From positions 124,001 to 188,000 of the IMG/VR virus record IMGVR_UViG_3300027621_000003: 64,000 nt of DNA; one strand, written 5' to 3'. The translations under genes were made by a program, and so were the position numbers. Under the pieces are notes generated by a model. The model was given only the letters and a program-made list of their open reading frames with translations, did not search any database and was not told the origin of the DNA. Below are positions 1 through 64,000 of this stretch, one piece after another; position 1 is the first letter of the stretch; each line of letters starts with the position of its first letter.

Positions 1-591
1 TTTTGGCATGTATTCATCCAATACCTTATCAACAATGGTAAAGAATTCACTGTCACGGTTGAATAGACGTACACCAGAACAAACTTCAGTAACCATGTAG
101 TTCAACGGTGCGTCCAACTGAATTGCGTAAGCCACATCAACAAAGAAGTTTGGGTCGGCTTTACGAGAACCCCAACATCCTGTTTCTTCACTAACAAAGA
201 ACGCCGCCTTTACGTGTGGTAAATCCAATAAAGCTGACATTGCTCCAAACACACCACATTTGTCATCACCACCAATACCGGTTTCTTTACCTTCAGGGGT
301 GTAACCCTTAAGACATACTTTAAGGTTTCCTTCGTAATCAGGTAGAGTTTCTGTGTGAACAACAATCTCGTTCATTCCGTGAACAGTATCGGTATGACCA
401 ACCATACATGGATAAAGTTTTCCTTCAAAACCTTCACTTGTTTTGGTTGCGTAAATGTTCATCATTTCATCTACCACGTAAGGAATGTTATTTTCCTTAA
501 GCCAGTTGGAAATGAATTCCACCATATATTCTTCATGGTACGTAGCGGTTGGAACGCTAAGGACTCTTTCTAATAAATCTAATCTGTTCAT
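1..591 (-). CDS. M20/M28-family zinc peptidase (partial, runs off window start)
   Basis: Hand translation from ATG at 591: MNRLDLLERVLSVPTATYHE...GHTDTVH...GIGGDDKCG...VSEETGCWGS...QLDAP. Contains the metal-binding motifs of M20/M28. TATCTTTG promoter at 599-606. Confidence 0.75.
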   Translation of the reverse strand, partial: MNRLDLLERVLSVPTATYHEEYMVEFISNWLKENNIPYVVDEMMNIYATKTSEGFEGKLYPCMVGHTDTVHGMNEIVVHTETLPDYEGNLKVCLKGYTPEGKETGIGGDDKCGVFGAMSALLDLPHVKAAFFVSEETGCWGSRKADPNFFVDVAYAIQLDAPLNYMVTEVCSGVRLFNRDSEFFTIVDKVLDEYMPK

Positions 592-598
592 CTTACCA

Positions 599-606
599 CA
601 AAGATA
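599..606 (-). promoter_or_regulatory. Bacteroidota sigma-A -7 promoter element (TAnnTTTG), representative of many
   Basis: TATCTTTG lies 7 nt upstream of ATG 591. The same element occurs at 6698-6705, 9204-9211, 14523-14530, 15019-15026, 16287-16294 and before many other genes. Confidence 0.75.
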
Positions 607-624
607 CAACAAAATTATGAATTA

Positions 625-2418
625 TCAAAAAAGTTGTAGATTATAAATAAAATCTTTGAATTTTTCAAATGGTAATCTCATTTTTTTCAAATCTCTTGTT
701 TCCCTATTTTGTAGTGCAAACGTTACCCTATCATCTTCCATGTCCAAATCGGTGATTTTTAACATGTATCTTTTGTCACCAGGCATATCAATCCACTCAT
801 CAAAACCACCCAATTTTTTGATAAAATCATAATGGTCAATGTAATCACCTGTTATGTTTTCATTTTCATTGATAGTTTCTTCCATAGTGTCCAATAATTT
901 TTCTATGGCACTGTTGGTACTACTATATTCATAATTATTAGTCCTAAACTCATATACACTATCAGCAATACTTGGGGGGTCAATATTTTCAAGATTAATA
1001 ATTCTTCTCAATAACCCATAAATTCCAATATTAAACGTTGGATTGTATTTTTGATACGTTTTTATAAGGTCATCTAATTTAACGGTTTTTTTATAAAAAG
1101 TTCCCGTCATTGGTAATCCATATTCGGCAAACATATTTGAATAATCTTTTTCCAAATATTCTCTAATACCTTGTTCGGTATCAGCATTCATGTCATAAGT
1201 ATATTCACTGGTTATGTTATCAACGGCATTTTCAAATGCTTTTGACAAGAATTCGGAAACTTTAATTCTACAATCATCACTATCTCGTTCTTTTAATCCC
1301 AACGTACATTCATATAATTTTGGATTAATAATTTTCATATACGTTTGAAGTCTTTTCATTTGTTCGTCATCAAAGTTAGAAAACAAATATCCCTCTTTCC
1401 ATTCTTCTTCAGCATAATAACTATCAAAAATTTCACCTGTACCGTAACTAGATAATGAAATATCTAAGTACATTCTATCACCGTCACCTTCGTTCCACTC
1501 AAATAAATCAAAATAATCGCTATCTCTTCCGTTAAAATCTAAATTCAAAGTGACATTATCTTCATTATCTCTATTGTAACTGGTGATTAATGGGTCCACC
1601 CTATCAGCATTCCAGCTTGAAATAGTTCCGTCTTTAATTCTTTCAAATCCTGATTTTACTTTTCCACCACCCAATAGTTTTTCAATAACAAAATTCTCAA
1701 CCTCGGGATAAACATGGTATAGAAAATCCACATCATGTCCAGTATCCGCAGCATCATACACAGTTGGGTCACCGTCTTTAATATATAAAGCAATCTTTTG
1801 TCTTCTATTTGATTTGTCAATAAAGTAATAAAGTTTACCGTCTTTGGTGTATTTGTTAAAATAATCTGGCTGTTGTCCCGCAGTACACCAACGTGTACCT
1901 GAACCATAATAACAAGAAGCATTATGTGTGATGGCTCTGATTCCCAATACATCACCATCTTCAAATACTTTTTCAGCTTCTTTTTTCGCCGCTCGTTCTT
2001 TTTCTCTTTTGGATGAAATCATTGAAAGGGCTTGTGTCAAATATCCCAAGGTATTAATATTATACGAATTAATATCTTTGGGCGATTTCATCACAACATC
2101 TAATTTTGGAAACGCCCTTGACTCAACACCGTCCCAAAGTTCTTTAACAGTACCAATTACTTCAGGTGTAATTTTATTACTATTTTTATTAAAAAATTCT
2201 ATTTGTCTGATTAGCCCAGATATAAAGACATCAAAATCCGTAAACGGGTCAAAAAGAAATCTTTTGGTTTCAGTTTCAACAAAAGGAATGTATTTTGCAC
2301 CTAACTTTGCAGTCTCATCAAATATTTTGTCTATAAAATCAGAGTCGTCAGGAAACATTTCCTTAACCCTTTTAATAGAGTCTTCTTTCTTACCCTCTTG
2401 TAAAAATATTTTGTACAT
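625..2418 (-). CDS. phage protein with ASCYYGSGTRWCT domain (possibly PcfJ-like), paralog 1
   Basis: 597-aa ORF; motif shared with 10719..12278 and 32058..33005. Confidence 0.6.
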   Translation of the reverse strand: MYKIFLQEGKKEDSIKRVKEMFPDDSDFIDKIFDETAKLGAKYIPFVETETKRFLFDPFTDFDVFISGLIRQIEFFNKNSNKITPEVIGTVKELWDGVESRAFPKLDVVMKSPKDINSYNINTLGYLTQALSMISSKREKERAAKKEAEKVFEDGDVLGIRAITHNASCYYGSGTRWCTAGQQPDYFNKYTKDGKLYYFIDKSNRRQKIALYIKDGDPTVYDAADTGHDVDFLYHVYPEVENFVIEKLLGGGKVKSGFERIKDGTISSWNADRVDPLITSYNRDNEDNVTLNLDFNGRDSDYFDLFEWNEGDGDRMYLDISLSSYGTGEIFDSYYAEEEWKEGYLFSNFDDEQMKRLQTYMKIINPKLYECTLGLKERDSDDCRIKVSEFLSKAFENAVDNITSEYTYDMNADTEQGIREYLEKDYSNMFAEYGLPMTGTFYKKTVKLDDLIKTYQKYNPTFNIGIYGLLRRIINLENIDPPSIADSVYEFRTNNYEYSSTNSAIEKLLDTMEETINENENITGDYIDHYDFIKKLGGFDEWIDMPGDKRYMLKITDLDMEDDRVTFALQNRETRDLKKMRLPFEKFKDFIYNLQLF

Positions 2419-2422
2419 TTCT

Positions 2423-2430
2423 TATAAATA
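2423..2430 (-). promoter_or_regulatory. putative phage late-type promoter TATTTAT(A), representative of dozens
   Basis: TATTTATA 4 nt upstream of ATG 2418; recurs just upstream of most genes with (I/L)xE N-terminal tags. Confidence 0.6.
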
Positions 2431-2483
2431 GTTGTGCAGTTCAAAAAATGGTTGTATATTTGTATAAGAAAGGAAGACAAACT

Positions 2484-2903
2484 ATGAAAAACATCATCAC
2501 CACCATCGCAATGTTCATCTTGACTATCGCAGCTCAAGCACAAGTCTATCAGTTTCACTGTAAAGGTTTCTACAGGTTCGAACATACATCAGGGTTGAAT
2601 TCTATGGAAGTTTTGAATAACGACCAAGAAACCAAATTGATGGGTCAAACATCAAATATCTTCTTCATCTTTGATAGTGTTAAAAATACAATGACCAGAG
2701 TGGATTCTTTTAACAAATCAGTTATGGTAAGAACCATTGTTGACTCTCATTCTGAAAACAACTATCAATCATTTACTGTGAGTTCACCTGAAGGAACTGA
2801 CTATCTTTATATCTTTGACAAATATAACCCAACATTTTTGATGTGTGTTTGGAGAAAAGATTTGTTCATGACTCAAGGTTGGGTGTCTAAAAATCTTAAA
2901 TAA
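2484..2903 (+). CDS. hypothetical exported protein (signal peptide)
   Basis: MKNIITTIAMFILTIAAQAQ signal peptide; start moved to the ATG downstream of TATATTTG. Confidence 0.6.
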   Translation: MKNIITTIAMFILTIAAQAQVYQFHCKGFYRFEHTSGLNSMEVLNNDQETKLMGQTSNIFFIFDSVKNTMTRVDSFNKSVMVRTIVDSHSENNYQSFTVSSPEGTDYLYIFDKYNPTFLMCVWRKDLFMTQGWVSKNLK

Positions 2904-2931
2904 AAAAAGGGACCAAGTAGTCCCTTTTTTT
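2902..2931. terminator. bidirectional intrinsic terminator
   Basis: aaaaaaagggac-caagta-gtcccttttttt between convergent genes. Confidence 0.75.
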
Positions 2932-2951
2932 ATAATAATGTTAAATATTTT

Positions 2952-3557
2952 TTAAGCTAATCCCAATTGATTTTTTTGTGAAAATTCTTTAAAAAATGGT
3001 AACGCTTTTTTAACCGCATCTGGTGGCATTACCTTCATACCAGCCTTTACTTGAGCTAAGTAAGTTAAACCATCTCTTAACAATAATAAATCGTTAACCA
3101 TTGCTGATAGGGCGGCCATTGACATTATATTATCAAACGGCCTACCATCCATCATAGCTTTGTAACCACCTGCACTACCCAATTGATATCCAAGTGTTGC
3201 AATTGATTTGTTAAATGAATTAATTAAATCATTGCCCCAAATACCCTGTAAAGCCTCATAAGGTGTTCCTCCAATCAATTTTTTGTCAAAATCTTTTAAG
3301 GCTGAAGCCATAGATGTTAATGTTTTCCTATCTAAAGGTAATTTTTGATTAACAACCAACATGCTTTTATCCAACAACGGCTTTGTTTGGTCAGGTGTAG
3401 ACACTGATGTAGCATCTTGCTCCTTAGTTTCCATTCTCTTTATTTTCAAACCATTAGGTTCTCCTGACATAAAGCCAACACCCATAGATTCTTTTATTAC
3501 ACGTCTTACGATTCTTTCTAAATCAGATTCCGTTAATCTTACAATTTTTTTTGTCAT
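2952..3557 (-). CDS. hypothetical protein with MTKKIVRLTESDLERIVRRVIKE N-terminal tag
   Basis: Start reassigned to ATG 3557 (after TATTTAT); the longer track ORF overlaps the tmRNA. Confidence 0.65.
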   Translation of the reverse strand: MTKKIVRLTESDLERIVRRVIKESMGVGFMSGEPNGLKIKRMETKEQDATSVSTPDQTKPLLDKSMLVVNQKLPLDRKTLTSMASALKDFDKKLIGGTPYEALQGIWGNDLINSFNKSIATLGYQLGSAGGYKAMMDGRPFDNIMSMAALSAMVNDLLLLRDGLTYLAQVKAGMKVMPPDAVKKALPFFKEFSQKNQLGLA

Positions 3558-3635
3558 AATGAAATTATTTCTTAATAAATAGTTGTTGATATAAAAAAGT
3601 ATATTTATATTTGTTGAAATGTTCTTTGAAATTAT

Positions 3636-4021
3636 GGGGATGACACAGATTCGATTGGCGTAGTTAGTCAATGGGTGCATGTATGAGCTGAAATAACTCA
3701 TTAAAAACTGGTTCAAAAAATTAAACGGAAACGTTTTAGACAAAATGGCGACTATCGGATTAATCCGTGAAAACGCTTCTGTAGTAGCCTAATCGCTATT
3801 ACAAAACAGGTCGGGAGACATACAACCTAGGAACAGAAGTCTTTTAAAGGTGTAGTTTCTATCTTAAAAGAAACAAGTGGAGGATTAGTTCTCAGTAAAC
3901 CAAACCACTATAAAATAAGGGAATTGTGAATTTCGGAACATTAGAAAATGTTGACCTAAACATGTAGTACCTCTTGGGTAAGACGAGCAAGACCGGGGGG
4001 CAGTACCTCGCATCTCCACCA
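3636..4021 (+). ncRNA. ssrA: tmRNA
   Basis: 5' GGGGATG pairs with 3' CATCTCC-ACCA, giving the G3:U70 Ala identity. Tag frame follows TAAAC at 3727..3792 (GNVLDKMATIGLIRENASVVA*). T-loop GGCAGTA; terminator follows. Confidence 0.9.
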
Positions 4022-4024
4022 AAT

Positions 4025-4055
4025 AAAAAAACCCATCTTTACGGATGGGTTTTTC
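4025..4055. terminator. intrinsic terminator
   Basis: aaaaaaacccatc-tttacg-gatgggtttttt. Confidence 0.75.
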
Positions 4056-4073
4056 TTTTATATCATTTTTATA

Positions 4074-4376
4074 TTATAGACAACCTGTGAATGGAATAAA
4101 TTGTGGTTTGTGGTGTTTTCTAAGTATCTGTACAACAACTTTGGCGTCAGCCTTACTACTTCCTTTCAAAAATTGTTTTAAGTCCTCTACGGCTCTTTTA
4201 CCGTTCTCGTCTTTTTCTAACATTAATAATTCTACAATGTTTACCAATGCTCCAATATGGTGTTTTGGACCACCAAAACATCCTTCAGGAACAACAACAT
4301 CATCCTTCTTTTTACTATCGGCTTCATTAAGATGTGCAACTAAGCTTTCTCTTATAAGTTTTTTCAATCTATCCAT
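4074..4376 (-). CDS. hypothetical protein (LIRE/LNE tag)
   Basis: 100-aa ORF with TATTTAT upstream. Confidence 0.6.
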   Translation of the reverse strand: MDRLKKLIRESLVAHLNEADSKKKDDVVVPEGCFGGPKHHIGALVNIVELLMLEKDENGKRAVEDLKQFLKGSSKADAKVVVQILRKHHKPQFIPFTGCL

Positions 4377-4483
4377 GTCTATAAATAGTATAATAGTATA
4401 AAAAATTTTTGTCCTTCTATTGTCAAGGACATATTTATTGACTATAATTTAAACACACAAATAAAACACACACACAAAACATT

Positions 4484-4678
4484 ATGAAAAAATTAATTTT
4501 AAGTCTTTTGATGGTTACTGCATTGGTTGCTTGTACAAGCCAAGAAACCGAAACAACTCTTGTTGACTCTACTTTGATGGATAGCACATGTGCTGATAGC
4601 ACTTGTTGTGATTCTGCTAAAGTTTCTGTTGACTCTGTAAAAGTTGAAGAAGTTAAATCTGTTGAATCTGCAAAGTAA
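4484..4678 (+). CDS. small lipoprotein
   Basis: Signal peptide with lipobox LVAC; DS-rich low-complexity tail. Confidence 0.7.
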   Translation: MKKLILSLLMVTALVACTSQETETTLVDSTLMDSTCADSTCCDSAKVSVDSVKVEEVKSVESAK

Positions 4679-4727
4679 TTAGACGGAAACCATCTTAAAC
4701 AAAGAACCCCTCAAACGAGGGGTTTTT

Positions 4728-5441
4728 TTATTTTATAAGTCTTTTGAATTTTTGAATTTCTTCCATAATTTCTTTGGGAAGTTTGGATTCTTTTTTTGGA
4801 GTTGTTAATCCTTTTAAACTTGCCAATGCTGCAACAGGAGTATACACATTTAAAAATTTATCCATGATGTTGTTAAATCCTGACTTACCTGTGCTTTTAA
4901 CTAACCCATCATCACTATCGTCACTATCGTCACTAACATCATTGTTATTTTTTTTATTTTTATCTTTATCTTTGTTTTTTCCAACTAATAATGAACCAAC
5001 AAGGGCTGCACCGCCTAAAGCAGCAACTCCTGTTAAAATTGGTTCTGGATTAATTGGTTGTTTACTACCATCTAATATTTCAAAATGTAAATGAGGTCCT
5101 GTGCTTCTACCTTTATTTGGGTCATTAGGTCCACCACCACTTTCACCAATTTTTTCACCGGTAGTTACTGTTTCACCCACTCTAACATAACGTTTTCTCA
5201 AATGAGCATATTTTGAATAATAAGTTTTTCCATTTAACAAATGTTTAATTATTATTTGACCACCATAACCATTTGGGTCACTTGTATCATCAGATTTAAA
5301 AACTTCACCATCAGTAATGGAAACAACTCTTGTTCCAGAATCGGCTTTTAAATCAACACCGCTGTGTCTTCCAGTTCCTCTTAGACCAAAACCAGATGTT
5401 GCTTCAAATGATTTATTTAATAATGGGTACGTTAATTCCAT
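4728..5441 (-). CDS. M23-family metallopeptidase (peptidoglycan endopeptidase)
   Basis: HSGVD, YAHL and STGPHLHFE motifs; start moved to MELTY. Confidence 0.85.
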   Translation of the reverse strand: MELTYPLLNKSFEATSGFGLRGTGRHSGVDLKADSGTRVVSITDGEVFKSDDTSDPNGYGGQIIIKHLLNGKTYYSKYAHLRKRYVRVGETVTTGEKIGESGGGPNDPNKGRSTGPHLHFEILDGSKQPINPEPILTGVAALGGAALVGSLLVGKNKDKDKNKKNNNDVSDDSDDSDDGLVKSTGKSGFNNIMDKFLNVYTPVAALASLKGLTTPKKESKLPKEIMEEIQKFKRLIK

Positions 5442-5452
5442 AATAATAAATA

Positions 5453-5734
5453 TCACATAATATTTTTTCGGATAAACTCATCAATTTTTGAAATGTCATC
5501 ACCGATTCCTTTTATTGTTATACCTGAATTTGGTTCAGGATAATATACCAATGTTTGTTCATTTAAATGATAAAATAACCCATCATCAATTTTATCACCA
5601 TTATGATTGATAATATCTTTTACAAAAATTTCTTTGTTTTTTCTTTTAAATCCAAGTTTGTATAACCCTTCAATAAAATCATCAACTTCCAAATCCAACT
5701 CATCTTCCAATTCAATATCCCAAAACTCCATCAT
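5453..5734 (-). CDS. hypothetical protein
   Basis: 93-aa ORF overlapping the stop of the upstream gene. Confidence 0.55.
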   Translation of the reverse strand: MMEFWDIELEDELDLEVDDFIEGLYKLGFKRKNKEIFVKDIINHNGDKIDDGLFYHLNEQTLVYYPEPNSGITIKGIGDDISKIDEFIRKNIM

Positions 5735-6357
5735 AATAAATAAGGTTTTAATGAATTGGCATCTTGATATAATTGAGTTTTGAATTCTTCAGTAAACTCA
5801 CCATTACTGGCAATTGATGTTGGGAAATCAGAAAACACCCAACTTACACATAAAACACCAATTAAATGTTTATCGGTATTATAAATTGGAACACCAGCGT
5901 GTGCGTAGTTTCCATAATGTCTTAATAAACTTTTGGTTGGTAAATCACTTATTTGATTATCAACATCAACATAAAACAATCGGTTACCAAGTGTTTCTGT
6001 TAAATACCAATTATAATTTGAAATTAAAATATTTTGAAATTTTTCTGAAATTTTTTCTAATCCATCTGAACATCTTTCATATGTCACAGATGCTTTTTGC
6101 ATTGGTGCTTGAGTATAAAAAGTTCCACCATTATGAAATTGAATGATGTAAACTCTATCTGTAATGTACTTTCGTCTTAATTCTTTTAATGTAAAGTGGA
6201 TTAATTCATCTCTTTGAATCTGTTCCACCAATTTTTCACGACTTTTCTTTTCTTTATTTTTGTCTTGGGTTTTTCTAAAATAACCCGCAGTCACCAACGC
6301 AACTATAACTGAAGCCACCGCTGTTATCAAAGTTTTAAATACATCTGCCCAATCCAT
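5731..6357 (-). CDS. single-TM protein with GAF-like domain (possible T4 gpT-type holin)
   Basis: N-terminal TM, then DRVYIIQFHNGG...VPIY...LIGVLCV GAF-like fold; near the M23 peptidase. Confidence 0.45.
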   Translation of the reverse strand: MDWADVFKTLITAVASVIVALVTAGYFRKTQDKNKEKKSREKLVEQIQRDELIHFTLKELRRKYITDRVYIIQFHNGGTFYTQAPMQKASVTYERCSDGLEKISEKFQNILISNYNWYLTETLGNRLFYVDVDNQISDLPTKSLLRHYGNYAHAGVPIYNTDKHLIGVLCVSWVFSDFPTSIASNGEFTEEFKTQLYQDANSLKPYLL

Positions 6358-6424
6358 TAGTAAAAATATATTGTTTAGTAAATAAATACAAAAAAACCTG
6401 ATATAAATCAGGTCTTTTTAAATT

Positions 6425-6610
6425 TTATTCACCACTTGGTATAAACATCCATAACAACAAATATGTTATACCAATTGGAAATGGATAAAAAAGTAATACC
6501 ACGGAAAATACACGAAGAAAAATTGGGTCAATATTCATACGGTATGCGATACCAGCACATACACCACCGATTACTCGGTCTACTTTTGGTCTATACATTT
6601 TTTGTTTCAT
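6425..6610 (-). CDS. pspC: PspC-domain membrane protein
   Basis: MYRPKVDRVIGGVCAGIAYRMNIDP..LR PspC signature. Confidence 0.85.
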   Translation of the reverse strand: MKQKMYRPKVDRVIGGVCAGIAYRMNIDPIFLRVFSVVLLFYPFPIGITYLLLWMFIPSGE

Positions 6611-6611
6611 T

Positions 6612-6688
6612 TGGTGGACCCTGTAGGGCTTGAACCTACGACCTACTGATTATGAGTCAGCCGCTCTGACCAACTGAGCTAAGGGTCC
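6612..6688 (-). tRNA. tRNA-Ile2 (CAU, lysidine type)
   Basis: GGACCCT...CTGACTCATAATCAG...GGGTCCACCA; Ile2-type body, encoded CCA. Confidence 0.8.
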
Positions 6689-6717
6689 ATTGTTATACAA
6701 AGATAATAAAAAAATTC

Positions 6718-7140
6718 TTAATCCCACCAATGTTCAATTTTTTGTTCAAGAATTTTAAATAATAAACGTTTAGCTTTATTGTGCTTATCTGTTACCATTT
6801 TAAGAGCTTCAGATGACCGTTTATCTAACTCATAAAACCCATCATAATATGATTCATTTTGTATTTTATCAATTAACCTAACACAAGTCATCATTAACTC
6901 AGCATCACGTTCAGAACTTTCATGAGAACCATATTTAACAAGATGTTTGGCTTGTTTTTCTAACTTGAATTTTAATACCTGAAAAACATAATGGTGGTCC
7001 CAATCCCTATCTTTCCATATTATCCAAAACCATTTATATAGGTTCTGAACTCCATACTTAATGTATTTGTGTTGGTTGGGTAGTTCCCATCTTACCCATC
7101 TGTAAAGTTTCCAATACCATTCGTTATATTCTGTGTTCAT
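6718..7140 (-). CDS. hypothetical phage protein (Trp-rich, DRDWD motif)
   Basis: 140-aa ORF inside tRNA operon 1. Confidence 0.6.
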   Translation of the reverse strand: MNTEYNEWYWKLYRWVRWELPNQHKYIKYGVQNLYKWFWIIWKDRDWDHHYVFQVLKFKLEKQAKHLVKYGSHESSERDAELMMTCVRLIDKIQNESYYDGFYELDKRSSEALKMVTDKHNKAKRLLFKILEQKIEHWWD

Positions 7141-7154
7141 AGTTATGATTTTAG

Positions 7155-7228
7155 TAGACGAGAAGGGACTTGAACCCCCAACCTTGATGATATAAGCATC
7201 CTGCTCTAACCTGTTGAGCTACCCGTCC
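7155..7228 (-). tRNA. tRNA-Ile (UAU)
   Basis: Cloverleaf; anticodon arm GATG-CTTATAT-CATC. Confidence 0.85.
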
Positions 7229-7233
7229 AAATA

Positions 7234-7419
7234 TTAGTTGAAATGAGTACAATCCCCTTGAGTATTATCCCACGGGCATATGTACATTTCTGGTTGGGTA
7301 TGTATGTAAACTCCATCAACACCAAAGTTGTCATTTTCACCATACAACCCAAGTGACTGACTTAATTCTGTCAATTCGGTTAAAAAATCTTCCTGCGTCA
7401 TTTGAGTCTTGGGGTCCAT
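7234..7419 (-). CDS. hypothetical protein
   Basis: 61-aa ORF between tRNAs. Confidence 0.45.
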   Translation of the reverse strand: MDPKTQMTQEDFLTELTELSQSLGLYGENDNFGVDGVYIHTQPEMYICPWDNTQGDCTHFN

Positions 7420-7432
7420 GATTATTGTGTTT

Positions 7433-7509
7433 TGGAGCCTGAAGACGGACTCGAACCGCCAACCCCCTGATTACAAGTCAGGTGCTCTACCAATTAAAGC
7501 TATTCAGGC
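7433..7509 (-). tRNA. tRNA-Thr (UGU)
   Basis: CCTGA-CTTGTAA-TCAGG; CCA encoded. Confidence 0.9.
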
Positions 7510-7528
7510 ATTTATGTTTTAATATATA

Positions 7529-7816
7529 TTACTTTCCTTGTTTTTTGTAAACATAAGTGATGGTATCACCAATGTTGTACTTCCTCAAAGAAGTAAACTC
7601 ACTGCTGTCTGACATGAAATACTTGTACTTCCTGTCAAGTTCAATTGTGCTGTGAGGTGGCAATTGAACCATTGAATCAATAACGAACTTTTCAACTACA
7701 TCACCTTTTTCAATCAAAGGTTTCTGTTTACAAGCTCCTAACATAGTGGCAAGAATAATAGATAAAATAATCCATAAGGAAAAATAAAGTCGGGGGTCTT
7801 TTAATATGTTTTTCAT
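7529..7816 (-). CDS. putative membrane/lipoprotein
   Basis: TM followed by LGAC; start placed after TACCTTTG promoter. Confidence 0.55.
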   Translation of the reverse strand: MKNILKDPRLYFSLWIILSIILATMLGACKQKPLIEKGDVVEKFVIDSMVQLPPHSTIELDRKYKYFMSDSSEFTSLRKYNIGDTITYVYKKQGK

Positions 7817-7817
7817 G

Positions 7818-8369
7818 TTACAAAGGTAATATATTTTTTTCAAAGTTTTTTACATAATTGTCAACTATGTGTTGAATTTCATTTTGATATCTACTATGAA
7901 CATACTGATGATGTGTTGGACATAATGGTACCAAGTTTTTTGGTTCGTTATTTTGGTGATTATTGTCATAATGATGGATAGTCACAATTTTATTTTCACT
8001 ACAAATAATACATTCTTTTTTGTGATAATTAAAACCAATTCTTCTATAACCGTTACGTTCTTGACTATCACCAAAATTTCCCCAATTTGGGTTATTTTCA
8101 CCACTTCTAAAAAAGGTGTTTGAACAAGAATAAGAACATGTTGTTCTTTCTTCTTTCCCTCCAACTTTTGTTTCAAATTGAATATCACAAACAGGACACA
8201 ATTTAATAACTGATTGGTATTTTATTTCTCGACTTCTTAAATGCGAAACGTCAATTTTATTTTCAACAATGAAATTTTCAAATTTTTTTCGAGTTTTTCC
8301 ATTGTCAAAACCATAGAGTTTTTTAATAGCTTCAGCCCTTGTCTTAGAATTTTTAATTATTTCTACCAT
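7818..8369 (-). CDS. HNH homing endonuclease
   Basis: CPVC/CSYSC zinc motifs and CIIC...IHHYD.NH.NN..NL..LCPTHH. Confidence 0.8.
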   Translation of the reverse strand: MVEIIKNSKTRAEAIKKLYGFDNGKTRKKFENFIVENKIDVSHLRSREIKYQSVIKLCPVCDIQFETKVGGKEERTTCSYSCSNTFFRSGENNPNWGNFGDSQERNGYRRIGFNYHKKECIICSENKIVTIHHYDNNHQNNEPKNLVPLCPTHHQYVHSRYQNEIQHIVDNYVKNFEKNILPL

Positions 8370-8431
8370 ATATAATAAATATATTGATTGTCGTTAAAAT
8401 TAGATTTGGTCAAATATTTTTTTAACGATTG

Positions 8432-8507
8432 TAGCGTAGACTGGATTCGAACCAGCGTGCCTCTGCTCCCAAAGCAGATGAGATAAACCTGACTCCTCTA
8501 CTACGCT
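8432..8507 (-). tRNA. tRNA-Pro (UGG)
   Basis: TCTGC-TTTGGGA-GCAGA. Confidence 0.85.
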
Positions 8508-8516
8508 ATTTGTTTG

Positions 8517-8586
8517 TGGACACTGTGGGAATCGAACCCATACGTTCTGATTGCAAATCAAACGGTCTGCCGTTGACATCAGGCCC
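8517..8586 (-). tRNA. tRNA-Ala (UGC), atypical
   Basis: TTTGA-TTTGCAA-TCAGA with G3:U70; irregular acceptor and D arms. Confidence 0.65.
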
Positions 8587-8597
8587 TTTTATTTTTG

Positions 8598-8669
8598 CGG
8601 TCCCACCGGGAATCGAACCCGGCACTTTGCCGTGACAGGGCAATATTATAGCCGATTAACTACAGGACC
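8598..8669 (-). tRNA. tRNA-Asp (GUC)
   Basis: TTGCC-CTGTCAC-GGCAA. Confidence 0.9.
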
Positions 8670-8737
8670 GTAAGTTAGTAAACCCGGGCCCAACAAGCCG
8701 TGATAAACACGGAAGGGCCCTTTTTAAGATTTACTTT

Positions 8738-8813
8738 TGGAGCGAGAGACCAGGTTCGAACTGGCGACCCTCAGTTTGGTAAACTGATGCTCTACCGACT
8801 GAGCTACTCTCGC
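8738..8813 (-). tRNA. tRNA-Gly (ACC)
   Basis: GCGAGAG acceptor, U73, CCA; anticodon arm TCAGT-TTACCAA-ACTGA. Confidence 0.85.
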
Positions 8814-8818
8814 TTTTG

Positions 8819-8890
8819 AGCGAGTGGGGAGAATCGAACTCCCATATCCAGCTTGGAAGGCTGGAGTAATAGCCTTTATACTACACTCGC
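8819..8890 (-). tRNA. tRNA-Gly (UCC)
   Basis: CCAGC-CTTCCAA-GCTGG. Confidence 0.9.
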
Positions 8891-8982
8891 TTTTTTCGAG
8901 TCAGAGTAGTCACGGCCACCTCTTATCCTTCTGACTCTTGATGTAAAAGTGGCCAATGTGGCACGACCCAAGTTACATCCAT

Positions 8983-9056
8983 TGGTTGCGGACCCGAGAC
9001 TCGAACTCGGAACTATGGGTTATGAGCCCATTATGTTACCATTACACCAACCCGCG
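8983..9056 (-). tRNA. initiator tRNA-fMet (CAU)
   Basis: C1:A72 mismatch, three G-C pairs in anticodon stem, CCA. Confidence 0.9.
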
Positions 9057-9065
9057 ATTTATTTG

Positions 9066-9137
9066 TACTCGGTAGGGGAGTCGAACCCCTCTTTCCAGGA
9101 TGAAAACCTGGCATCCTAACCGATAGATGAACCGAGC
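9066..9137 (-). tRNA. tRNA-Glu (UUC)
   Basis: CCAGG-TTTTCAT-CCTGG. Confidence 0.9.
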
Positions 9138-9150
9138 AATTATTTTTTTC

Positions 9151-9171
9151 TTACCAATACGTCAAAGAACT
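9151..9171 (-). promoter_or_regulatory. boxA-like antitermination element
   Basis: AGTTCTTTGACGTATTGGTAA, identical to 16088..16108, directly upstream of the first tRNA. Confidence 0.7.
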
Positions 9172-9242
9172 TTTTTGTTCTGTTGTCTTATTCAACAACA
9201 ATACAAAGTTAATACATTTTTTTAATACTACCAAACAAACAC

Positions 9243-9274
9243 AAAAAAAACCCATCCTTTCGAGATGGGTTTTT
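9243..9274 (-). terminator. attenuator terminator of tRNA operon 1
   Basis: AAAAACCCATC-TCGAAAG-GATGGGTTTTTTTT. Confidence 0.8.
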
Positions 9275-9295
9275 GTAAGATATTTTTTTACAATA

Positions 9296-9364
9296 TTATC
9301 CCATCTCCACTTTGGAAGTATCAGCCTCTGTTGCTGGTGTGCCGAATATGAATATGGTTTTCAT
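9296..9364 (-). CDS. leader peptide of tRNA operon 1 (22 aa, MKTIFIFGTPATEADTSKVEMG)
   Basis: Hand-translated; last codons GAGATGGG are complementary to the terminator 5' arm. Confidence 0.7.
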   Translation of the reverse strand: MKTIFIFGTPATEADTSKVEMG

Positions 9365-9421
9365 TGAATGTATTATTATTTGATTTCTTATTAAATATAA
9401 TAAACTTTTAAAAAGTGTCAA

Positions 9422-10690
9422 TTAAAACGCCAAAGAATTTACATAACTTACCGATTTTTGTACAGACTTTTCAATTGTTTTAATAATTGAGTCCAAATTT
9501 AACTCGGCAACATTACCAATTGAGATTCTAAACCATCCTTTGTTACTCTTTGAACCAAAATATTCAAACGGAACAATTCCCAACCCACAGGTATTAATTA
9601 AGAACGAAATATACTCTTCTGTGGATGAAAATGAATGAACATAACCCAAGTAAACCGAAATATAAATTCCACCATCAGGTTTTTGGTAATCAACATTATG
9701 ACCTTTGTTTTTCAATTCTTCCAACTTGTCACAGATTTTATCTGATATAAATTCATACGATTTTGTTACATAGTTTATGTGAGAAATGTAATCTTCATAA
9801 TCTACTCTGATGTACGCATCCAATGCTCGTTGTTCAGGTTTTGGTGCCCATGCTCCAATGTGAGACAAAACTTCGGTTATCTTTCCAATAATATCTTTTG
9901 GACCAAACAACCAACCAACACGAACACCAGTTGCGTTTAATGATTTTGAAATACCATCAGCACAAATCAAATAATCTCTGATTTCAGGACATAAAGTTAA
10001 TGGGTGGATAAACAAACCTTCTTTGGTGATGTCAGAATAAATCTGGTCAAAGAACAAATACAATGGTCTTGAACCTACTTGTGTTGACCTGATTTTATTT
10101 TCTCTCACAATCAACTCACAAATACCTTTCAGAACTTCGGGGTCAATTACACGACCTGTTGGATTTTGTGGCGAACAAATGCAAACCAATGATGTTTTAT
10201 CACTTATTCTACCGTCAACATCTTCAACGGTTGGAAAAAATGAATTTTCAGGTGTACATTCAATTTCTTCTTTTTGTGCATTATGTAAAAAACAATAGTG
10301 GTTATTATTCCAAGATGGTACAGGATAAATCACCTCTTCATTCGGATTTACCGTGGCTTTATAAACCGTATAAATCAATGGACGAACTCCACCACCAATT
10401 AAGATTTCTTCAGGTGAATAATCAACATTGAACTGATGTTTAATGTGTTTGGAAACAGATTCCCTTAATTCAAGTTCTCCTTGTGAGTTTGGATAGTTGG
10501 TTAAATCCCACTCGTAAGCATCTTGAATGTGTTTTCTTAATTTTGAGGGTATTGGCCATAGTTTGGAATTAAAGTCACCTATGGTTAGGTTAGATACTGG
10601 TTTTGTTTTAGCAATTTCTTTGATTTGTTGTGAGATTTTAATAATTTCAGAGCCAACAATATTGTTCCCTACATTTGATAATTTTTCCAT
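9422..10690 (-). CDS. class I/II PLP-dependent (aspartate-type) aminotransferase
   Basis: SPQNPTG, DQIY, GISKSLNATGVRVGW (PLP lysine) and WFRIS motifs. Confidence 0.9.
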   Translation of the reverse strand: MEKLSNVGNNIVGSEIIKISQQIKEIAKTKPVSNLTIGDFNSKLWPIPSKLRKHIQDAYEWDLTNYPNSQGELELRESVSKHIKHQFNVDYSPEEILIGGGVRPLIYTVYKATVNPNEEVIYPVPSWNNNHYCFLHNAQKEEIECTPENSFFPTVEDVDGRISDKTSLVCICSPQNPTGRVIDPEVLKGICELIVRENKIRSTQVGSRPLYLFFDQIYSDITKEGLFIHPLTLCPEIRDYLICADGISKSLNATGVRVGWLFGPKDIIGKITEVLSHIGAWAPKPEQRALDAYIRVDYEDYISHINYVTKSYEFISDKICDKLEELKNKGHNVDYQKPDGGIYISVYLGYVHSFSSTEEYISFLINTCGLGIVPFEYFGSKSNKGWFRISIGNVAELNLDSIIKTIEKSVQKSVSYVNSLAF

Positions 10691-10718
10691 TATCAAAAGT
10701 ATAAGACACTAATAAGAA

Positions 10719-12278
10719 TTATTCAAATATTTTACTATAAAATTTGTCAAAGTTTGGTCCTTTAACCAAACCACTTTTTCCTTGTCTGGCACTAATACCT
10801 GCCATATTTGACGCCGAAAAGAAACTACTATATTGACCAGGACCACTTCTTCTACCTATTTGAGTTAAAAATTCGTTCTTATTACCGACCTTACCTTCAG
10901 GAATGTTTTTAAGATATTCCATAAATGCTTTGGTTAACGCACCTTTACCTGTGAAGGTGTATTTTGACCTGGTATAAGTCTTAGACTTTGTTGGTGGATA
11001 CCTATCTAACAAGAATTCATCTTCACTAAGTTCTTTGTATATTGTATAATAAAATTCTTTATACAAATTATCTAATAAATTACTAGTTCTTCTTAAAACG
11101 TGTTCAGGGTCACTCTGTCTATCCTCATCCAATATTAAAGTTTTAGTATAGGTTGATTTTTTAACAATATTTTGGTCCGTATTATATGGTATTATCTCAG
11201 CGTCAAATCTAACGATGTGTTTTCCTATCATTACTTGAGTATTATAAACCTTAAAATAACAATCAATAACGCCATCTTCACTATAAGAAGTTTTTCCTTC
11301 TTTATCAATTTCTACAACCTCCCAAGGCGTACTAATTCTAATACTCGTATTATCTCTATCACTATCTTCAACGCTTGGTCTTCCAATATAAAACTTTAAT
11401 TTCCCACCTTTGAATTGGTATATCTCATTGTGGCTTGTAGTAACTTTTGGTATTATTTTATAAATAACATCCAAGACATCTTCTTTAGGGAATGATGTTT
11501 TATAGTCATTAACCATTGAATTATACGCATCTTTTGGCATATGAGCCAATACTGATTCTTTTTCTCTTGATGTCAATCTTTCGTCAGTTGAATCGTACCA
11601 AATTGAATCTGAATCAAATTTTCCATTCTTTGGTGCGTGAATGGCCATTTTGTAAAATTTATTATCCCTGTCAACATTTTTTAATATTAAATAATACAAG
11701 TTTCCATTTGAACTATATTGATTGAAATACGATGGATTACCTTTCATTGTTGTACACCATCTTGTACCTGAACCATAATAACAAGATGCGGTAAATGATT
11801 TTGGTTTTATAACCAACAACGTATCGTTTTCAAAAATTTTATCTATTTCTTTCTTGGCTAATTTTTCTGTCTGTTTGGTCTCAACGTCAGTTTTAATCTT
11901 TTGAGCTTCATTGAAAAAATCTTGTATATTTGTACTGTATTGTCTAAACTCAGGATATTTGAATTTTGATTTGTGTTTTTCAAATGTATCTAAAGAAGCA
12001 ACAATCTTGTCAATTTCACTCCTCATTCTAAATATTAGAGTTCTTGCTCTGTCTTTGTCTAAAGGCTCAGCTTCACCTGAATAATAATTTACGGTATAAT
12101 AATAATCCAAAATATCATTAAGATATTTGTAATTAGTCTCTTTTATAAAAGGTTCACCAATTAAAAAATCATACGCAGACGCATCATCCATGTAAGTGGA
12201 TATCATCTTTCTTTCACCATCAATACTTTTTTGGAATTTCTTAAATGAGTCTTCCTTACGACCTTCAAATAAAATCAT
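10719..12278 (-). CDS. ASCYYGSGTRWCT-domain protein, paralog 2
   Basis: 519 aa; shares the domain and the LFEGRKEDS N-terminus with 625..2418. Confidence 0.6.
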   Translation of the reverse strand: MILFEGRKEDSFKKFQKSIDGERKMISTYMDDASAYDFLIGEPFIKETNYKYLNDILDYYYTVNYYSGEAEPLDKDRARTLIFRMRSEIDKIVASLDTFEKHKSKFKYPEFRQYSTNIQDFFNEAQKIKTDVETKQTEKLAKKEIDKIFENDTLLVIKPKSFTASCYYGSGTRWCTTMKGNPSYFNQYSSNGNLYYLILKNVDRDNKFYKMAIHAPKNGKFDSDSIWYDSTDERLTSREKESVLAHMPKDAYNSMVNDYKTSFPKEDVLDVIYKIIPKVTTSHNEIYQFKGGKLKFYIGRPSVEDSDRDNTSIRISTPWEVVEIDKEGKTSYSEDGVIDCYFKVYNTQVMIGKHIVRFDAEIIPYNTDQNIVKKSTYTKTLILDEDRQSDPEHVLRRTSNLLDNLYKEFYYTIYKELSEDEFLLDRYPPTKSKTYTRSKYTFTGKGALTKAFMEYLKNIPEGKVGNKNEFLTQIGRRSGPGQYSSFFSASNMAGISARQGKSGLVKGPNFDKFYSKIFE

Positions 12279-12307
12279 ATATATAAATACTCACAATTAT
12301 GTATTTG

Positions 12308-12381
12308 TAGCGAGGGAGGGAATTGAACCCCCCACCTCAGGGTTATGAATCCTGCGCTCTAACCGACTGAGCTACCTCGCC
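12308..12381 (-). tRNA. elongator tRNA-Met (CAU)
   Basis: GGCGAGG...CAGGATTCATAACCCTG. Confidence 0.85.
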
Positions 12382-12385
12382 ATGA

Positions 12386-12997
12386 TTATTCTATGGTTTC
12401 ACCATCCAATGTATAAATCATACATGAGGATGATTTCCCTGAATTATCCAAACAATCTTCAATTTCTAATGGTTGTCCTTTAAAAAAGACTTGACCGATA
12501 AAATCATAATCACCTTCTGGTGTTCCTATTGAACCTGATGAGTACGTAAAATCTGTCGGAGTTGGTACTGTGTCAGACTCAAGTGAAAATTTAAACATTC
12601 CACCTTTGTTTTCATCAATACTCAAATAGACATTTGTTGGTCCTTCTTTTTGAGGAAACGCATTATACTCTCTGTACTCATACTTTTCTTCAAAATCTTC
12701 AATTGTTTCGTATAAGTCGGCGGTTTCATCAATACCAAACTCTAATACTTTATTTTCTTCTTCATCAAGAAGTTCAAAGTGCATTGTACCATTGTCAAAC
12801 GCTTCGGTTTTGTGAAAGATTTCACCGTCCCAAAAATCAAGGTCCAAAAGTTCATCTAAATCAAAACGGATTTCATGAAGTTCAGAAAAACCTTCCTCTT
12901 CCATTTTATCTTTAATAATTTGTATTTGTTCGTCAGTTAGAGATTTGCAGACTGCCTCAAAAGACCATCCATAAGTGTTAAGTGTGTATTTAGCCAT
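12386..12997 (-). CDS. hypothetical acidic protein
   Basis: 203-aa ORF with TATATTTG promoter. Confidence 0.6.
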   Translation of the reverse strand: MAKYTLNTYGWSFEAVCKSLTDEQIQIIKDKMEEEGFSELHEIRFDLDELLDLDFWDGEIFHKTEAFDNGTMHFELLDEEENKVLEFGIDETADLYETIEDFEEKYEYREYNAFPQKEGPTNVYLSIDENKGGMFKFSLESDTVPTPTDFTYSSGSIGTPEGDYDFIGQVFFKGQPLEIEDCLDNSGKSSSCMIYTLDGETIE

Positions 12998-13032
12998 ACG
13001 GCAAATATAAATTATAAACCGTGATTCGTCAA

Positions 13033-13470
13033 TTATTTTAAGAATCTTAATTTGTATAATGTTGAGTAAATCAATTCTTGAACTCCATCAATTTGATTTT
13101 GAATATAAGATTCTTTAACCGATGTCCTATTTTTTTCAATATTTTCATCTAATTCTTTAAAATAAGCTATTACTTGTTCTGTTGATTTGTAATCAACTGT
13201 TTTAATTGTTTTATAACCAGTAATTATTTCGTATTTTCCTTGATAACTTTCAACAATATTATCAACTAACCCATCAATTCCATCATAATATTCTTGTAAA
13301 GCTTTATGTTCAGAAAATGATGATTGTGATTTTGTCTGCCAATGAAAGATATGTACTTGAGACTGTGAATGTAATAATGTTGCAATCATATCAACCACAT
13401 CGGCAGTTTCAGTTGCAGGATTTGATTTTGATGATAAACCATTTAAAAGGTCTCTTTTTGTAATTTCCAT
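13033..13470 (-). CDS. ferritin/Dps-like four-helix protein
   Basis: HIFHW...EHKALQEYYD...VD..VE pattern. Confidence 0.6.
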   Translation of the reverse strand: MEITKRDLLNGLSSKSNPATETADVVDMIATLLHSQSQVHIFHWQTKSQSSFSEHKALQEYYDGIDGLVDNIVESYQGKYEIITGYKTIKTVDYKSTEQVIAYFKELDENIEKNRTSVKESYIQNQIDGVQELIYSTLYKLRFLK

Positions 13471-13491
13471 ATCAATAAATATACTGATGTG

Positions 13492-14175
13492 TTAATATGT
13501 CTTAAACTTCATTTCTTTGATAACACAATTTCCAATTTTTTTATGTCCTGATGGTGCCATATGACAAAGTCCATCCCAACAATCCGATTTTGTAATCACA
13601 CGAGTATTAATCACTTTTCCACCAACAATTTTTTTTATCAATTCATTCTGAAATTTGGAATACTTAACTCTGTAGTTTGGATTTTCTGGTGTGTTGATGC
13701 AAATTAATGGGTCAAATCCGGTAATTACAACTGGTTTAACACCTTTGGAATTACAAATGTTTACAATTTTTTGAATGTTCTTTACTGCGCTTTCAATGGT
13801 GATTTTGCTGTTATACATATCATTGGCACCTCCATAGATAAAACAATAATCTAAACCATTGTGAATAGATTCTTTTGCTCTTTCTAACATCCAACCTGTG
13901 GTTTTTCCACCAACAGATATGTTATTCATTCTCATTTTTGTTTTGTTGGATAGAGTATATTGCCAACCATTAGGATTTGATGTGTGAGAATCACCAATAA
14001 AAAGAACGTATTTTCCTTTTACATCCACAATTGTGTCTTGTGGTTTAATTTTTACCGTATCAATTTTAACGGTATCTTCAATTTGTTTATTGTTACCCCA
14101 AACTTTCCAACTTGTTATGAATCCTAAAATTGCTATAACAATGACCAAAATAATTGCTTTTACTAAATTTTTCAT
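13492..14175 (-). CDS. SGNH/GDSL hydrolase, membrane-anchored
   Basis: IGDSHT, GG.TT, YGGAND and DGLCH blocks. Confidence 0.85.
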   Translation of the reverse strand: MKNLVKAIILVIVIAILGFITSWKVWGNNKQIEDTVKIDTVKIKPQDTIVDVKGKYVLFIGDSHTSNPNGWQYTLSNKTKMRMNNISVGGKTTGWMLERAKESIHNGLDYCFIYGGANDMYNSKITIESAVKNIQKIVNICNSKGVKPVVITGFDPLICINTPENPNYRVKYSKFQNELIKKIVGGKVINTRVITKSDCWDGLCHMAPSGHKKIGNCVIKEMKFKTY

Positions 14176-14281
14176 ATTTTTTATTAAAAAACACTCTCAA
14201 GCTCTCTACTCCCAGTTCCGAGGAATTGTATCTTACTTAGCCCGTCTCACCACTGTGTGGGTACTTGAGTTTATGTTTTTG

Positions 14282-14359
14282 TAGTCAGGACAGGATTCGA
14301 ACCTGTAACACCGGTTTGACCACTTACGTGGTTGCGTCTATCCATTCCGCCACCTGACT
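14282..14359 (-). ncRNA. tRNA-like RNA (Leu-type body, no canonical anticodon loop)
   Basis: AGTCAGG/CCTGACT acceptor, GGCGGAATGG..AGACGC D arm, TTCGAAT T loop; anticodon arm ACCAC-GTAA-GTGGT. Confidence 0.7.
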
Positions 14360-14436
14360 ATAGTTGTCAGTCTCTCCTGACCGTCACCCCCACTCCGAAG
14401 GTATGAGCCTTCATATGTGATGCTGGGTTAGCTTTG

Positions 14437-14510
14437 TGGTGTGAACGGGAATCGAACCACGTGGCACGTAGGGTTTCAATCTACTGCTCTACCTGCTGAG
14501 CTACCACACC
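14437..14510 (-). tRNA. tRNA-Phe (GAA), second copy
   Basis: GTAGA-TTGAAAC-CCTAC; slightly irregular T stem. Confidence 0.75.
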
Positions 14511-14537
14511 ATTATTGTTATACAAAGTTAAAATATA

Positions 14538-15014
14538 TTATCCAATTTTCCAAGCTCCAATTATGTGTTTTTTTATTTTTTTACCGTCCTCAGGGTTACC
14601 AATAACAACACCATCTTTAATGGTAAATGCGTGACCTTTAACAACCACCATGTAAGAACCAACAGGATATTTTTTAATGAACGAAAATGTTGTTGTTGCT
14701 CTTAATTTTTTAACACCTTTAACTACAACATAATACAACATGGTATTGTGTTCCTCAGAAATAATTTGAACGTCTTTACCGTTAATTTGTTTACCATTCT
14801 TTGATAACAAATTCATGCCAGTACCAAGTAAAAAAGTACCTTTACCATTTTTTCTCTTGAAAGTTTCTTTAACAAATTGGTGGGCGGAATCATAGTCCAT
14901 ATCCGCGGCTGATGCAATTGCCCTAACAACACAATCGTTTTTTTCAGATTTGGCAATTTTTGATTCAGTATATCCTTTGATTGCGTTTGAAGATGATATA
15001 AACCCCTTTTCCAT
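14538..15014 (-). CDS. hypothetical phage protein (NDCVVRA...GHAF motif, possible Cys/His dyad)
   Basis: Start moved to MEKG after TATATTTG promoter. Confidence 0.55.
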   Translation of the reverse strand: MEKGFISSSNAIKGYTESKIAKSEKNDCVVRAIASAADMDYDSAHQFVKETFKRKNGKGTFLLGTGMNLLSKNGKQINGKDVQIISEEHNTMLYYVVVKGVKKLRATTTFSFIKKYPVGSYMVVVKGHAFTIKDGVVIGNPEDGKKIKKHIIGAWKIG

Positions 15015-15060
15015 ACTACAAATATACAACAGGTATTTGACATTACAAAAAAATATTTTG

Positions 15061-15133
15061 CTCCCCGGATAGGATTTGAACCTATGACCTATCGCTTAAC
15101 AGGCGAGTGCTCTAACCACTGAGCTACCGAGGA
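15061..15133 (-). tRNA. tRNA-Asn (GUU)
   Basis: TCGC-CTGTTAA-GCGA. Confidence 0.9.
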
Positions 15134-15139
15134 ATGTTG

Positions 15140-15221
15140 TACCAAAGGTGGGAGTCGAACCCACACGTCTTTAAGACATTAGTTTCTAAGACTAATGCGG
15201 CTACCGTTACGCCACTTTGGT
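15140..15221 (-). tRNA. tRNA-Leu (UAG)
   Basis: TTAGT-CTTAGAA-ACTAA, long variable arm. Confidence 0.9.
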
Positions 15222-15227
15222 ATTTTG

Positions 15228-15298
15228 CGCAAGTGGAAGGACTCGAACCCTCGCCAAAAGTTTTGGAGACCTTTATGCTACCATTACACCACACTTAC
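15228..15298 (-). tRNA. tRNA-Trp (CCA)
   Basis: AAGGT-CTCCAAA-ACTTT, G73. Confidence 0.9.
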
Positions 15299-15305
15299 GT
15301 ATTTG

Positions 15306-15380
15306 TGATTCCTGAGGGACTCGAACCCCCACATCTTCTCGTCCGTAGCGAGATGTTTTATCCAATTAAACTAAGGAACC
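15306..15380 (-). tRNA. tRNA-Arg (ACG)
   Basis: TCTCG-CTACGGA-CGAGA. Confidence 0.9.
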
Positions 15381-15383
15381 ATT

Positions 15384-15458
15384 TGGGGTGACTGATGGGA
15401 TTCGAACCCACGACACTCGGCACCACAAGCCGATGCTCTACCACTGAACTACAGTCAC
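15384..15458 (-). tRNA. tRNA-His (GUG)
   Basis: TCGGC-TTGTGGT-GCCGA, C73, CCA; G-1 not encoded. Confidence 0.9.
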
Positions 15459-15460
15459 AG

Positions 15461-15534
15461 AGTCCATAGTTGGAATCGAACCAACGAATAACAGTTTTGC
15501 AGACTGTCCCTTTGAACCGCTCAGGCATATGGAC
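15461..15534 (-). tRNA. tRNA-Cys (GCA)
   Basis: ACAGT-CTGCAAA-ACTGT, U73. Confidence 0.9.
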
Positions 15535-15542
15535 TTATATTC

Positions 15543-15589
15543 TATAATCCTCCAAATCTAGTAAAAAAAGTGAGTTTTGGAGGATTATA
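15543..15589. repeat. 14-bp inverted repeat hairpin in tRNA spacer
   Basis: tataatcctccaaa ... tttggaggattata. Confidence 0.7.
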
Positions 15590-15596
15590 AGTTTTG

Positions 15597-15678
15597 TGCC
15601 AGCAGTAGGACTCGAACCTACGAACTCAAATGAGAGCGGGTTTACAATCCGCCGCAATTGCCGCTATGCGATACTGGC
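15597..15678 (-). tRNA. tRNA-Tyr (GUA)
   Basis: GCGGA-TTGTAAA-CCCGC, long variable arm. Confidence 0.9.
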
Positions 15679-15685
15679 ATTTTTG

Positions 15686-15758
15686 TCTTTCCTGTTGGAT
15701 TTGAACCAACGACATCTTGGATGTAAGCCAAGTGCTCTTCCAACTGAGCTAAGGAAAG
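15686..15758 (-). tRNA. tRNA-Val (UAC)
   Basis: CTTGG-CTTACAT-CCAAG. Confidence 0.9.
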
Positions 15759-15764
15759 ATATTG

Positions 15765-15838
15765 TGACCCCATCGGGACTCGAACCCGAAACCCCCGTGT
15801 TAAAAGCACGGTGCTCTAGCCAATTGAGCTATAAGGTC
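15765..15838 (-). tRNA. tRNA-Lys (UUU)
   Basis: CCGTG-CTTTTAA-CACGG. Confidence 0.9.
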
Positions 15839-15844
15839 ATATTG

Positions 15845-15915
15845 TTACCCCTGAAGGATTCGAACCTCCACTAAGTGGACCAAAACCACTCGTCCTGCCG
15901 TTAGACGAAAGGGTA
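15845..15915 (-). tRNA. tRNA-Gln (UUG)
   Basis: AGTGG-TTTTGGT-CCACT. Confidence 0.9.
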
Positions 15916-15920
15916 ATTTA

Positions 15921-15997
15921 TGGTTGGTGATACAGGACTTGAACCTGTGACCCCTACGGTATCAGCGTAGTGCTCTAACCAACTGAGCTAATCACCA
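15921..15997 (-). tRNA. tRNA-Ile (GAU)
   Basis: CTACG-CTGATAC-CGTAG, CCA. Confidence 0.9.
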
Positions 15998-16006
15998 ATG
16001 TATTTG

Positions 16007-16079
16007 TGGGGTAGACAGGTATCGAACCTGTTCCTTCGGATTTTCAGTCCGGCGCAATGACCTCATCTGCCACTACCCC
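16007..16079 (-). tRNA. tRNA-Phe (GAA)
   Basis: CGGA-CTGAAAA-TCCG. Confidence 0.85.
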
Positions 16080-16087
16080 ATTTTTGG

Positions 16088-16108
16088 TTACCAATACGTC
16101 AAAGAACT
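16088..16108 (-). promoter_or_regulatory. boxA-like antitermination element
   Basis: Identical 21-mer to 9151..9171. Confidence 0.7.
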
Positions 16109-16109
16109 T

Positions 16110-16146
16110 AAAAACAAAAAAACCCGAACCTTGTGAGTTCGGGTTT
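16110..16146 (-). terminator. attenuator terminator of tRNA operon 2
   Basis: AAACCCGAAC-TCACAAG-GTTCGGGTTTTTTTGTTTTT. Confidence 0.8.
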
Positions 16147-16167
16147 CCTTTTTTAGGCTACTACGTG

Positions 16168-16263
16168 TTAACTTATAACACCCGAACTTGAAAATACGCG
16201 AAGATACCAATTCTGACAGAATTGAATGACATGTTTCACGATTTGTTTATTTACGAGTTTCAT
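16168..16263 (-). CDS. leader peptide of tRNA operon 2 (31 aa, MKLVNKQIVKHVIQFCQNWYLRVFSSSGVIS)
   Basis: Hand-translated; downstream of TATCTTTG promoter; 3' end carries AGTTCGGGT, complementary to the terminator 5' arm. Confidence 0.8.
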   Translation of the reverse strand: MKLVNKQIVKHVIQFCQNWYLRVFSSSGVIS

Positions 16264-16312
16264 TGTGTTTAGTATTAAATATGGTACAAAGATACAAAAG
16301 TTTCTTGATATG

Positions 16313-16573
16313 TTAAATATTTTTTTCGTTTTTATTTTTTAATAACCAGTTGGCTCCGACTACAAACCCTTGTTTCCATTTTGTAATATCATCATCACAC
16401 ATCCCTTCACTGTATTGTTGATATTTGTCATCAGCGCCAATATGAATCATTTGTTGGATTCTTTTTTCTATAAAACCGGGCTTAGTTTCAAACTCAGGTT
16501 CTCCCAATTCAACCATACCATTTTTCCACTTTTTCCAAGTGTCAAAATCTTTTAAATCTTCAATGTTAATCAT
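16313..16573 (-). CDS. hypothetical protein
   Basis: 86-aa ORF. Confidence 0.5.
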   Translation of the reverse strand: MINIEDLKDFDTWKKWKNGMVELGEPEFETKPGFIEKRIQQMIHIGADDKYQQYSEGMCDDDITKWKQGFVVGANWLLKNKNEKNI

Positions 16574-16586
16574 ATTATTTTTTTAA

Positions 16587-17003
16587 TTATAACCTGTCTT
16601 TTACAATATTCAATAAGTCCTCATTAAAAGGTACTCCATGTCTTGAATCAAATTCATCTTCCAATCTTTCAGTTGACATATCATTTTTCTTCAATAAAAT
16701 ATACGCTCCCAAATCAGCTTCAATTTCATCTTTTTCAGACCTCGGTCCGTTGTGTCCCAATAACAAATGTGAGATTTCATGAGCTTCAATAAATTTCATG
16801 TCATCCATAGTTAAACCATCATCACCCAAAAATATTTCACCGTCAATAAAAATTGTTTTGAATTCTGGTGCAAGAAATCCATAACCGTATTGGTCAAAAA
16901 TTTTTCTCATTGCACTATAATTTGGATTTTCTTTGAATACCAAATTAATATTCATGTTTGGGATAAAACTACTTTTGTACGCTATGATGTCTTGGTCTTC
17001 CAT
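16587..17003 (-). CDS. HExxH metallopeptidase-like (ImmA/IrrE-like)
   Basis: AHEISHLLLGH...EIEAD. Confidence 0.65.
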   Translation of the reverse strand: MEDQDIIAYKSSFIPNMNINLVFKENPNYSAMRKIFDQYGYGFLAPEFKTIFIDGEIFLGDDGLTMDDMKFIEAHEISHLLLGHNGPRSEKDEIEADLGAYILLKKNDMSTERLEDEFDSRHGVPFNEDLLNIVKDRL

Positions 17004-17005
17004 TT

Positions 17006-17569
17006 TTATAATAAATATTCCAATACTTTTTCTTTTATGCCCGTTTGTTTAATGCCTTCTTTATTTTCGGGTGTTAATACAAAGTTCTTCAATCCCCAAG
17101 TCTTATCGTGCACATCCGTTAATGACATATTCAAATCATCAATTGCCACCCAATGTGTGATTACAGGATTCTGACCAATATATTGCGCAATCTCCAAACT
17201 ACGAGTTTGTTCTAACTCCGATTTGTTGTGCCATGGGAAATCATCATAATCATCATATAAGATAGAATCGGTAAAGGCAATTGGTTTTTTAATAATACCT
17301 TTTGATTCGTAATATTCTCCCATCTCCTCAACTGTCGCCCAATTTTTCCAATCTGAAGATACAACAATTTCGGCACCTGTTTCCTCTAAGATTTCATTAA
17401 GAACTTTAACCGCCTCCTCATCAAAATTATCAAAACGATACTCAACGGGCATACTTAAAGTACTCATAGACAATTTACGTTTACCCCAACTTTTTTGTTT
17501 TTTGAAACGATTACCCCAATTATCAGACAGACATATCACACCATCGTGGTCCAAAAATATAACTTTCAT
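17006..17569 (-). CDS. HAD-superfamily phosphatase (Swiss-army-knife RNA-repair type)
   Basis: MKVIFLDHDGV, IVVSSDW and WVAIDD motifs. Confidence 0.8.
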   Translation of the reverse strand: MKVIFLDHDGVICLSDNWGNRFKKQKSWGKRKLSMSTLSMPVEYRFDNFDEEAVKVLNEILEETGAEIVVSSDWKNWATVEEMGEYYESKGIIKKPIAFTDSILYDDYDDFPWHNKSELEQTRSLEIAQYIGQNPVITHWVAIDDLNMSLTDVHDKTWGLKNFVLTPENKEGIKQTGIKEKVLEYLL

Positions 17570-17677
17570 AACACAAAGATAATAAAAGTTATTCTTGTAT
17601 CAAAGAAATATCGTAATAAAAACTATTGTATCATATTTTACAATTTGACAAATATGTTGTATTTTTTTTAAAAAACT

Positions 17678-18394
17678 ATGTCATATTTAAATACACCAAT
17701 TCCCGTAGTAGAGGCTTACATTAGAGGAAACTTCTTAAGAAACCAAGAAGATTCTCACGATAAAAAATTCCCTTGTTACATTTTTGGAATGTCGTCAATT
17801 CCAGCACAAGCACCATTATTTCACTTTATCATGGAGGATGGGGCATTATGGTGGAGAATGCCAATACAGGCATTTTGTTGGAAAGAAGATGCACCTGAAC
17901 AAGAACTTGATGAATTAGTGTTATGGGATTCATTTTCATATCATGTTGGAGCAACAGCATTCCCTATGTTAAAAAACAAGACATGTAAATTCATATCAAG
18001 ACGTAGAGTAGAATATACGGGCAAATATTTATTTACCTTAGATTGGGGGTCATCTTCAGACATGGGAGACACAGATTTTGGATTAAGTGAATTCCCATCA
18101 CAACACAAATGTGGTCATTTCATTGCCATGGATAATGGAAACTTTGCAATACAACCAAACAATAGGTTTGTGCTTCATGACCCATCGTTCACAGTAAAAG
18201 ATGAATTGGTTATACATAGAAAATACAATACCACATTATGGACTGCTGAAAGAAATGGAAGATGGGTCACACCTGATACTGACATTATGAATTACGACCA
18301 TACCGATTTAGAAAAAGGTGAGAGTAATAAAAAACGGTCAGATGAATATAATAAAATTGATTCCGAACGTTTAAAGAATGAAGGTTCAATTTAA
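17678..18394 (+). CDS. hypothetical phage protein
   Basis: 238 aa; HKCGH..MDNGNFAIQPNNR motif. Confidence 0.65.
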   Translation: MSYLNTPIPVVEAYIRGNFLRNQEDSHDKKFPCYIFGMSSIPAQAPLFHFIMEDGALWWRMPIQAFCWKEDAPEQELDELVLWDSFSYHVGATAFPMLKNKTCKFISRRRVEYTGKYLFTLDWGSSSDMGDTDFGLSEFPSQHKCGHFIAMDNGNFAIQPNNRFVLHDPSFTVKDELVIHRKYNTTLWTAERNGRWVTPDTDIMNYDHTDLEKGESNKKRSDEYNKIDSERLKNEGSI

Positions 18395-19007
18395 CCACCA
18401 AAATGGATTCTTTTTAGACGGGAGAATATTTTGTGAAGTTTACGGTATTGCGGAAAACGAATCAAATGATGAGTTATTAAATTCAGGATGGTTACCGTCA
18501 ATGGAGGAAAAAAATATTTGGTATCAATCAAGAAGTCATAGAATAGAACTATCTAATTTTGAGATATCAAAAAAACGAAGACACATAATTAAAAAGTTAA
18601 CCTGTGAAGTAAGTGATTATATTCAAAACCAAGAAATAGATGATTTCTTTCAAGAATACTACAATGATAAGGATTTTGATATTATGGATGATTATAATAA
18701 CTGTTCAAAGTTTTTTGAACCAAAAATATTGTACTTAAGATTAGAAGGTAAATTAGTTGCGGTGGGAAGATACTTAGAAAATAAAAAGTCTAATGTATTT
18801 TTAAATCTTGCTTATGATAACAATAATTTAAAGTTATCTCTTGGTACTAATTTATTTTACATACTCGCAGATATTACCAAGAAACAAAATAAAGATTATT
18901 TGTATATCTATGAATCATATGATGATAGTTTTTCATATAAACAAAAATTACCTAACTTAAATTTTTGGAGTGGGACTAAATGGATATCAAATGCTATTTA
19001 TAAATAA
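18378..19007 (+). CDS. aminoacyl-tRNA-protein transferase-like (Bpt/ATE family, GNAT fold)
   Basis: LNSGW, WYQSRSHRI, LVAVG, Y...KLSLGT, YLYIY and YKQ patterns. Confidence 0.55.
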   Translation: MKVQFNHQNGFFLDGRIFCEVYGIAENESNDELLNSGWLPSMEEKNIWYQSRSHRIELSNFEISKKRRHIIKKLTCEVSDYIQNQEIDDFFQEYYNDKDFDIMDDYNNCSKFFEPKILYLRLEGKLVAVGRYLENKKSNVFLNLAYDNNNLKLSLGTNLFYILADITKKQNKDYLYIYESYDDSFSYKQKLPNLNFWSGTKWISNAIYK

Positions 19008-19009
19008 AA

Positions 19010-19732
19010 ATGGAAGAGGGTAATTTTAAAGTATTAGTTAATACAATTGAAGAACTAAAAAAATATAAAAAAGTTCTTTTATTAACTTGCTCTAACAGAG
19101 GTGAAGAAATTTCAAAAGAAGAAACACCAAAATCTACAATTTTAGCAAAAGTAATACATAACAATCTTAGTAATTCTACAATAATAGATGTTACTAAACT
19201 TAAAATTTATCCATGTGAGGGAAATGTTTCTTTAATGGAAGGAAACGTTTGTGGTGTTAAAGATGCTCTTTTAGACGACCCTGAGAAAAATCCATCAGGA
19301 TATCATAGATGTTGGGCTTCAATTCATAATCCTGACGATGAACTTTGGAAAATAAGCAAAGAACTTTTTGAATCTGACTGTGTAGTTTTTTTCGCGTCAG
19401 TTAGATGGGGAGCTGCTAATATGTTTTATCAAAAACTTATAGAAAGACTAAATTGGATTAATAATAGATATATCCCATATGGTGAAGACAACATAATAAA
19501 AAATACAACATCAGGTTTTATAATTGTTGGACAACACAAATATGGTGATGATATTGCCGAACTTCAGTATAACAATCACGAATATTATGGTTTTAAAGTT
19601 AACAAAAAACTATATTGGAATTGGAACGCCGAAAATATTGAATACGATGATGAAACCTTACAAGGATATATTGAAAGTTATCCCGAATTTTTTAAAGATT
19701 TTAAGATAAAAAAGAAACCTGTTCTTGATTAA
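19010..19732 (+). CDS. flavodoxin-like / NAD(P)H-dependent FMN reductase family
   Basis: TCSNR, IYPCEG..S, SDCVVFFASVRWG and KLIERL motifs. Confidence 0.75.
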   Translation: MEEGNFKVLVNTIEELKKYKKVLLLTCSNRGEEISKEETPKSTILAKVIHNNLSNSTIIDVTKLKIYPCEGNVSLMEGNVCGVKDALLDDPEKNPSGYHRCWASIHNPDDELWKISKELFESDCVVFFASVRWGAANMFYQKLIERLNWINNRYIPYGEDNIIKNTTSGFIIVGQHKYGDDIAELQYNNHEYYGFKVNKKLYWNWNAENIEYDDETLQGYIESYPEFFKDFKIKKKPVLD

Positions 19733-20403
19733 AACTCTTCTTGATGGAAGACAACATCTTCATATGCATATTCATTCCAAGTAAATTTTAATGTAATTGT
19801 ACCCGCTCTTGAATCAATCATGAAATTTCCAAAAGAACCTTCATCATTTTCCCAACCACCATACACTCCCAACATATCGTATAAATAATCATCTAATCCT
19901 GGTACACTATCTACGTTTCTTTCTGGTTTACTACCAGAATCAACATATAAGGTACCATCAATATATCCATCATCACCACCACCATTAAACGTAACTTCAG
20001 CAAATGGAAATATGTCCTCTTGTTTAAGAAAATTCATAATCTCTTTTAGATTTTCATCATCTTCTTCACTTCTTTCAGTTTCACCTGAAGGTCCGTCAAC
20101 AATTTCTTGATAAGTTCCACTAATAGTAACTGTTCTTGTTTGGGGATATAACGCAAAAGTTATTGCATTCAAATTATCTTCATCAAAATCTGAAGCATTT
20201 TCACCAACATATTCGGTAATTATCTCACTAATATCAAATGGTAATTTTTGTGGTGTTTCATGTTTTTCAATTCCACAACCAAAATTTCTACCGTTATATG
20301 GTGTGTGATTCCAAGGGTCAACATCCATCTCAAGATACTCACAACCACGAGAAGATGCGTATTTGGATATTAATTCAAAAATTGATTTTTGTTTTGGGGT
20401 CAT
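19729..20403 (-). CDS. hypothetical acidic protein (DUF6878-like)
   Basis: FNGGGDDG and GWENDEGSFG motifs. Confidence 0.55.
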   Translation of the reverse strand: MTPKQKSIFELISKYASSRGCEYLEMDVDPWNHTPYNGRNFGCGIEKHETPQKLPFDISEIITEYVGENASDFDEDNLNAITFALYPQTRTVTISGTYQEIVDGPSGETERSEEDDENLKEIMNFLKQEDIFPFAEVTFNGGGDDGYIDGTLYVDSGSKPERNVDSVPGLDDYLYDMLGVYGGWENDEGSFGNFMIDSRAGTITLKFTWNEYAYEDVVFHQEEF

Positions 20404-20414
20404 AGTAATAAATA

Positions 20415-20768
20415 TCAATCATCTACTTTGAGGTCCAATGTTCTTAACATCCACATTGGTTTCTTTTCAGCTTGTAAAGCATCTATCCAATCTTTTGCCG
20501 TTGGAATATAATTAAAACAATCTTCTTTCACGTGTTGTTCACCAACATACCTGGTGTAGACAGTTTTACCGTCACTATTAACAAATGATTTACCAAAGAT
20601 TTTTTCCATCTCAAAGATACCTTCTGAGTGGTGACGAAACATTCTATGATTTGAATGTCCAACCCACGCCTTTGTTTCATCTAACCAATCGTGTAAATGA
20701 ATATAATCTTCAAATTTTCCACCAAATTTTTTGGCTGAAGATTTTGCATGAATTAAAGGATGTGCCAT
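20415..20768 (-). CDS. His-rich hypothetical protein (DUF6915-like)
   Basis: MAHPLIHAKSSAKKFGG...HRMFRHH..G...EQHVKED. Confidence 0.65.
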   Translation of the reverse strand: MAHPLIHAKSSAKKFGGKFEDYIHLHDWLDETKAWVGHSNHRMFRHHSEGIFEMEKIFGKSFVNSDGKTVYTRYVGEQHVKEDCFNYIPTAKDWIDALQAEKKPMWMLRTLDLKVDD

Positions 20769-20899
20769 ATTGAAATGATAAAACTAATTAAACAGAATGA
20801 TAAAACGGCAATTGTTGCTACCGTACCAATATTTCTATAATAGGACTCCACTTGTTCTTTGGACCTACCTTGCCATTCGTCTTTATTCCAAAATTTCAT
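20753..20899 (-). CDS. small membrane protein (48 aa)
   Basis: Hand-translated MKFWNKDEWQGRSKEQVE... with C-terminal TM. Confidence 0.5.
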   Translation of the reverse strand: MKFWNKDEWQGRSKEQVESYYRNIGTVATIAVLSFCLISFIISIWHIL

Positions 20900-20903
20900 T
20901 TTG

Positions 20904-20977
20904 TACCCCCGACAGGACTCGAACCTGTGACCTACGGTTTAGAAAACCGTTGCTCTATCCAGCTGAGCTACAAGGGC
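20904..20977 (-). tRNA. tRNA-Arg (UCU)
   Basis: ACGGT-TTTCTAA-ACCGT. Confidence 0.9.
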
Positions 20978-20980
20978 ATT

Positions 20981-21334
20981 TTATTTAAATATTACTTGAA
21001 TTATAATAATCATAACCGCCAAAGTCAAACTAGCCCATGTTTTTGCTGACATCCCTTGATTTAGAAATAAATATGTTAAAATCGCGTACATTACAATCCC
21101 AATTGAAAATCCCAAAAATCGTTGTGGCCACATTAAACCCATGAATGCTTTTTCACCGTAACCTGTTGCCAATATAAAAAGATATGTAAATGGTACACCT
21201 ACAAAAGACATAATTAATGTATTTCTTTTTGCCCAATCCCACATAAATTGAGCATTCAGTTGAAACCATATTCCAGTTTGACCTATTAAGAAAAACAAAC
21301 AAGTGAGTAAGAAATACTTTAAATTAATATTCAT
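20981..21334 (-). CDS. 4-TM membrane protein (SMR/DMT-like)
   Basis: Four hydrophobic segments. Confidence 0.55.
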   Translation of the reverse strand: MNINLKYFLLTCLFFLIGQTGIWFQLNAQFMWDWAKRNTLIMSFVGVPFTYLFILATGYGEKAFMGLMWPQRFLGFSIGIVMYAILTYLFLNQGMSAKTWASLTLAVMIIIIQVIFK

Positions 21335-21394
21335 GTGATACAAAGATAAATCAAATATTTGACCTTTTCAAGGAATACACCTATTTATGTCTAA

Positions 21395-21508
21395 ATGAAC
21401 AACACGGCAATGAATATTGGGCAAACAGAGATTGTGTATCTTAACGGTACGCCTTCGTTATTGTTTGATAAACCTATGACCCTTTTGAAACGCCGAACCA
21501 TATATTAA
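21395..21508 (+). CDS. putative leader peptide (37 aa)
   Basis: MNNTAMNIGQTEIVYLNGTPSLLFDKPMTLLKRRTIY*, followed by a terminator. Confidence 0.4.
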   Translation: MNNTAMNIGQTEIVYLNGTPSLLFDKPMTLLKRRTIY

Positions 21509-21519
21509 AACGTGTTTAG

Positions 21520-21550
21520 AAGGGTCCTGAGAAATCAGGACTTTTTTTTT
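21520..21550 (+). terminator. intrinsic terminator (possible attenuator)
   Basis: agggtcctga-gaaa-tcaggacttttttttt. Confidence 0.75.
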
Positions 21551-21586
21551 ACACATAAATTTCGTAAATTTGTAAAACATATTGTA

Positions 21587-22078
21587 ATGGATAAAGTATT
21601 AGTATTAAACTCAGACTACACACCCTTGAACGTAACTTCGGTTCGTAAGGGATTTGTATTGGTAATAAAAGGAAAGGCTGAGGTATTAAAACAAGACTCA
21701 CAAAAATTGTCATCATCAGTTAAAGAATATGTTAAACCATTAATAATTCGTTTATTGTCTTATGTTAGATTTAAAACACGAAGTGTACGGTTAAACAGAA
21801 AACGTATCTACAAAAGGGATAACAACCAATGTGTTTATTGTGGAAGTGAAAAGAATTTAACAATTGACCATATTATACCTCGTTCACGTGGTGGAAAAAA
21901 CAGTTGGGTTAATTTGGTAACTTGTTGCTCATATTGTAATTTAAAAAAGGCAAATAAAACACCTGAAGAAGCTAACATGAAAATGAGATACAAAGCGTAT
22001 GAACCAACTGTATTCTCATCTATTATTAGTTCTGACGTTGAGTGTTTATGGAATGATTATAAAGAATCATTTGTCTAA
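21587..22078 (+). CDS. HNH endonuclease (McrA-like)
   Basis: VLVLNSDYTPL...RD...CVYCG..LTIDHIIPRSRGG..W.NLV.CC..CN..K. Confidence 0.9.
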   Translation: MDKVLVLNSDYTPLNVTSVRKGFVLVIKGKAEVLKQDSQKLSSSVKEYVKPLIIRLLSYVRFKTRSVRLNRKRIYKRDNNQCVYCGSEKNLTIDHIIPRSRGGKNSWVNLVTCCSYCNLKKANKTPEEANMKMRYKAYEPTVFSSIISSDVECLWNDYKESFV

Positions 22079-22110
22079 TTCAAAAATTGTTCTTATATTT
22101 GTTAAACAAT

Positions 22111-22195
22111 GCCGATGTGGTGAAAAGGTAGCCACGCAGGACTTAAAATCCTGTGGACTGTAAGGTCCGTGCCGGTTCGACTCCGGCCATCGGTA
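22111..22195 (+). tRNA. tRNA-Leu (UAA)
   Basis: CAGGA-CTTAAAA-TCCTG, long variable arm. Confidence 0.9.
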
Positions 22196-22210
22196 CAAAT
22201 TATATAAAAT

Positions 22211-22888
22211 ATGGATTACGGAAACGATTTCAAAAACTACTTTACCAAACACTTAGGTAAAAGTTCACTCAATCTTCATCATTATGATAGACAGATTGAA
22301 AATTCAATGACTCCTTACATTTTGGAGGAAAGGGAAATGAGGGTAACTCAAATGGATATTTTTTCTCGTTTAATGAGAGAAAGACTATTATGGGTTGCTG
22401 GACCTGTAAATGACAACATGTCAACCATTGTACAAGCTCAGTTAATGTACTTGGACTCGGTTGAGAGTACTGACATCACAATGCACATTGATAGTCCTGG
22501 TGGGTCAGTAAAATCAGGTTTGTCTATGGTTGATGTTATGGATTACATTCGTTGTGATATTCGTACAGTAAACACAGGTATGGCAGCATCAATGGGTTCA
22601 GTTCTGTTAGGCGCTGGTACAAAAGGTAAACGTTCTTCATTACGTTTTTCTCGTACAATGTTACACCAATCATCAGGTGGTTATGAAGGTAACATTCAAG
22701 ACGCAGAAATTTCAATGAAAGAATGGAAAAAAATTAACGATGTTCTTTTTGATTTGTTGGGTGGGTATTGCGGTAAAACAACAAAACAAGTTATGAAGGA
22801 CGCATCTCGTGATTTATGGTTAGATGCTAAAGAAGCGTTAGAGTACGGAATTATTGATGAAATTGTTGTTAAAAAAGAAAAAAAATAA
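22211..22888 (+). CDS. clpP: ATP-dependent Clp protease proteolytic subunit
   Basis: DIFSRL, IDSPGGSV, GMAASMG, MLHQ and YGIIDEI motifs. Confidence 0.95.
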   Translation: MDYGNDFKNYFTKHLGKSSLNLHHYDRQIENSMTPYILEEREMRVTQMDIFSRLMRERLLWVAGPVNDNMSTIVQAQLMYLDSVESTDITMHIDSPGGSVKSGLSMVDVMDYIRCDIRTVNTGMAASMGSVLLGAGTKGKRSSLRFSRTMLHQSSGGYEGNIQDAEISMKEWKKINDVLFDLLGGYCGKTTKQVMKDASRDLWLDAKEALEYGIIDEIVVKKEKK

Positions 22889-22986
22889 CCAATAAAAAAA
22901 GGGTTCCTCACGGAACCCTTTTGGTTTTAAAATCACCCCCTTTATTTTAGTTGATTTATATTAACAGGTTCTAACCTGATAATTTC

Positions 22987-24459
22987 TTAAGCCATGACTT
23001 TAGTTTTTAATTCGTCATATTTGTCCGAAATTTTACTACTAACTTTGGACATTTTGGGACATAAAAAGTCTGCTATTTTATCTTCTAATTTTTGAATCAT
23101 TGAATCACTACCTTCTGCGTAATAATCCACTACTGAGTTTCTAAGTGCTGTTACAATAAATCCACTTGCACCTTTGTCTAAATTTGATTTTTCTTGTAAT
23201 TCTTTTAGGTAACCCTTAATTAATGCATCTGCTAAAGCGTTTGTTGTAAATCTACAATCCGTTAATACTCTATCATAATCACTAACATTGATACTTGCAA
23301 TAAATGTACTGATAACTTTAGCCATATAAGAACCTGAAGGGATGTTTAACACCTTCATCAACCAATCAACTAAGTATTCACCCATTGCTGATGGTAAAGC
23401 TGTTGCAGTACCACCAAATATTGATGATAGTGTTGCAAATAAACCCGCAGCTTCTTGAATAACTTTTGAATCGTATCCTTGAGTTCTTAAATAAGATACT
23501 TCAGCAATATAGTCTTCCATAAATAATTCCAAATCTTTATCAGTTTCAAATTTTCTGTTTTCAACTAAAAAATTAAATCTGTTTGTAATTATTTTACTTT
23601 CAACCATTAAATCTTCTTTTTTTGATTTAACTTCTAATAAATTTTTCTTTAATATATTTTTCACGTCTAAATGTTCACCTAATCTTTTACGGGCAGCAAA
23701 ATTAATTGCAAATCTTTGTCTTGCTCCACCATAAGAACTAATTTGTTTAATGTCTTCAGGTACAGATGATAATAAACCCCAATTATCAATTTGGTCATTA
23801 CAATTCATAATTTGATTTGCGTAACTATCTAATAATTGTTTGTCAATTTTCATGTTTTTGTCTGCAGCATCCATGTATAAATCAATTAATGTTTTACAAG
23901 CCTTTTTATTAACAATTTGACTAGTAGTAATTTTGTTAAGAGCATCTTCGGTTGTTTGTTGATTACCTGTTTGTTTTTGACGATACATTTCTTTTCCAAT
24001 TAAAGTAAATGATTCAGAATCAATCTCAGATAATTTCTCATACAATGGTAACATTGATGTTAATGGTTCTTGTAAACTCCAACCCTGTTCAACTAAACGT
24101 TGTATTTCACCTTGATTTTTAAGTTCTGTTTTTTGTGTTTGAGTTTGTGTTGAAATTTCACTTTGTTTTTGTTCAGGTGATTTAAAATTTGCAATTGCTT
24201 CATCACATGTAAATGTTTCGGGAATTAATTTTACTTTATTATCTTGACCTACCAAACCAATTTTACCATCATGAAAAAAATATAAAGTATTTCCTTTTGC
24301 AGTTTTTGTATAAATCGCTTCGGGGTATTTTGATAAACCGGTATTTTCAATTAGTTTACCATTTGGGATACAACCAAATTTTACATATTCAATTAGTTTT
24401 TGTTTGTTTGTTGGCGGTTGTGGACCTGAAGCTAATTGTTCTTTTATATTTTTTTTCAT
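22987..24459 (-). CDS. hypothetical protein (putative virion protein)
   Basis: Start moved to MKKNIKEQ; several internal (L/I)xE motifs. Confidence 0.6.
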   Translation of the reverse strand: MKKNIKEQLASGPQPPTNKQKLIEYVKFGCIPNGKLIENTGLSKYPEAIYTKTAKGNTLYFFHDGKIGLVGQDNKVKLIPETFTCDEAIANFKSPEQKQSEISTQTQTQKTELKNQGEIQRLVEQGWSLQEPLTSMLPLYEKLSEIDSESFTLIGKEMYRQKQTGNQQTTEDALNKITTSQIVNKKACKTLIDLYMDAADKNMKIDKQLLDSYANQIMNCNDQIDNWGLLSSVPEDIKQISSYGGARQRFAINFAARKRLGEHLDVKNILKKNLLEVKSKKEDLMVESKIITNRFNFLVENRKFETDKDLELFMEDYIAEVSYLRTQGYDSKVIQEAAGLFATLSSIFGGTATALPSAMGEYLVDWLMKVLNIPSGSYMAKVISTFIASINVSDYDRVLTDCRFTTNALADALIKGYLKELQEKSNLDKGASGFIVTALRNSVVDYYAEGSDSMIQKLEDKIADFLCPKMSKVSSKISDKYDELKTKVMA

Positions 24460-24463
24460 AGTA

Positions 24464-24811
24464 TTAATATTTTGATAAGATATTTGATGGTGACATTGGT
24501 ACTGAAGATGCTGTACCAATTTCATTAGGGTCTTTTGTTAATTCATCGCAAGTCCAAGCACCTTTCGCCATTGGTTTTGAATTTGTGGCAGGTGCCACCC
24601 ATGTCATATCGGCATAATAATATATAGTTCTATCATTTTTATTAATAAATTTGAAACCAACACGACCTTCAGATGTGTTCCATAACTTTGATGATGGTTG
24701 TTTTGATGAAATTACCTCAGCATTTTTTACAGGTAAACAACCCAATGTTATTGCTTTTTCTAACTTTGGGATATCAGGATTAGACTGTTCTTTTAATATT
24801 TGTTTTTCCAT
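24464..24811 (-). CDS. hypothetical protein (ILKEQ tag)
   Basis: 115 aa; GCLP...YYYAD..W resembles the N-terminal domain of the downstream gene. Confidence 0.55.
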   Translation of the reverse strand: MEKQILKEQSNPDIPKLEKAITLGCLPVKNAEVISSKQPSSKLWNTSEGRVGFKFINKNDRTIYYYADMTWVAPATNSKPMAKGAWTCDELTKDPNEIGTASSVPMSPSNILSKY

Positions 24812-24813
24812 TA

Positions 24814-25779
24814 TTATAATTCATTAATATCATCAGTTGAAGAATCCGCAACGGGACTTTCTTTTTGACATATTTTATCAATATCAGCATCGGTTACACC
24901 ATTCTCATAACCATTGGCCTTTAATGCCGCTTGTGTTAACTTACCGAAATAAATATCATTTCTTCCTGTGTATGAAGTACCTAAACAATTTTGCAATTCT
25001 TTAATTCTTGTTGATTTACAACCCTCAACATATTTTCCAGTACAAAGTTTGTATGACATTGTGTTGGTAGCTGATGAACTACCACCTTTTTTACCATCTT
25101 TAGCCTCAACACCAGCCTTTTCTTGTTCTTGGGGTGTTAACATTATTTCAGTGTCTTCAATCATACCTGCAATAGGTCTTGTAAACATTTTCCATTCATC
25201 AGGACTATCAGTTAAATTGTCTAAAAATAGATATAACCCGCCAGCTATTTTCTTGTCTACAGCACATAAATCAGCAATAGTTGGTATTTTTTGTAATTCG
25301 GCAGCAATAGTATCTTCATCATCATCCCAAGTATCTTTAGAATCTTCAATTGCATATGCAATACTTCTAATATCCGATTTTGATAGTTGAGGAACTAACT
25401 TTGAAGCTCCTGCGGCACTACATGCACTCATAATTTTTTTAAAACCATCCGCTCCATTATCATAATTTGCGCTCCAATTAAGTAACACACCAAGACCTAA
25501 TCCCGCAACAGCACCAACTGCAGTACCAACAACAGGAAAAACACTACCAAGGGTTGCACCTGCGGCCGTAGCCGCAGCTATTCCACCACCAGCAGCAGTT
25601 GCCCCAAGAATAGCCCCACCTGCACCACCAACCAATGTTGTTGGGTCCGATAAATCACCCGCAGTTTGTTCAAAAATTGTTTGTTTATTCTCAGTTAGAG
25701 TTTTTTTACTATCATATTTCATTAGTAATAACGCTCTTTCTAACGCTTCTTTACCTTCTGATATAATTTGTTGTTTCAT
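24814..25779 (-). CDS. glycine-zipper protein with degenerate annexin-like segment and C-terminal PG-binding-like domain
   Basis: GxxxG TM hairpin; IKELQNCLG...FGKLTQAAL. Confidence 0.5.
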   Translation of the reverse strand: MKQQIISEGKEALERALLLMKYDSKKTLTENKQTIFEQTAGDLSDPTTLVGGAGGAILGATAAGGGIAAATAAGATLGSVFPVVGTAVGAVAGLGLGVLLNWSANYDNGADGFKKIMSACSAAGASKLVPQLSKSDIRSIAYAIEDSKDTWDDDEDTIAAELQKIPTIADLCAVDKKIAGGLYLFLDNLTDSPDEWKMFTRPIAGMIEDTEIMLTPQEQEKAGVEAKDGKKGGSSSATNTMSYKLCTGKYVEGCKSTRIKELQNCLGTSYTGRNDIYFGKLTQAALKANGYENGVTDADIDKICQKESPVADSSTDDINEL

Positions 25780-25804
25780 ATTATTTTATGTATAAATATC
25801 TTTC

Positions 25805-26044
25805 TTATAGTAAAGTATTCGCTTTACCTCTTGTTATTGTATAAGAATCTTTCCATTTTGTATTACCAAGTGGATTGGCAGAACCTCTTTTAATTCCCGT
25901 TTCCCATTTGGTAACTGCAGGATAACCTCCTCCACCACTAGTTGATGTAGATTCACCTTCTTGTTCACCCATTTCATTTTTACTTTGAGCTAGTTCGTTA
26001 AAGATGTCTGTTAATGTATCTATATCAAGTGTCTTGACTGCCAT
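25805..26044 (-). CDS. hypothetical protein
   Basis: 79 aa, repeated KW..(I)xRGxAN motif. Confidence 0.55.
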   Translation of the reverse strand: MAVKTLDIDTLTDIFNELAQSKNEMGEQEGESTSTSGGGGYPAVTKWETGIKRGSANPLGNTKWKDSYTITRGKANTLL

Positions 26045-26059
26045 GTATATAAATATCAG

Positions 26060-26368
26060 TTAAAACATTTCTGATGGTGGTACGTGGTCATTTATTAAGA
26101 AAAACTCATTCATAAATGATATTAATTCATCTTCATCTATTTCTAACGAATCATCATCATCAATTTCTACCTCACCATCTTCCCATTCGTCATCATCAAA
26201 ATCAAATAAATCAAAATTTTCCGTGATAACATTATAACCGTAATCTTCAATTTCTTGTAAGTCAAATTCCGTAATTCTAATAACTTCATCAGTATCAGTG
26301 CTCATTCTAAATCTAACTTCTAATAAAGGTTCTTTAATAACCGTTTCTACAATTTCTCTAACTTCCAT
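26060..26368 (-). CDS. hypothetical acidic protein
   Basis: Start moved to MEVRE. Confidence 0.55.
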   Translation of the reverse strand: MEVREIVETVIKEPLLEVRFRMSTDTDEVIRITEFDLQEIEDYGYNVITENFDLFDFDDDEWEDGEVEIDDDDSLEIDEDELISFMNEFFLINDHVPPSEMF

Positions 26369-26498
26369 TTGTTTATGGATAAAAAGTTTATTTAATAACA
26401 AATATCATATTATGTTGTAAAAGGATATAGTTCTTTAATAAATAAAAAAAAATCCCCCATTATTATTGGAGGATTTAATTATTAACTAATTTAATTAA

Positions 26499-27299
26499 TT
26501 ATAAAAATTTACTCATTCTTTGGAACATTTCCAAAGTAAGTTTTCTTTCTTTAGTAAAAGATTCTTGTAAATCTTTATCTACTTCTTCTTCAACATTAAA
26601 CTCACTATCATCATCACCTTCTTCTGGACCATCAGATGTAAAAGTATAAGGTGATTTAATCATTGATAAATCCATATCATTTTCGGTGTCTTGACCTAAA
26701 CCTTCATCACCTTCTCTATCAACATCACCAGCATCGTGTTGGAACGTGTCTGATGGTCCACCACCAAAGGCCATACCATCTGATAAATTACCAAACATGT
26801 CACTCAAATCATCACTTGGGTCATATCTTTCAACATCTTCCATTGAGTTATAATCATGGTGTGGGTGTTCTGAATCATAATCATCTAATGTTCCGTAAAC
26901 ATCTTCAGGACCGTGAGATTGGAATTCGTATGCTGGTTCTACATCTGAAGCAACTTCACCATCTTCAAAATCTTCTTCTAATGATTTGTTACTTGAACAT
27001 TGTTCACACATTTCTTCTTCCATTTTTCCACCACATTGTTCACACATTTCTTTATCAGTTTCAACGTATGATTTTCTTTTTTTAGATTCATTTATTCCCA
27101 TATTGGTATAGGCTTTAACTTCACCTTTGTTATTAACAACCAAACCTTCTTTGTCATTTGCAAAGTCTTGGGTATATAATGGTTGTTCATTTGCCACTGG
27201 ACTTGGGTTTAACGTTCTATAACCGTTATAAACGTGTCTATGTTTGCTGAGGATGTTTTCTTTTTCCTCAGGTGTTACTCCTACAAAAAATGCATTCAT
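26499..27299 (-). CDS. acidic hypothetical protein with two MCEQC repeats
   Basis: Start MNAFF after TATTTAT; EEKENIL..H tag. Confidence 0.6.
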   Translation of the reverse strand: MNAFFVGVTPEEKENILSKHRHVYNGYRTLNPSPVANEQPLYTQDFANDKEGLVVNNKGEVKAYTNMGINESKKRKSYVETDKEMCEQCGGKMEEEMCEQCSSNKSLEEDFEDGEVASDVEPAYEFQSHGPEDVYGTLDDYDSEHPHHDYNSMEDVERYDPSDDLSDMFGNLSDGMAFGGGPSDTFQHDAGDVDREGDEGLGQDTENDMDLSMIKSPYTFTSDGPEEGDDDSEFNVEEEVDKDLQESFTKERKLTLEMFQRMSKFL

Positions 27300-27369
27300 A
27301 TCTTTTTCTATATAAATAGTTGTGGGAATGAAAAAAAGTTGTATCTTTGTATAACAAATAACCACCACC

Positions 27370-28113
27370 ATGACAACAGAACAAAAAGTCCGCAACTATC
27401 AAGGTAACAACCAATTCTTGAACAGCCTTAAAGAGTCTTTGACTCGCTACCCATCTTTGACTCAACGTCAGTGCGAAATTGCTGACAGAGCTTTAAAAAG
27501 TATTGAGCGTAATGGTGAGTTGGTAATTTCAAATCTTTCTGAGGATTTGCAGTTGATTATGAACTACACAGGTTCTAATGAGTTCATCTTGAAGATGAAA
27601 GACAGTTACGCTAAATGGAGGGACTTGTCTGAGCGTCAAATTTCTGCGGCGGTTAAATCTATCAAAAAAGAAAAGACCCCAACTATGGAAATTCGTGTTG
27701 ATTTGAAGAACGAATCTATCCGTATCAAACGTGGTATCGCTTTGAAAATCAAAGAAGAGTATGGTTTGGAATTCATGCCAATCTTGGTTGACTTGGTTGG
27801 AACAACTCACATCAGTGCCAAGGCAGTAAGAGTTCGTGCCAAATTGACTAAAGAAAATGGTGATGTGTGTCGTTGTTGTGGAGCTGAGTTGACTGATGAG
27901 TTCTCAATCTTGACTGGTATGGGTCCAGTATGTGCTAAGAATTTGAGAGTAAAATACATCAAAGATAAAGTTGAGGTGGCTCGTTTCCACGAAGAATTGG
28001 CACTTCGTGTTGAAGAAATCGGTGAGTTTGAGTTATGGTTACCAAAATCTCAAATTAAAGAATACGTTCAAGGTGGTCGTTTCAAATTCTTGGCCGAAAA
28101 ATTCTACAACTAA
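27370..28113 (+). CDS. zinc-finger protein (DUF6011-like CxxC...GxGPVC)
   Basis: CRCCGAELTDEFS..GMGPVCA; two N-terminal LT/SxRQ repeats. Confidence 0.65.
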   Translation: MTTEQKVRNYQGNNQFLNSLKESLTRYPSLTQRQCEIADRALKSIERNGELVISNLSEDLQLIMNYTGSNEFILKMKDSYAKWRDLSERQISAAVKSIKKEKTPTMEIRVDLKNESIRIKRGIALKIKEEYGLEFMPILVDLVGTTHISAKAVRVRAKLTKENGDVCRCCGAELTDEFSILTGMGPVCAKNLRVKYIKDKVEVARFHEELALRVEEIGEFELWLPKSQIKEYVQGGRFKFLAEKFYN

Positions 28114-28251
28114 TTGACTATGTAGAATAAATAAGTTAAGTTTTCAATAAGGGTTTCCCACACAGATAATTTAGAGTAGTCGTAGTATCTTGGTAATTTA
28201 TTCTGAAAGCCCTGAACTCTGTGTGGAACCTTTTTATTTGAACTTAACTAA

Positions 28252-28551
28252 ATGGAAACAAGAGAAATATTAGAGATTGACGAATATTGTGAAGGTTCAG
28301 TTCTTTTAAATGGGTATGAAAATGCCATTATCGGTGTTGTTGACTCATTTGAAGGTCGTAGAATATTGTACTCAAAACAACAAATAATTGATAGTTTGTG
28401 TAAGGACGAAATGACTTGGTTAGAAGCCGAAGAATATTTTGACTACAATATCAAAGGTGGGCATTTTGGTGAGTTGTCACCTGTTTTTTTGGAAACTACG
28501 GTAATACCAATTAAAACACACGGGGAATACAGATACGAAATTATTTCTTAA
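28252..28551 (+). CDS. hypothetical phage protein
   Basis: G..AIIG...YS...EA.EYFDYNI.G motif. Confidence 0.6.
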   Translation: METREILEIDEYCEGSVLLNGYENAIIGVVDSFEGRRILYSKQQIIDSLCKDEMTWLEAEEYFDYNIKGGHFGELSPVFLETTVIPIKTHGEYRYEIIS

Positions 28552-29167
28552 AGTAAGTTGAGTATAAACTTGTGTACATTTCCATAACCGCTCTACAAAC
28601 TTTTTGGAAAACACTATTGATTGTAGTATCGTTAAACTCCATATTTTTTTCTTCCATAATTCTAATTGTTTCAGAAACTAAAATTTGTCTTACATCATCA
28701 ACATTTTCAAATAATTCAGGATAATCATCGGGTTCACCATCAAACTTATAAATCAATTTATGTAAATTGTGTGAGTCTGTCATTAAAAATGGCATTGCCT
28801 GAATCATATTAACCAATCCTGATTTTTGCACAAGTTTTAGATAATCAAGAACTGGTCTATAATCCATATTCTTGATAATGTCTTTATGTTTTGATAACGT
28901 TTTTAATTCATTACCAAATTCTTCAGTTGTTAAATTTTTCTTTGATTTAACATCTGTTGCTAACACCCAACTATCTGTATCAGGTAATAAATCTAATGTA
29001 GAACCATCATCCCATTTAACATTATATTGGTATCCCATATCAAACGGAACTCTAACAATTTTAAGTACGGTACCTTTTGTACCCATACGAACAGCACTAT
29101 ATGGGTCATCCATATGAAGTAAAACTATTCTATCACCAGGCTCTAATTTTGGATTTAATTGCGACAT
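28541..29167 (-). CDS. DUF4314-like domain protein
   Basis: GDRIVLLHMDDPY...GTKGTV...VKWDDGSTL. Confidence 0.6.
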   Translation of the reverse strand: MSQLNPKLEPGDRIVLLHMDDPYSAVRMGTKGTVLKIVRVPFDMGYQYNVKWDDGSTLDLLPDTDSWVLATDVKSKKNLTTEEFGNELKTLSKHKDIIKNMDYRPVLDYLKLVQKSGLVNMIQAMPFLMTDSHNLHKLIYKFDGEPDDYPELFENVDDVRQILVSETIRIMEEKNMEFNDTTINSVFQKVCRAVMEMYTSLYSTYFKK

Positions 29168-29203
29168 ATTATACAGAATAAATATATCAAAGTATTTATT
29201 AGT

Positions 29204-29818
29204 ATGGATGTTTTAATTACAGAAAGTCAAAGAACATTAATTTTGACCGAAAGTTTAAATGATACTTTAAAAACTATACATGAACATGGTATAGATTTTT
29301 CAGCTAGTTTATATAAAAGAGTTAAAAAAAGATTAGGTTTTAATTTTAAAATATTATTAACCTTTGGTGCCGCTGTTGGTGGATTGGTAGAACCTTTGGA
29401 AAAATTTTTACAAGGAAAATATCCTGAAATGACAGAACAACAAACGCTTGTGGTGATTGTGGCTACTGTTTGTGTCTTGTTTAATGAAGGAAAAAACATT
29501 TTAAAGGAACTTTTACCTAAAATTAAAGAAGAGGGTTTAGAAGACATATTTAGAACTTCTATTGTTAAATCAAGAAAACTTGTAACAGCCTTTAAAGGAT
29601 TTTTAGCTACCTTAGGAAACTCCGCTGCGTTTTTAACCGATGTTATTGGTTATATTTACATGATACCGTTAATTGGGTATCTAACCATGGCAATTCAAGG
29701 ACATGATATGTCATCAGATGATGTTTCAAGATTGGTAGAAAGAATTGCGGCAATTGGCGTATTTCACATAGCATCTTCAGTTCTTGAAGAAATTGTGAAT
29801 AGAATTATTAAAAAATAA
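29204..29818 (+). CDS. hypothetical membrane-associated protein (MDVLITESQ tag)
   Basis: Start after TATTTAT; hydrophobic helices. Confidence 0.55.
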   Translation: MDVLITESQRTLILTESLNDTLKTIHEHGIDFSASLYKRVKKRLGFNFKILLTFGAAVGGLVEPLEKFLQGKYPEMTEQQTLVVIVATVCVLFNEGKNILKELLPKIKEEGLEDIFRTSIVKSRKLVTAFKGFLATLGNSAAFLTDVIGYIYMIPLIGYLTMAIQGHDMSSDDVSRLVERIAAIGVFHIASSVLEEIVNRIIKK

Positions 29819-30790
29819 TTATTTAATATATTCGTCCATTAGACGAGCAACAATTTTATCAATTGTTGATTGTTTTAAATTATACACTTCTTTTCTTCTA
29901 TTGAAAAATTCCCTCATTACATCTTCAATATTTCTACCTTGTATTTTGGCTTTTCTTTTGAATCCCGCAACCTGAGCTTCAATTTCATGTTGTTGTGTAT
30001 AATACCTTAAAGGTTGTTTGTATTCCTTATCAGGAAATTCATATCCCGAATATTCTTGTTTTCTGTGTTCCAATTCATGTCTTATGTCATCATTTAGTTC
30101 ACCAATCAATTCATAAAAAATTTCATTACCAGCCTTTTCATCAATATCAACCTCAACTTCAATTTTATCTTCACCTTCAACCCAAAAAGCCTGAACATCA
30201 AATGGTTTTAATAATTCATGTCTATGTTTTTTTGGTGTTGGATTCATTTTCAATACCAATTCAAAAGGTGGGTGTTGACCAAGATTGTACTCAGGAAATG
30301 TGATTTCTCTTTTACCTCTTAAATTCTTTTTTATTTCAAAAACCATATCTCTTACAACATCACGAACAGTTTTTCTATACCCTGAATCTTCAGTAATTGT
30401 TTCTTCTTCACCAACAAGTACAGGTTTTATAGATGTCACAATAACATCCAATTCAGATACTAATTTTAAGGCTTTTGTTATTTTATCTGCAGTACCATTT
30501 TTAATTGGGTAAAAACGTAATAGATTTTCACTATCCCCCCAAATTTCTTTGTATTCACCAGAAACAAGTTTACCAAGTATAGTTTTTGGGTCAACATGTA
30601 AAGTAACCTCAACAAGGGCGTGGTCTTTCCACTCACCCACAGAAATCATCGGTTTGATTTTGTCAATTTGAAAAGTAAAATCGTAACAATCTTGGTCGGC
30701 ATTCTCATCATACCTCAAAAAATTACCACACCAAGTTAATTTTTTGGTTTTGAAAATCTTATTAATCTGTTCTATGGTTGAATTGTCCAT
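29819..30790 (-). CDS. hypothetical protein with HELEH zincin-like motif
   Basis: RHELEH..Q...Y....EIEA. Confidence 0.55.
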   Translation of the reverse strand: MDNSTIEQINKIFKTKKLTWCGNFLRYDENADQDCYDFTFQIDKIKPMISVGEWKDHALVEVTLHVDPKTILGKLVSGEYKEIWGDSENLLRFYPIKNGTADKITKALKLVSELDVIVTSIKPVLVGEEETITEDSGYRKTVRDVVRDMVFEIKKNLRGKREITFPEYNLGQHPPFELVLKMNPTPKKHRHELLKPFDVQAFWVEGEDKIEVEVDIDEKAGNEIFYELIGELNDDIRHELEHRKQEYSGYEFPDKEYKQPLRYYTQQHEIEAQVAGFKRKAKIQGRNIEDVMREFFNRRKEVYNLKQSTIDKIVARLMDEYIK

Positions 30791-30802
30791 TGAATATAAA
30801 TA

Positions 30803-31279
30803 TCATAACCTAAAGTTATTTCTGTATTGGATTGGGAATGATATACCGAAACCAAAACGAGTTGTGGTTGATTTGTAGAATGATAATACAATATCAAACG
30901 AATACGGGTCTTGACTAATCAAACGAATTGGGTGTAACGATACACCAAATTCAGGACGCAAATCAAAATTATTTATACCTTTTGGTGTTATTTTAATACC
31001 ACCACTTAATCTAATTCCATCTTTCATATACCCCTTAGAAATACCCAACCGATTGATTGCGTTGAATGGTGTGTAAAAAATACTACCACTGAATAAACCA
31101 CCATACTTAACACCCAAGTAAATTCCAAAGTCTTTTTTATCCAACCCGTTAAACCCAGTGATTAAAGATGTGTCACCCTGAACCAAGATAAAATCACACG
31201 TCCTACCATTATTGTAGTTCGTCTGTGCCTTGGCAGATATTGTCATCAAAATAAAAATTAAAATTATTAAGCGTTTCAT
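30803..31279 (-). CDS. exported beta-rich protein
   Basis: Signal peptide MKRLIILIFILMTISAKAQ. Confidence 0.55.
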   Translation of the reverse strand: MKRLIILIFILMTISAKAQTNYNNGRTCDFILVQGDTSLITGFNGLDKKDFGIYLGVKYGGLFSGSIFYTPFNAINRLGISKGYMKDGIRLSGGIKITPKGINNFDLRPEFGVSLHPIRLISQDPYSFDIVLSFYKSTTTRFGFGISFPIQYRNNFRL

Positions 31280-31335
31280 AAGACAAAGATACATAATCAA
31301 TTTGATTTCCACAAATAAATTTATATATTTTTATT

Positions 31336-31761
31336 ATGGAATTATTGAACACTCACCCAATCAAAAAATCAGATTTAGGTTTTCACGGAAATTTATTTGG
31401 GGGTAAAATACTTGCTTGGGTTGATTCAGCGGCATCAGCATTATCAATGCAACTTTGTGATTCACCAAGATTGGTTACAATTGCATTAGATGAATGTAGA
31501 TTTATTAAACCCGGTAAAGAAGGTCAACTATTAAAAATATATGGTAAACCCCTTAAGGTTGGGAACACATCAATCACACTTTATTTTGAGGCCAGGGCAC
31601 ATAGTGTTTATACAGGAAAACAAACCGTCATCTTACATACACAAATCACCTTTGTGAGAATTGATGATGAGGGAAACCCAATTCCAATTAGTGACAGAGC
31701 GAAAAATAGGATTAATCAAATTATTGATGGTAGTCTTGATATTTTAGACAAAACTATATAA
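31336..31761 (+). CDS. acyl-CoA thioesterase (hotdog fold, YciA-like)
   Basis: DLGFHGNLFGGKILAWVD, VGNTS and FVRID..GNP motifs. Confidence 0.85.
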   Translation: MELLNTHPIKKSDLGFHGNLFGGKILAWVDSAASALSMQLCDSPRLVTIALDECRFIKPGKEGQLLKIYGKPLKVGNTSITLYFEARAHSVYTGKQTVILHTQITFVRIDDEGNPIPISDRAKNRINQIIDGSLDILDKTI

Positions 31762-31782
31762 ATTTGTATTTATTATCACTAC

Positions 31783-31869
31783 GGAGGTTTGGCAGAGCGG
31801 TCGATTGCGTCAGTCTTGAAAACTGAAGATGTTGAAAGGCATCCTGGGGTTCGAATCCCTAAGCCTCCG
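31783..31869 (+). tRNA. tRNA-Ser (UGA)
   Basis: TCAGT-CTTGAAA-ACTGA, long variable arm. Confidence 0.9.
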
Positions 31870-31904
31870 CAAAATCTTGGGACACCAACCCAAGATTTTT
31901 TTTT

Positions 31905-31989
31905 GGAAGATTGGCAGAGTGGTAATGCAGCGGTTTGCTAAACCGTACATCCTTAAAAGGATGCGTGGGTTCGAGTCCCTCATCTTCCG
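31905..31989 (+). tRNA. tRNA-Ser (GCU)
   Basis: GCGGT-TTGCTAA-ACCGT, long variable arm. Confidence 0.9.
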
Positions 31990-32057
31990 CAAAAAAAGAA
32001 CCTATTTATTTGACTCGGTTTTTTTTATTTACTATCTTTGTATCAAATAATTTAATC

Positions 32058-33005
32058 ATGACAAAATTAAAAAAGTTTAAAGAAACCGTACCACCTTGGA
32101 TGAACCTATCACTTATTGATGTGTTAGAAATGATTGACCCATCAAATACTAATAAATTTTTACCTATGTTGACAAACATTGTTGATTCATCATTCAAAAA
32201 TAAAGTTGGTGATTGGAAAGAAGACACTATAGATTATATTCGTAGAATTGAAGATATTGCACCACACTTAAAAGGTACTTTTGATATTTTAGACCCATCA
32301 TTTGTTTTTAGTTTTTGGAGTGGGTTACAACATATTCCCAACAATGAATTAGATTCTTTAGTAGACTTTATTGAAATGTATGAAAAACATCAAATTACTG
32401 GTGTAGATATTAATCAAATAAAGACTTTGACTGAAATTGAAAGTGTCATCAATTTAATTAACATAAAAAACATAGGAAAAGAGTTTTCTAAACAAACATA
32501 TGTTGATTTAGATACTGAAAAATGGTTGGTTATTAGACCGTTAACCTACGAAGCATCATTAAAATATGGAGCACATACTAAATGGTGTACCGCAGCAAAA
32601 CATAACCCATATCAATTTTTTAGATATACTGAAGAGGGTGTTTTAGTTTATTGTATAAATAAAGATACTGGATATAAATTAGCGTTTCATATGTTTAGAA
32701 ATGGTAACAAATTTTATGACATTTCATTTTGGAACTCCGTTGATGAAAGAATAGATTCTTTATCAGCTGAAATTGATTTTGATGTTTATCAGTTAATTAA
32801 AAATATCTATACATCTTCAGAAACTAAAACCAATAAAGAACTTGGTGGTGAGTATTGGGTACAATCTCATGATTTACACATGAAAGAAGATGAATTATCA
32901 CCAATACCTCTTGGAGATGGTGAACCAATTAGAACTGTTAACAGACGTGTTAGAAATGAAGTTTCAATAATAATTAATGAACCCATGGAACAACAAATTG
33001 ATTAG
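32058..33005 (+). CDS. ASxxYGxxTxWCT-domain protein, paralog 3
   Basis: YEASLKYGAHTKWCTA; start moved past tRNA-Ser to the ATG after TATCTTTG. Confidence 0.6.
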   Translation: MTKLKKFKETVPPWMNLSLIDVLEMIDPSNTNKFLPMLTNIVDSSFKNKVGDWKEDTIDYIRRIEDIAPHLKGTFDILDPSFVFSFWSGLQHIPNNELDSLVDFIEMYEKHQITGVDINQIKTLTEIESVINLINIKNIGKEFSKQTYVDLDTEKWLVIRPLTYEASLKYGAHTKWCTAAKHNPYQFFRYTEEGVLVYCINKDTGYKLAFHMFRNGNKFYDISFWNSVDERIDSLSAEIDFDVYQLIKNIYTSSETKTNKELGGEYWVQSHDLHMKEDELSPIPLGDGEPIRTVNRRVRNEVSIIINEPMEQQID

Positions 33006-33012
33006 AGTGGGC

Positions 33013-33732
33013 CTATAGATTATGATGGTGGATGATGGTCCACTTTCCATCATAATCTTCAACCAAGGCTGTACAACTTTCACACCAATCACCTGAGTTC
33101 ATATATTTTTCACTCAACTCAACTTTGTGAATGTGTCCACAAACAGCCACATCACAATTTTTTTGTTTGGACAAAAGTACTGCGTTTTTTTCAAAATCAC
33201 CAACAAAATTAACCGCCGCTTTAACACCTTGTTTAATATCATTAGATATTGAATAATATGGTAGTTTTCTGAGTTCTCTGTATTTGTTATAAACTCTATT
33301 TAACCACAAAGCAAAATCATATCCAATAGAACCTATTTTTGCAATTAGTTTGAATTTTGATGAGAATACATCTAAAACATCTCCATGAAAAATATAATAT
33401 AATCTCTTATCAATACCTTTATACATCAAATCTTTTTTTATTGTAATATTACCTAATGTTAGTCCCATGTAGTTTTCTAAAAAATCATCGTGGTTACCTT
33501 TAACCCAAACCACATTAGTTCCTTTTTCAGCCATCTTAAGTATTTTTCTAATGACTTTAGTATGTGAATCTTTCCATTTTGAACCACGTTTCATTGCCCA
33601 CCCATCAATAATATCACCATTAAGAAATAAATTATGACACTCAATTGTTTCCAAAAAATTAATAATATCTTTTGACCTTGAAGCTTTTGAACCTAAATGT
33701 AAATCTGAAATTATAACCGTTCTATAACTCAT
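33013..33732 (-). CDS. UDP-2,3-diacylglucosamine hydrolase-like metallophosphoesterase
   Basis: SDLHLG, GDIIDGW, GNHD, HGD, CGHIH and NSGDW motifs. Confidence 0.85.
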   Translation of the reverse strand: MSYRTVIISDLHLGSKASRSKDIINFLETIECHNLFLNGDIIDGWAMKRGSKWKDSHTKVIRKILKMAEKGTNVVWVKGNHDDFLENYMGLTLGNITIKKDLMYKGIDKRLYYIFHGDVLDVFSSKFKLIAKIGSIGYDFALWLNRVYNKYRELRKLPYYSISNDIKQGVKAAVNFVGDFEKNAVLLSKQKNCDVAVCGHIHKVELSEKYMNSGDWCESCTALVEDYDGKWTIIHHHNL

Positions 33733-34436
33733 GACCAATACGAATGTGTTTTTTCAAAAAAACTTTGGTTATTTCTATTAAGAAAAGAAAGGAACATTAA
33801 TTTAGCCATGTACCAAACACCTTTAGATTTTAATCTTCTTGATGATGTGTGTATTATATTTTTTGATAAAATAAAATCTTTTGAGTTAACTTTTTTACTT
33901 AAGTTATAATCTTCAGCAAATTTATCATTTGGATTAAATCCACCAAGTTTAAAATAACTTTCAGTATTAAACAACATAATTCCACCCAATGCAAATGGTC
34001 CTGTTATTCTGTGAAATTTTTGTATTAAATCAAAAAACTTAAAAAAGTTGTTATATTTGTTATCTGCGGTTCTAACTTTACAAGTAAGTAATGAACCTTT
34101 TTTAGTAATAATTTCATTTAATATTTTTTCTAAAAAATCTGTATCTTTAATTTCCATGTCTGAATCCAAAAACAAAGTGTATGGTGTTTCAGACATTAAA
34201 CCACCTTGATGTCTACCATAAGCTGGATATCCACCGCCAATTATTAAAATTTGAATGTTTTTATTTCTTTCAGAATTTATATGATGAACTGTTACCATAT
34301 CATCACTAATGTCAGCAACAATCACCAATAAATCTTTAGAATTTTTTTGTTTGTTAAGAGAATTTAAAATGTTTCGGACATTCTCTTTTTCATTTTTACA
34401 CGGTATAACTACCGTTAATATATCTTGTAATTCCAT
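33729..34436 (-). CDS. family 2 glycosyltransferase
   Basis: VVIPCKNE, FLDSD, GGF...AED and TSSRR motifs. Confidence 0.85.
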   Translation of the reverse strand: MELQDILTVVIPCKNEKENVRNILNSLNKQKNSKDLLVIVADISDDMVTVHHINSERNKNIQILIIGGGYPAYGRHQGGLMSETPYTLFLDSDMEIKDTDFLEKILNEIITKKGSLLTCKVRTADNKYNNFFKFFDLIQKFHRITGPFALGGIMLFNTESYFKLGGFNPNDKFAEDYNLSKKVNSKDFILSKNIIHTSSRRLKSKGVWYMAKLMFLSFLNRNNQSFFEKTHSYWS

Positions 34437-34498
34437 ACATCTATAAATAGAAAATGGAATGTTTGAGAATATTATATTAATATTAAATTACTATAGAA

Positions 34499-35086
34499 TT
34501 AAGATTTAATACCCAACTTTTTTCTATACTTTGATATATTACACGCCCAATATACAGCTTTGGTTTTGTCATGTTTTGTGTCACATTTGTGACGTACTCT
34601 AAAATTTTTCTTTGTTTCGGGCTTGTTATTTGGGTCACCAAATTTAACCATTTTAATATCACCACTTGGTTCTTTTACATACACAGCAAATTTCTTTAAT
34701 TTACCTGAAGTTTTAAATGGCGAATTTAATTTAACATTTTTTCCGTTATATTCAGCCTCATTAATAGATTCATCATCCTCTTCTATTAAAAATGGAATAT
34801 CTAACCAAACTTCATCACCTTCAAACATTGCTGTTTTTCCAATATCAGTTTTTAATAACCACTCATCATCTTCACAAAGTTGGACTAACCCATTTTTCCA
34901 AAGACCACGTGTTTCATTTATTAACGAAAAAAACTCATCTGAAAATGGTATAAAAACATTTTCAACTAAAGGCAAATCATATTCTTTGTGATATTTTAAT
35001 CCTTCTGAGATTTCAACACCTTCTTTTATTAGAATACCTTTTTTTGGTAAGTTTTCTTTTAATATATAACGAATAAAATTTTTCAT
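34499..35086 (-). CDS. hypothetical phage protein (ILKE tag)
   Basis: KKFAVYVK...KFGDP...RHKCD...YWAC. Confidence 0.6.
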   Translation of the reverse strand: MKNFIRYILKENLPKKGILIKEGVEISEGLKYHKEYDLPLVENVFIPFSDEFFSLINETRGLWKNGLVQLCEDDEWLLKTDIGKTAMFEGDEVWLDIPFLIEEDDESINEAEYNGKNVKLNSPFKTSGKLKKFAVYVKEPSGDIKMVKFGDPNNKPETKKNFRVRHKCDTKHDKTKAVYWACNISKYRKKLGIKS

Positions 35087-36186
35087 TATTCCGGCCTCAA
35101 TACAGTTAATGCTTCAGGATATTCTTTACTTAAGAATTCTTCATTTTTTCCTTTATATGGTATGTTCTGTAAAACATATCTTATTGAATTTAATCCTGAC
35201 ACTCTTTTATCTGACGAATCTAAAATAACCCAAGGATGGTTTACCGTTGATGTCCTATCAAATAGTTTTTCTTTGAATTCAGTAAATCTATCCCATAAAT
35301 CTAACATCTTTTCATCATTAGGTGAATATTTCCATTTCTTTAATGGTGAACTTAATCTTTGTTTGAATCTTTTTCCCATGGTTTCTTTATCAATTGAGAA
35401 CCAAAGTTTGAAAAGGAAATCTCCATTTTCTACTAGTGAATTTTCAAAGTTCTCAACGTTTTCCATAAAGTCTTCATATTCTTCAGGAGTACCATAACCA
35501 GCAACAGGTTCAACTAAACCTCTGTTGTACCAACTTCTATCAAATAAATTGATTTTACCTGGTTCAATTTGTTTTCTATATCTACCCCACCAATCAGCTC
35601 TATCATCAGGTGTTGGAATTCCAAGTTGAATAACTTTAAATCCTTTTGGATTAATATTTTCTGTGAACTTTTTAATTGATGAACCTTTACCCGCACTGTC
35701 TCTACCTTCAAAAACAATAAGAACGGTTTTACCTGTTTCAGCCAACCACTCTTGTAATTTAATTAATTCAACTTGTAATCCGTATAGTTCTTTGTTAAAG
35801 ATTTTTTTAGGTACAATTGAAATATCTTCATTTCCAAAACCAAAATCATCAGTTTCAGGTTCTATACCATAAATTCCTTTTTCTCTAAACTCTAATGATG
35901 TAAAGATTCTTAAGAAATAGTCTTCAACATTTTTCTTACGATTACCTTTTTTCAACATCACATTTTTAAGGTTTTTTTCAATCAAATCAAAGTCAATAAT
36001 GTTGGTCTCACCAAACTTAATAACCTTATCAATAAGTTTTTTAATCGTAGATGAATATAAACCACTAAACTTTATAATGTTTAGAATATTTTGTGCATGT
36101 TTGTTAATAGAATTTAAATCTTGGTCTTCTTTAATAAGACCCATCATTGTTTTTATTTTTTTTACTTCTGTTATTAAATCAAACAT
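35086..36186 (-). CDS. ppk2: polyphosphate kinase 2 with N-terminal extension
   Basis: LQVELIKLQ, FEGRDSAGKG, FDRSWYNR and KWKYSPND motifs. Confidence 0.9.
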   Translation of the reverse strand: MFDLITEVKKIKTMMGLIKEDQDLNSINKHAQNILNIIKFSGLYSSTIKKLIDKVIKFGETNIIDFDLIEKNLKNVMLKKGNRKKNVEDYFLRIFTSLEFREKGIYGIEPETDDFGFGNEDISIVPKKIFNKELYGLQVELIKLQEWLAETGKTVLIVFEGRDSAGKGSSIKKFTENINPKGFKVIQLGIPTPDDRADWWGRYRKQIEPGKINLFDRSWYNRGLVEPVAGYGTPEEYEDFMENVENFENSLVENGDFLFKLWFSIDKETMGKRFKQRLSSPLKKWKYSPNDEKMLDLWDRFTEFKEKLFDRTSTVNHPWVILDSSDKRVSGLNSIRYVLQNIPYKGKNEEFLSKEYPEALTVLRPE

Positions 36187-36289
36187 ATATATAAATACTC
36201 AGTCACCCTAAAACCTTTTTATTTCTTTTTCAGTGTTCTAAATCAACAATAATTCAACAATTAATGATAATAGTGTAAGTTCGGGGAAA

Positions 36290-36650
36290 AATAATAAAAA
36301 CAATACCCAATTGGGTACAAATATGACTAAAATGGGGTTAATAATGCCCGATTAGGTACAAATAAGGGAAATATAGGTCAAAATAACCCAATTTATGGCT
36401 CAAATTTACCCCAAAATGAGCTAAATTCACCCCAAAATGAGCCACAAACGGGTAATAGGTCAAAATTTAGGTCAAAATGGAGAAAATAGCGGTAATTCAA
36501 GTAATTTGGGCGGTAATATGGGGAATTCAAGTAATTTGGGCGGTAATATGGGGAATTCAAATAGAAATACACCTCAAAATGGTGAAAATATGGGTAATTT
36601 GGGGTTAAATATGGGGAATTCAGGTGGTAAAAATGATATTAAAAATTTTA
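36290..36650. repeat. helically phased A/T-tract region with a 30-bp tandem repeat
   Basis: AAT/AAAT tracts alternate with G/C runs about every 10 nt; aattcaagtaatttgggcggtaatatgggg x2 at 36494-36553. Confidence 0.7.
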
Positions 36651-36705
36651 CTATGGGTTTTAACCTATTCTTGTAAGGTAATATTTATAGTAAAACTAAG
36701 ATACT

Positions 36706-37536
36706 ATGATATTAAAAAATGGTTCAAAAGGAGAAGAGGTTAAAGCTCTTCAAAAAAAATTAGGATTAGTTGCTGATGGTAACTTTGGTCCTGGAACTGA
36801 AAAAGCAATTAAAGAATGGCAAATAAAAAATGGATTGACAGCTGATGGAATCATCGGACCATCATCATTAAAAAAACTTGGATTAGGTGCAACACCTGCA
36901 GTAATCAAAGAAGACGTTGTTATTCCTAAAGGTAGTCCAATCAATTTAGAAAAATTAAAAGGACATATACCTGACTCTGTAATTGCACAAATTCCAACAG
37001 TAATGGAAAAATTCCAAATTAACACTCCTTTAAGATTGGCACATTTCTTGGCACAATGTGGACACGAATCAGGTGGATTCAAAGCAACACAAGAAAACTT
37101 AAATTACTCTGCGGATGGTCTTAAAAAGATTTTCCCTAAATATTTCCCTGGTAACATTGCCGAATCTTACGCAAGAAACCCTGAAAAAATCGCATCAAAA
37201 GTTTATGGTGGTAGAATGGGTAATGGTGGTGAAGAAACTAAAGAAGGTTATAAATTCAGAGGTAGAGGTTACATCCAATTGACGGGTAAAGAAAACTATA
37301 CATCTTTTGCAAAATCAATCGGTGAAGATACTGTCTCAAACCCTGATTTGGTTGCTACCAAATACGCATTGGCGTCAGCAGGTTGGTTCTTCAGTAAAAA
37401 CGGATTAAATGCAATTTCTGATAAAGGAGCTAACGATGCTACAGTAACATCTGTTACGAAACGAGTTAATGGTGGGATAATAGGTTTACCTGATAGAATT
37501 AAACACTTTAAAGAGTATTATCACTTATTATCGTAA
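36706..37536 (+). CDS. endolysin: PG-binding domain plus GH19
   Basis: LQKKLG..ADG.FGP.T; AHFLAQCGHESGGF, ENLNYS, RGRGYIQLTG and VNGG motifs. Confidence 0.9.
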   Translation: MILKNGSKGEEVKALQKKLGLVADGNFGPGTEKAIKEWQIKNGLTADGIIGPSSLKKLGLGATPAVIKEDVVIPKGSPINLEKLKGHIPDSVIAQIPTVMEKFQINTPLRLAHFLAQCGHESGGFKATQENLNYSADGLKKIFPKYFPGNIAESYARNPEKIASKVYGGRMGNGGEETKEGYKFRGRGYIQLTGKENYTSFAKSIGEDTVSNPDLVATKYALASAGWFFSKNGLNAISDKGANDATVTSVTKRVNGGIIGLPDRIKHFKEYYHLLS

Positions 37537-37601
37537 TCCTCAAATAAAATTATTTTTAAGAAAAGTGTTGTTAATTCAACACTTTTTTTTATCTTTGTTG
37601 T

Positions 37602-37823
37602 ATGAACACAGTAAATGATGATTTTAGTTGGGTAATAAAGGTTTTAAATTCTTGTGAAACAATTAGCCATGTTATGAGTACCGAAAAACTATTTGATAAT
37701 TTTAAAAATAAACACAAGGATTATTTTAAGAGTTTGGGTAAAAACAACCTTCTTAAAAAAACTATTAAAAATGAATTTAAAACTTTAATGAGAGAAAAAT
37801 TAACAATCATTAAAAATGCGTAA
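37602..37823 (+). CDS. hypothetical protein
   Basis: 73 aa, TATCTTTG promoter. Confidence 0.55.
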   Translation: MNTVNDDFSWVIKVLNSCETISHVMSTEKLFDNFKNKHKDYFKSLGKNNLLKKTIKNEFKTLMREKLTIIKNA

Positions 37824-37970
37824 TTTTTTACACTAATACGTGAGATTTTTTTAACTTGGATATATTTATATATCTCCACCTTCGGGTGTCTTTTTATATA
37901 TACCTTTTCCACAAGACCCAAGAAATTGGGTCTTTTTTTTACCAATTTTTTTTATTACATTTGAAAAACT

Positions 37971-38405
37971 ATGGACAAACTAAATCAACTCTATCATTTT
38001 ATGGGATACAAATTTTCCCAAACAGTAAAATGTAATCACAATGAAAAATTGAATGAAGATGTGTTTATTCAATCAAAATGGGAATTACCTCATTTAGAGT
38101 ATTCAATTGAAGACATTGTTCGCATGGAAGATAATGGTGACATTATCTCATATTTCCAAGATGTATATTGTACACCATTTTTTTGTTGGGATGGCGCAAT
38201 GGAAGTGGTTGATAAAATTGAATTGACTCCATGTAATGATGGGTTCCCATTTGTTATTTTATCGGGAAAATATTTCAGTATTGAAATTGATGGTGAACTT
38301 TTTGTAATTGAAAGAGAACACTCAGATAACAAATTAGAAATTTTAGAAGAATTAGTTTATGAATTCTTAAACTATTATTATACTAATGTAGAAAAAAATA
38401 ATTAA
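37971..38405 (+). CDS. hypothetical protein
   Basis: 144 aa, TACATTTG promoter. Confidence 0.55.
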   Translation: MDKLNQLYHFMGYKFSQTVKCNHNEKLNEDVFIQSKWELPHLEYSIEDIVRMEDNGDIISYFQDVYCTPFFCWDGAMEVVDKIELTPCNDGFPFVILSGKYFSIEIDGELFVIEREHSDNKLEILEELVYEFLNYYYTNVEKNN

Positions 38406-38414
38406 CTTTGTAAT

Positions 38415-39092
38415 ATGAAACAGTATATCTATTTGGATGATGTAAGAACTCCCACTCAGGGTGTAGGTGATGATAACCAGCCTTGGGTGGTTGTTCGTTC
38501 CTACAATGAGTTTGTAGAGAAGGTGAATGAGATTGGTTTGGAAAATATTCAATCTATTTCTTTGGACCATGATTTGGGTGATACTGCAATGGCGGAATGG
38601 CACAGAAATGTTTATAAAAACTACGAATTGAACTACGATAACATTACCGAAAAAACTGGTATGGATTGTACCAAGTGGTTGGTTGAACAATGGATGGATG
38701 GAAAACCTGTTGTTGATGTGGTTGTTCACTCTGCAAATGCGATTGGTAGTGGAAATATGATGGGTTATATCAACAACTACAGACACATTAACAAATTACC
38801 TCAAAATTGTGTAAGAGTTCGGATTGAACATACTATTAAGATTATGAAAACAAATATTAAAGAAATAGAAGATAAACTTGAGAATTTCAAAGCCGTTCAA
38901 TATAGAATGGGTGATAAAGGTATGGATTATTGTTTTGAACACTACAGTTCATTTGAAGAAATTGAAGATGAAGAATTTCATAAATTGAGAAATGAATTTT
39001 TGGATAGTATGAAAAAAATACGTTCATATGTTGAAAACAAAATTGAAACATTGTCAGAAGAAATTGATGATACACCATGGGGAGACTATTAA
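38415..39092 (+). CDS. cyclic-phosphate-processing receiver-like protein with C-terminal extension
   Basis: IYLDDVRTP...VVRSYNEF...ISLDHDLG...TGMDC...VHSAN..G. Confidence 0.7.
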   Translation: MKQYIYLDDVRTPTQGVGDDNQPWVVVRSYNEFVEKVNEIGLENIQSISLDHDLGDTAMAEWHRNVYKNYELNYDNITEKTGMDCTKWLVEQWMDGKPVVDVVVHSANAIGSGNMMGYINNYRHINKLPQNCVRVRIEHTIKIMKTNIKEIEDKLENFKAVQYRMGDKGMDYCFEHYSSFEEIEDEEFHKLRNEFLDSMKKIRSYVENKIETLSEEIDDTPWGDY

Positions 39093-39220
39093 AATTAATA
39101 TATGATTGTTTACCTTTGTCATACTTTGGTACTTTTTTTAACCATGATGCTCACAGTATTGTTTCAAAAAAAGGAAAAAAAATAATAAACAATATCAAAT
39201 AAATTAACTATCTTTGCATC

Positions 39221-39979
39221 ATGATGAACATTGTACACATATCAGACACACACGGATTCCACAGAAACGTTAATGTTCCTTTTGGTCAGGTGTTAATTCA
39301 CAGCGGTGACATCAGTAATCGCGGTGAAAGATATCAGGTAGAAGACTTTATTGATTGGTTTGTTAATCAACCCCACAAATATAAAATCTTCATTGCTGGT
39401 AATCATGATATCTGTTTTGATGAACATCACCCTTTGAATGAAAATAAGTTGGAGAAACATCTTATTGGTGAAAACTACACACCATTAAAACCAACGTGGT
39501 TAAATAACATCTTGGATAATTTGCCCGACAATGTGTTCTACTTGGAAAATGATGGTTGTGAAATTGAAGGTGTTAAGTTTTGGGGTTCTCCTACAACTCC
39601 TTGGTTTGGTGGTGATTTTTGGGTATTCAACAAACAAAGAGGTTACGACATCAAACAAGTATGGGATAAAATACCTATGGACACTCACGTAGTGATTACT
39701 CATGGTCCCGTGATGTATAAGTGTGATTACATCCCACAACAACAATTCTTTGCTGGTTGTGAAGACTTGGAACGCAAAGTACAAGAGGTTAAACCTATCC
39801 TTCATTTGTCAGGACATATCCACGAAGGTTATAGTTGGGCATACAATGGTAGTACCGAATTCTTTAACGGTAGTGTCTTGGATGCTAATTACGAAATGAA
39901 GAATGACCCTTGGGAAATTGAACTAAATGTTCACTACAAAGAAGTAAAAGTTCTAAATAACATTTTAACCCCTAACTAA
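39221..39979 (+). CDS. calcineurin-like metallophosphoesterase (MPPED-like)
   Basis: SDTHG, HSGD, AGNHD, ITHGP and GHIHE motifs. Confidence 0.9.
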   Translation: MMNIVHISDTHGFHRNVNVPFGQVLIHSGDISNRGERYQVEDFIDWFVNQPHKYKIFIAGNHDICFDEHHPLNENKLEKHLIGENYTPLKPTWLNNILDNLPDNVFYLENDGCEIEGVKFWGSPTTPWFGGDFWVFNKQRGYDIKQVWDKIPMDTHVVITHGPVMYKCDYIPQQQFFAGCEDLERKVQEVKPILHLSGHIHEGYSWAYNGSTEFFNGSVLDANYEMKNDPWEIELNVHYKEVKVLNNILTPN

Positions 39980-40006
39980 TGTTGGGGGTTTTTATATTTA
40001 TTGTAT

Positions 40007-40399
40007 ATGGCATATTCAGATAAAGTTATTGACCACTACACAAATCCAAGAAATATTGGAACGTTAGATAAGAACGACTCAAGAGTTGGTACAGGTTTAG
40101 TTGGCGCACCAGAATGTGGTGATGTTATGCGTTTGCAGATAATGGTTGAGAATGATATTATTACTGACGCTAAATTTAAAACTTTTGGATGTGGTTCAGC
40201 AATTGCATCGTCATCTTTAGCAACAGAGTGGTTAAAAGGAAAATCATTGACTGACGCTTTAAAAATTGACAATATGGAAATTGTTGAAGAGTTGGCTCTT
40301 CCTCCAGTTAAAATACATTGTTCAGTTTTAGCAGAAGATGCTATAAAACAAGCCATTGAAGATTACCAAAAGAAACAATGTACGGAAATACAAATTTAA
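40007..40399 (+). CDS. iscU: Fe-S cluster scaffold IscU
   Basis: [31 protein letters not shown] and LPPVKIHCS motifs. Confidence 0.95.
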
Positions 40400-41349
40400 C
40401 CAAAGACTTTGTTGTTGATGATGACCCGATAAAACTTGCTGAGTTTGAGGCAAGGATTGCTTCAGGTGATAAGATTGAACCAAAAGATTGGATGCCATCA
40501 GAATATAGAAAACAACTTATCCGTATGATTGAGCAACACGCTCACTCAGAAATTATTGGTTCATTACCTGAAGGCACTTGGATTACAAGAGCACCTGGTT
40601 TTAGAAGAAAGTTAGCGTTAATGGCAAAAGTTCAAGATGAGGTTGGTCATGCTCAACTTTTATATTCTGCGGCTGAGACTCTTGGAAAACCACGTGAGGA
40701 TATGGTTAACGATTTAATTTCGGGTAAATCAAAATATTCCAACGTATTTAATTATCCCTCTAAGACTTGGGCTGATACTGCGGTAATTGGGTGGTTGATT
40801 GATGCTGCAGCAATTGTAAATCAACTTGCAAATGCTAAAGGTTCTTATGGGCCTTATTGTAGAGCATTAGAACGTATCTGTTACGAAGAAAGTTTCCATT
40901 TGAAACAAGGACATGACAACACGGTTTATCTTGCAACAGGAACACCACAACAAAGAGAAATGGTACAAGATGCTCTTAACAGATGGTGGAGACCTGTAAT
41001 TCATTTTTTTGGTCCACCAGATTCACAATCAGTTCATTCTGAAAAACTTATCAAATGGAAAATCAAAATGATGACAAATGACGAAATGAGAAATCAATTC
41101 TTCAGTATGTACGTTCCAAAGATAGAAGAACTTGGTTTAACATTACCTGATGCCGATTTAAAGAAAAATGATGACGGAACATGGACTTATTCTGACCCTG
41201 ATTGGGATGAGTTTTGGGCGGTTGTTAAAGGTAATGGTCCTTGTAATAAAGAACGAATTGCCGTTAGACGTATGGCTGAGGAACGTGGAAGATGGGTGAG
41301 AAAGGCCTTACAAAATAAAGATTCTGTTTATGTATCACCGTTAGCATGA
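40378..41349 (+). CDS. paaA: 1,2-phenylacetyl-CoA epoxidase subunit A
   Basis: [34 protein letters not shown] and GNGPCN motifs. Confidence 0.9.
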
Positions 41350-41684
41350 TGGAAATTATTACTGTATCTGAAAAAGCAAGAATACAAATCCAAAAACTTT
41401 TGGAAGAACAAAAGTTAAATAAGGAAACTCATTTTTTAAGAGTGGGTGTTAAAGGTGGTGGTTGTTCAGGAATGTCTTATGAATTGGGATTTGATACTAT
41501 ACCACAAGAAGGTGATAATATAGTAGAAGATAATTCTGTAAAAATTGCAATAGATAAAAAATCTTTTCTTTATTTATTTGGAACTGAATTGGATTTTTCG
41601 GATGGGTTAAATGGAAAAGGTTTCCAATTTATAAATCCAAATGCCTCTCGCACCTGTGGTTGTGGAGAAAGTTTCGCAATTTGA
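41346..41684 (+). CDS. iscA: A-type Fe-S carrier (IscA/HesB)
   Basis: GGGCSG and [12 protein letters not shown] motifs. Confidence 0.9.
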
Positions 41685-41727
41685 AAAACTTTATTAATTA
41701 CAAATATATTTATAAAAAAAGAATATT

Positions 41728-42174
41728 ATGAAAAATTTATTAAATATTTCCGAAGAAGAAAAAAATAGAATATTGGAAATGCATACATCCGCAACCAATA
41801 AGCATTATCTAAATGAACAACCAACCGTTGGTAATGCAAAACCATTAATTTCACAACAAAAAAGTAAATACCCTGAAGATGACCCAATTCAAAAACCTTT
41901 CTATGATTATGTTCAGACTAGATGGGGACATGATGAAGACCCATATGCTTCTACGGATATAGATTTTGACCAAAATGGAAATTATAAACTATGTGATGGA
42001 CCTTGTAAAGCAATGATTCCTGGAACAGATGAAAATACTATAATTTGGGATTATAAAAAAGGGATGGTTTCAGGTTTAAAATCGTTTGGAATTGACCCAA
42101 AACCAATTTCAATTAAATCTAATTTTGGACAAATGAAACAATGGTTTGACAACACTTATGGAAAGCATCAATAA
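41728..42174 (+). CDS. hypothetical protein (MKNLLNISEEEKNRILEMH tag)
   Basis: N-terminus nearly identical to 57516..58211. Confidence 0.65.
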   Translation: MKNLLNISEEEKNRILEMHTSATNKHYLNEQPTVGNAKPLISQQKSKYPEDDPIQKPFYDYVQTRWGHDEDPYASTDIDFDQNGNYKLCDGPCKAMIPGTDENTIIWDYKKGMVSGLKSFGIDPKPISIKSNFGQMKQWFDNTYGKHQ

Positions 42175-42316
42175 AAACAACTAATAGCCGTGGACATTCC
42201 GATGGTGTGTAATTATATATTTGATTAATAATCAATAAATCATTTTTACAAAAAAATAAATTAAAAACCTCTTCCCATAAAGAAGGGGTTTTTAATTTAT
42301 GTTATATTTATAATTT

Positions 42317-43096
42317 ATGGACAAAAGATTATTGGAGGAGGTTTCTCGTCAAAAAGAACTGATGAATTTAAATGAACAAAATATTATGGGCGATATTGCC
42401 GATAAAGTTGTTGGCTCATTATCCAATAGTATTTTAAAAAGCATTTTCAAAAATACGTTAAATCCTGATAATGAAGATGAAGATGATGAAGATGATGAAA
42501 CAGAAACATCTTCAAGTGATACTGAATATGACAAACTATCAACAACTGATTTTGAAAAAGAAGTAAATAAAGTTATAGATAATTTAGAGGGTGGTTACTA
42601 TCATCCTAATATGAATAAATCCGATATGGGTAAATCAGGTGAAACTATGATGGGTATGGATAGAAAGTATGGTACTGGTTTTGCACAAACTTCTGCAGGT
42701 AAAGAGTTTTGGAAATTAATTGATGATGCCAATGCCAAAAACAATTGGAAACACTATTACATGGGTGGACCATTAGAAAGTAGATTAAGAAAGTTAGTTG
42801 TTAAAATGATTCAACCTGAGTACGAAAGATTATCAAATAGTTATCTTAGTGAAGAGGCTCGTGAAATTGTAAACAAAAGTCCCAACTTAATGTTTCATTT
42901 TATATACGCCACATGGAATGGTTCCGGATGGTTTCAAAAGTTTGCAAAGAAAATTAATGAAGCCGTTGATAAAGGTGTAACCAAAATATCTGATTTGGAA
43001 TCAATTGCTATGAAATCTAGAAAAGAAAGTGGAAACTCAATCATTGCCAGTGGAGGTCAAAAAATATCCAAACTTTTAGGTATTAAAAACGTGTAA
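42317..43096 (+). CDS. GH108-like lysozyme with N-terminal tag
   Basis: LEGGYYHP...GETMMG resembles the GH108 EGGY/GET motif. Confidence 0.5.
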   Translation: MDKRLLEEVSRQKELMNLNEQNIMGDIADKVVGSLSNSILKSIFKNTLNPDNEDEDDEDDETETSSSDTEYDKLSTTDFEKEVNKVIDNLEGGYYHPNMNKSDMGKSGETMMGMDRKYGTGFAQTSAGKEFWKLIDDANAKNNWKHYYMGGPLESRLRKLVVKMIQPEYERLSNSYLSEEAREIVNKSPNLMFHFIYATWNGSGWFQKFAKKINEAVDKGVTKISDLESIAMKSRKESGNSIIASGGQKISKLLGIKNV

Positions 43097-43097
43097 G

Positions 43098-43730
43098 ATG
43101 AAAACTATACCAAAAGAAAAATTAGTTCAAGGGTTAAAAATTCTTTACAAATTGTGGAATAGAGAACATGATAGTGATAGTGATTGGCCATCAAAACATT
43201 ATATTGAGTGGGACCAAGGTGTTCCTTATGAATTTTATTACAAATACCAAAAACAATTAGGTCTTGGTAATGAGGCTGATGATTACTATTATTGGATGAA
43301 TGCTTTAGAGGAAAATGAAGATAATTTAGAAAGTGACTCATTAACTGTTGATAATGTTATTGTTCCAAAATATTATACGTTTGATGTTGAAACTTATGAA
43401 GATAGGTATGAACAGGTACATGTTACTTATGAAGGTCAAGTAGATGGTTATTTTACTGAAGACCAACTATATAAAAGTTTCTATGAATTAGGTAGTGGTA
43501 CTATTTTTAATTTCTATGATTTTGATGAAACTGATAGAGATTATGGTGATGGTGAAGGTAATGGTATAGAGTTAAGAAAGATTACTATGGTTTCTGACGT
43601 GATACCAGAATCAAACAAAAAAAGAAAAGTTATGTCAATAAAAGAATCTAATTTGGATTCTTTTATCAATAGTCTTAACGAATCAGAAACAAAGTTTTTG
43701 ATAGAAAAACTACAAAAGAAACTCCTTTAA
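43098..43730 (+). CDS. hypothetical acidic protein
   Basis: 210-aa ORF. Confidence 0.6.
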   Translation: MKTIPKEKLVQGLKILYKLWNREHDSDSDWPSKHYIEWDQGVPYEFYYKYQKQLGLGNEADDYYYWMNALEENEDNLESDSLTVDNVIVPKYYTFDVETYEDRYEQVHVTYEGQVDGYFTEDQLYKSFYELGSGTIFNFYDFDETDRDYGDGEGNGIELRKITMVSDVIPESNKKRKVMSIKESNLDSFINSLNESETKFLIEKLQKKLL

Positions 43731-43940
43731 TTATTTTTTACGACTTTTTTTCTTAGGTACCAAATCACCAAGAGTTTGTTTTTTTTCTAAGATGTCTTTT
43801 TTGTAAGTTATACTTACAGACACGGGTCCACTTTTTGTAATGGAATAATCATATCTCCAAACTGACTTAGTATTTTCAGTTTCATACACACGTTCAAATT
43901 TTGTGTTCTCAGACGCTTTTGTGGTTTCAGACGTAGACAT
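43731..43940 (-). CDS. hypothetical protein
   Basis: 69 aa, TATCTTTG promoter. Confidence 0.55.
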   Translation of the reverse strand: MSTSETTKASENTKFERVYETENTKSVWRYDYSITKSGPVSVSITYKKDILEKKQTLGDLVPKKKSRKK

Positions 43941-44007
43941 ACTACAAAGATAATAAAAAACCCCTTAAACGTCAAATTTAAGGGGTTAAATTTAATTTTA
44001 GTAATGG

Positions 44008-44253
44008 TTATTCACCATCTTTTTTAGGTTCAGAATTTTTCTTCTTAGCAAAGATTGCTTCCAATGTAGTAAGTCCCAAGAAACTACCACATAATAAAGC
44101 CAATGTATCATACATATATTCAGGTGTAACACCAGATTTATATGTTGCCACATAAGCTAATCCAATTAAGTTAATTAATGTGATGATACCTGAGAATCTT
44201 TTAGAAGATACATCAGAACCATCACCCATTAGTTTTTTAAAAAAGTTTTTCAT
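44008..44253 (-). CDS. two-TM protein (holin-like)
   Basis: SSKRF followed by two TM segments and a charged tail. Confidence 0.5.
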   Translation of the reverse strand: MKNFFKKLMGDGSDVSSKRFSGIITLINLIGLAYVATYKSGVTPEYMYDTLALLCGSFLGLTTLEAIFAKKKNSEPKKDGE

Positions 44254-44303
44254 ATCAAGGTAATTTATCTTTTATAAATATCAATAGATATTTATTTATC
44301 AAT

Positions 44304-44555
44304 ATGACTTGTCCAATCACCGCAAATATTTGCAATACTTTAGTAGAAAAGTATTCATTCTTAAAATCAATAAATTTACATTGTGTAGATAAAGATAATT
44401 CATCAGTTTATATGGACCCATCAATTGTGGTTAATATAGCACCATTACCTGGAACATATTTTGATTTAAAAAGAGATGTGTATACTATGGTGAACGAACA
44501 AACAAAAAAGACACCACATTTAAGAAGTGGATGGAAGATTACCACTGAAGTTTAA
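44304..44555 (+). CDS. hypothetical protein
   Basis: 83-aa ORF. Confidence 0.5.
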   Translation: MTCPITANICNTLVEKYSFLKSINLHCVDKDNSSVYMDPSIVVNIAPLPGTYFDLKRDVYTMVNEQTKKTPHLRSGWKITTEV

Positions 44556-44694
44556 AAATTCCCTAGAAGTTCTTATAGAAGTAAATTAAAATAGAACTAG
44601 TTAATTAGCAACCAGACTAGAAGCTATACTAGAATAAATATGGCAATTTTTGTCTTTTATTCATTTAACCCAAAAATAAATTATACTTTATTTT

Positions 44695-44970
44695 ATGAAG
44701 GCAAAACTATTAGAATCCTATGTTAATAGAGGTTGTAAAGATAAGTTAGAGTTGTTCTTCGGTGTGGGTTCAAGGATTGAAATAAAACAAGTGTTTTCAC
44801 TTTCACAATTAAAAACAGAACAGGTTGAGGTGAAGGTTTTTTTGACCGACCCTGAAACATCAATGAATTATTGGCCCGAAAATATAAATTGGTTAATTGA
44901 GGACTCGTGGGAGTTTGTCCACGGAAAAGGTGCTAAGGCTGTTGTCGTAGCAACCTACGATATTATTTAG
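44695..44970 (+). CDS. hypothetical protein
   Basis: 91-aa ORF. Confidence 0.55.
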   Translation: MKAKLLESYVNRGCKDKLELFFGVGSRIEIKQVFSLSQLKTEQVEVKVFLTDPETSMNYWPENINWLIEDSWEFVHGKGAKAVVVATYDII

Positions 44971-45256
44971 TCGTAGTATCTTTTACAACTTTAACCTCTT
45001 CACAATGTTTCTTGTGACACACAATACGGAAGGTATCGTGTACAATAATCTTTTGGGGGTTTGGTAAATAGATTGTATCAGGACCATCATAAAAAACGGT
45101 ATCCGTCATATTTGTTTTTTGATTAAAGAATCTACTTACTTTAGGTTCACAAGATTTAATAACTGAAATTACAATTGTTGATATAAGAACAACAAGTACA
45201 ATAAAAATACTAAGACCAATTTTATAGGCATTTGAATAGGGCGATTTTTTACTCAT
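44963..45256 (-). CDS. single-TM protein
   Basis: N-terminal TM, DTV/DTI repeats. Confidence 0.55.
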   Translation of the reverse strand: MSKKSPYSNAYKIGLSIFIVLVVLISTIVISVIKSCEPKVSRFFNQKTNMTDTVFYDGPDTIYLPNPQKIIVHDTFRIVCHKKHCEEVKVVKDTTTK

Positions 45257-45276
45257 ACCACAAAGATAATAAAAAA

Positions 45277-45648
45277 CTATTGTAAAACAATACGTAAAGT
45301 AACTGGTCCTGATTTAAATTCTGAACCAGCCATTCTTCTTGCCAAATAAAAATCTTTTTTAAGACTTGTTTCTAATGTTTTGGCACGACCAACATTACTT
45401 TGATTATTATCTGTCACAGAAACAAAATGGTTAAATGGTCTATCTAACAAATCTTTTTTAAGTTTGCCAGTTCCATCAATAAAATTTGGGGATATAGGTA
45501 AATAAGATTGGAATTTTTTTCCGTCACAAAATAATGTTAATGTATATTCAACATCATCACCATCACTATCTTTATCCACTTTCAATTTTGTAATAAATGG
45601 ATAAATGTTTCTAAAGAAACTAACTAATATTGATTCCAAATTATCCAT
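45277..45648 (-). CDS. hypothetical protein
   Basis: 123 aa, TATTTAT upstream. Confidence 0.55.
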   Translation of the reverse strand: MDNLESILVSFFRNIYPFITKLKVDKDSDGDDVEYTLTLFCDGKKFQSYLPISPNFIDGTGKLKKDLLDRPFNHFVSVTDNNQSNVGRAKTLETSLKKDFYLARRMAGSEFKSGPVTLRIVLQ

Positions 45649-45676
45649 AGATTATAAATATCTATGTTTTTGGAAA

Positions 45677-45997
45677 TCAATCTTCGTAAAAATATTGTTT
45701 TTTTAACTCATCAATATACTTCTTAGCTGTCAATCTTTTTGAAGCATCATTTAAATTAGGAAAATCATCACCGTAGGCATTTAATAAAACATTAACCAAG
45801 TACTTTTTGGAATTATTTAATAATCTTGATTTACCATTAACGTACATTAAAACAAATGGTTTGTCAGAAAAATCAACAGTTCTACTTTCAACTTCAATAT
45901 TTGACTTTAAAAAATCATAAAACTTTTTATCAATACTTCCTTGATATTGTAATTTAATATCATTTTTGTCATCTTCAGTTAAAATTAAACGTCCCAT
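45677..45997 (-). CDS. hypothetical protein (LILTEDDK tag)
   Basis: 106 aa, TATTTAT upstream. Confidence 0.55.
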   Translation of the reverse strand: MGRLILTEDDKNDIKLQYQGSIDKKFYDFLKSNIEVESRTVDFSDKPFVLMYVNGKSRLLNNSKKYLVNVLLNAYGDDFPNLNDASKRLTAKKYIDELKKQYFYED

Positions 45998-46065
45998 ATG
46001 ATTATAAATAGAACAAAATACAAAAATGATTTTGAAAAGTCAAATAGTATACTTATCTTTGTTAT

Positions 46066-46761
46066 ATGAAAAAGAAAGTTTTATTTATCCTGTTGATTGT
46101 TTTGATTGGCATATCTTTCAAAAAATTCTATTATGATGTTTATGATTCTGATTTCATCTCTATTAAATCAAACTTAAAATATCATACAATTACATTCAAA
46201 GAAGGTAAAACATCTTTTGAAGTTACCAAGAATAAAAACAACTATGATTTTTATGTTAACTCTAATTTTTTCACAAAAAAGAATGATGTTATAGGTGGAT
46301 TAGTAATCAACGGTAAAAAAGAAAATTCACAAACTAATAAAGGTGGTTCATTTGTGGTTAAAAACGGTAAACCTAATATTGTTTTTGGTAAAGTAAAAAA
46401 ATGCGATTATCTATCTCAAAGTATTGTTTGGGCAATTAAAGAAGGTATTGTTAATAAATCTATGTTATATCAGAGACACTCAAAAGAAAATACAATGAGA
46501 CTTTTATTAGGTAAAAACAAAAATGGTGAGATGGTGATTGTTCATTCTAATCCATTGGTTTTTGTTACTATGGATGATATTGTAACTTACGCCAAAGAAC
46601 AAGGTATTGTTAACGGTATTATTTTAGATAGTGGTTCTTCAGTTGATTTGAGTATTGGTACAAAAGAATATTCTCACTCAATTAAAGCAATTCCTTCTTT
46701 TATCAAAAGAAAAATTAAAATTCACGAACCAGTTGTATATATTGCCGGTAACTTCAATTAA
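46066..46761 (+). CDS. phosphodiester glycosidase (NAGPA)-like exported protein
   Basis: VNSNFF..G.VING, R.LLG and LDSGSS motifs. Confidence 0.65.
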   Translation: MKKKVLFILLIVLIGISFKKFYYDVYDSDFISIKSNLKYHTITFKEGKTSFEVTKNKNNYDFYVNSNFFTKKNDVIGGLVINGKKENSQTNKGGSFVVKNGKPNIVFGKVKKCDYLSQSIVWAIKEGIVNKSMLYQRHSKENTMRLLLGKNKNGEMVIVHSNPLVFVTMDDIVTYAKEQGIVNGIILDSGSSVDLSIGTKEYSHSIKAIPSFIKRKIKIHEPVVYIAGNFN

Positions 46762-47561
46762 AAACAAGTATATTTTTTAATATTATTAGCAACTTCTTTT
46801 ATATAACCATGTGTTGATATATTAACTCCATCCCATCTTTCAGTTTTAAAGTTTGGGATGTAGTTAGTTACGGGCCTGTTAAAGACATTTAAATTTTCTT
46901 TTGTTGTTTTTCCTGCAAGTTTACAATCCCTCTTTAAATCAGGATTATTAGTTTCACAATATTTTACAATTTTATCAGGTCCCGTATTAAAACCAACAAT
47001 TGAGATATCTAACGCAGAATTTTCAGTTCCGTCTTTAAAGTTTGAAGATGGGTTTGCGTTATATCCAACATTTCTTGCGGTATTGTAATTTTTAACAACG
47101 TATTGATAAACCGCACCTAACGCACCTATCGCGGTGTTCAAATCAGAAATATCCATTCCAAACTGAGCGGCGGTTTCTGGTTTAACCTGTCCATAACCAA
47201 CAGATGTTTGACCACCAACATAAGCGTATAATGTCTTTAATGGGTTTAGATATGTAAATCTATCACTCCCACCAAAATCACTTTCTCTACCTATAATACC
47301 TAATGCTGTTTTTAGAAAAAGAGGATTGTAACCTTTTTTTAATAAAATATAAACAGGGTATCTAAATACTGTTGGTACACAACTATATTTACTAATTAGA
47401 TTTAAGTCTTCATTTTTATTCTTTGACGATATAAGTCCCGAAGTCATTGATGATGGTGTATCACTATATTGAATATTTGGATTTGAAATCATTTGTTCCA
47501 TTAAAACCTTTTTAATGATTTTTTCTAAATCAGACTCAGAAAGTTTTATAATTTTTTTCAT
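46758..47561 (-). CDS. lytic transglycosylase-like protein with MKKIIKLSESD tag
   Basis: GRESDFG, SVGYGQV and FNTG motifs. Confidence 0.55.
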   Translation of the reverse strand: MKKIIKLSESDLEKIIKKVLMEQMISNPNIQYSDTPSSMTSGLISSKNKNEDLNLISKYSCVPTVFRYPVYILLKKGYNPLFLKTALGIIGRESDFGGSDRFTYLNPLKTLYAYVGGQTSVGYGQVKPETAAQFGMDISDLNTAIGALGAVYQYVVKNYNTARNVGYNANPSSNFKDGTENSALDISIVGFNTGPDKIVKYCETNNPDLKRDCKLAGKTTKENLNVFNRPVTNYIPNFKTERWDGVNISTHGYIKEVANNIKKYTCF

Positions 47562-47562
47562 A

Positions 47563-48981
47563 TTAAAATAATCTAGTGAATGATTCCCACCAACTTGGAG
47601 ATGTTTCTTCTGGATTAACAACGGTACCAGTTGGTCCTGTTTTAACCCAAATTACTTTAGTGTTACCCATCTTACTTAAAGGTGTTGCATGTACGGTGCC
47701 ATGTACAGCGTGAAATATAATAGGTTCACCATTTACAATAGCTCCAACATAGCCCAAGTGAGTATTAATACCAAATCCAGAACCATTTTTCAAACTATTA
47801 CCAGGTATAAATTCAATTTTTTTCTTTAAATCTGAAGGGTTCCAAGGTTGACCATTTTTAGTCATAAAATATGGACCATTGGTTACTTTACTACCACCAC
47901 CCATTTCATCATATCCTGTTGCACCTTCAAAGAAAGCTTTAGTAAAATTATCAGAGCCATTCCAAAAAAGACCAACAACATCATTAACATTTAATATTTT
48001 TTTCAAACCTTGTTGGTTTGGTATTAAACTCATAACTAAATTTTTTGCATTACCTTCTTGACTTTTTTCTGTGGGATTGGAGTTTATTTTACTAAAAAGA
48101 ATTGCCATTTGTCTTTGAGTGTTTGGACTAAGATTTTTGAATGGTGAGAACTCCATATTTTTTTGTCCAATATTGTGTGAGTGCCAAGCATTTCCTTGTC
48201 TTTGGAGACCTAAATCATCCAATTGATTTGAGACCCATTCAGCACAACCCTTTTCCGTACATTTGAATGGTTTTGTTTCTTTGTTAGGGTCAAATAAGAT
48301 ATCTTGTTTAACTAATGAGTCTGAAACTAAAACATTATTTTTAGATATATTATTCTTAGGATTTTTATCCAATCCCTGTATTTTAGTTATTGGGTTGGGG
48401 TTTTTACCTGATTTCCAATCTTTCCAAGCCTTATCGGTTAATTTACCCCAAAATCCATCAGCACCTTTTGAACCTAAATTATATCCAAGAGATATTAATT
48501 TACGTTGTATTCTACGAACTTTTTCTCTAACTTCGGGACTAGTTTGTTCTTGTAAATTTAACGATGGTGGAAACTCTTGTGATTTAGCTCTGTGTGGCTC
48601 ATCCCTTTTACTTAAAGTATGTAATATTTTTTCAAGTACTTTAATGGTCATTACTTTACCATTTTTTCTGTAATATGCGCTGGCTAATTTAAATAACTCA
48701 GCTTCATCACCATATTGTTCTAGTAGTATAGATTTACGTCCCATTTGTAATAAATATCCTTTGTTATCATTTTGTTCATTGTACTGATGTTTAAAATGAA
48801 CATGGTCAGGTTTCATTTGATAGGCTGGCGCATCATATGGTCCTGCACCTTCATCAGTTTCACCTTTAGTGTTTTCGTGACCACATTGATGACATAAATA
48901 TGGATGTTTGTCATCAGGTTCTATGTCCCAAGACCATCCACAATTATCACAGGTGACATCTTTACGAATTAATTTTTTCAT
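47563..48981 (-). CDS. modular cell-wall hydrolase: Zn ribbon, PG-binding domain and CHAP/NlpC-like amidase
   Basis: CDNC/CHQC; IQRKL..LGY..GADGFWGKLT; CAEWVS..GNAW...THLG. Confidence 0.6.
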   Translation of the reverse strand: MKKLIRKDVTCDNCGWSWDIEPDDKHPYLCHQCGHENTKGETDEGAGPYDAPAYQMKPDHVHFKHQYNEQNDNKGYLLQMGRKSILLEQYGDEAELFKLASAYYRKNGKVMTIKVLEKILHTLSKRDEPHRAKSQEFPPSLNLQEQTSPEVREKVRRIQRKLISLGYNLGSKGADGFWGKLTDKAWKDWKSGKNPNPITKIQGLDKNPKNNISKNNVLVSDSLVKQDILFDPNKETKPFKCTEKGCAEWVSNQLDDLGLQRQGNAWHSHNIGQKNMEFSPFKNLSPNTQRQMAILFSKINSNPTEKSQEGNAKNLVMSLIPNQQGLKKILNVNDVVGLFWNGSDNFTKAFFEGATGYDEMGGGSKVTNGPYFMTKNGQPWNPSDLKKKIEFIPGNSLKNGSGFGINTHLGYVGAIVNGEPIIFHAVHGTVHATPLSKMGNTKVIWVKTGPTGTVVNPEETSPSWWESFTRLF

Positions 48982-49150
48982 TACTTTTTGTTATCTCTAT
49001 TACCCCACCACCAACTAACACTGACAACACAAATAAGTACAATACCAACAATTAAAAAGTTCATAATTTTATTTATACTAATTAGTTTATGGTTTTAATA
49101 AACCTTATTAGTTATAAATACTATGAAAGTAATGTTGTTTTACTTTTAAA

Positions 49151-49336
49151 TTAAAAAAGTTTGTTGACTTCCATCATAATTCTTTGTTGTTGCATTTCAA
49201 GAACTTTGATTTGTTTGATGTCATCTTCAGTTGGCTCAAATTTATCAGCTTTGATTAATCTAATTTGTTCGGTAACTCTACCGTGTTGAAATAACAAGTT
49301 GTTATATGCTTGAGCCTTTTGTTCGTTTTTGTCCAT
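49151..49336 (-). CDS. hypothetical protein
   Basis: 61-aa coiled-coil ORF. Confidence 0.55.
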   Translation of the reverse strand: MDKNEQKAQAYNNLLFQHGRVTEQIRLIKADKFEPTEDDIKQIKVLEMQQQRIMMEVNKLF

Positions 49337-49389
49337 AAGAATATTATAGTAATTAACTTAGTTTAATGAATAGTTATTCATTATAATAA

Positions 49390-50190
49390 TTATCTAGCTG
49401 CTAGTGTTGCTGGTGCTGGTGTTGCTGTTGCCGGTTCCTGCACAACACCTGCTGTTGCTGTTTCGGGATTTGGTGTCACAGGTTTTGCCGCTTGTAGTGG
49501 TTCTTCTTCCATAGCATTTGGAAATGCATTGTTCAAATTGGCTATAGTTGTTGTAATAGTAGATAAATCAAATTCTTTTCCATTGGCCAAGTTCTTACCA
49601 AACCATTTTTTATCTTTTACACCATAACGATATTTTTTATCATTTGGATATTCATATTGGTAAATAACACCAATACTACTTCCTGTTGTATTTGGTGTTG
49701 ATTGTCCTGCGGCTTTTAATGCTAGTTTTTTAGCTGGTTGTACCTTAGATTGCTCGGGGGTATTATTGGCCCAAACAACATCAACTCCTGAATTATCCGA
49801 TTTACATTTCCAAGTACCTTTTTTTGTTTCGGCACCTGATGTATTTCCATTTCTAACATATTCTTTAATTGTATTATTTTCCCAATAAACAACAATTGAG
49901 TTGGGGTTAAACAATCTAACAAAGTCCATGTTTGCTGGTGTATAACGTCCTTCAGTATTCAAATTATCTTTCTTGTAATAAACACATGGAAACTTTGGTG
50001 ATTTAGCCTTGACAAGAGCCATGTTCTTTACATTATTTGCAACATTATCATTATATCTTGCCCCACTTGCCTCCATTTCCCCTGCCGTTGCTTCAGTAAT
50101 ATTTTGTTCGTTCAAACTATTATATCCATGGTCTTCATGCATTCCCAAGATTCTATTTTTTTCTTCTTCTGTTATTATAAATTTTTTCAT
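49390..50190 (-). CDS. hypothetical protein (MKKFIITEEEKNRILGMH tag)
   Basis: Tag shared with 51043..51477. Confidence 0.65.
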   Translation of the reverse strand: MKKFIITEEEKNRILGMHEDHGYNSLNEQNITEATAGEMEASGARYNDNVANNVKNMALVKAKSPKFPCVYYKKDNLNTEGRYTPANMDFVRLFNPNSIVVYWENNTIKEYVRNGNTSGAETKKGTWKCKSDNSGVDVVWANNTPEQSKVQPAKKLALKAAGQSTPNTTGSSIGVIYQYEYPNDKKYRYGVKDKKWFGKNLANGKEFDLSTITTTIANLNNAFPNAMEEEPLQAAKPVTPNPETATAGVVQEPATATPAPATLAAR

Positions 50191-50192
50191 AA

Positions 50193-51038
50193 TTATTTTC
50201 CTATATATTGTAAAGTAATATTAATGCCTTGACCTGCATCAATTTTTGCTGTTTGTCCTTTTGTTGATTTTAATGATTGAATTCCTTGATTTAATTTTTC
50301 ATTTGGGACTAATATCTTTAACCAATCGTCTTCCGTTAAAATATCATCAGACACTGTTTGTCTCATAAACCATGCTGCCTTGGAGTTTGATGGCAATGCC
50401 TCACCTGTTAAGTTTCCTTGTTCATCTCTTTTAAGATTTCTTATATTAACATCAAAATTAATACCCTTAAAAGACCCACCAATTTTATATTTGTATGTTG
50501 TATTTGGTATTTTTTTTCCTGCAGCATCTCTTATTGACAAAAAAATTATATTATTATTGTTTGTACTATTTTGAAATAGTATTTTATTTGGTGTAACAGC
50601 CAAAGTATCCATAACCGTTGGTGGACGAACAGGTGCTGGTGGACTCATTACCGTTTCCTCCATCATCTCACCGCTCATTTCTCTTGTGTCTTGGAGAACG
50701 AGTAGAATCGCTTCTTTTGCGTCATCCTGAGTATTATATCCTTGTCCGTTATTACTCCATATTGTACCTTCATATTGAATTGGTGTTTTTTGTGTTGCGT
50801 TTGTTTGATATATGTAAAACTTACCACCTTTATTATAGATATAATATTGTACTGGAGGAGCGCCAAAAGGTCCCGCAACCTTTGTTTCTGCCTGCTCATT
50901 AACCAATGGTTTTGCATCACCAAGTTTGGCATTTAACAGTCTTGAGAAATTTTCGGACATAACCTTAATTCCACCTGTATGTTGTTTACGGATACTATTT
51001 TTCTCCTCGTTTGATAAATCGTTTAAAATGTGTTTCAT
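50193..51038 (-). CDS. hypothetical protein (LSNEEKNSIRKQH tag)
   Basis: 281-aa ORF. Confidence 0.6.
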   Translation of the reverse strand: MKHILNDLSNEEKNSIRKQHTGGIKVMSENFSRLLNAKLGDAKPLVNEQAETKVAGPFGAPPVQYYIYNKGGKFYIYQTNATQKTPIQYEGTIWSNNGQGYNTQDDAKEAILLVLQDTREMSGEMMEETVMSPPAPVRPPTVMDTLAVTPNKILFQNSTNNNNIIFLSIRDAAGKKIPNTTYKYKIGGSFKGINFDVNIRNLKRDEQGNLTGEALPSNSKAAWFMRQTVSDDILTEDDWLKILVPNEKLNQGIQSLKSTKGQTAKIDAGQGINITLQYIGK

Positions 51039-51042
51039 AATT

Positions 51043-51477
51043 TTAAGTAAAATAATTAATTAATAAATTTTTTATATTGGGTAATAATCTTGTAATATCT
51101 TTTGTTTCAGGGTTGTTTAACATATCGTCTAACAATTCATAATCAACATAATCAACATTGGTATTTAAATCTCTGTGAAGTCTATAGGCTTTCACCAATT
51201 TACCTTGTTCAATTAAACTAAATAATGTTTCATCAGTACTAAATTTTGGTGACATCATTAATTTCTTTAATACTGTGTTAACAGCATTAATAATTTTTGG
51301 GTCGTTGATTTGTTCAACATCTTGTTCATTTTGCTCTGACTTTTGAATTTTCAATCCGTTCATTTCAGGACCAAATCCAACACCAGATGGGCTTTCGTTC
51401 AAAGAATTATATCCATACTCTTGGTGCATACCCAAGATTCTAGTTTTTTCTTCTTCTGTAATTATAAATTTTTTCAT
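51043..51477 (-). CDS. hypothetical protein (MKKFIITEEEKTRILGMH tag)
   Basis: Also shares GVGF..NGLKI...EQD with 2952..3557. Confidence 0.65.
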   Translation of the reverse strand: MKKFIITEEEKTRILGMHQEYGYNSLNESPSGVGFGPEMNGLKIQKSEQNEQDVEQINDPKIINAVNTVLKKLMMSPKFSTDETLFSLIEQGKLVKAYRLHRDLNTNVDYVDYELLDDMLNNPETKDITRLLPNIKNLLINYFT

Positions 51478-51606
51478 TAATAATAAATATCACACTACCA
51501 AGAATAACATCTCTCGTATCTCATATTTAACTTTTCAGCACGTTTTGGTTTCCAAACTTTTTTGTGTGATGAACAGGAAAATAAAAACAAACAACAAACA
51601 AGTAAT

Positions 51607-51906
51607 TTAATTTTCATATTTTTTAAATTCTATATCTACCCAATTACTATTTCCAATTATATTACCAAATAATTCTCTGGCTAAATTATAAAGTTTTTGT
51701 ATGGGTAACCCATCAAAATCATTTGAGTATACGGTAAAGTAATAACTTTCGGCTGAAGACCAATTACCCTCATCATCAACATCATCGGCATCTTCTTCAT
51801 ACTCATCTAACACAACAGTTAAATCTGAAAAATCTCTATCATACTTTTTTGTGAAAAAAGTTTTTAATAGTTTTGTTAAACCCTGTTCTAAATTTTTTTT
51901 ATTCAT
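51607..51906 (-). CDS. hypothetical protein
   Basis: 99-aa ORF. Confidence 0.55.
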   Translation of the reverse strand: MNKKNLEQGLTKLLKTFFTKKYDRDFSDLTVVLDEYEEDADDVDDEGNWSSAESYYFTVYSNDFDGLPIQKLYNLARELFGNIIGNSNWVDIEFKKYEN

Positions 51907-51908
51907 AA

Positions 51909-52274
51909 TTAATTTTCAGTAAATAAATGAATACCATTCTTGTCCACAACAAAAAGAAGTATTTTTATAAAATAATCTTTACCCACCAATGGTTTTAATA
52001 TTTTATTTGGAATAATATATGCGTGCCACCAAGCTGGGTCCAAGTTGTAATCTTCCCATAACTTCCCCCTTACCTCCCACTCAGATAAACGAGGTGTGGA
52101 TTCACCGGTACCTAAAAATTCATCTTTAGTTATATTCAAAAACATTTTTATAACTAAGATTTTGGATTCAAAAGGACTAACATTAACTTCAAATTTTTCA
52201 ATAATATCATTTTCTAAAAGATTCAAAAACGAATCTCTATTCATTAATTTTTCTATTACATTTGTAAGTTCCAT
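51909..52274 (-). CDS. hypothetical protein (distant paralog of 52623..52982)
   Basis: LVIK..LNI...KILKPL/KILRPL shared. Confidence 0.55.
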   Translation of the reverse strand: MELTNVIEKLMNRDSFLNLLENDIIEKFEVNVSPFESKILVIKMFLNITKDEFLGTGESTPRLSEWEVRGKLWEDYNLDPAWWHAYIIPNKILKPLVGKDYFIKILLFVVDKNGIHLFTEN

Positions 52275-52598
52275 TTAAAACTTTTGAATGGTTTTTTGTG
52301 AGAATGAAAAACCCCAACCTCCACCATATCTATTGTATCCTAAATTGAAGGTTTTATCTGTCTTACTTATAATACTTTGTTTTAACTCAAAAAGGTTTGG
52401 TTTAGTCAATTCATCATCCAAATTATTAACCAAAACATTAATAATAATTTCTTCACCTCTATCTTTTCCATTAATAGGACCTGAACCATAATAAACACTT
52501 CTGTTTGTAAACCACACATCATCAACCCTATCAAAATTTGATAAGATATACTTTTTAATAATGTTTTCTTTTTGGCTTTCTGTAATCAGGTATTTCAT
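52275..52598 (-). CDS. hypothetical protein (MKYLITESQ tag)
   Basis: 107-aa ORF. Confidence 0.6.
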   Translation of the reverse strand: MKYLITESQKENIIKKYILSNFDRVDDVWFTNRSVYYGSGPINGKDRGEEIIINVLVNNLDDELTKPNLFELKQSIISKTDKTFNLGYNRYGGGWGFSFSQKTIQKF

Positions 52599-52622
52599 TA
52601 GTTATAAATATAAGAAAATAAA

Positions 52623-52982
52623 TTAATCTTTCACCATCACCACGTTTATCATTGAGTGTTCAATAAGTCTATTACCACTAGCATCAATAACAATTAACAC
52701 TCCCCAAGATATTGATTTTAATAAACCTAATGGTCTAAGTATTTTTTTAACAATGGTTTCACTAAGTTTATAAGCGTCAAAATTATTTTCATACAACATT
52801 CTTTCACCATCACCACGTTGTCCTTTATTATTAACATCAATATTAAGAATAACTTTAATAACCAACAACTCTACATCATTGTGTGATGCCACGGTGTATT
52901 CGTGTATAATATCATTTGGTGGTATAATCTTTGGGTTATTCAATAACTCCAAGATGGCTTTGTCGGTGTAAGTCATTTCCAT
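52623..52982 (-). CDS. hypothetical protein
   Basis: 119-aa ORF. Confidence 0.55.
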   Translation of the reverse strand: MEMTYTDKAILELLNNPKIIPPNDIIHEYTVASHNDVELLVIKVILNIDVNNKGQRGDGERMLYENNFDAYKLSETIVKKILRPLGLLKSISWGVLIVIDASGNRLIEHSMINVVMVKD

Positions 52983-53037
52983 GTAGTTTCTATAAATAGT
53001 TTGTTAGTATCATAATTTTTTATTACCTTTGTTCCAA

Positions 53038-53910
53038 ATGAAAGATTTAGGTAAACTAATTAATAAGATGATTGACAAGGCTGTTGTGGGTTGTGATAAA
53101 TATGTTCACAATCATAGTACTTGGTTAATTTTTACTGATGAAAAAAAATGGGTTATTGAATTAACTAAAGATGGTACTTTGTGGTACAATTACGATTTTT
53201 TCAAAAATTTATTTAAGGTTCTTTCTTTAGATGTTGTTGAAAATCAACACTATATTACCAAATGGGTTGAAGATACCATTATAAATGGGGTGAAAAACAC
53301 CACATTTGTATACCATCCACGCATTGATGTTGTTGAAGAAACCATTATAAATGGGGTGAACTACACCGGGTCAAATACCCGGGATGAGTGCCACCAAGTT
53401 GAAGACACCATTCAAAATGGGGTAAAAGAGACTCATTCAGGTTGTGACCTTCTTGTTGATGATTATATTGAGGATACCATTCAAAATGGGGTGAAAGAAA
53501 CCAAGAATGCCATGAGAACACCGAACATAATAATTGAAGACACCATTCAAAATGGGGTGAAACACACCATAGACACCACACATCATAAAAACAAATATGT
53601 TGAAGACGCCATTAAAAATGGGGTGAAACATACCGAATATGGTGATTGGTTAGATGGTGATGAAAGATTTGATGACATCATACAAAATGGGGTAAAACAC
53701 ACCGAAAAATCTCTACAAATTGATGGTTCTTGTGTTGTAGAAGATGTTATTCAAAATGGAATTAAAGAAACCCATGATGATGTTTATCACCATAAAGGTA
53801 GAGTTGGTGGTGTAATTAAAAATGGTATTAAAGAAACAAAATTAATTGATTACTCAGACAATACTGAATTTATTGTAAATGGTGTTATAAGTAGGGGAAT
53901 TAGTATTTAA
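53038..53910 (+). CDS. tandem-repeat protein (about 9 x VEDTIQNGVKxT plus variable spacer)
   Basis: 22-23-aa units; start after TACCTTTG promoter. Confidence 0.7.
   Translation: MKDLGKLINKMIDKAVVGCDKYVHNHSTWLIFTDEKKWVIELTKDGTLWYNYDFFKNLFKVLSLDVVENQHYITKWVEDTIINGVKNTTFVYHPRIDVVEETIINGVNYTGSNTRDECHQVEDTIQNGVKETHSGCDLLVDDYIEDTIQNGVKETKNAMRTPNIIIEDTIQNGVKHTIDTTHHKNKYVEDAIKNGVKHTEYGDWLDGDERFDDIIQNGVKHTEKSLQIDGSCVVEDVIQNGIKETHDDVYHHKGRVGGVIKNGIKETKLIDYSDNTEFIVNGVISRGISI
53266..53838 (+). repeat. constant/variable tandem array, 66-69-nt period
   Basis: gaagacaccattcaaaatggggtgaaa-like repeat separated by unique spacers. Confidence 0.8.
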
Positions 53911-54235
53911 TAAAACTTTTACGTAACCAAAAATACATATCTTTATCCCAAGCCTTATCAAAATCAATTTTAGATAACATCCACAACAATAACTCTTCTT
54001 TTGATACTCCACAGTATTTGTGTAACGCAAATAAAGCATTATAGACCGTTTCATTTAACATACCTAAATTATCATATATTGGAATGTGATATGTATCCCA
54101 TCCATTGACGTACATTATGGGATGTAAAAATTCAATTTCAATTTTAATACAAAACTGATAGGTCGCTGAAACCGTATGGTCCATGTAGTGAACTTTCACC
54201 ACTTTTACCATTTTATCAATAATATTCGGTTTCAT
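53900..54235 (-). CDS. hypothetical protein
   Basis: 111 aa, TATCTTTG promoter. Confidence 0.5.
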   Translation of the reverse strand: MKPNIIDKMVKVVKVHYMDHTVSATYQFCIKIEIEFLHPIMYVNGWDTYHIPIYDNLGMLNETVYNALFALHKYCGVSKEELLLWMLSKIDFDKAWDKDMYFWLRKSFIKY

Positions 54236-54274
54236 ACAACAAAGATAATGTAAATTACTTATATTTACAATTAT

Positions 54275-54529
54275 ATGGTAAATGCTATTGAAAATGTACT
54301 AAACTTGGTTGTAAAACCAAAATATCCATTAGTGGATAAGATAGTGGTACGTGAAGACAATGATTTTGACTATACAACCTATATGATTTACATTATATCA
54401 GATAAGTACGAAGCGCTTAATTATGAAAATAACATTGTTAAAGATATAACAAATGTTTGTAAAAGTATGGGATTAAAAAGAAGAGATATTGAAAATATTA
54501 CTTTTGCAACAAAAGGCATTGATTATTAA
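54275..54529 (+). CDS. hypothetical protein
   Basis: 84-aa ORF. Confidence 0.55.
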   Translation: MVNAIENVLNLVVKPKYPLVDKIVVREDNDFDYTTYMIYIISDKYEALNYENNIVKDITNVCKSMGLKRRDIENITFATKGIDY

Positions 54530-55605
54530 GAAAATGGGTTTTTAATAGGTGAAGAATAGTGAGTCACTTCTCTTCCTGTTTTGTCTATAGAATAATTAGA
54601 ATTTGGGAAAATAATAAATGAATCAAGTGCGTTGTTTGTATAAACAATGTAATCCAAATTTTTCTTATACTTGTATGAATTTTTCATACCAAAAGTATAA
54701 ACAACAATACCATTATCGGTTTTAAAAGTTTTATTGGATGGTTTTACTTGGAACGTTTTTCCTTTTATTGAGAAATCAATTGAATCTACTCTATCTTTTA
54801 TTGAGCCCAAACAATATCTAACAACATCTTTATCCTCAAGACCAAATTTTTGTTTAACAGTTCTCATAAAAGTATCTTCTGTTTTAGAACCACTTTCAAA
54901 AGACCTTATATTTGTTTTAATGGCTCGTTTAAGAATCTCACTATTTTGACCAAAAAGTTTTTCACCATTTTCATTTATCCAAGATTTAAAATCATCAATA
55001 GATTCATTTCGGTTTTCTTTTTTATACTCCTCTAATAATATTTTAATTACACCAGGATTTGTATCAAAAAAGTTAAGGATTGACCATCGTTCACCCTCAA
55101 CTGCTGGAAATATATCAATTACACCATCCAAAGTTTCACAATCAGGTTGATTGATACGACCCCAATTATTTGGATATACTTCTTTTAAAGTATCCAATAT
55201 TGTTTTAGGTACTCCTGATTCGTTTTTCTTCAAATATGTAATATCAAAATTTTCTGTAGATGGTTGTTTTGGTTGGTCAATTAATTCCAACAAACTATCC
55301 ATTTCTTTTGGGTAAATTTGTTTAAAGACAGAACCTTCAACATAGGCATTTCTTTTCAAACGATTATAATTAAAATCGTCAATATCAAATTTATAAACAT
55401 CACCATCATTTGAAATCAAAGATATATTTTCACTATCGGAACCAAACCTTCCTGATTTAGGTGAAAGGTTATTAAAGTATATCCTGTTCATCGGATACTT
55501 AATCCACGGCTTAATATCACGAAAATTAAACTCAACATTAGCATCTCCGTCTGATGAATTTTCAGTTATGATAGTTTTTAATATCTTTAAAAATTTAAAT
55601 CCCAT
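54526..55605 (-). CDS. hypothetical protein, possible C-terminal PD-(D/E)xK nuclease fold
   Basis: G...E...D...IDF...TFQVK pattern; IITE tag. Confidence 0.45.
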   Translation of the reverse strand: MGFKFLKILKTIITENSSDGDANVEFNFRDIKPWIKYPMNRIYFNNLSPKSGRFGSDSENISLISNDGDVYKFDIDDFNYNRLKRNAYVEGSVFKQIYPKEMDSLLELIDQPKQPSTENFDITYLKKNESGVPKTILDTLKEVYPNNWGRINQPDCETLDGVIDIFPAVEGERWSILNFFDTNPGVIKILLEEYKKENRNESIDDFKSWINENGEKLFGQNSEILKRAIKTNIRSFESGSKTEDTFMRTVKQKFGLEDKDVVRYCLGSIKDRVDSIDFSIKGKTFQVKPSNKTFKTDNGIVVYTFGMKNSYKYKKNLDYIVYTNNALDSFIIFPNSNYSIDKTGREVTHYSSPIKNPFS

Positions 55606-55689
55606 AATTCTCTACTGTTAATAAATACACTTATACACATATTAAACACAATTGTTTTAACTTAAATGTTAATATGTTATCTTTGACAT

Positions 55690-55848
55690 ATGAAACAAAA
55701 ACTTATTTACCCAATTATTTTGATTGTATTAGGACTTTTAACATTTGTAAGGTTGTACTTTAATTTAGACCAAATTGGTTGGTTTACAGAGTCCGTATCA
55801 CCGTTGATTGCGGTTTACGCTTTGTACAAGATGTCAAAAGAACAATAA
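55690..55848 (+). CDS. small two-TM protein (52 aa)
   Basis: Hand-translated; ATG right after TATCTTTG, followed by a terminator. Confidence 0.5.
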   Translation: MKQKLIYPIILIVLGLLTFVRLYFNLDQIGWFTESVSPLIAVYALYKMSKEQ

Positions 55849-55885
55849 ACAAAAAACCCCACCTTTTGAGTGGGGTTTTTAATTT

Positions 55886-56530
55886 TTATTTTGTTACTTT
55901 TTTATAATGTTTTGTTGAATCCGCATCAGGTATAATTGTTCCTACAGGATAAGTTGCTCCGACAGGTGCTTGAGTTACGGATGTTTCACCTGGTAACGCT
56001 CTAACTGATTGACGTAATGGTAATGCCAATTCATTAATTGGACCATAACATTTTGCCAATGTTACACCATTAACTTTTTCTGCCAATATCTTACATGGCA
56101 TACACCACATATTACTCATACCACCACCTGGTTTTTCTGTGATTGTAAATGTTCTGTTTTCCGTTGGTAGATTTACCCAAGTTGGTGCTTGAGGAACACT
56201 ATCATAATACCAAAAGTATGACCATACAGTCTTGTTTGTACTATCAGGAGTGGTATAAGGGTCACCAACCAGTAATGTGTTAACAAGAGCAGTTCCTTCC
56301 ATTACAGGACACGTGGCACATCCTTCAAGAAACGTATCACCTTGAACAACAATCTTGTTTCCTGTTAACGTTGCTGGTGATGCTCCACAGAAGGCAAACT
56401 TACCGTGAAATAATTGTAATGCACGTTGGTGCGTAAATTCTTCTTTACTCTCTTCTTTTTTTCCATTATCACAAGAGGTCATCGCTACGATTGTGAATAA
56501 TGCAATTAATGATAATAATATTTTTTTCAT
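55886..56530 (-). CDS. Cys-rich lipoprotein
   Basis: Signal peptide with MTSC lipobox. Confidence 0.65.
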   Translation of the reverse strand: MKKILLSLIALFTIVAMTSCDNGKKEESKEEFTHQRALQLFHGKFAFCGASPATLTGNKIVVQGDTFLEGCATCPVMEGTALVNTLLVGDPYTTPDSTNKTVWSYFWYYDSVPQAPTWVNLPTENRTFTITEKPGGGMSNMWCMPCKILAEKVNGVTLAKCYGPINELALPLRQSVRALPGETSVTQAPVGATYPVGTIIPDADSTKHYKKVTK

Positions 56531-56566
56531 GTTTTTTTTAATAAATATAGTCTTTACAACTGAAGG

Positions 56567-57370
56567 TTAAACAAAATCAAGTTCAAAAGAATCTTTGTTA
56601 TAACCGTACTTCTCAAATAAATCTTTCATAAATTTTTCAAACTGAGTTCTTACTTCCCAATACCTATTCATCCTTCTGTTTCTTGGGCTAATAATTGAAA
56701 TTTTTAATTTATCATTAGTAATTTTAATTGACATACGTTGAATATACTCATTAAATATAGATTCTTTAATTTCCTTTTTAATCTTTTTATTCATGACATT
56801 TGTAATCCATTCGTCACCATTCATAACATTGGTGCCATAACCGTTCATATTTAATTTACCATGAGCTGGCGAACCAAATTCAACACCAAGAAACTTTTGA
56901 ATATTAATTCTTAGATTAGCTTGAAATTCATTGGCTTGTCTTTTTTCTTCATTTGAAAGTTTTAACCAATCTTCTGTATCAATGTTAACGCGAACATAAA
57001 CTTCATTTGGTTTTTCTTCACCAATAGTTATCTTATATTTTGGATTGATTTTTATTCTTGATATAATTTTTGACAGGGGATTTGCGTATTTTTCGGTAAA
57101 CTTTTCTTCAGGTCTGAATGTTTCAAATTCAATGGCACCTTTTTGAATAAGTTGTTGAGTAAGTGGAATAATTTTATTTGGGTAATACCTTGAAGTATCT
57201 AATTCGTATTTTTCAATAATTTCATCTCTAAGACCTTTATCCAAGTAACTAATTGGTAATTTCTTTGAGAAGTTTTTACCAGTCTCATCGGCATAAAATC
57301 TTAAAAACTGATTCCAATAATCTTGATAATCTTCAGTTGTTAAATGTGATAAGTCTATTTCGTTAGCCAT
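56567..57370 (-). CDS. hypothetical protein
   Basis: 267 aa, TATTTAT upstream. Confidence 0.6.
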   Translation of the reverse strand: MANEIDLSHLTTEDYQDYWNQFLRFYADETGKNFSKKLPISYLDKGLRDEIIEKYELDTSRYYPNKIIPLTQQLIQKGAIEFETFRPEEKFTEKYANPLSKIISRIKINPKYKITIGEEKPNEVYVRVNIDTEDWLKLSNEEKRQANEFQANLRINIQKFLGVEFGSPAHGKLNMNGYGTNVMNGDEWITNVMNKKIKKEIKESIFNEYIQRMSIKITNDKLKISIISPRNRRMNRYWEVRTQFEKFMKDLFEKYGYNKDSFELDFV

Positions 57371-57515
57371 TAGTTATAAATACAAAGATAAACAAAAAAC
57401 CCCACCTTATGGATGGGGTTTTAATTATTTTAATTTGACATTTAATTATCTAGTTGTTATTCCCTACCTTGTATTTCCTGTAAATCTGCCTCCAGTGGCG
57501 CATTATTAATTACCG

Positions 57516-58211
57516 TTATCTCAGCCTTCGGGAACTGCCGTGGGTCGTATTATAGATTGTCCCCGGAGGTGGAGGTGTTGGAGCTTGAGGTCTTGTTTGA
57601 GTTGTTGTTTGTTGTTGAAGTTTTTTAGATATTTCCTGTTGCGATTTAAGAATCATATCTCTTAATGGTCTCATTATTTCAACCCATTCATTTTCTGCGT
57701 CAAAATCACCATCCAATGCTGTATATAAATCTTCACCATAACTATCTTTATATGATTTAACTACACCACAAAATTCAGCAATACTTCTTGTAGCTTTAAG
57801 TGACCTATAAACATTATCTTCATTAGTACCAGCCCCTGATATGGCCCTATAAATATTATCAGCAATTAGGTTTGTATTTGAAGTTACCGGAAATTTATTA
57901 CCACAATTGTTAATAATTTTTTGTACTTTTTTACTTGCGGCATCACTACCATTCATGATTGATAGGACTAAAGCTCCAATTGCACCGGCAGTACCACCAG
58001 CCGCAGCACCAACTAATGTCCCAACAAGAGGTACTACAGAACCAGCCGCAGCTCCAGCTCCAGCTCCAGCTAATGCTCCAGCTCCAGCTCCAGCTAATGC
58101 TCCAGCACCAACGGTTGTTTGTTCTTTTAGATAATGTTTATTGGTTGCGGATGTATGCATTTCCAATATTCTATTTTTTTCTTCTTCAGATATATTTAAT
58201 AAATTTTTCAT
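57516..58211 (-). CDS. glycine-zipper plus annexin-like repeat protein
   Basis: GAGA-rich TM; AISGAGTNEDNVY...YKDSYGEDLYTALDGD annexin signature. Confidence 0.6.
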   Translation of the reverse strand: MKNLLNISEEEKNRILEMHTSATNKHYLKEQTTVGAGALAGAGAGALAGAGAGAAAGSVVPLVGTLVGAAAGGTAGAIGALVLSIMNGSDAASKKVQKIINNCGNKFPVTSNTNLIADNIYRAISGAGTNEDNVYRSLKATRSIAEFCGVVKSYKDSYGEDLYTALDGDFDAENEWVEIMRPLRDMILKSQQEISKKLQQQTTTQTRPQAPTPPPPGTIYNTTHGSSRRLR

Positions 58212-58258
58212 AATAATGTTTAATAATAAATACAACGACAGTTAAAAAAGTTTTTTAT

Positions 58259-58549
58259 TTAATTTTGGTTCTCTTCCCAAAATTCACGAATCTTATCACC
58301 AAGAAGATGTATTAATATTTTCTCGTATGTTGGAATCTCTTCGTAATCCGTGTGAGGAAAAATATCATACATCATTATGTCAATCACATAATTAACAAAA
58401 TCTTCCACATCATTGTATTCATCGGCTTCCAAACTCATACCGTTATTCATCATAACATCATACATGAGTTCCTGTAGACCATCCAACCTTCTTTTCAAAG
58501 GTGTAGGGATAATCATATCAAGTTGTGATTCACTAATTATGTATCTCAT
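58259..58549 (-). CDS. hypothetical protein (MRYIISESQ tag; LxRR family)
   Basis: Paralogous to 58551..58844 and 62306..62578. Confidence 0.6.
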   Translation of the reverse strand: MRYIISESQLDMIIPTPLKRRLDGLQELMYDVMMNNGMSLEADEYNDVEDFVNYVIDIMMYDIFPHTDYEEIPTYEKILIHLLGDKIREFWEENQN

Positions 58550-58550
58550 A

Positions 58551-58844
58551 TTATTGGCAATTTCTGTTATTATATTTTTCAGTTAAATCAACATAAACCA
58601 TATCAAAGATAACATTATACAATAAATCAACATAAAAATTATTATTTAAATAATATTCAGGATGAAGACCATCCGTAGTGTAATGTATCACCATGTTGAT
58701 ATACCTTTCACTGTCATCATAATTACAAGGATTAATTTCTCTAAGTGACTGATTATATTCATTCATGAACAACTCTTGTCTTCTTAAGAGCCATTGTTTC
58801 ATTTTTAATTTATTATGTTGCGATTCCGTTACAATAATCTTCAT
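58551..58844 (-). CDS. hypothetical protein (MKIIVTESQ tag; LRR...PC.Y family)
   Basis: 97-aa ORF. Confidence 0.6.
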   Translation of the reverse strand: MKIIVTESQHNKLKMKQWLLRRQELFMNEYNQSLREINPCNYDDSERYINMVIHYTTDGLHPEYYLNNNFYVDLLYNVIFDMVYVDLTEKYNNRNCQ

Positions 58845-59027
58845 TACTTATAAATACAAAGATAAATAAAAAACCCCCAACATAAGATGGGGGTTTAAAA
58901 ATTACTTGTTAGATTCTTTGGCCTTATTCAGAACCTCGTTGTTCTGTTTAATTCTTAAGGCAAATTTCTTACTCATTTTTCTACATCTTGAATACGTACA
59001 TTTTGAACTTTTCATAATGAATAAATA

Positions 59028-59993
59028 CTATATTTTTGATATTTGTTTTTGTAAGTTCATTATGGGTTCAATTACTTTTGTATCTACAAATTGTTCTTGC
59101 CAAGATTTTATGTGTCCTTCACCTATAAAATAAATTCCACAAACTAAATTGTTTTTAATGTATTCTCTTCTTCTTTTTGTTGCGGTTTCCGCCATGTTAG
59201 TCAATAAATTTTTACCATCTTGGTAACCAAAATTGTCTTTCTTTGAATCAAAATTTCCCCACATAATATCAAACCCACTTTGAATAAATTTTCTTATATT
59301 TTCAGGTGTTGGCTCACTTTGTAGTAATGACATTATATTTTGTGTGTTGGGTGTATTTTTTATTTGTTCAATAAACCATTTTTTATCATTATCATTAAAA
59401 GATAAACTACCATCCCAAAATAACTTTGACCCATCACCAAAAATAATTAAGTCATAAATTGAATTTATTTTCTGACCATTATTTTTTAATATGGAAAGTT
59501 GGTCTAATAAAATTTTATCTTGGTTGATTCCATCTAACTTTGCTTTAGTTTTTTCATCTACCGCATTCCCATTAGAAAAAAAAGTATACATAAAATACTT
59601 TTTGTCGGGTTGGTCATTATTTATCTTTGGTTCGTAACTTCCCTTCTCCTCAATACCATTTAACTTTAATTCTTCTTTGAAAAATCTCTCGATGTTCTTC
59701 AGGTCGTCTCCGCCTACACCCTCATAATAATACCCACAGTTTGTTGCAACTTCTTTTATATCATTAATAATTGAAGGGTCTATATCATCAAGTTCTAAGT
59801 ATACAGGGTTTTTTTCATCAAAATGTGTGACACCAATTATAAAACTATTAAGTTTTTTTCCTTCTTGTCCTTCTTGATAAGGTTGTTTAATCACAACTCC
59901 GTGATTAGTTCCTTTTACTGCAGGTTCATTTTCATCTTCTATAAGAAGACCCATCATTTCTTTAATCCTATGTATATTTTCTTGTAAGTTCAT
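59028..59993 (-). CDS. hypothetical protein (MNLQENIHRIKEMMG tag)
   Basis: 321 aa; GVTH, YEG and R...GEGH pattern reminiscent of TraB/GumN. Confidence 0.55.
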   Translation of the reverse strand: MNLQENIHRIKEMMGLLIEDENEPAVKGTNHGVVIKQPYQEGQEGKKLNSFIIGVTHFDEKNPVYLELDDIDPSIINDIKEVATNCGYYYEGVGGDDLKNIERFFKEELKLNGIEEKGSYEPKINNDQPDKKYFMYTFFSNGNAVDEKTKAKLDGINQDKILLDQLSILKNNGQKINSIYDLIIFGDGSKLFWDGSLSFNDNDKKWFIEQIKNTPNTQNIMSLLQSEPTPENIRKFIQSGFDIMWGNFDSKKDNFGYQDGKNLLTNMAETATKRRREYIKNNLVCGIYFIGEGHIKSWQEQFVDTKVIEPIMNLQKQISKI

Positions 59994-60499
59994 ATTAAAT
60001 TTCTGTGGTAATCTATTAATTCTTTATATGTACGCGGAAATAAATCTTTAAAGTCATCAAAACCATCTGTAACATCAACCCAATTATTTTTATTACCGTA
60101 TATATGTTTAATTATTTTTTTATCATCTTTATTTTGTAAATCAAAAACACTTCTATTAAAATTCGTTTTAATGTTATAATCCTGGTAATTATTATACATC
60201 CACGGGTCAATAATGTATCTATCGTTCATTATCGCAAAATGATGTCCTTCATCACCTTCTTCATCTGAAAAGTATACTGTATCAGGATTTTTATCTATAC
60301 TAAAACCATAAATTTTAACATCATCCCCCTCTAACATTTTTACAGCAGATGCAACATATGAACAAATAAACGAACTTCCATCTTTTTCTATCGCATTTTC
60401 AATCTCTTTAACAAATTTGGGGTCATCATAGATATATGGATTTTTACTACCTATCCCCATCATTTCTTTAATCCTATATATGTTCTCTTGTAAGTTCAT
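59990..60499 (-). CDS. hypothetical protein (MNLQENIYRIKEMMG tag), transglutaminase-like C-H-D
   Basis: ICSYVA...GHHFA...YIIDPW. Confidence 0.55.
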   Translation of the reverse strand: MNLQENIYRIKEMMGIGSKNPYIYDDPKFVKEIENAIEKDGSSFICSYVASAVKMLEGDDVKIYGFSIDKNPDTVYFSDEEGDEGHHFAIMNDRYIIDPWMYNNYQDYNIKTNFNRSVFDLQNKDDKKIIKHIYGNKNNWVDVTDGFDDFKDLFPRTYKELIDYHRNLI

Positions 60500-60924
60500 T
60501 GTTCAAAATAAATATCACCACCAACTTTATTTATCATTTGTTTTATTTGAAGCCATTTATTGGACATTGGAGTGTTAGTTAAAAACAAATCACCGCCAAC
60601 GTAAGTTAAATTTTCAAGGGATTCAACTGGAGTTCCATCCAAATCCAAATTACCACCAACTGAAGTTAGACTACCAAGTGATTTGAGTGGTGTATCATAG
60701 GCGTATATATCACCTTCTACTGAAACAAGGTTTCCAAGAGATTCAACTTTTAGACCAACCAAATTTAAGTTTCCACCTAAAGAATATGGTGGGTTTCCTT
60801 TTGATTCCAAAAATTTCTGCAATCCATCCCAGTCACCAAATAATTTTACACCAGGAATTTGAAGAACCTTTTGTTCCTCCTCAAATAATCTTTTGTGTTG
60901 AGATTCAGATATTATAATCTTCAT
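60496..60924 (-). CDS. leucine-rich-repeat-like protein, tandem paralog A
   Basis: SLGNL..VGG.L repeats; MKIIISESQHKRLFEE tag. Confidence 0.7.
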   Translation of the reverse strand: MKIIISESQHKRLFEEEQKVLQIPGVKLFGDWDGLQKFLESKGNPPYSLGGNLNLVGLKVESLGNLVSVEGDIYAYDTPLKSLGSLTSVGGNLDLDGTPVESLENLTYVGGDLFLTNTPMSNKWLQIKQMINKVGGDIYFEQ

Positions 60925-60927
60925 ATA

Positions 60928-61380
60928 TTAATATAAAATGTTTCCTTGAACATAAACCTTATGGCTTATCGTATCTTCCATCCTTTGCTTTGAACGTGGG
61001 GATGCATCTTTAGGAAAGAGTGGAGTACCTTTCAAAACCAAACTACCACCAACAAAAGATAAGTTCCCAAGGGATTCAATTTGAGTATTACTTATATCCA
61101 TTAAACCACCAACTGAAGTTAGACTACCAAGAGATTTAAGTGGAGTATCATAAGCATATAAATCATGTTGGACTGAAACAAGGTTTCCAAGAGATTCAAC
61201 TTCCAAACCAACCAAATTTAAGTTTCCACCCAAAGAATATAATGGATTTCCTTTTGATTCCAAAAACCTTTGCAGATTATCCCAGTCATCACCAAATATT
61301 CTAATATCAGGAATGTGAAGAACCTTTTGTTCTTCCTCAAATAATCGTCTATGCTGAGATTCAGATATAATAATCTTCAT
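60928..61380 (-). CDS. leucine-rich-repeat-like protein, tandem paralog B
   Basis: Highly similar to 60496..60924. Confidence 0.7.
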   Translation of the reverse strand: MKIIISESQHRRLFEEEQKVLHIPDIRIFGDDWDNLQRFLESKGNPLYSLGGNLNLVGLEVESLGNLVSVQHDLYAYDTPLKSLGSLTSVGGLMDISNTQIESLGNLSFVGGSLVLKGTPLFPKDASPRSKQRMEDTISHKVYVQGNILY

Positions 61381-61536
61381 TACAAATAAATATAACCAAA
61401 CCCACCTTTTTTAAGATGGATATAATTAGGGGGACAATATAACACCCGAAGGGTTCGGGAGGTCAGAGAACCGTCCGAAGGACGGGTGGACGGGGTCAGA
61501 AAAAGGGGGTGGGGGGATTTTATTTGGTTTCCGGCA

Positions 61537-62061
61537 TCATTCATATATTCCAACAAACAAACAATGATAAGCGGTAATACCATAATTAAAATAAATTGTG
61601 TTATTTAACATATTCTCAACGCAACCCTCAATTTGTCCATATAAAGTTTCAAGGTCTTCGTAGTCATTCAAATCAACAGAGCCATGATATTCATTATTAA
61701 ATACAGGTGAATCATTTTTGATGGAAAAATTTACATCATAACTATACCATTCCTCTACATCACCAGAACCATCAACAAGAACGATTTTACGAGGAACAAA
61801 AACAATACTATCAAGTCTTAAAGTAAACTCATCACCATCACATTCATGGTAGTTTTCAATCAAAGTCCTAACTTGTTCTTCAACTTCATCAAAGTTAAAA
61901 TTACGATATTCAAAAAGATATTTGGCAGTTTCATATTCAGATAAAGAAAAGTATTTTCCCATCTCAATAGATGGACCATTTTTATCCCAATACTTAAACA
62001 AGTAATCTTTTACAGAATTTTTTGATTCTTCCCTTAAGACCCTTTTGATTAGTTCCTTCAT
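61537..62061 (-). CDS. hypothetical protein (MKELIKRVLREE tag)
   Basis: 174-aa ORF. Confidence 0.6.
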   Translation of the reverse strand: MKELIKRVLREESKNSVKDYLFKYWDKNGPSIEMGKYFSLSEYETAKYLFEYRNFNFDEVEEQVRTLIENYHECDGDEFTLRLDSIVFVPRKIVLVDGSGDVEEWYSYDVNFSIKNDSPVFNNEYHGSVDLNDYEDLETLYGQIEGCVENMLNNTIYFNYGITAYHCLFVGIYE

Positions 62062-62074
62062 ATCAATAAATACC

Positions 62075-62248
62075 TTACATTACAAAACTATCTTCCAATA
62101 ATTTAGTTACCCGTTTAATATGTCCCAAATGAACACCCCTATCTCCACCCATACGTTCCCTCATTTTCTTTTCAACATACATCTTCTCAATTTTGTCTGT
62201 ATATACACGATACTCCGACATCATCTGAATTACGGTCTTTGTTTCCAT
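62075..62248 (-). CDS. small hypothetical protein (57 aa)
   Basis: Hand-translated METKTVIQMMSEY...; TATCTTTG promoter. Confidence 0.45.
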   Translation of the reverse strand: METKTVIQMMSEYRVYTDKIEKMYVEKKMRERMGGDRGVHLGHIKRVTKLLEDSFVM

Positions 62249-62305
62249 ATTACAAAGATACTAAATTAATGGGAAATAAAAAACCCCTCGGTAATGGAGG
62301 GGTTG

Positions 62306-62578
62306 TTAACAATCTTCTTGGGAATTAATATAATATTGAATGATATAATCTTTTAGGTTTTGTTTTACAAAATCAATAACCTCTTCAGGTTGAATCCTTT
62401 TAATACCCTCTAAATCTAAAAAGGTTTCCAATTCATAAATTACCCCAATATAAAAATAAGATTCATTTGAATAATCACAGGGGTACATATTATCCAATAC
62501 AACATCCAATACTTTTTTAATATAATAAAACCTTCTTCTTAATGACGTGTTCTGTTCCTCAGTGATAATGATTTTCAT
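62306..62578 (-). CDS. hypothetical protein (MKIIITEEQ tag)
   Basis: LRRR...PCDY family. Confidence 0.6.
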   Translation of the reverse strand: MKIIITEEQNTSLRRRFYYIKKVLDVVLDNMYPCDYSNESYFYIGVIYELETFLDLEGIKRIQPEEVIDFVKQNLKDYIIQYYINSQEDC

Positions 62579-62610
62579 ATTCCATAAATATACGGGAGGG
62601 TAAAATAGGA

Positions 62611-62671
62611 AAATTTTCCCAAAAATTCTATTTCACATATAGGGTATCTTCATAAGAAGGGGGGTCATGTT
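62611..62671. repeat. about 60-bp intergenic direct repeat (copy 2 at 63483..63544)
   Basis: aaaaattctatttcacatataggg..ta.cttcataagaaggggggtcatgtt. Confidence 0.8.
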
Positions 62672-62728
62672 TATAGGAAATAAAAAACCCCTCTGTTGGG
62701 AGGGGTTCCAAGTATTTTTTTAAATGTA

Positions 62729-63427
62729 TTACCCACAAGGTACTACACTATCTTTAACCGTACTGGCAAACCAGTTAATTTGTAATGTATCATCTTTACG
62801 TTGAATTATTTTATCAAAAGGAATTTTTACACAAACGTTATAAAGAAACTTTTGTTGAGGATATTTTTCGGTGCCTGCTTCATAAGAGTCCACATCATAA
62901 TACTCTATTGATTCTGCTTTGATAATAATACCATCTTTGTCTTTACGGATAACTTTAGCACCCTCGATGTCTACGAACAACTCTCTTTTATCTCCCATTG
63001 TACTTGAATAAGTATATGACCTACCAATAATCATTTGTCTATTAGTGATAAGACGAATTACCGTACCAGGATTGTACATTGAATTTTGTTTCTGAGACTC
63101 ATCTTCTTGTTGATTAACCAATTTCATTATCAAATTATAATCAATATGATATTCATTCTGTAACCATTGGTCCAAGTTTTGACCATCTTGAACACCAAAT
63201 GCTTTTTTAACCCCTTCCCAATCCTGCTTGTTATTAATTCTGTTTACTATAGTTTGTTGAATGTTTTTTGCGGCGTCGCTTGTAACATTTAACCCCGTCA
63301 TCAATTCTTTGAAATAATCAGCAATTTCTTTGTAGTCTTGTGGGGTAAGTTTTTTGGCTTGTTCACTAATTACTCTTCTAACAATTCTTGTTAAATCTGA
63401 TTCTGTTAATCTTATAATTTTTTTCAT
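62729..63427 (-). CDS. hypothetical protein (MKKIIRLTESDLTRIVRRVISE tag)
   Basis: Tag shared with 2952..3557 and 46758..47561. Confidence 0.65.
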   Translation of the reverse strand: MKKIIRLTESDLTRIVRRVISEQAKKLTPQDYKEIADYFKELMTGLNVTSDAAKNIQQTIVNRINNKQDWEGVKKAFGVQDGQNLDQWLQNEYHIDYNLIMKLVNQQEDESQKQNSMYNPGTVIRLITNRQMIIGRSYTYSSTMGDKRELFVDIEGAKVIRKDKDGIIIKAESIEYYDVDSYEAGTEKYPQQKFLYNVCVKIPFDKIIQRKDDTLQINWFASTVKDSVVPCG

Positions 63428-63669
63428 ATTAATTTTCTTTAGTTATAAATATATTAAAAAGAGAAAAGGAGTATTTTTCCCAAAATTTTCCAAAAATTCT
63501 ATTTCACATATAGGGGGTACCTTCATAAGAAGGGGGGTCATGTTCCCGAACGGTATTTTTTATAACCATATGTCCCCCACCCATATAATATATTCCCGAA
63601 CGGGAAACAATTCAGGGATGGGCAATAAAAAACCCCTCTTTATGGGAGGGGGTCTTTAAATTAGTTTTA

Positions 63670-64000
63670 TTAATTATCAGGAGTAATCGGCATCGGTAAA
63701 TCAATTCCGATTTTTTTATCAGGAAGTACCTCACCCACCTTACTAAAGAATTTAGATGATGCCTTTTGAAAGTCTTGGTCATATACTTGAGCCAATATCT
63801 TCCCTGTTGTAATGTCAGTTAATTTAACGTAGGTTGCAAATACGTCTTTCCAAACACAAACCATGTATGGGGTTTTAGTCCCCGTCCCACCTGTTCCTGT
63901 ATTACTATTACATAAAGGATTCTCAGATGTTCCTTGTTGTTTTTGAGGTGTAGACTGTTCCACTAAGTATCTACCCTCTAATCTCTTGTTTGCGTCTTCC
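63670..64000 (-). CDS. hypothetical protein (5'-truncated by window end)
   Basis: Frame stays open upstream of GTG 63963 (…EDANKRLEGRYLVEQ…). Confidence 0.5.
   Translation of the reverse strand, partial: EDANKRLEGRYLVEQSTPQKQQGTSENPLCNSNTGTGGTGTKTPYMVCVWKDVFATYVKLTDITTGKILAQVYDQDFQKASSKFFSKVGEVLPDKKIGIDLPMPITPDN

Follow-up and report, generated by a model that had tools for sequence, protein, structure and literature searches.

A likely leader-peptide attenuator whose codons match the tRNA genes downstream of it in an uncultured phage

Why would a short open reading frame (ORF) in front of a phage tRNA array contain codons for exactly those amino acids whose tRNAs are encoded behind it? The role of phage tRNAs has been argued over for fifty years, the candidates being codon compensation, substitution for host tRNAs that have been degraded and evasion of anticodon nucleases, and to our knowledge almost nothing is established about how phage tRNA genes are regulated. 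The window analysed in this study is a 64,000-nucleotide stretch of the IMG/VR virus record IMGVR_UViG_3300027621_000003, which belongs to a huge Bacteroidota phage, and in it such an ORF (leader 1) lies ahead of twelve tRNA genes. The locus, here called unit 1, is likely to be a ribosome-mediated (leader-peptide) transcription attenuator that controls the phage tRNA operon, although this reading has no experimental evidence behind it. Its parts and their order can be read directly, and the elements are as follows.

16287..16294, minus strand: promoter -7 box TATCTTTG, of the Bacteroidota type TAnnTTTG, 23 nt 5' of the leader 1 ATG
16168..16263, minus strand: leader ORF 1, 31 codons plus stop, ATG at 16263-16261, translation MKLVNKQIVKHVIQFCQNWYLRVFSSSGVIS
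16192..16260, minus strand: sensor codons 2-24 of leader 1, using all twelve and only K, L, V, N, Q, I, H, F, C, W, Y and R
16180..16188, minus strand: antiterminator segment AGTTCGGGT, codons 26-28 of leader 1, complementary to the terminator 5' arm
16110..16150, minus strand: intrinsic terminator 1, a 15-pair hairpin (16150-16116) with core AAACCCGAAC/GTTCGGGTTT followed by a T-run around 16110-16116, from the terminator scan and the full-length fold
16088..16107, minus strand: boxA-like element GTTCTTTGACGTATTGGTAA, a 20-mer (copy 1)
15060..16079, minus strand: tRNA array 1, twelve genes on which ARAGORN and Rfam agree

The array runs in the order Phe-GAA, Ile-GAU, Gln-UUG, Lys-UUU, Val-UAC, Tyr-GUA, Cys-GCA, His-GUG, Arg-ACG, Trp-CCA, Leu-UAG and Asn-GUU, and the amino acids of leader codons 2-24 are exactly those twelve (12/12 covered). 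If codons are drawn with the amino-acid frequencies of the window's long ORFs, the probability that 23 codons all fall inside the set and also cover all twelve members is 3.8e-8, a statistic that was picked post hoc with the data already seen. When no sub-range is chosen, the whole ORF (12/12 covered, 25/30 codons in the set) gives P = 4.7e-5, and only two of the window's 181 ORFs of 25-40 amino acids cover all twelve. The preliminary description of this locus, made without any comparison to databases, had placed the promoter, ORF, terminator, boxA and twelve tRNAs on the minus strand and had claimed that codons 2-24 use all and only the twelve amino acids; the positions and the codon claim all held on re-reading. 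Its further claim of a match at the isoacceptor level needs two small corrections: the leucine codons CTC and CTT agree with tRNA-Leu(UAG) only at the level of the four-codon box and not by strict wobble, and Ile-GAU cannot decode codon 30, an isoleucine ATA that lies in the structural tail of the ORF.

The antiterminator segment AGTTCGGGT is the exact complement of ACCCGAACT in the 5' arm of terminator 1, as the preliminary description had stated, and the predicted duplex between the segment and its own terminator arm amounts to -15.5 kcal/mol. Terminator 1 is the top-ranked terminator-like site in 6000-23000 and lies 17 nt past the leader stop codon; no promoter-like box was seen between it and the first tRNA when the sequence was read. 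Two mutually exclusive folds were obtained, in agreement with the folding check that had been suggested at the outset: the full-length leader folds into the terminator, while in a transcript that ends before the 3' arm the antiterminator is both the minimum-energy and the centroid fold. Codons 2-22 are all in the set (21/21), and a ribosome stalled within them would be far enough upstream to leave the antiterminator free.

Downstream of the terminator, the 20-mer occurs in exactly two copies in the window, where 0.02 would be expected, and the identical box stands between tRNA-Ala and the 23S rRNA gene in the 16S-23S spacers of rRNA operons in Polaribacter, Tenacibaculum, Niabella, Sediminibacterium and other Bacteroidota. 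By this identity and by its equivalent position the element is boxA, as had been called before; binding of NusB/S10 is inferred from sequence alone. A role of the box as a promoter was considered and rejected, given that the first tRNA begins 8-14 nt downstream of it and that the same box stands in rRNA spacers.

The second copy of boxA belongs to a second unit that the preliminary description had overlooked, and unit 1 is not unique but a member of a widespread family found in dozens of unrelated phages. Unit 2 has the same design and lies ahead of a second tRNA operon whose amino-acid set is complementary to that of the first.

9394..9421, minus strand: promoter-like site of unit 2, TTGACA, 16 nt, TATATT (11/12 matches), and also TATATTTA
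9296..9364, minus strand: leader ORF 2, 22 codons plus stop, MKTIFIFGTPATEADTSKVEMG, from the ORF list
9300..9307, minus strand: antiterminator segment 2, GAGATGGG, ending 1 nt 5' of the stop codon
9238..9274, minus strand: intrinsic terminator 2, AAAAACCCATCTC/GGATGGGTTTTT then a T-run around 9238-9246, from the terminator scan and fold
9204..9211, minus strand: second promoter-like box TAACTTTG, followed by a hairpin seen in the fold, between terminator 2 and boxA 2
9151..9170, minus strand: boxA copy 2, the identical 20-mer by sequence match
6389..9137, minus strand: tRNA operon 2, with a closing terminator at 6420-6389

Operon 2 encodes Glu, Met, Gly(UCC), Gly(ACC), Asp, a weak tRNA-Ala(UGC)-like gene (8517-8586, found by Rfam only at 29.5 bits) and Pro, after which short ORFs alternate with Thr(UGU), Ile(UAU) and Met. 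Leader 2 covers every amino acid of the downstream tRNAs (7/7, or 8/8 if the weak tRNA-Ala is counted), and its isoleucine codon is ATA both times, in agreement with tRNA-Ile(UAU). The duplex of antiterminator 2 with its own terminator arm CCCATCTC is predicted at -15.3 kcal/mol (rank 1 of 37), and the full leader again folds into the terminator while the truncated transcript folds into the antiterminator. Precision for units 1 and 2 is 1.00 and 0.67 with their own arrays compared to 0.10 and 0.33 when the arrays are swapped, and coverage is 1.00 and 1.00 compared to 0.29 and 0.33. It is possible that the TAACTTTG box downstream of terminator 2 drives unregulated transcription of array 2 and so bypasses the attenuator, its promoter activity being inferred from sequence alone.

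In total, 55 distinct leaders in 26 clusters were recovered from IMG/VR contigs, one contig of a metagenome-assembled genome (MAG) and the 735-kb uncultured phage LR756501.1, the last reached by a 31-nt box search of the GenBank phage collection. All phages with these leaders are uncultured. The comparison loci were fetched through the box or the terminator arm and never through leader content, so that an artefact of locus choice is unlikely. The final clustering of leaders was deliberately generous (40% identity), a conservative choice that merges the leader 1 family with the related family of leader L003, and an array was defined as genes on the same strand separated by no more than 1500 nt, with a cut wherever another attenuator followed, which is a rule of thumb and not a mapped transcript. 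Of 79 distinct regions that precede tRNA-proximal terminators, 70 contained a short ORF, compared to 10.9 +/- 3.0 in shuffles, and 12 of 23 leader clusters had the motif TAnnTTT[GA] 15-60 nt 5' of the ATG, where about 10% would be expected.

Across the family, leader composition tracks the downstream tRNA set. Sensor-region precision was 0.753 compared to 0.556 for shuffled pairings of leaders and arrays (z 9.1; 26 clusters), coverage was 0.889 compared to 0.671 (z 9.2; 26 clusters), and none of 20,000 permutations attained the observed precision or coverage. An amino acid appeared in the leader in 231 of the 242 cases in which its tRNA was in the array and in 113 of the 198 in which it was not; for tryptophan the corresponding figures were 13/13 and 1/9, and for histidine 11/11 and 2/11. 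In-set codons made up 69% of the sensor region compared to 52% of the structural tail (P = 2e-5). The codon family (CTN/TTR, CGN/AGR, TCN/AGY, ATY/ATA) fits the array tRNA in 45 of 63 leader codons, compared to 27.2 expected from phage codon usage (P = 5e-6). There are exceptions to the match: most leaders include some amino acids without an array tRNA, and some arrays are only partly covered (for example, 17/20 in L134). As to the structural elements, the duplex between the ORF tail and its own terminator arm averages -12.2 kcal/mol; with foreign arms the average is -8.4, and the ORF head gives -5.2 (P < 5e-5). The antiterminator ends 1-25 nt before the stop codon, always in the last codons, and the terminator lies 17-35 nt after the stop.

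Comparison of related phages, which had been named as a test, shows that leader codons change along with tRNA content. Among homologues of leader 1, L272 has no Tyr or Leu codons and its Tyr and Leu tRNAs have been relocated 3.8 kb away under their own promoter; in L264, His is gone from the leader and tRNA-His from the array, while Met has been gained in the leader and tRNA-Met in the array, and Cys is present without a tRNA-Cys in the array; in L279 the Gln and His positions are exchanged and the set is unchanged. In the related family, L016 differs from L003 by the joint loss of tRNA-Ala and all three Ala codons and by the joint gain of tRNA-Ser(GCU) and an AGT codon. The homologous and analogous loci retain the ORF and a compensating antiterminator/terminator pair as the codons shift.

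These observations suggest the following mechanism, in which translation of the ORF, the direction of the switch and the feedback are all inferred. Transcription would initiate at the unit's own promoter and the short ORF would come first on the RNA, its sensor codons amounting to one or a few for each tRNA encoded downstream. When every sensor codon is decoded quickly, the ribosome would trail the RNA polymerase to the end of the ORF, where it would sit on or beside the antiterminator segment; the terminator hairpin could then form, and transcription would halt before the tRNAs. If a charged tRNA is scarce, the ribosome would stall at any of the sensor codons and leave the antiterminator segment free to pair with the emerging 5' arm of the terminator, blocking termination. 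A polymerase reading through would pass boxA, presumably acquire host processive antitermination factors and transcribe the whole array, and the new tRNAs would relieve the stall, a negative feedback that would maintain decoding capacity for each listed tRNA. The signal sensed would be decoding capacity, that is, charged tRNA, whatever the cause of its drop. It is possible that sensitivity to any single tRNA is modest, with one to four codons per tRNA, far below the runs in the his and leu leaders.

That stalling leads to read-through is likely; this direction, like the role of ribosome position in forming the alternative structure, is an inference from geometry and folding and not a measurement. 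With the antiterminator in the final codons and the terminator 17-35 nt past the stop, the layout is one in which termination is favoured by a ribosome that completes the ORF. Some families have their antiterminator 14-25 nt ahead of the stop codon, and a ribosome at the stop would there be expected to cover the segment only partly, separating it from the terminator arm. In the folds of leader 1 the antiterminator segment has no strong upstream partner of the kind called region 1 in the trp leader, for which the relatives were not systematically searched. With no clear region 1 partner, an untranslated leader would read through, unlike in the classical model. The preliminary description had assigned the locus to attenuation of the trp/his/ilv type, with termination by a ribosome at the stop codon and read-through upon stalling. 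The architecture is supported in that the parts are present; the switch is supported by geometry and folding, its direction remaining an inference; and the suggested purpose, a response to anticodon nucleases or starvation, is speculative, with no test data.

Several alternative explanations need to be weighed against attenuation by stalling. One of them, which is very unlikely, is that the same parts serve an opposite or different logic. For example, translation might shield the RNA from Rho or a nuclease, in which case stalling would reduce the output of tRNA, or the leader might report global translation capacity. In its favour, the switch direction is only inferred; boxA elements counter Rho in rRNA operons through Nus-factor antitermination; and read-through is predicted for a leader that is not translated, which means that shutting down translation as a whole would activate the unit too. 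However, a global sensor has no need for a codon per downstream tRNA or for codon families matched to isoacceptors, the position of the antiterminator and terminator relative to the stop codon favours termination by a finishing ribosome, and a boxA that lies downstream of the terminator cannot protect the leader.

It is similarly very unlikely that host amino-acid starvation is the main signal, with the tRNA genes placed under a starvation-inducible switch, a reading that modifies the main explanation more than it competes with it. Stalling does report charged tRNA, and a missing amino acid cannot be distinguished from a missing tRNA in the sequence. Against this reading, extra tRNA cannot relieve a shortage of amino acids, which would make the feedback pointless, and the codon families track the downstream isoacceptor, beyond the amino acid alone.

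A shared codon preference, in which phage tRNAs serve the most-used codons and any phage ORF is rich in them, can be excluded almost completely. In favour of this view, it is often stated that the tRNAs a phage carries follow its codon usage, as in the codon-compensation idea (PMC10264068). However, in four phages with two leaders per genome, each leader fits its own array but not that of the other leader (precision 0.77 compared to 0.18 when swapped, coverage 1.00 compared to 0.47). In addition, leaders over-use CGN and CTN codons, which are minority codons in the same phages' own genes, and the L272 leader dropped its Tyr and Leu codons while the phage keeps those tRNAs elsewhere. Finally, the reading of an ordinary small gene with its own terminator beside an independently transcribed tRNA array, matched by chance, can draw on the abundance of short ORFs in AT-rich phage DNA, on the two of 181 ORFs that cover all twelve amino acids and on the promoter-like box after terminator 2, but is virtually ruled out by the whole-ORF probability for unit 1 alone, the recurrence of the design in 26 clusters with a match of z about 8-9, the ORFs in 70 of 79 regions where 10.9 were expected, the specificity of antiterminators for their own terminators and the lack of a promoter-like box between terminator 1 and its first tRNA.

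If attenuation is the correct reading, the class of mechanism is known, and the tRNA target and the many-tRNA sensor are new. The phage leaders share with trpL, hisL, leuL, pheL, thrL and ilvL/ivbL a short ORF near the promoter that carries regulatory codons, together with an intrinsic terminator and an antiterminator that competes with it according to where the ribosome is. In the phage units, as in these operons, what the controlled genes produce would relieve the stall. Sensing of two or three amino acids is already a property of the thr and ilv leaders of enterobacteria. The phage leaders differ in that their targets are tRNA genes and not biosynthetic enzymes, in that their sensors list 4 to 17 amino acids, mostly with one to three codons each and without single-residue runs, and in that only three pairing segments are evident, with the antiterminator inside the ORF 5' of the stop and boxA past the terminator. 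They also differ in setting (Bacteroidota phages) and in having no above-threshold similarity to Rfam leaders. Attenuation at pheM controls phenylalanyl-tRNA synthetase by the supply of charged tRNA, and this leader of E. coli pheST likewise places a component of the translation machinery under a leader peptide that reports charged tRNA; in pheM, a single amino acid is sensed, the target is protein-coding and the gene is cellular. T-box riboswitches also report the state of a specific tRNA through transcription attenuation and control tRNA charging genes, but a T-box binds one uncharged tRNA directly without translation, whereas the phage leader would read many through the ribosome.

Neither databases nor the literature provided a precedent. 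In the GenBank phage collection, blastn with 3.2 kb around unit 1 matched only the tRNA genes of unrelated phages, and leader 1 and the L003 leader as queries gave no match and no cultured relative. At the gathering threshold, Rfam identified tRNAs and a tmRNA only in the window, with no leader family and no T-box. Permissive scans of leaders 1 and 2 added only sub-threshold matches to the Thr, Phe and Trp leaders (again no T-box), the best being Thr_leader with 25.7 bits where the threshold is 55; these reflect the hairpin and T-run alone, the opposite strand scoring similarly. A search of the full-text literature turned up no account of such a circuit, of its tRNA target or of a leader that senses many tRNAs, and the earlier statement that no such attenuator had been described held to that extent.

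The attenuation model would provide a concrete control logic in which a phage measures the decoding of the codons that its own tRNAs read and makes tRNAs only upon shortage, and it would extend leader-peptide attenuation to a new class of target and to a sensor with up to 17 inputs. Few leader-peptide attenuators are known in Bacteroidota, and the model would extend the class to the viruses of this phylum. The leader can also be regarded as a readable label of operon content, through which phage tRNA transcription units could be defined from their sequence and the rewriting of regulatory codons traced through gene gain and loss, and a compact many-input sensor of translation capacity has potential use in synthetic biology. 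A bolder reading, toward which we remain slightly more sceptical than convinced, is that Bacteroidota phages possess a programmable "tRNA inventory" sensor whose ORF is rewritten at each gain or loss of a tRNA gene, such that the loss of any of up to 17 tRNA species, whether through anticodon nucleases of the host, through host shut-off or through the codon demand of the phage itself, would elicit replacement tRNAs by way of the host rRNA antitermination machinery. Were this true, the units would constitute a dedicated circuit for counter-defence and translation homeostasis and the first attenuator known to control tRNA genes.

With respect to the antitermination of rRNA operons by boxA and Nus factors, the identical 20-mer follows each phage terminator, and the phage copies differ in standing ahead of tRNA arrays, downstream of a regulated terminator and in phage DNA. 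The possibility that the whole design is a host feature was rejected: of 120 bacterial loci fetched by the box, 119 had no tRNA array after it, and those inspected were rRNA operons. The sole exception, L228, has the box before a tRNA array, and there a leader is present too.

The unit 1 span, from promoter through tRNA array, covers positions 16294-15060 on the minus strand and contains the following features:

16294-16287, minus: promoter -7 box of the Bacteroidota type, TATCTTTG, read from the sequence
16263-16168, minus: leader ORF 1, ATG start, 31 codons, MKLVNKQIVKHVIQFCQNWYLRVFSSSGVIS
16188-16180, minus: antiterminator segment AGTTCGGGT (codons 26-28), exact complement of ACCCGAACT in the terminator 5' arm
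16150-16110, minus: terminator 1, a 15-pair hairpin and then a T-run, the strongest terminator-like site of the region
16107-16088, minus: 20-mer GTTCTTTGACGTATTGGTAA (boxA)
down to 15060, minus: tRNA array 1 (Phe, Ile-GAU, Gln, Lys, Val, Tyr, Cys, His, Arg-ACG, Trp, Leu-UAG, Asn)

Codons 2-24 of leader 1 encode all twelve amino acids of the array 1 tRNAs and no others. Under a chance model based on amino-acid frequencies in the 54 long ORFs of the window, the probability of 23 codons falling inside this set and covering all twelve is 3.8e-8, for a sub-range picked post hoc; the whole ORF, with no picked sub-range, covers 12/12 with 25/30 codons in the set (P = 4.7e-5). The full leader 1 RNA folds as the terminator, while the transcript lacking the terminator 3' arm adopts the antiterminator fold in both its minimum-energy and centroid structures; no pairing involves the first 36 nt, which contain the start codon. 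The preliminary description had reported this leader and its twelve-tRNA correspondence, which held with every coordinate correct, and had proposed folding the leader to show exclusive terminator and antiterminator structures, both of which were obtained (full and cut transcript, respectively).

A second such unit precedes another tRNA operon in the window:

9421-9394, minus: promoter-like site
9364-9296, minus: leader ORF 2, MKTIFIFGTPATEADTSKVEMG
9307-9300, minus: antiterminator segment 2, GAGATGGG, the complement of CCCATCTC in the terminator 2 5' arm
9274-9238, minus: terminator 2, strong
9170-9151, minus: boxA copy 2, a 20-mer identical to GTTCTTTGACGTATTGGTAA
minus: first tRNAs of operon 2 (Glu, Met, Gly, Gly, Asp, a weak tRNA-Ala(UGC)-like gene, Pro)
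8517-8586, minus: the weak Ala-like tRNA of the preceding line, Rfam only (29.5 bits, at the gathering threshold), not in ARAGORN
minus: later tRNAs of operon 2 amid short ORFs (Thr-UGU, Ile-UAU, Met), with a closing terminator at 6420-6389

The 8517-8586 tRNA has the anticodon loop TTTGCAA, that of Ala-UGC, and two acceptor-stem mismatches; leader 2 contains two Ala codons. All amino acids of the operon 2 tRNAs are present in leader 2, including those of the weak tRNA-Ala and the later Thr, Ile and Met genes. The two leaders split the amino acids between them, each covering 100% of its own array and approximately 30% of the other's, and Ile is encoded by ATA twice in leader 2, fitting tRNA-Ile(UAU), and by ATC/ATT in leader 1, fitting tRNA-Ile(GAU). 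The stretch from terminator 2 to boxA 2 (within 9171-9237, minus) contains an 8-pair hairpin (GUUGUUGA...ACAACAGAAC region) and, at 9211-9204, another promoter-like box, TAACTTTG; nothing like them occurs in the terminator-to-boxA stretch of unit 1. It is possible that transcription from the 9211-9204 box bypasses the attenuator of array 2.

The finding is wider than the single leader first noticed, extending to a family of putative attenuators whose leader codons mirror the tRNA operon behind them. Three scans of the viral collection (exact box; degenerate box; terminator arm plus box) retrieved approximately 160 loci. An automatic search required a one-strand tRNA array, a terminator no more than 450 nt upstream, an ATG ORF of 17-55 codons ending 8-45 nt before the terminator, and an ORF tail/terminator arm duplex of -9 kcal/mol or lower; leader composition was not used. 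This search identified 55 distinct leaders in 26 clusters. Of 79 distinct regions, 70 contain a short ORF; dinucleotide-shuffled sequences gave 10.9 +/- 3.0. Upstream of 12 of 23 leaders there is a TAnnTTT[GA] box (approximately 10% expected), and several leaders without it have TTGACA-type sites instead.

Table. Example leaders from loci retrieved for comparison, with downstream tRNAs and amino acids covered.
L003: leader MKNMNLHIAVIKPMAVCQWYPRAVSGSDQVFS; Pro Pro Lys Cys Trp Leu Val Tyr Ala Gln Met His Arg Ile; 13/13
L008: leader MKNTMTYRLEVVKTKMEGADSLQPDLRVYCNR; Ser Asp Val Glu Thr Lys Met Ala Gly Leu; 10/10
L266: leader MQTQMNHIIENCFSQVAYAKWTGNDRDLGFRS; 17 tRNAs; 17/17
L071: leader MKNKVENMNWSSRRRSSSRFTCSWPHII; Ser Ser Ser Arg Arg Trp Arg; left out of the statistics by the duplex filter
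LR756501.1 (735 kb): leader MNFRIINMIQEQMQQIQNLIGGTISY; Met, Gln x3, Met x3, Ile, Glu x3; 4/4

The correspondence between leaders and arrays was evaluated with one representative per cluster by shuffling leader/array pairings 20,000 times. In the sensor region (the codons ahead of the antiterminator), the fraction of codons with a tRNA for their amino acid downstream was 0.753 (shuffled 0.556 +/- 0.022, z 9.1), and the fraction of downstream amino acids found there was 0.889 (shuffled 0.671 +/- 0.024, z 9.2), rising to 0.957 for the whole ORF (shuffled 0.799, z 8.0); no permutation (0/20,000) reached the observed values. Pooled over 22 complete arrays, an amino acid was present in the leader in 231/242 cases when its tRNA was in the array and in 113/198 when it was not, with the sharpest contrast for rare residues: Trp (13/13 versus 1/9), His (11/11 versus 2/11) and Ala (7/7 versus 4/15). 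In four phages carrying two units on one contig, precision was 0.77 against a leader's own array and 0.18 against its neighbour's, and coverage was 1.00 and 0.47. For Leu, Arg, Ser and Ile, where an array held just one of two isoacceptor families, the leader used that family in 45 of 63 codons, compared to 27.2 predicted from phage codon usage (P = 5e-6). In-set codons made up 69% of those before the antiterminator but only 52% of the structural tail (P = 2e-5), as expected if pairing constrains the tail. Most leaders contain a few unmatched residues, especially Lys, Asn or Thr at codons 2-3.

Homologous loci indicate that codons and tRNAs change together, with imperfections; loss of the composition match while the tRNAs were kept had been named in advance as an outcome that would refute the claim. 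Three leaders (L269, L274, L280) are nearly identical to leader 1, and in L279 (MTLVNKHIVKQFIQFCQNWYVR...) the Gln and His positions are swapped with set and array unchanged. L272 (MKTHVQNIVGFMIDVICQKWFQR...) has no Tyr and Leu codons in its leader, and its tRNA-Leu(UAG) and tRNA-Tyr lie 3.8 kb away, past three opposite-strand genes. This relocated pair (L272 11820-11890, +) is equipped with a TATCTTTG box of its own, a hairpin rich in GC and a boxA-like element that has diverged, TCTTTGAAATGTTGGTGAA. No leader ORF is present there; not all tRNA units in these phages are attenuated. L264 (MKTNFELIMNFAFVAICDKWYQR...) has neither His codon nor tRNA-His and has gained internal Met codons together with two tRNA-Met genes, but retains a Cys codon without tRNA-Cys in the array. 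In L016, of the L003 family, tRNA-Ala and all three Ala codons are lost, and tRNA-Ser(GCU) and an AGT codon are gained. Among relatives of leader 2, an Arg codon occurs only in L118, whose array alone contains tRNA-Arg.

Terminator stems vary by family (CCCGAAC, CCCTGAAC, CCCTAAG, CCCATCTC, CCTGATTC, CCCAATCAG and others), and each family has the matching complement of its own stem in the last codons of the ORF. Mean duplex energy was -12.2 kcal/mol for the ORF tail with its own 5' arm, compared to -8.4 kcal/mol with the arms of other families and -5.2 kcal/mol for the ORF head with its own arm (permutation P < 5e-5). The distance from the end of the antiterminator segment to the stop codon is 1-25 nt, and another 17-35 nt separate the stop codon from the start of the terminator stem.

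The 20-mer GTTCTTTGACGTATTGGTAA occurs exactly twice in the window (0.02 expected). When one genome per bacterial species was scanned with four degenerate positions allowed, matches were mainly in Bacteroidota (Polaribacter, Tenacibaculum, Aequorivita, Niabella, Sediminibacterium, Chitinophagaceae, Bacteroidales), and in the four loci inspected the box sits between the spacer tRNA-Ala and 23S rRNA of an rRNA operon. This gap is the classical place of the spacer boxA; the position therefore supports the original boxA call and fixes the host phylum as Bacteroidota. Only one of 120 bacterial loci, a 1.5-kb stretch (L228), has the box ahead of a tRNA array (Asp, Gly, Ala, Tyr, Tyr, Met), and the leader there contains many Tyr, Gly, Ala, Asp and Met residues. 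Within this sample of loci, the combination of leader, box and tRNA array is a phage feature.

The sequence data establish the components and how they are arranged, the two mutually exclusive folds, and the match between leader codons and tRNAs. The units are likely translation-sensing attenuators of tRNA operons, which supports the interpretation first offered for unit 1; the direction of the switch is inferred and its physiological trigger is not established. A ribosome keeping up with the polymerase would be on the last codons or the stop while the terminator is transcribed, and would cover the antiterminator fully in unit 2 and mostly in unit 1; in families where the segment ends 14-25 nt before the stop, it would stand between segment and terminator arm. 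With the antiterminator blocked, the hairpin would form and transcription would end. A ribosome stalled at a sensor codon (in unit 1 up to approximately codon 22, where its leading edge would just touch the segment) would leave the segment free to pair with the emerging 5' arm, occupying all loop-proximal pairs of the terminator and allowing read-through. By analogy with rRNA operons, the polymerase may then become termination-resistant at boxA for the remaining array. Because the array tRNAs decode the sensor codons, we propose that each unit controls decoding capacity by negative feedback. The small number of codons per tRNA suggests a modest response to any one species.

The mechanism class is classical leader-peptide attenuation. 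In their logic, the phage units come closest to the multivalent thr and ilv leaders and to that of pheST, whose target is a component of the translation machinery. The model predicts that an untranslated leader in these phage units would read through, unlike in the trp paradigm. Leaders 1 and 2 fall into no Rfam family, and Rfam shows no T-box. A 2010 survey knew leader-peptide systems just in Proteobacteria and Actinobacteria, plus its own Firmicutes cases (PMC2965389). No attenuator ahead of phage or cellular tRNA genes was described in the literature searched, which did not cover most subscription journals; within it, the statement in the preliminary description that no described attenuator senses twelve tRNAs together to control a phage tRNA operon held.

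Several features of the leaders and arrays remain as separate observations. Most leaders start with MK[N/T/Q] (L003, L025, L066, L073, L117-L120, L125, L130, L134 and others), and in many, codons 5-8 include the motif [L/K]-H-[I/M] (...ACATAT... in the DNA), even with arrays lacking tRNA-His; common descent or a translation or pausing signal are possible reasons, and both patterns remain unexplained. A CUA-anticodon tRNA (ARAGORN 'Pyl'), which we take to be an amber suppressor, lies just upstream of the leader in L004, L010, L012, L017, L024 and L031 and inside the array in L064, and may hint at TAG stop reassignment in those related phages. Long structured spacers occur within the tRNA arrays (15535-15595, 8670-8737 and 8891-8982, minus), one example being the tRNA-Tyr/tRNA-Cys spacer with its hairpin of approximately 15 pairs (TTATAATCCTCCAAA...TTTGGAGGATTATAG). 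All of them lack a T-run, and they could be processing sites.

The window is part of a 294,914-bp contig (IMGVR_UViG_3300027621_000003) of a huge phage and contains 30 tRNA matches and a tmRNA (Rfam). The surroundings of the tRNA units, which also encode ClpP, an aminotransferase and an HNH endonuclease, contain the following:

3636-4021, plus: full-length, phage-encoded tmRNA (Rfam RF00023, 63.7 bits, E 1.6e-22), not listed by an ARAGORN run on the window
17006-17569, minus: protein of 187 aa, encoded two genes upstream of leader 1, whose HAD domain is that of 'Swiss Army Knife' RNA-repair proteins (PF18143, E 2.9e-20)
14281-14359, minus: tRNA-like gene whose anticodon loop is abnormal (Rfam tRNA, 41.2 bits; ARAGORN '???' with the two-base anticodon 'ta')

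The PF18143 domain raises the possibility of an RNA or tRNA repair function beside the tRNA operons, and this translation-and-repair region fits a phage investing in sustained translation, with the cause of any tRNA depletion not shown. Arginyl-tRNA-protein transferase, an enzyme family that uses aminoacyl-tRNA, is matched weakly and below threshold through its C-terminal domain at 18378-19007 (+) (PF04377, E 0.0019, 19.2 bits versus a cut-off of 25). The tRNA-like gene at 14281-14359 adjoins a second tRNA-Phe gene and follows a promoter box of its own, TAACTTTG.
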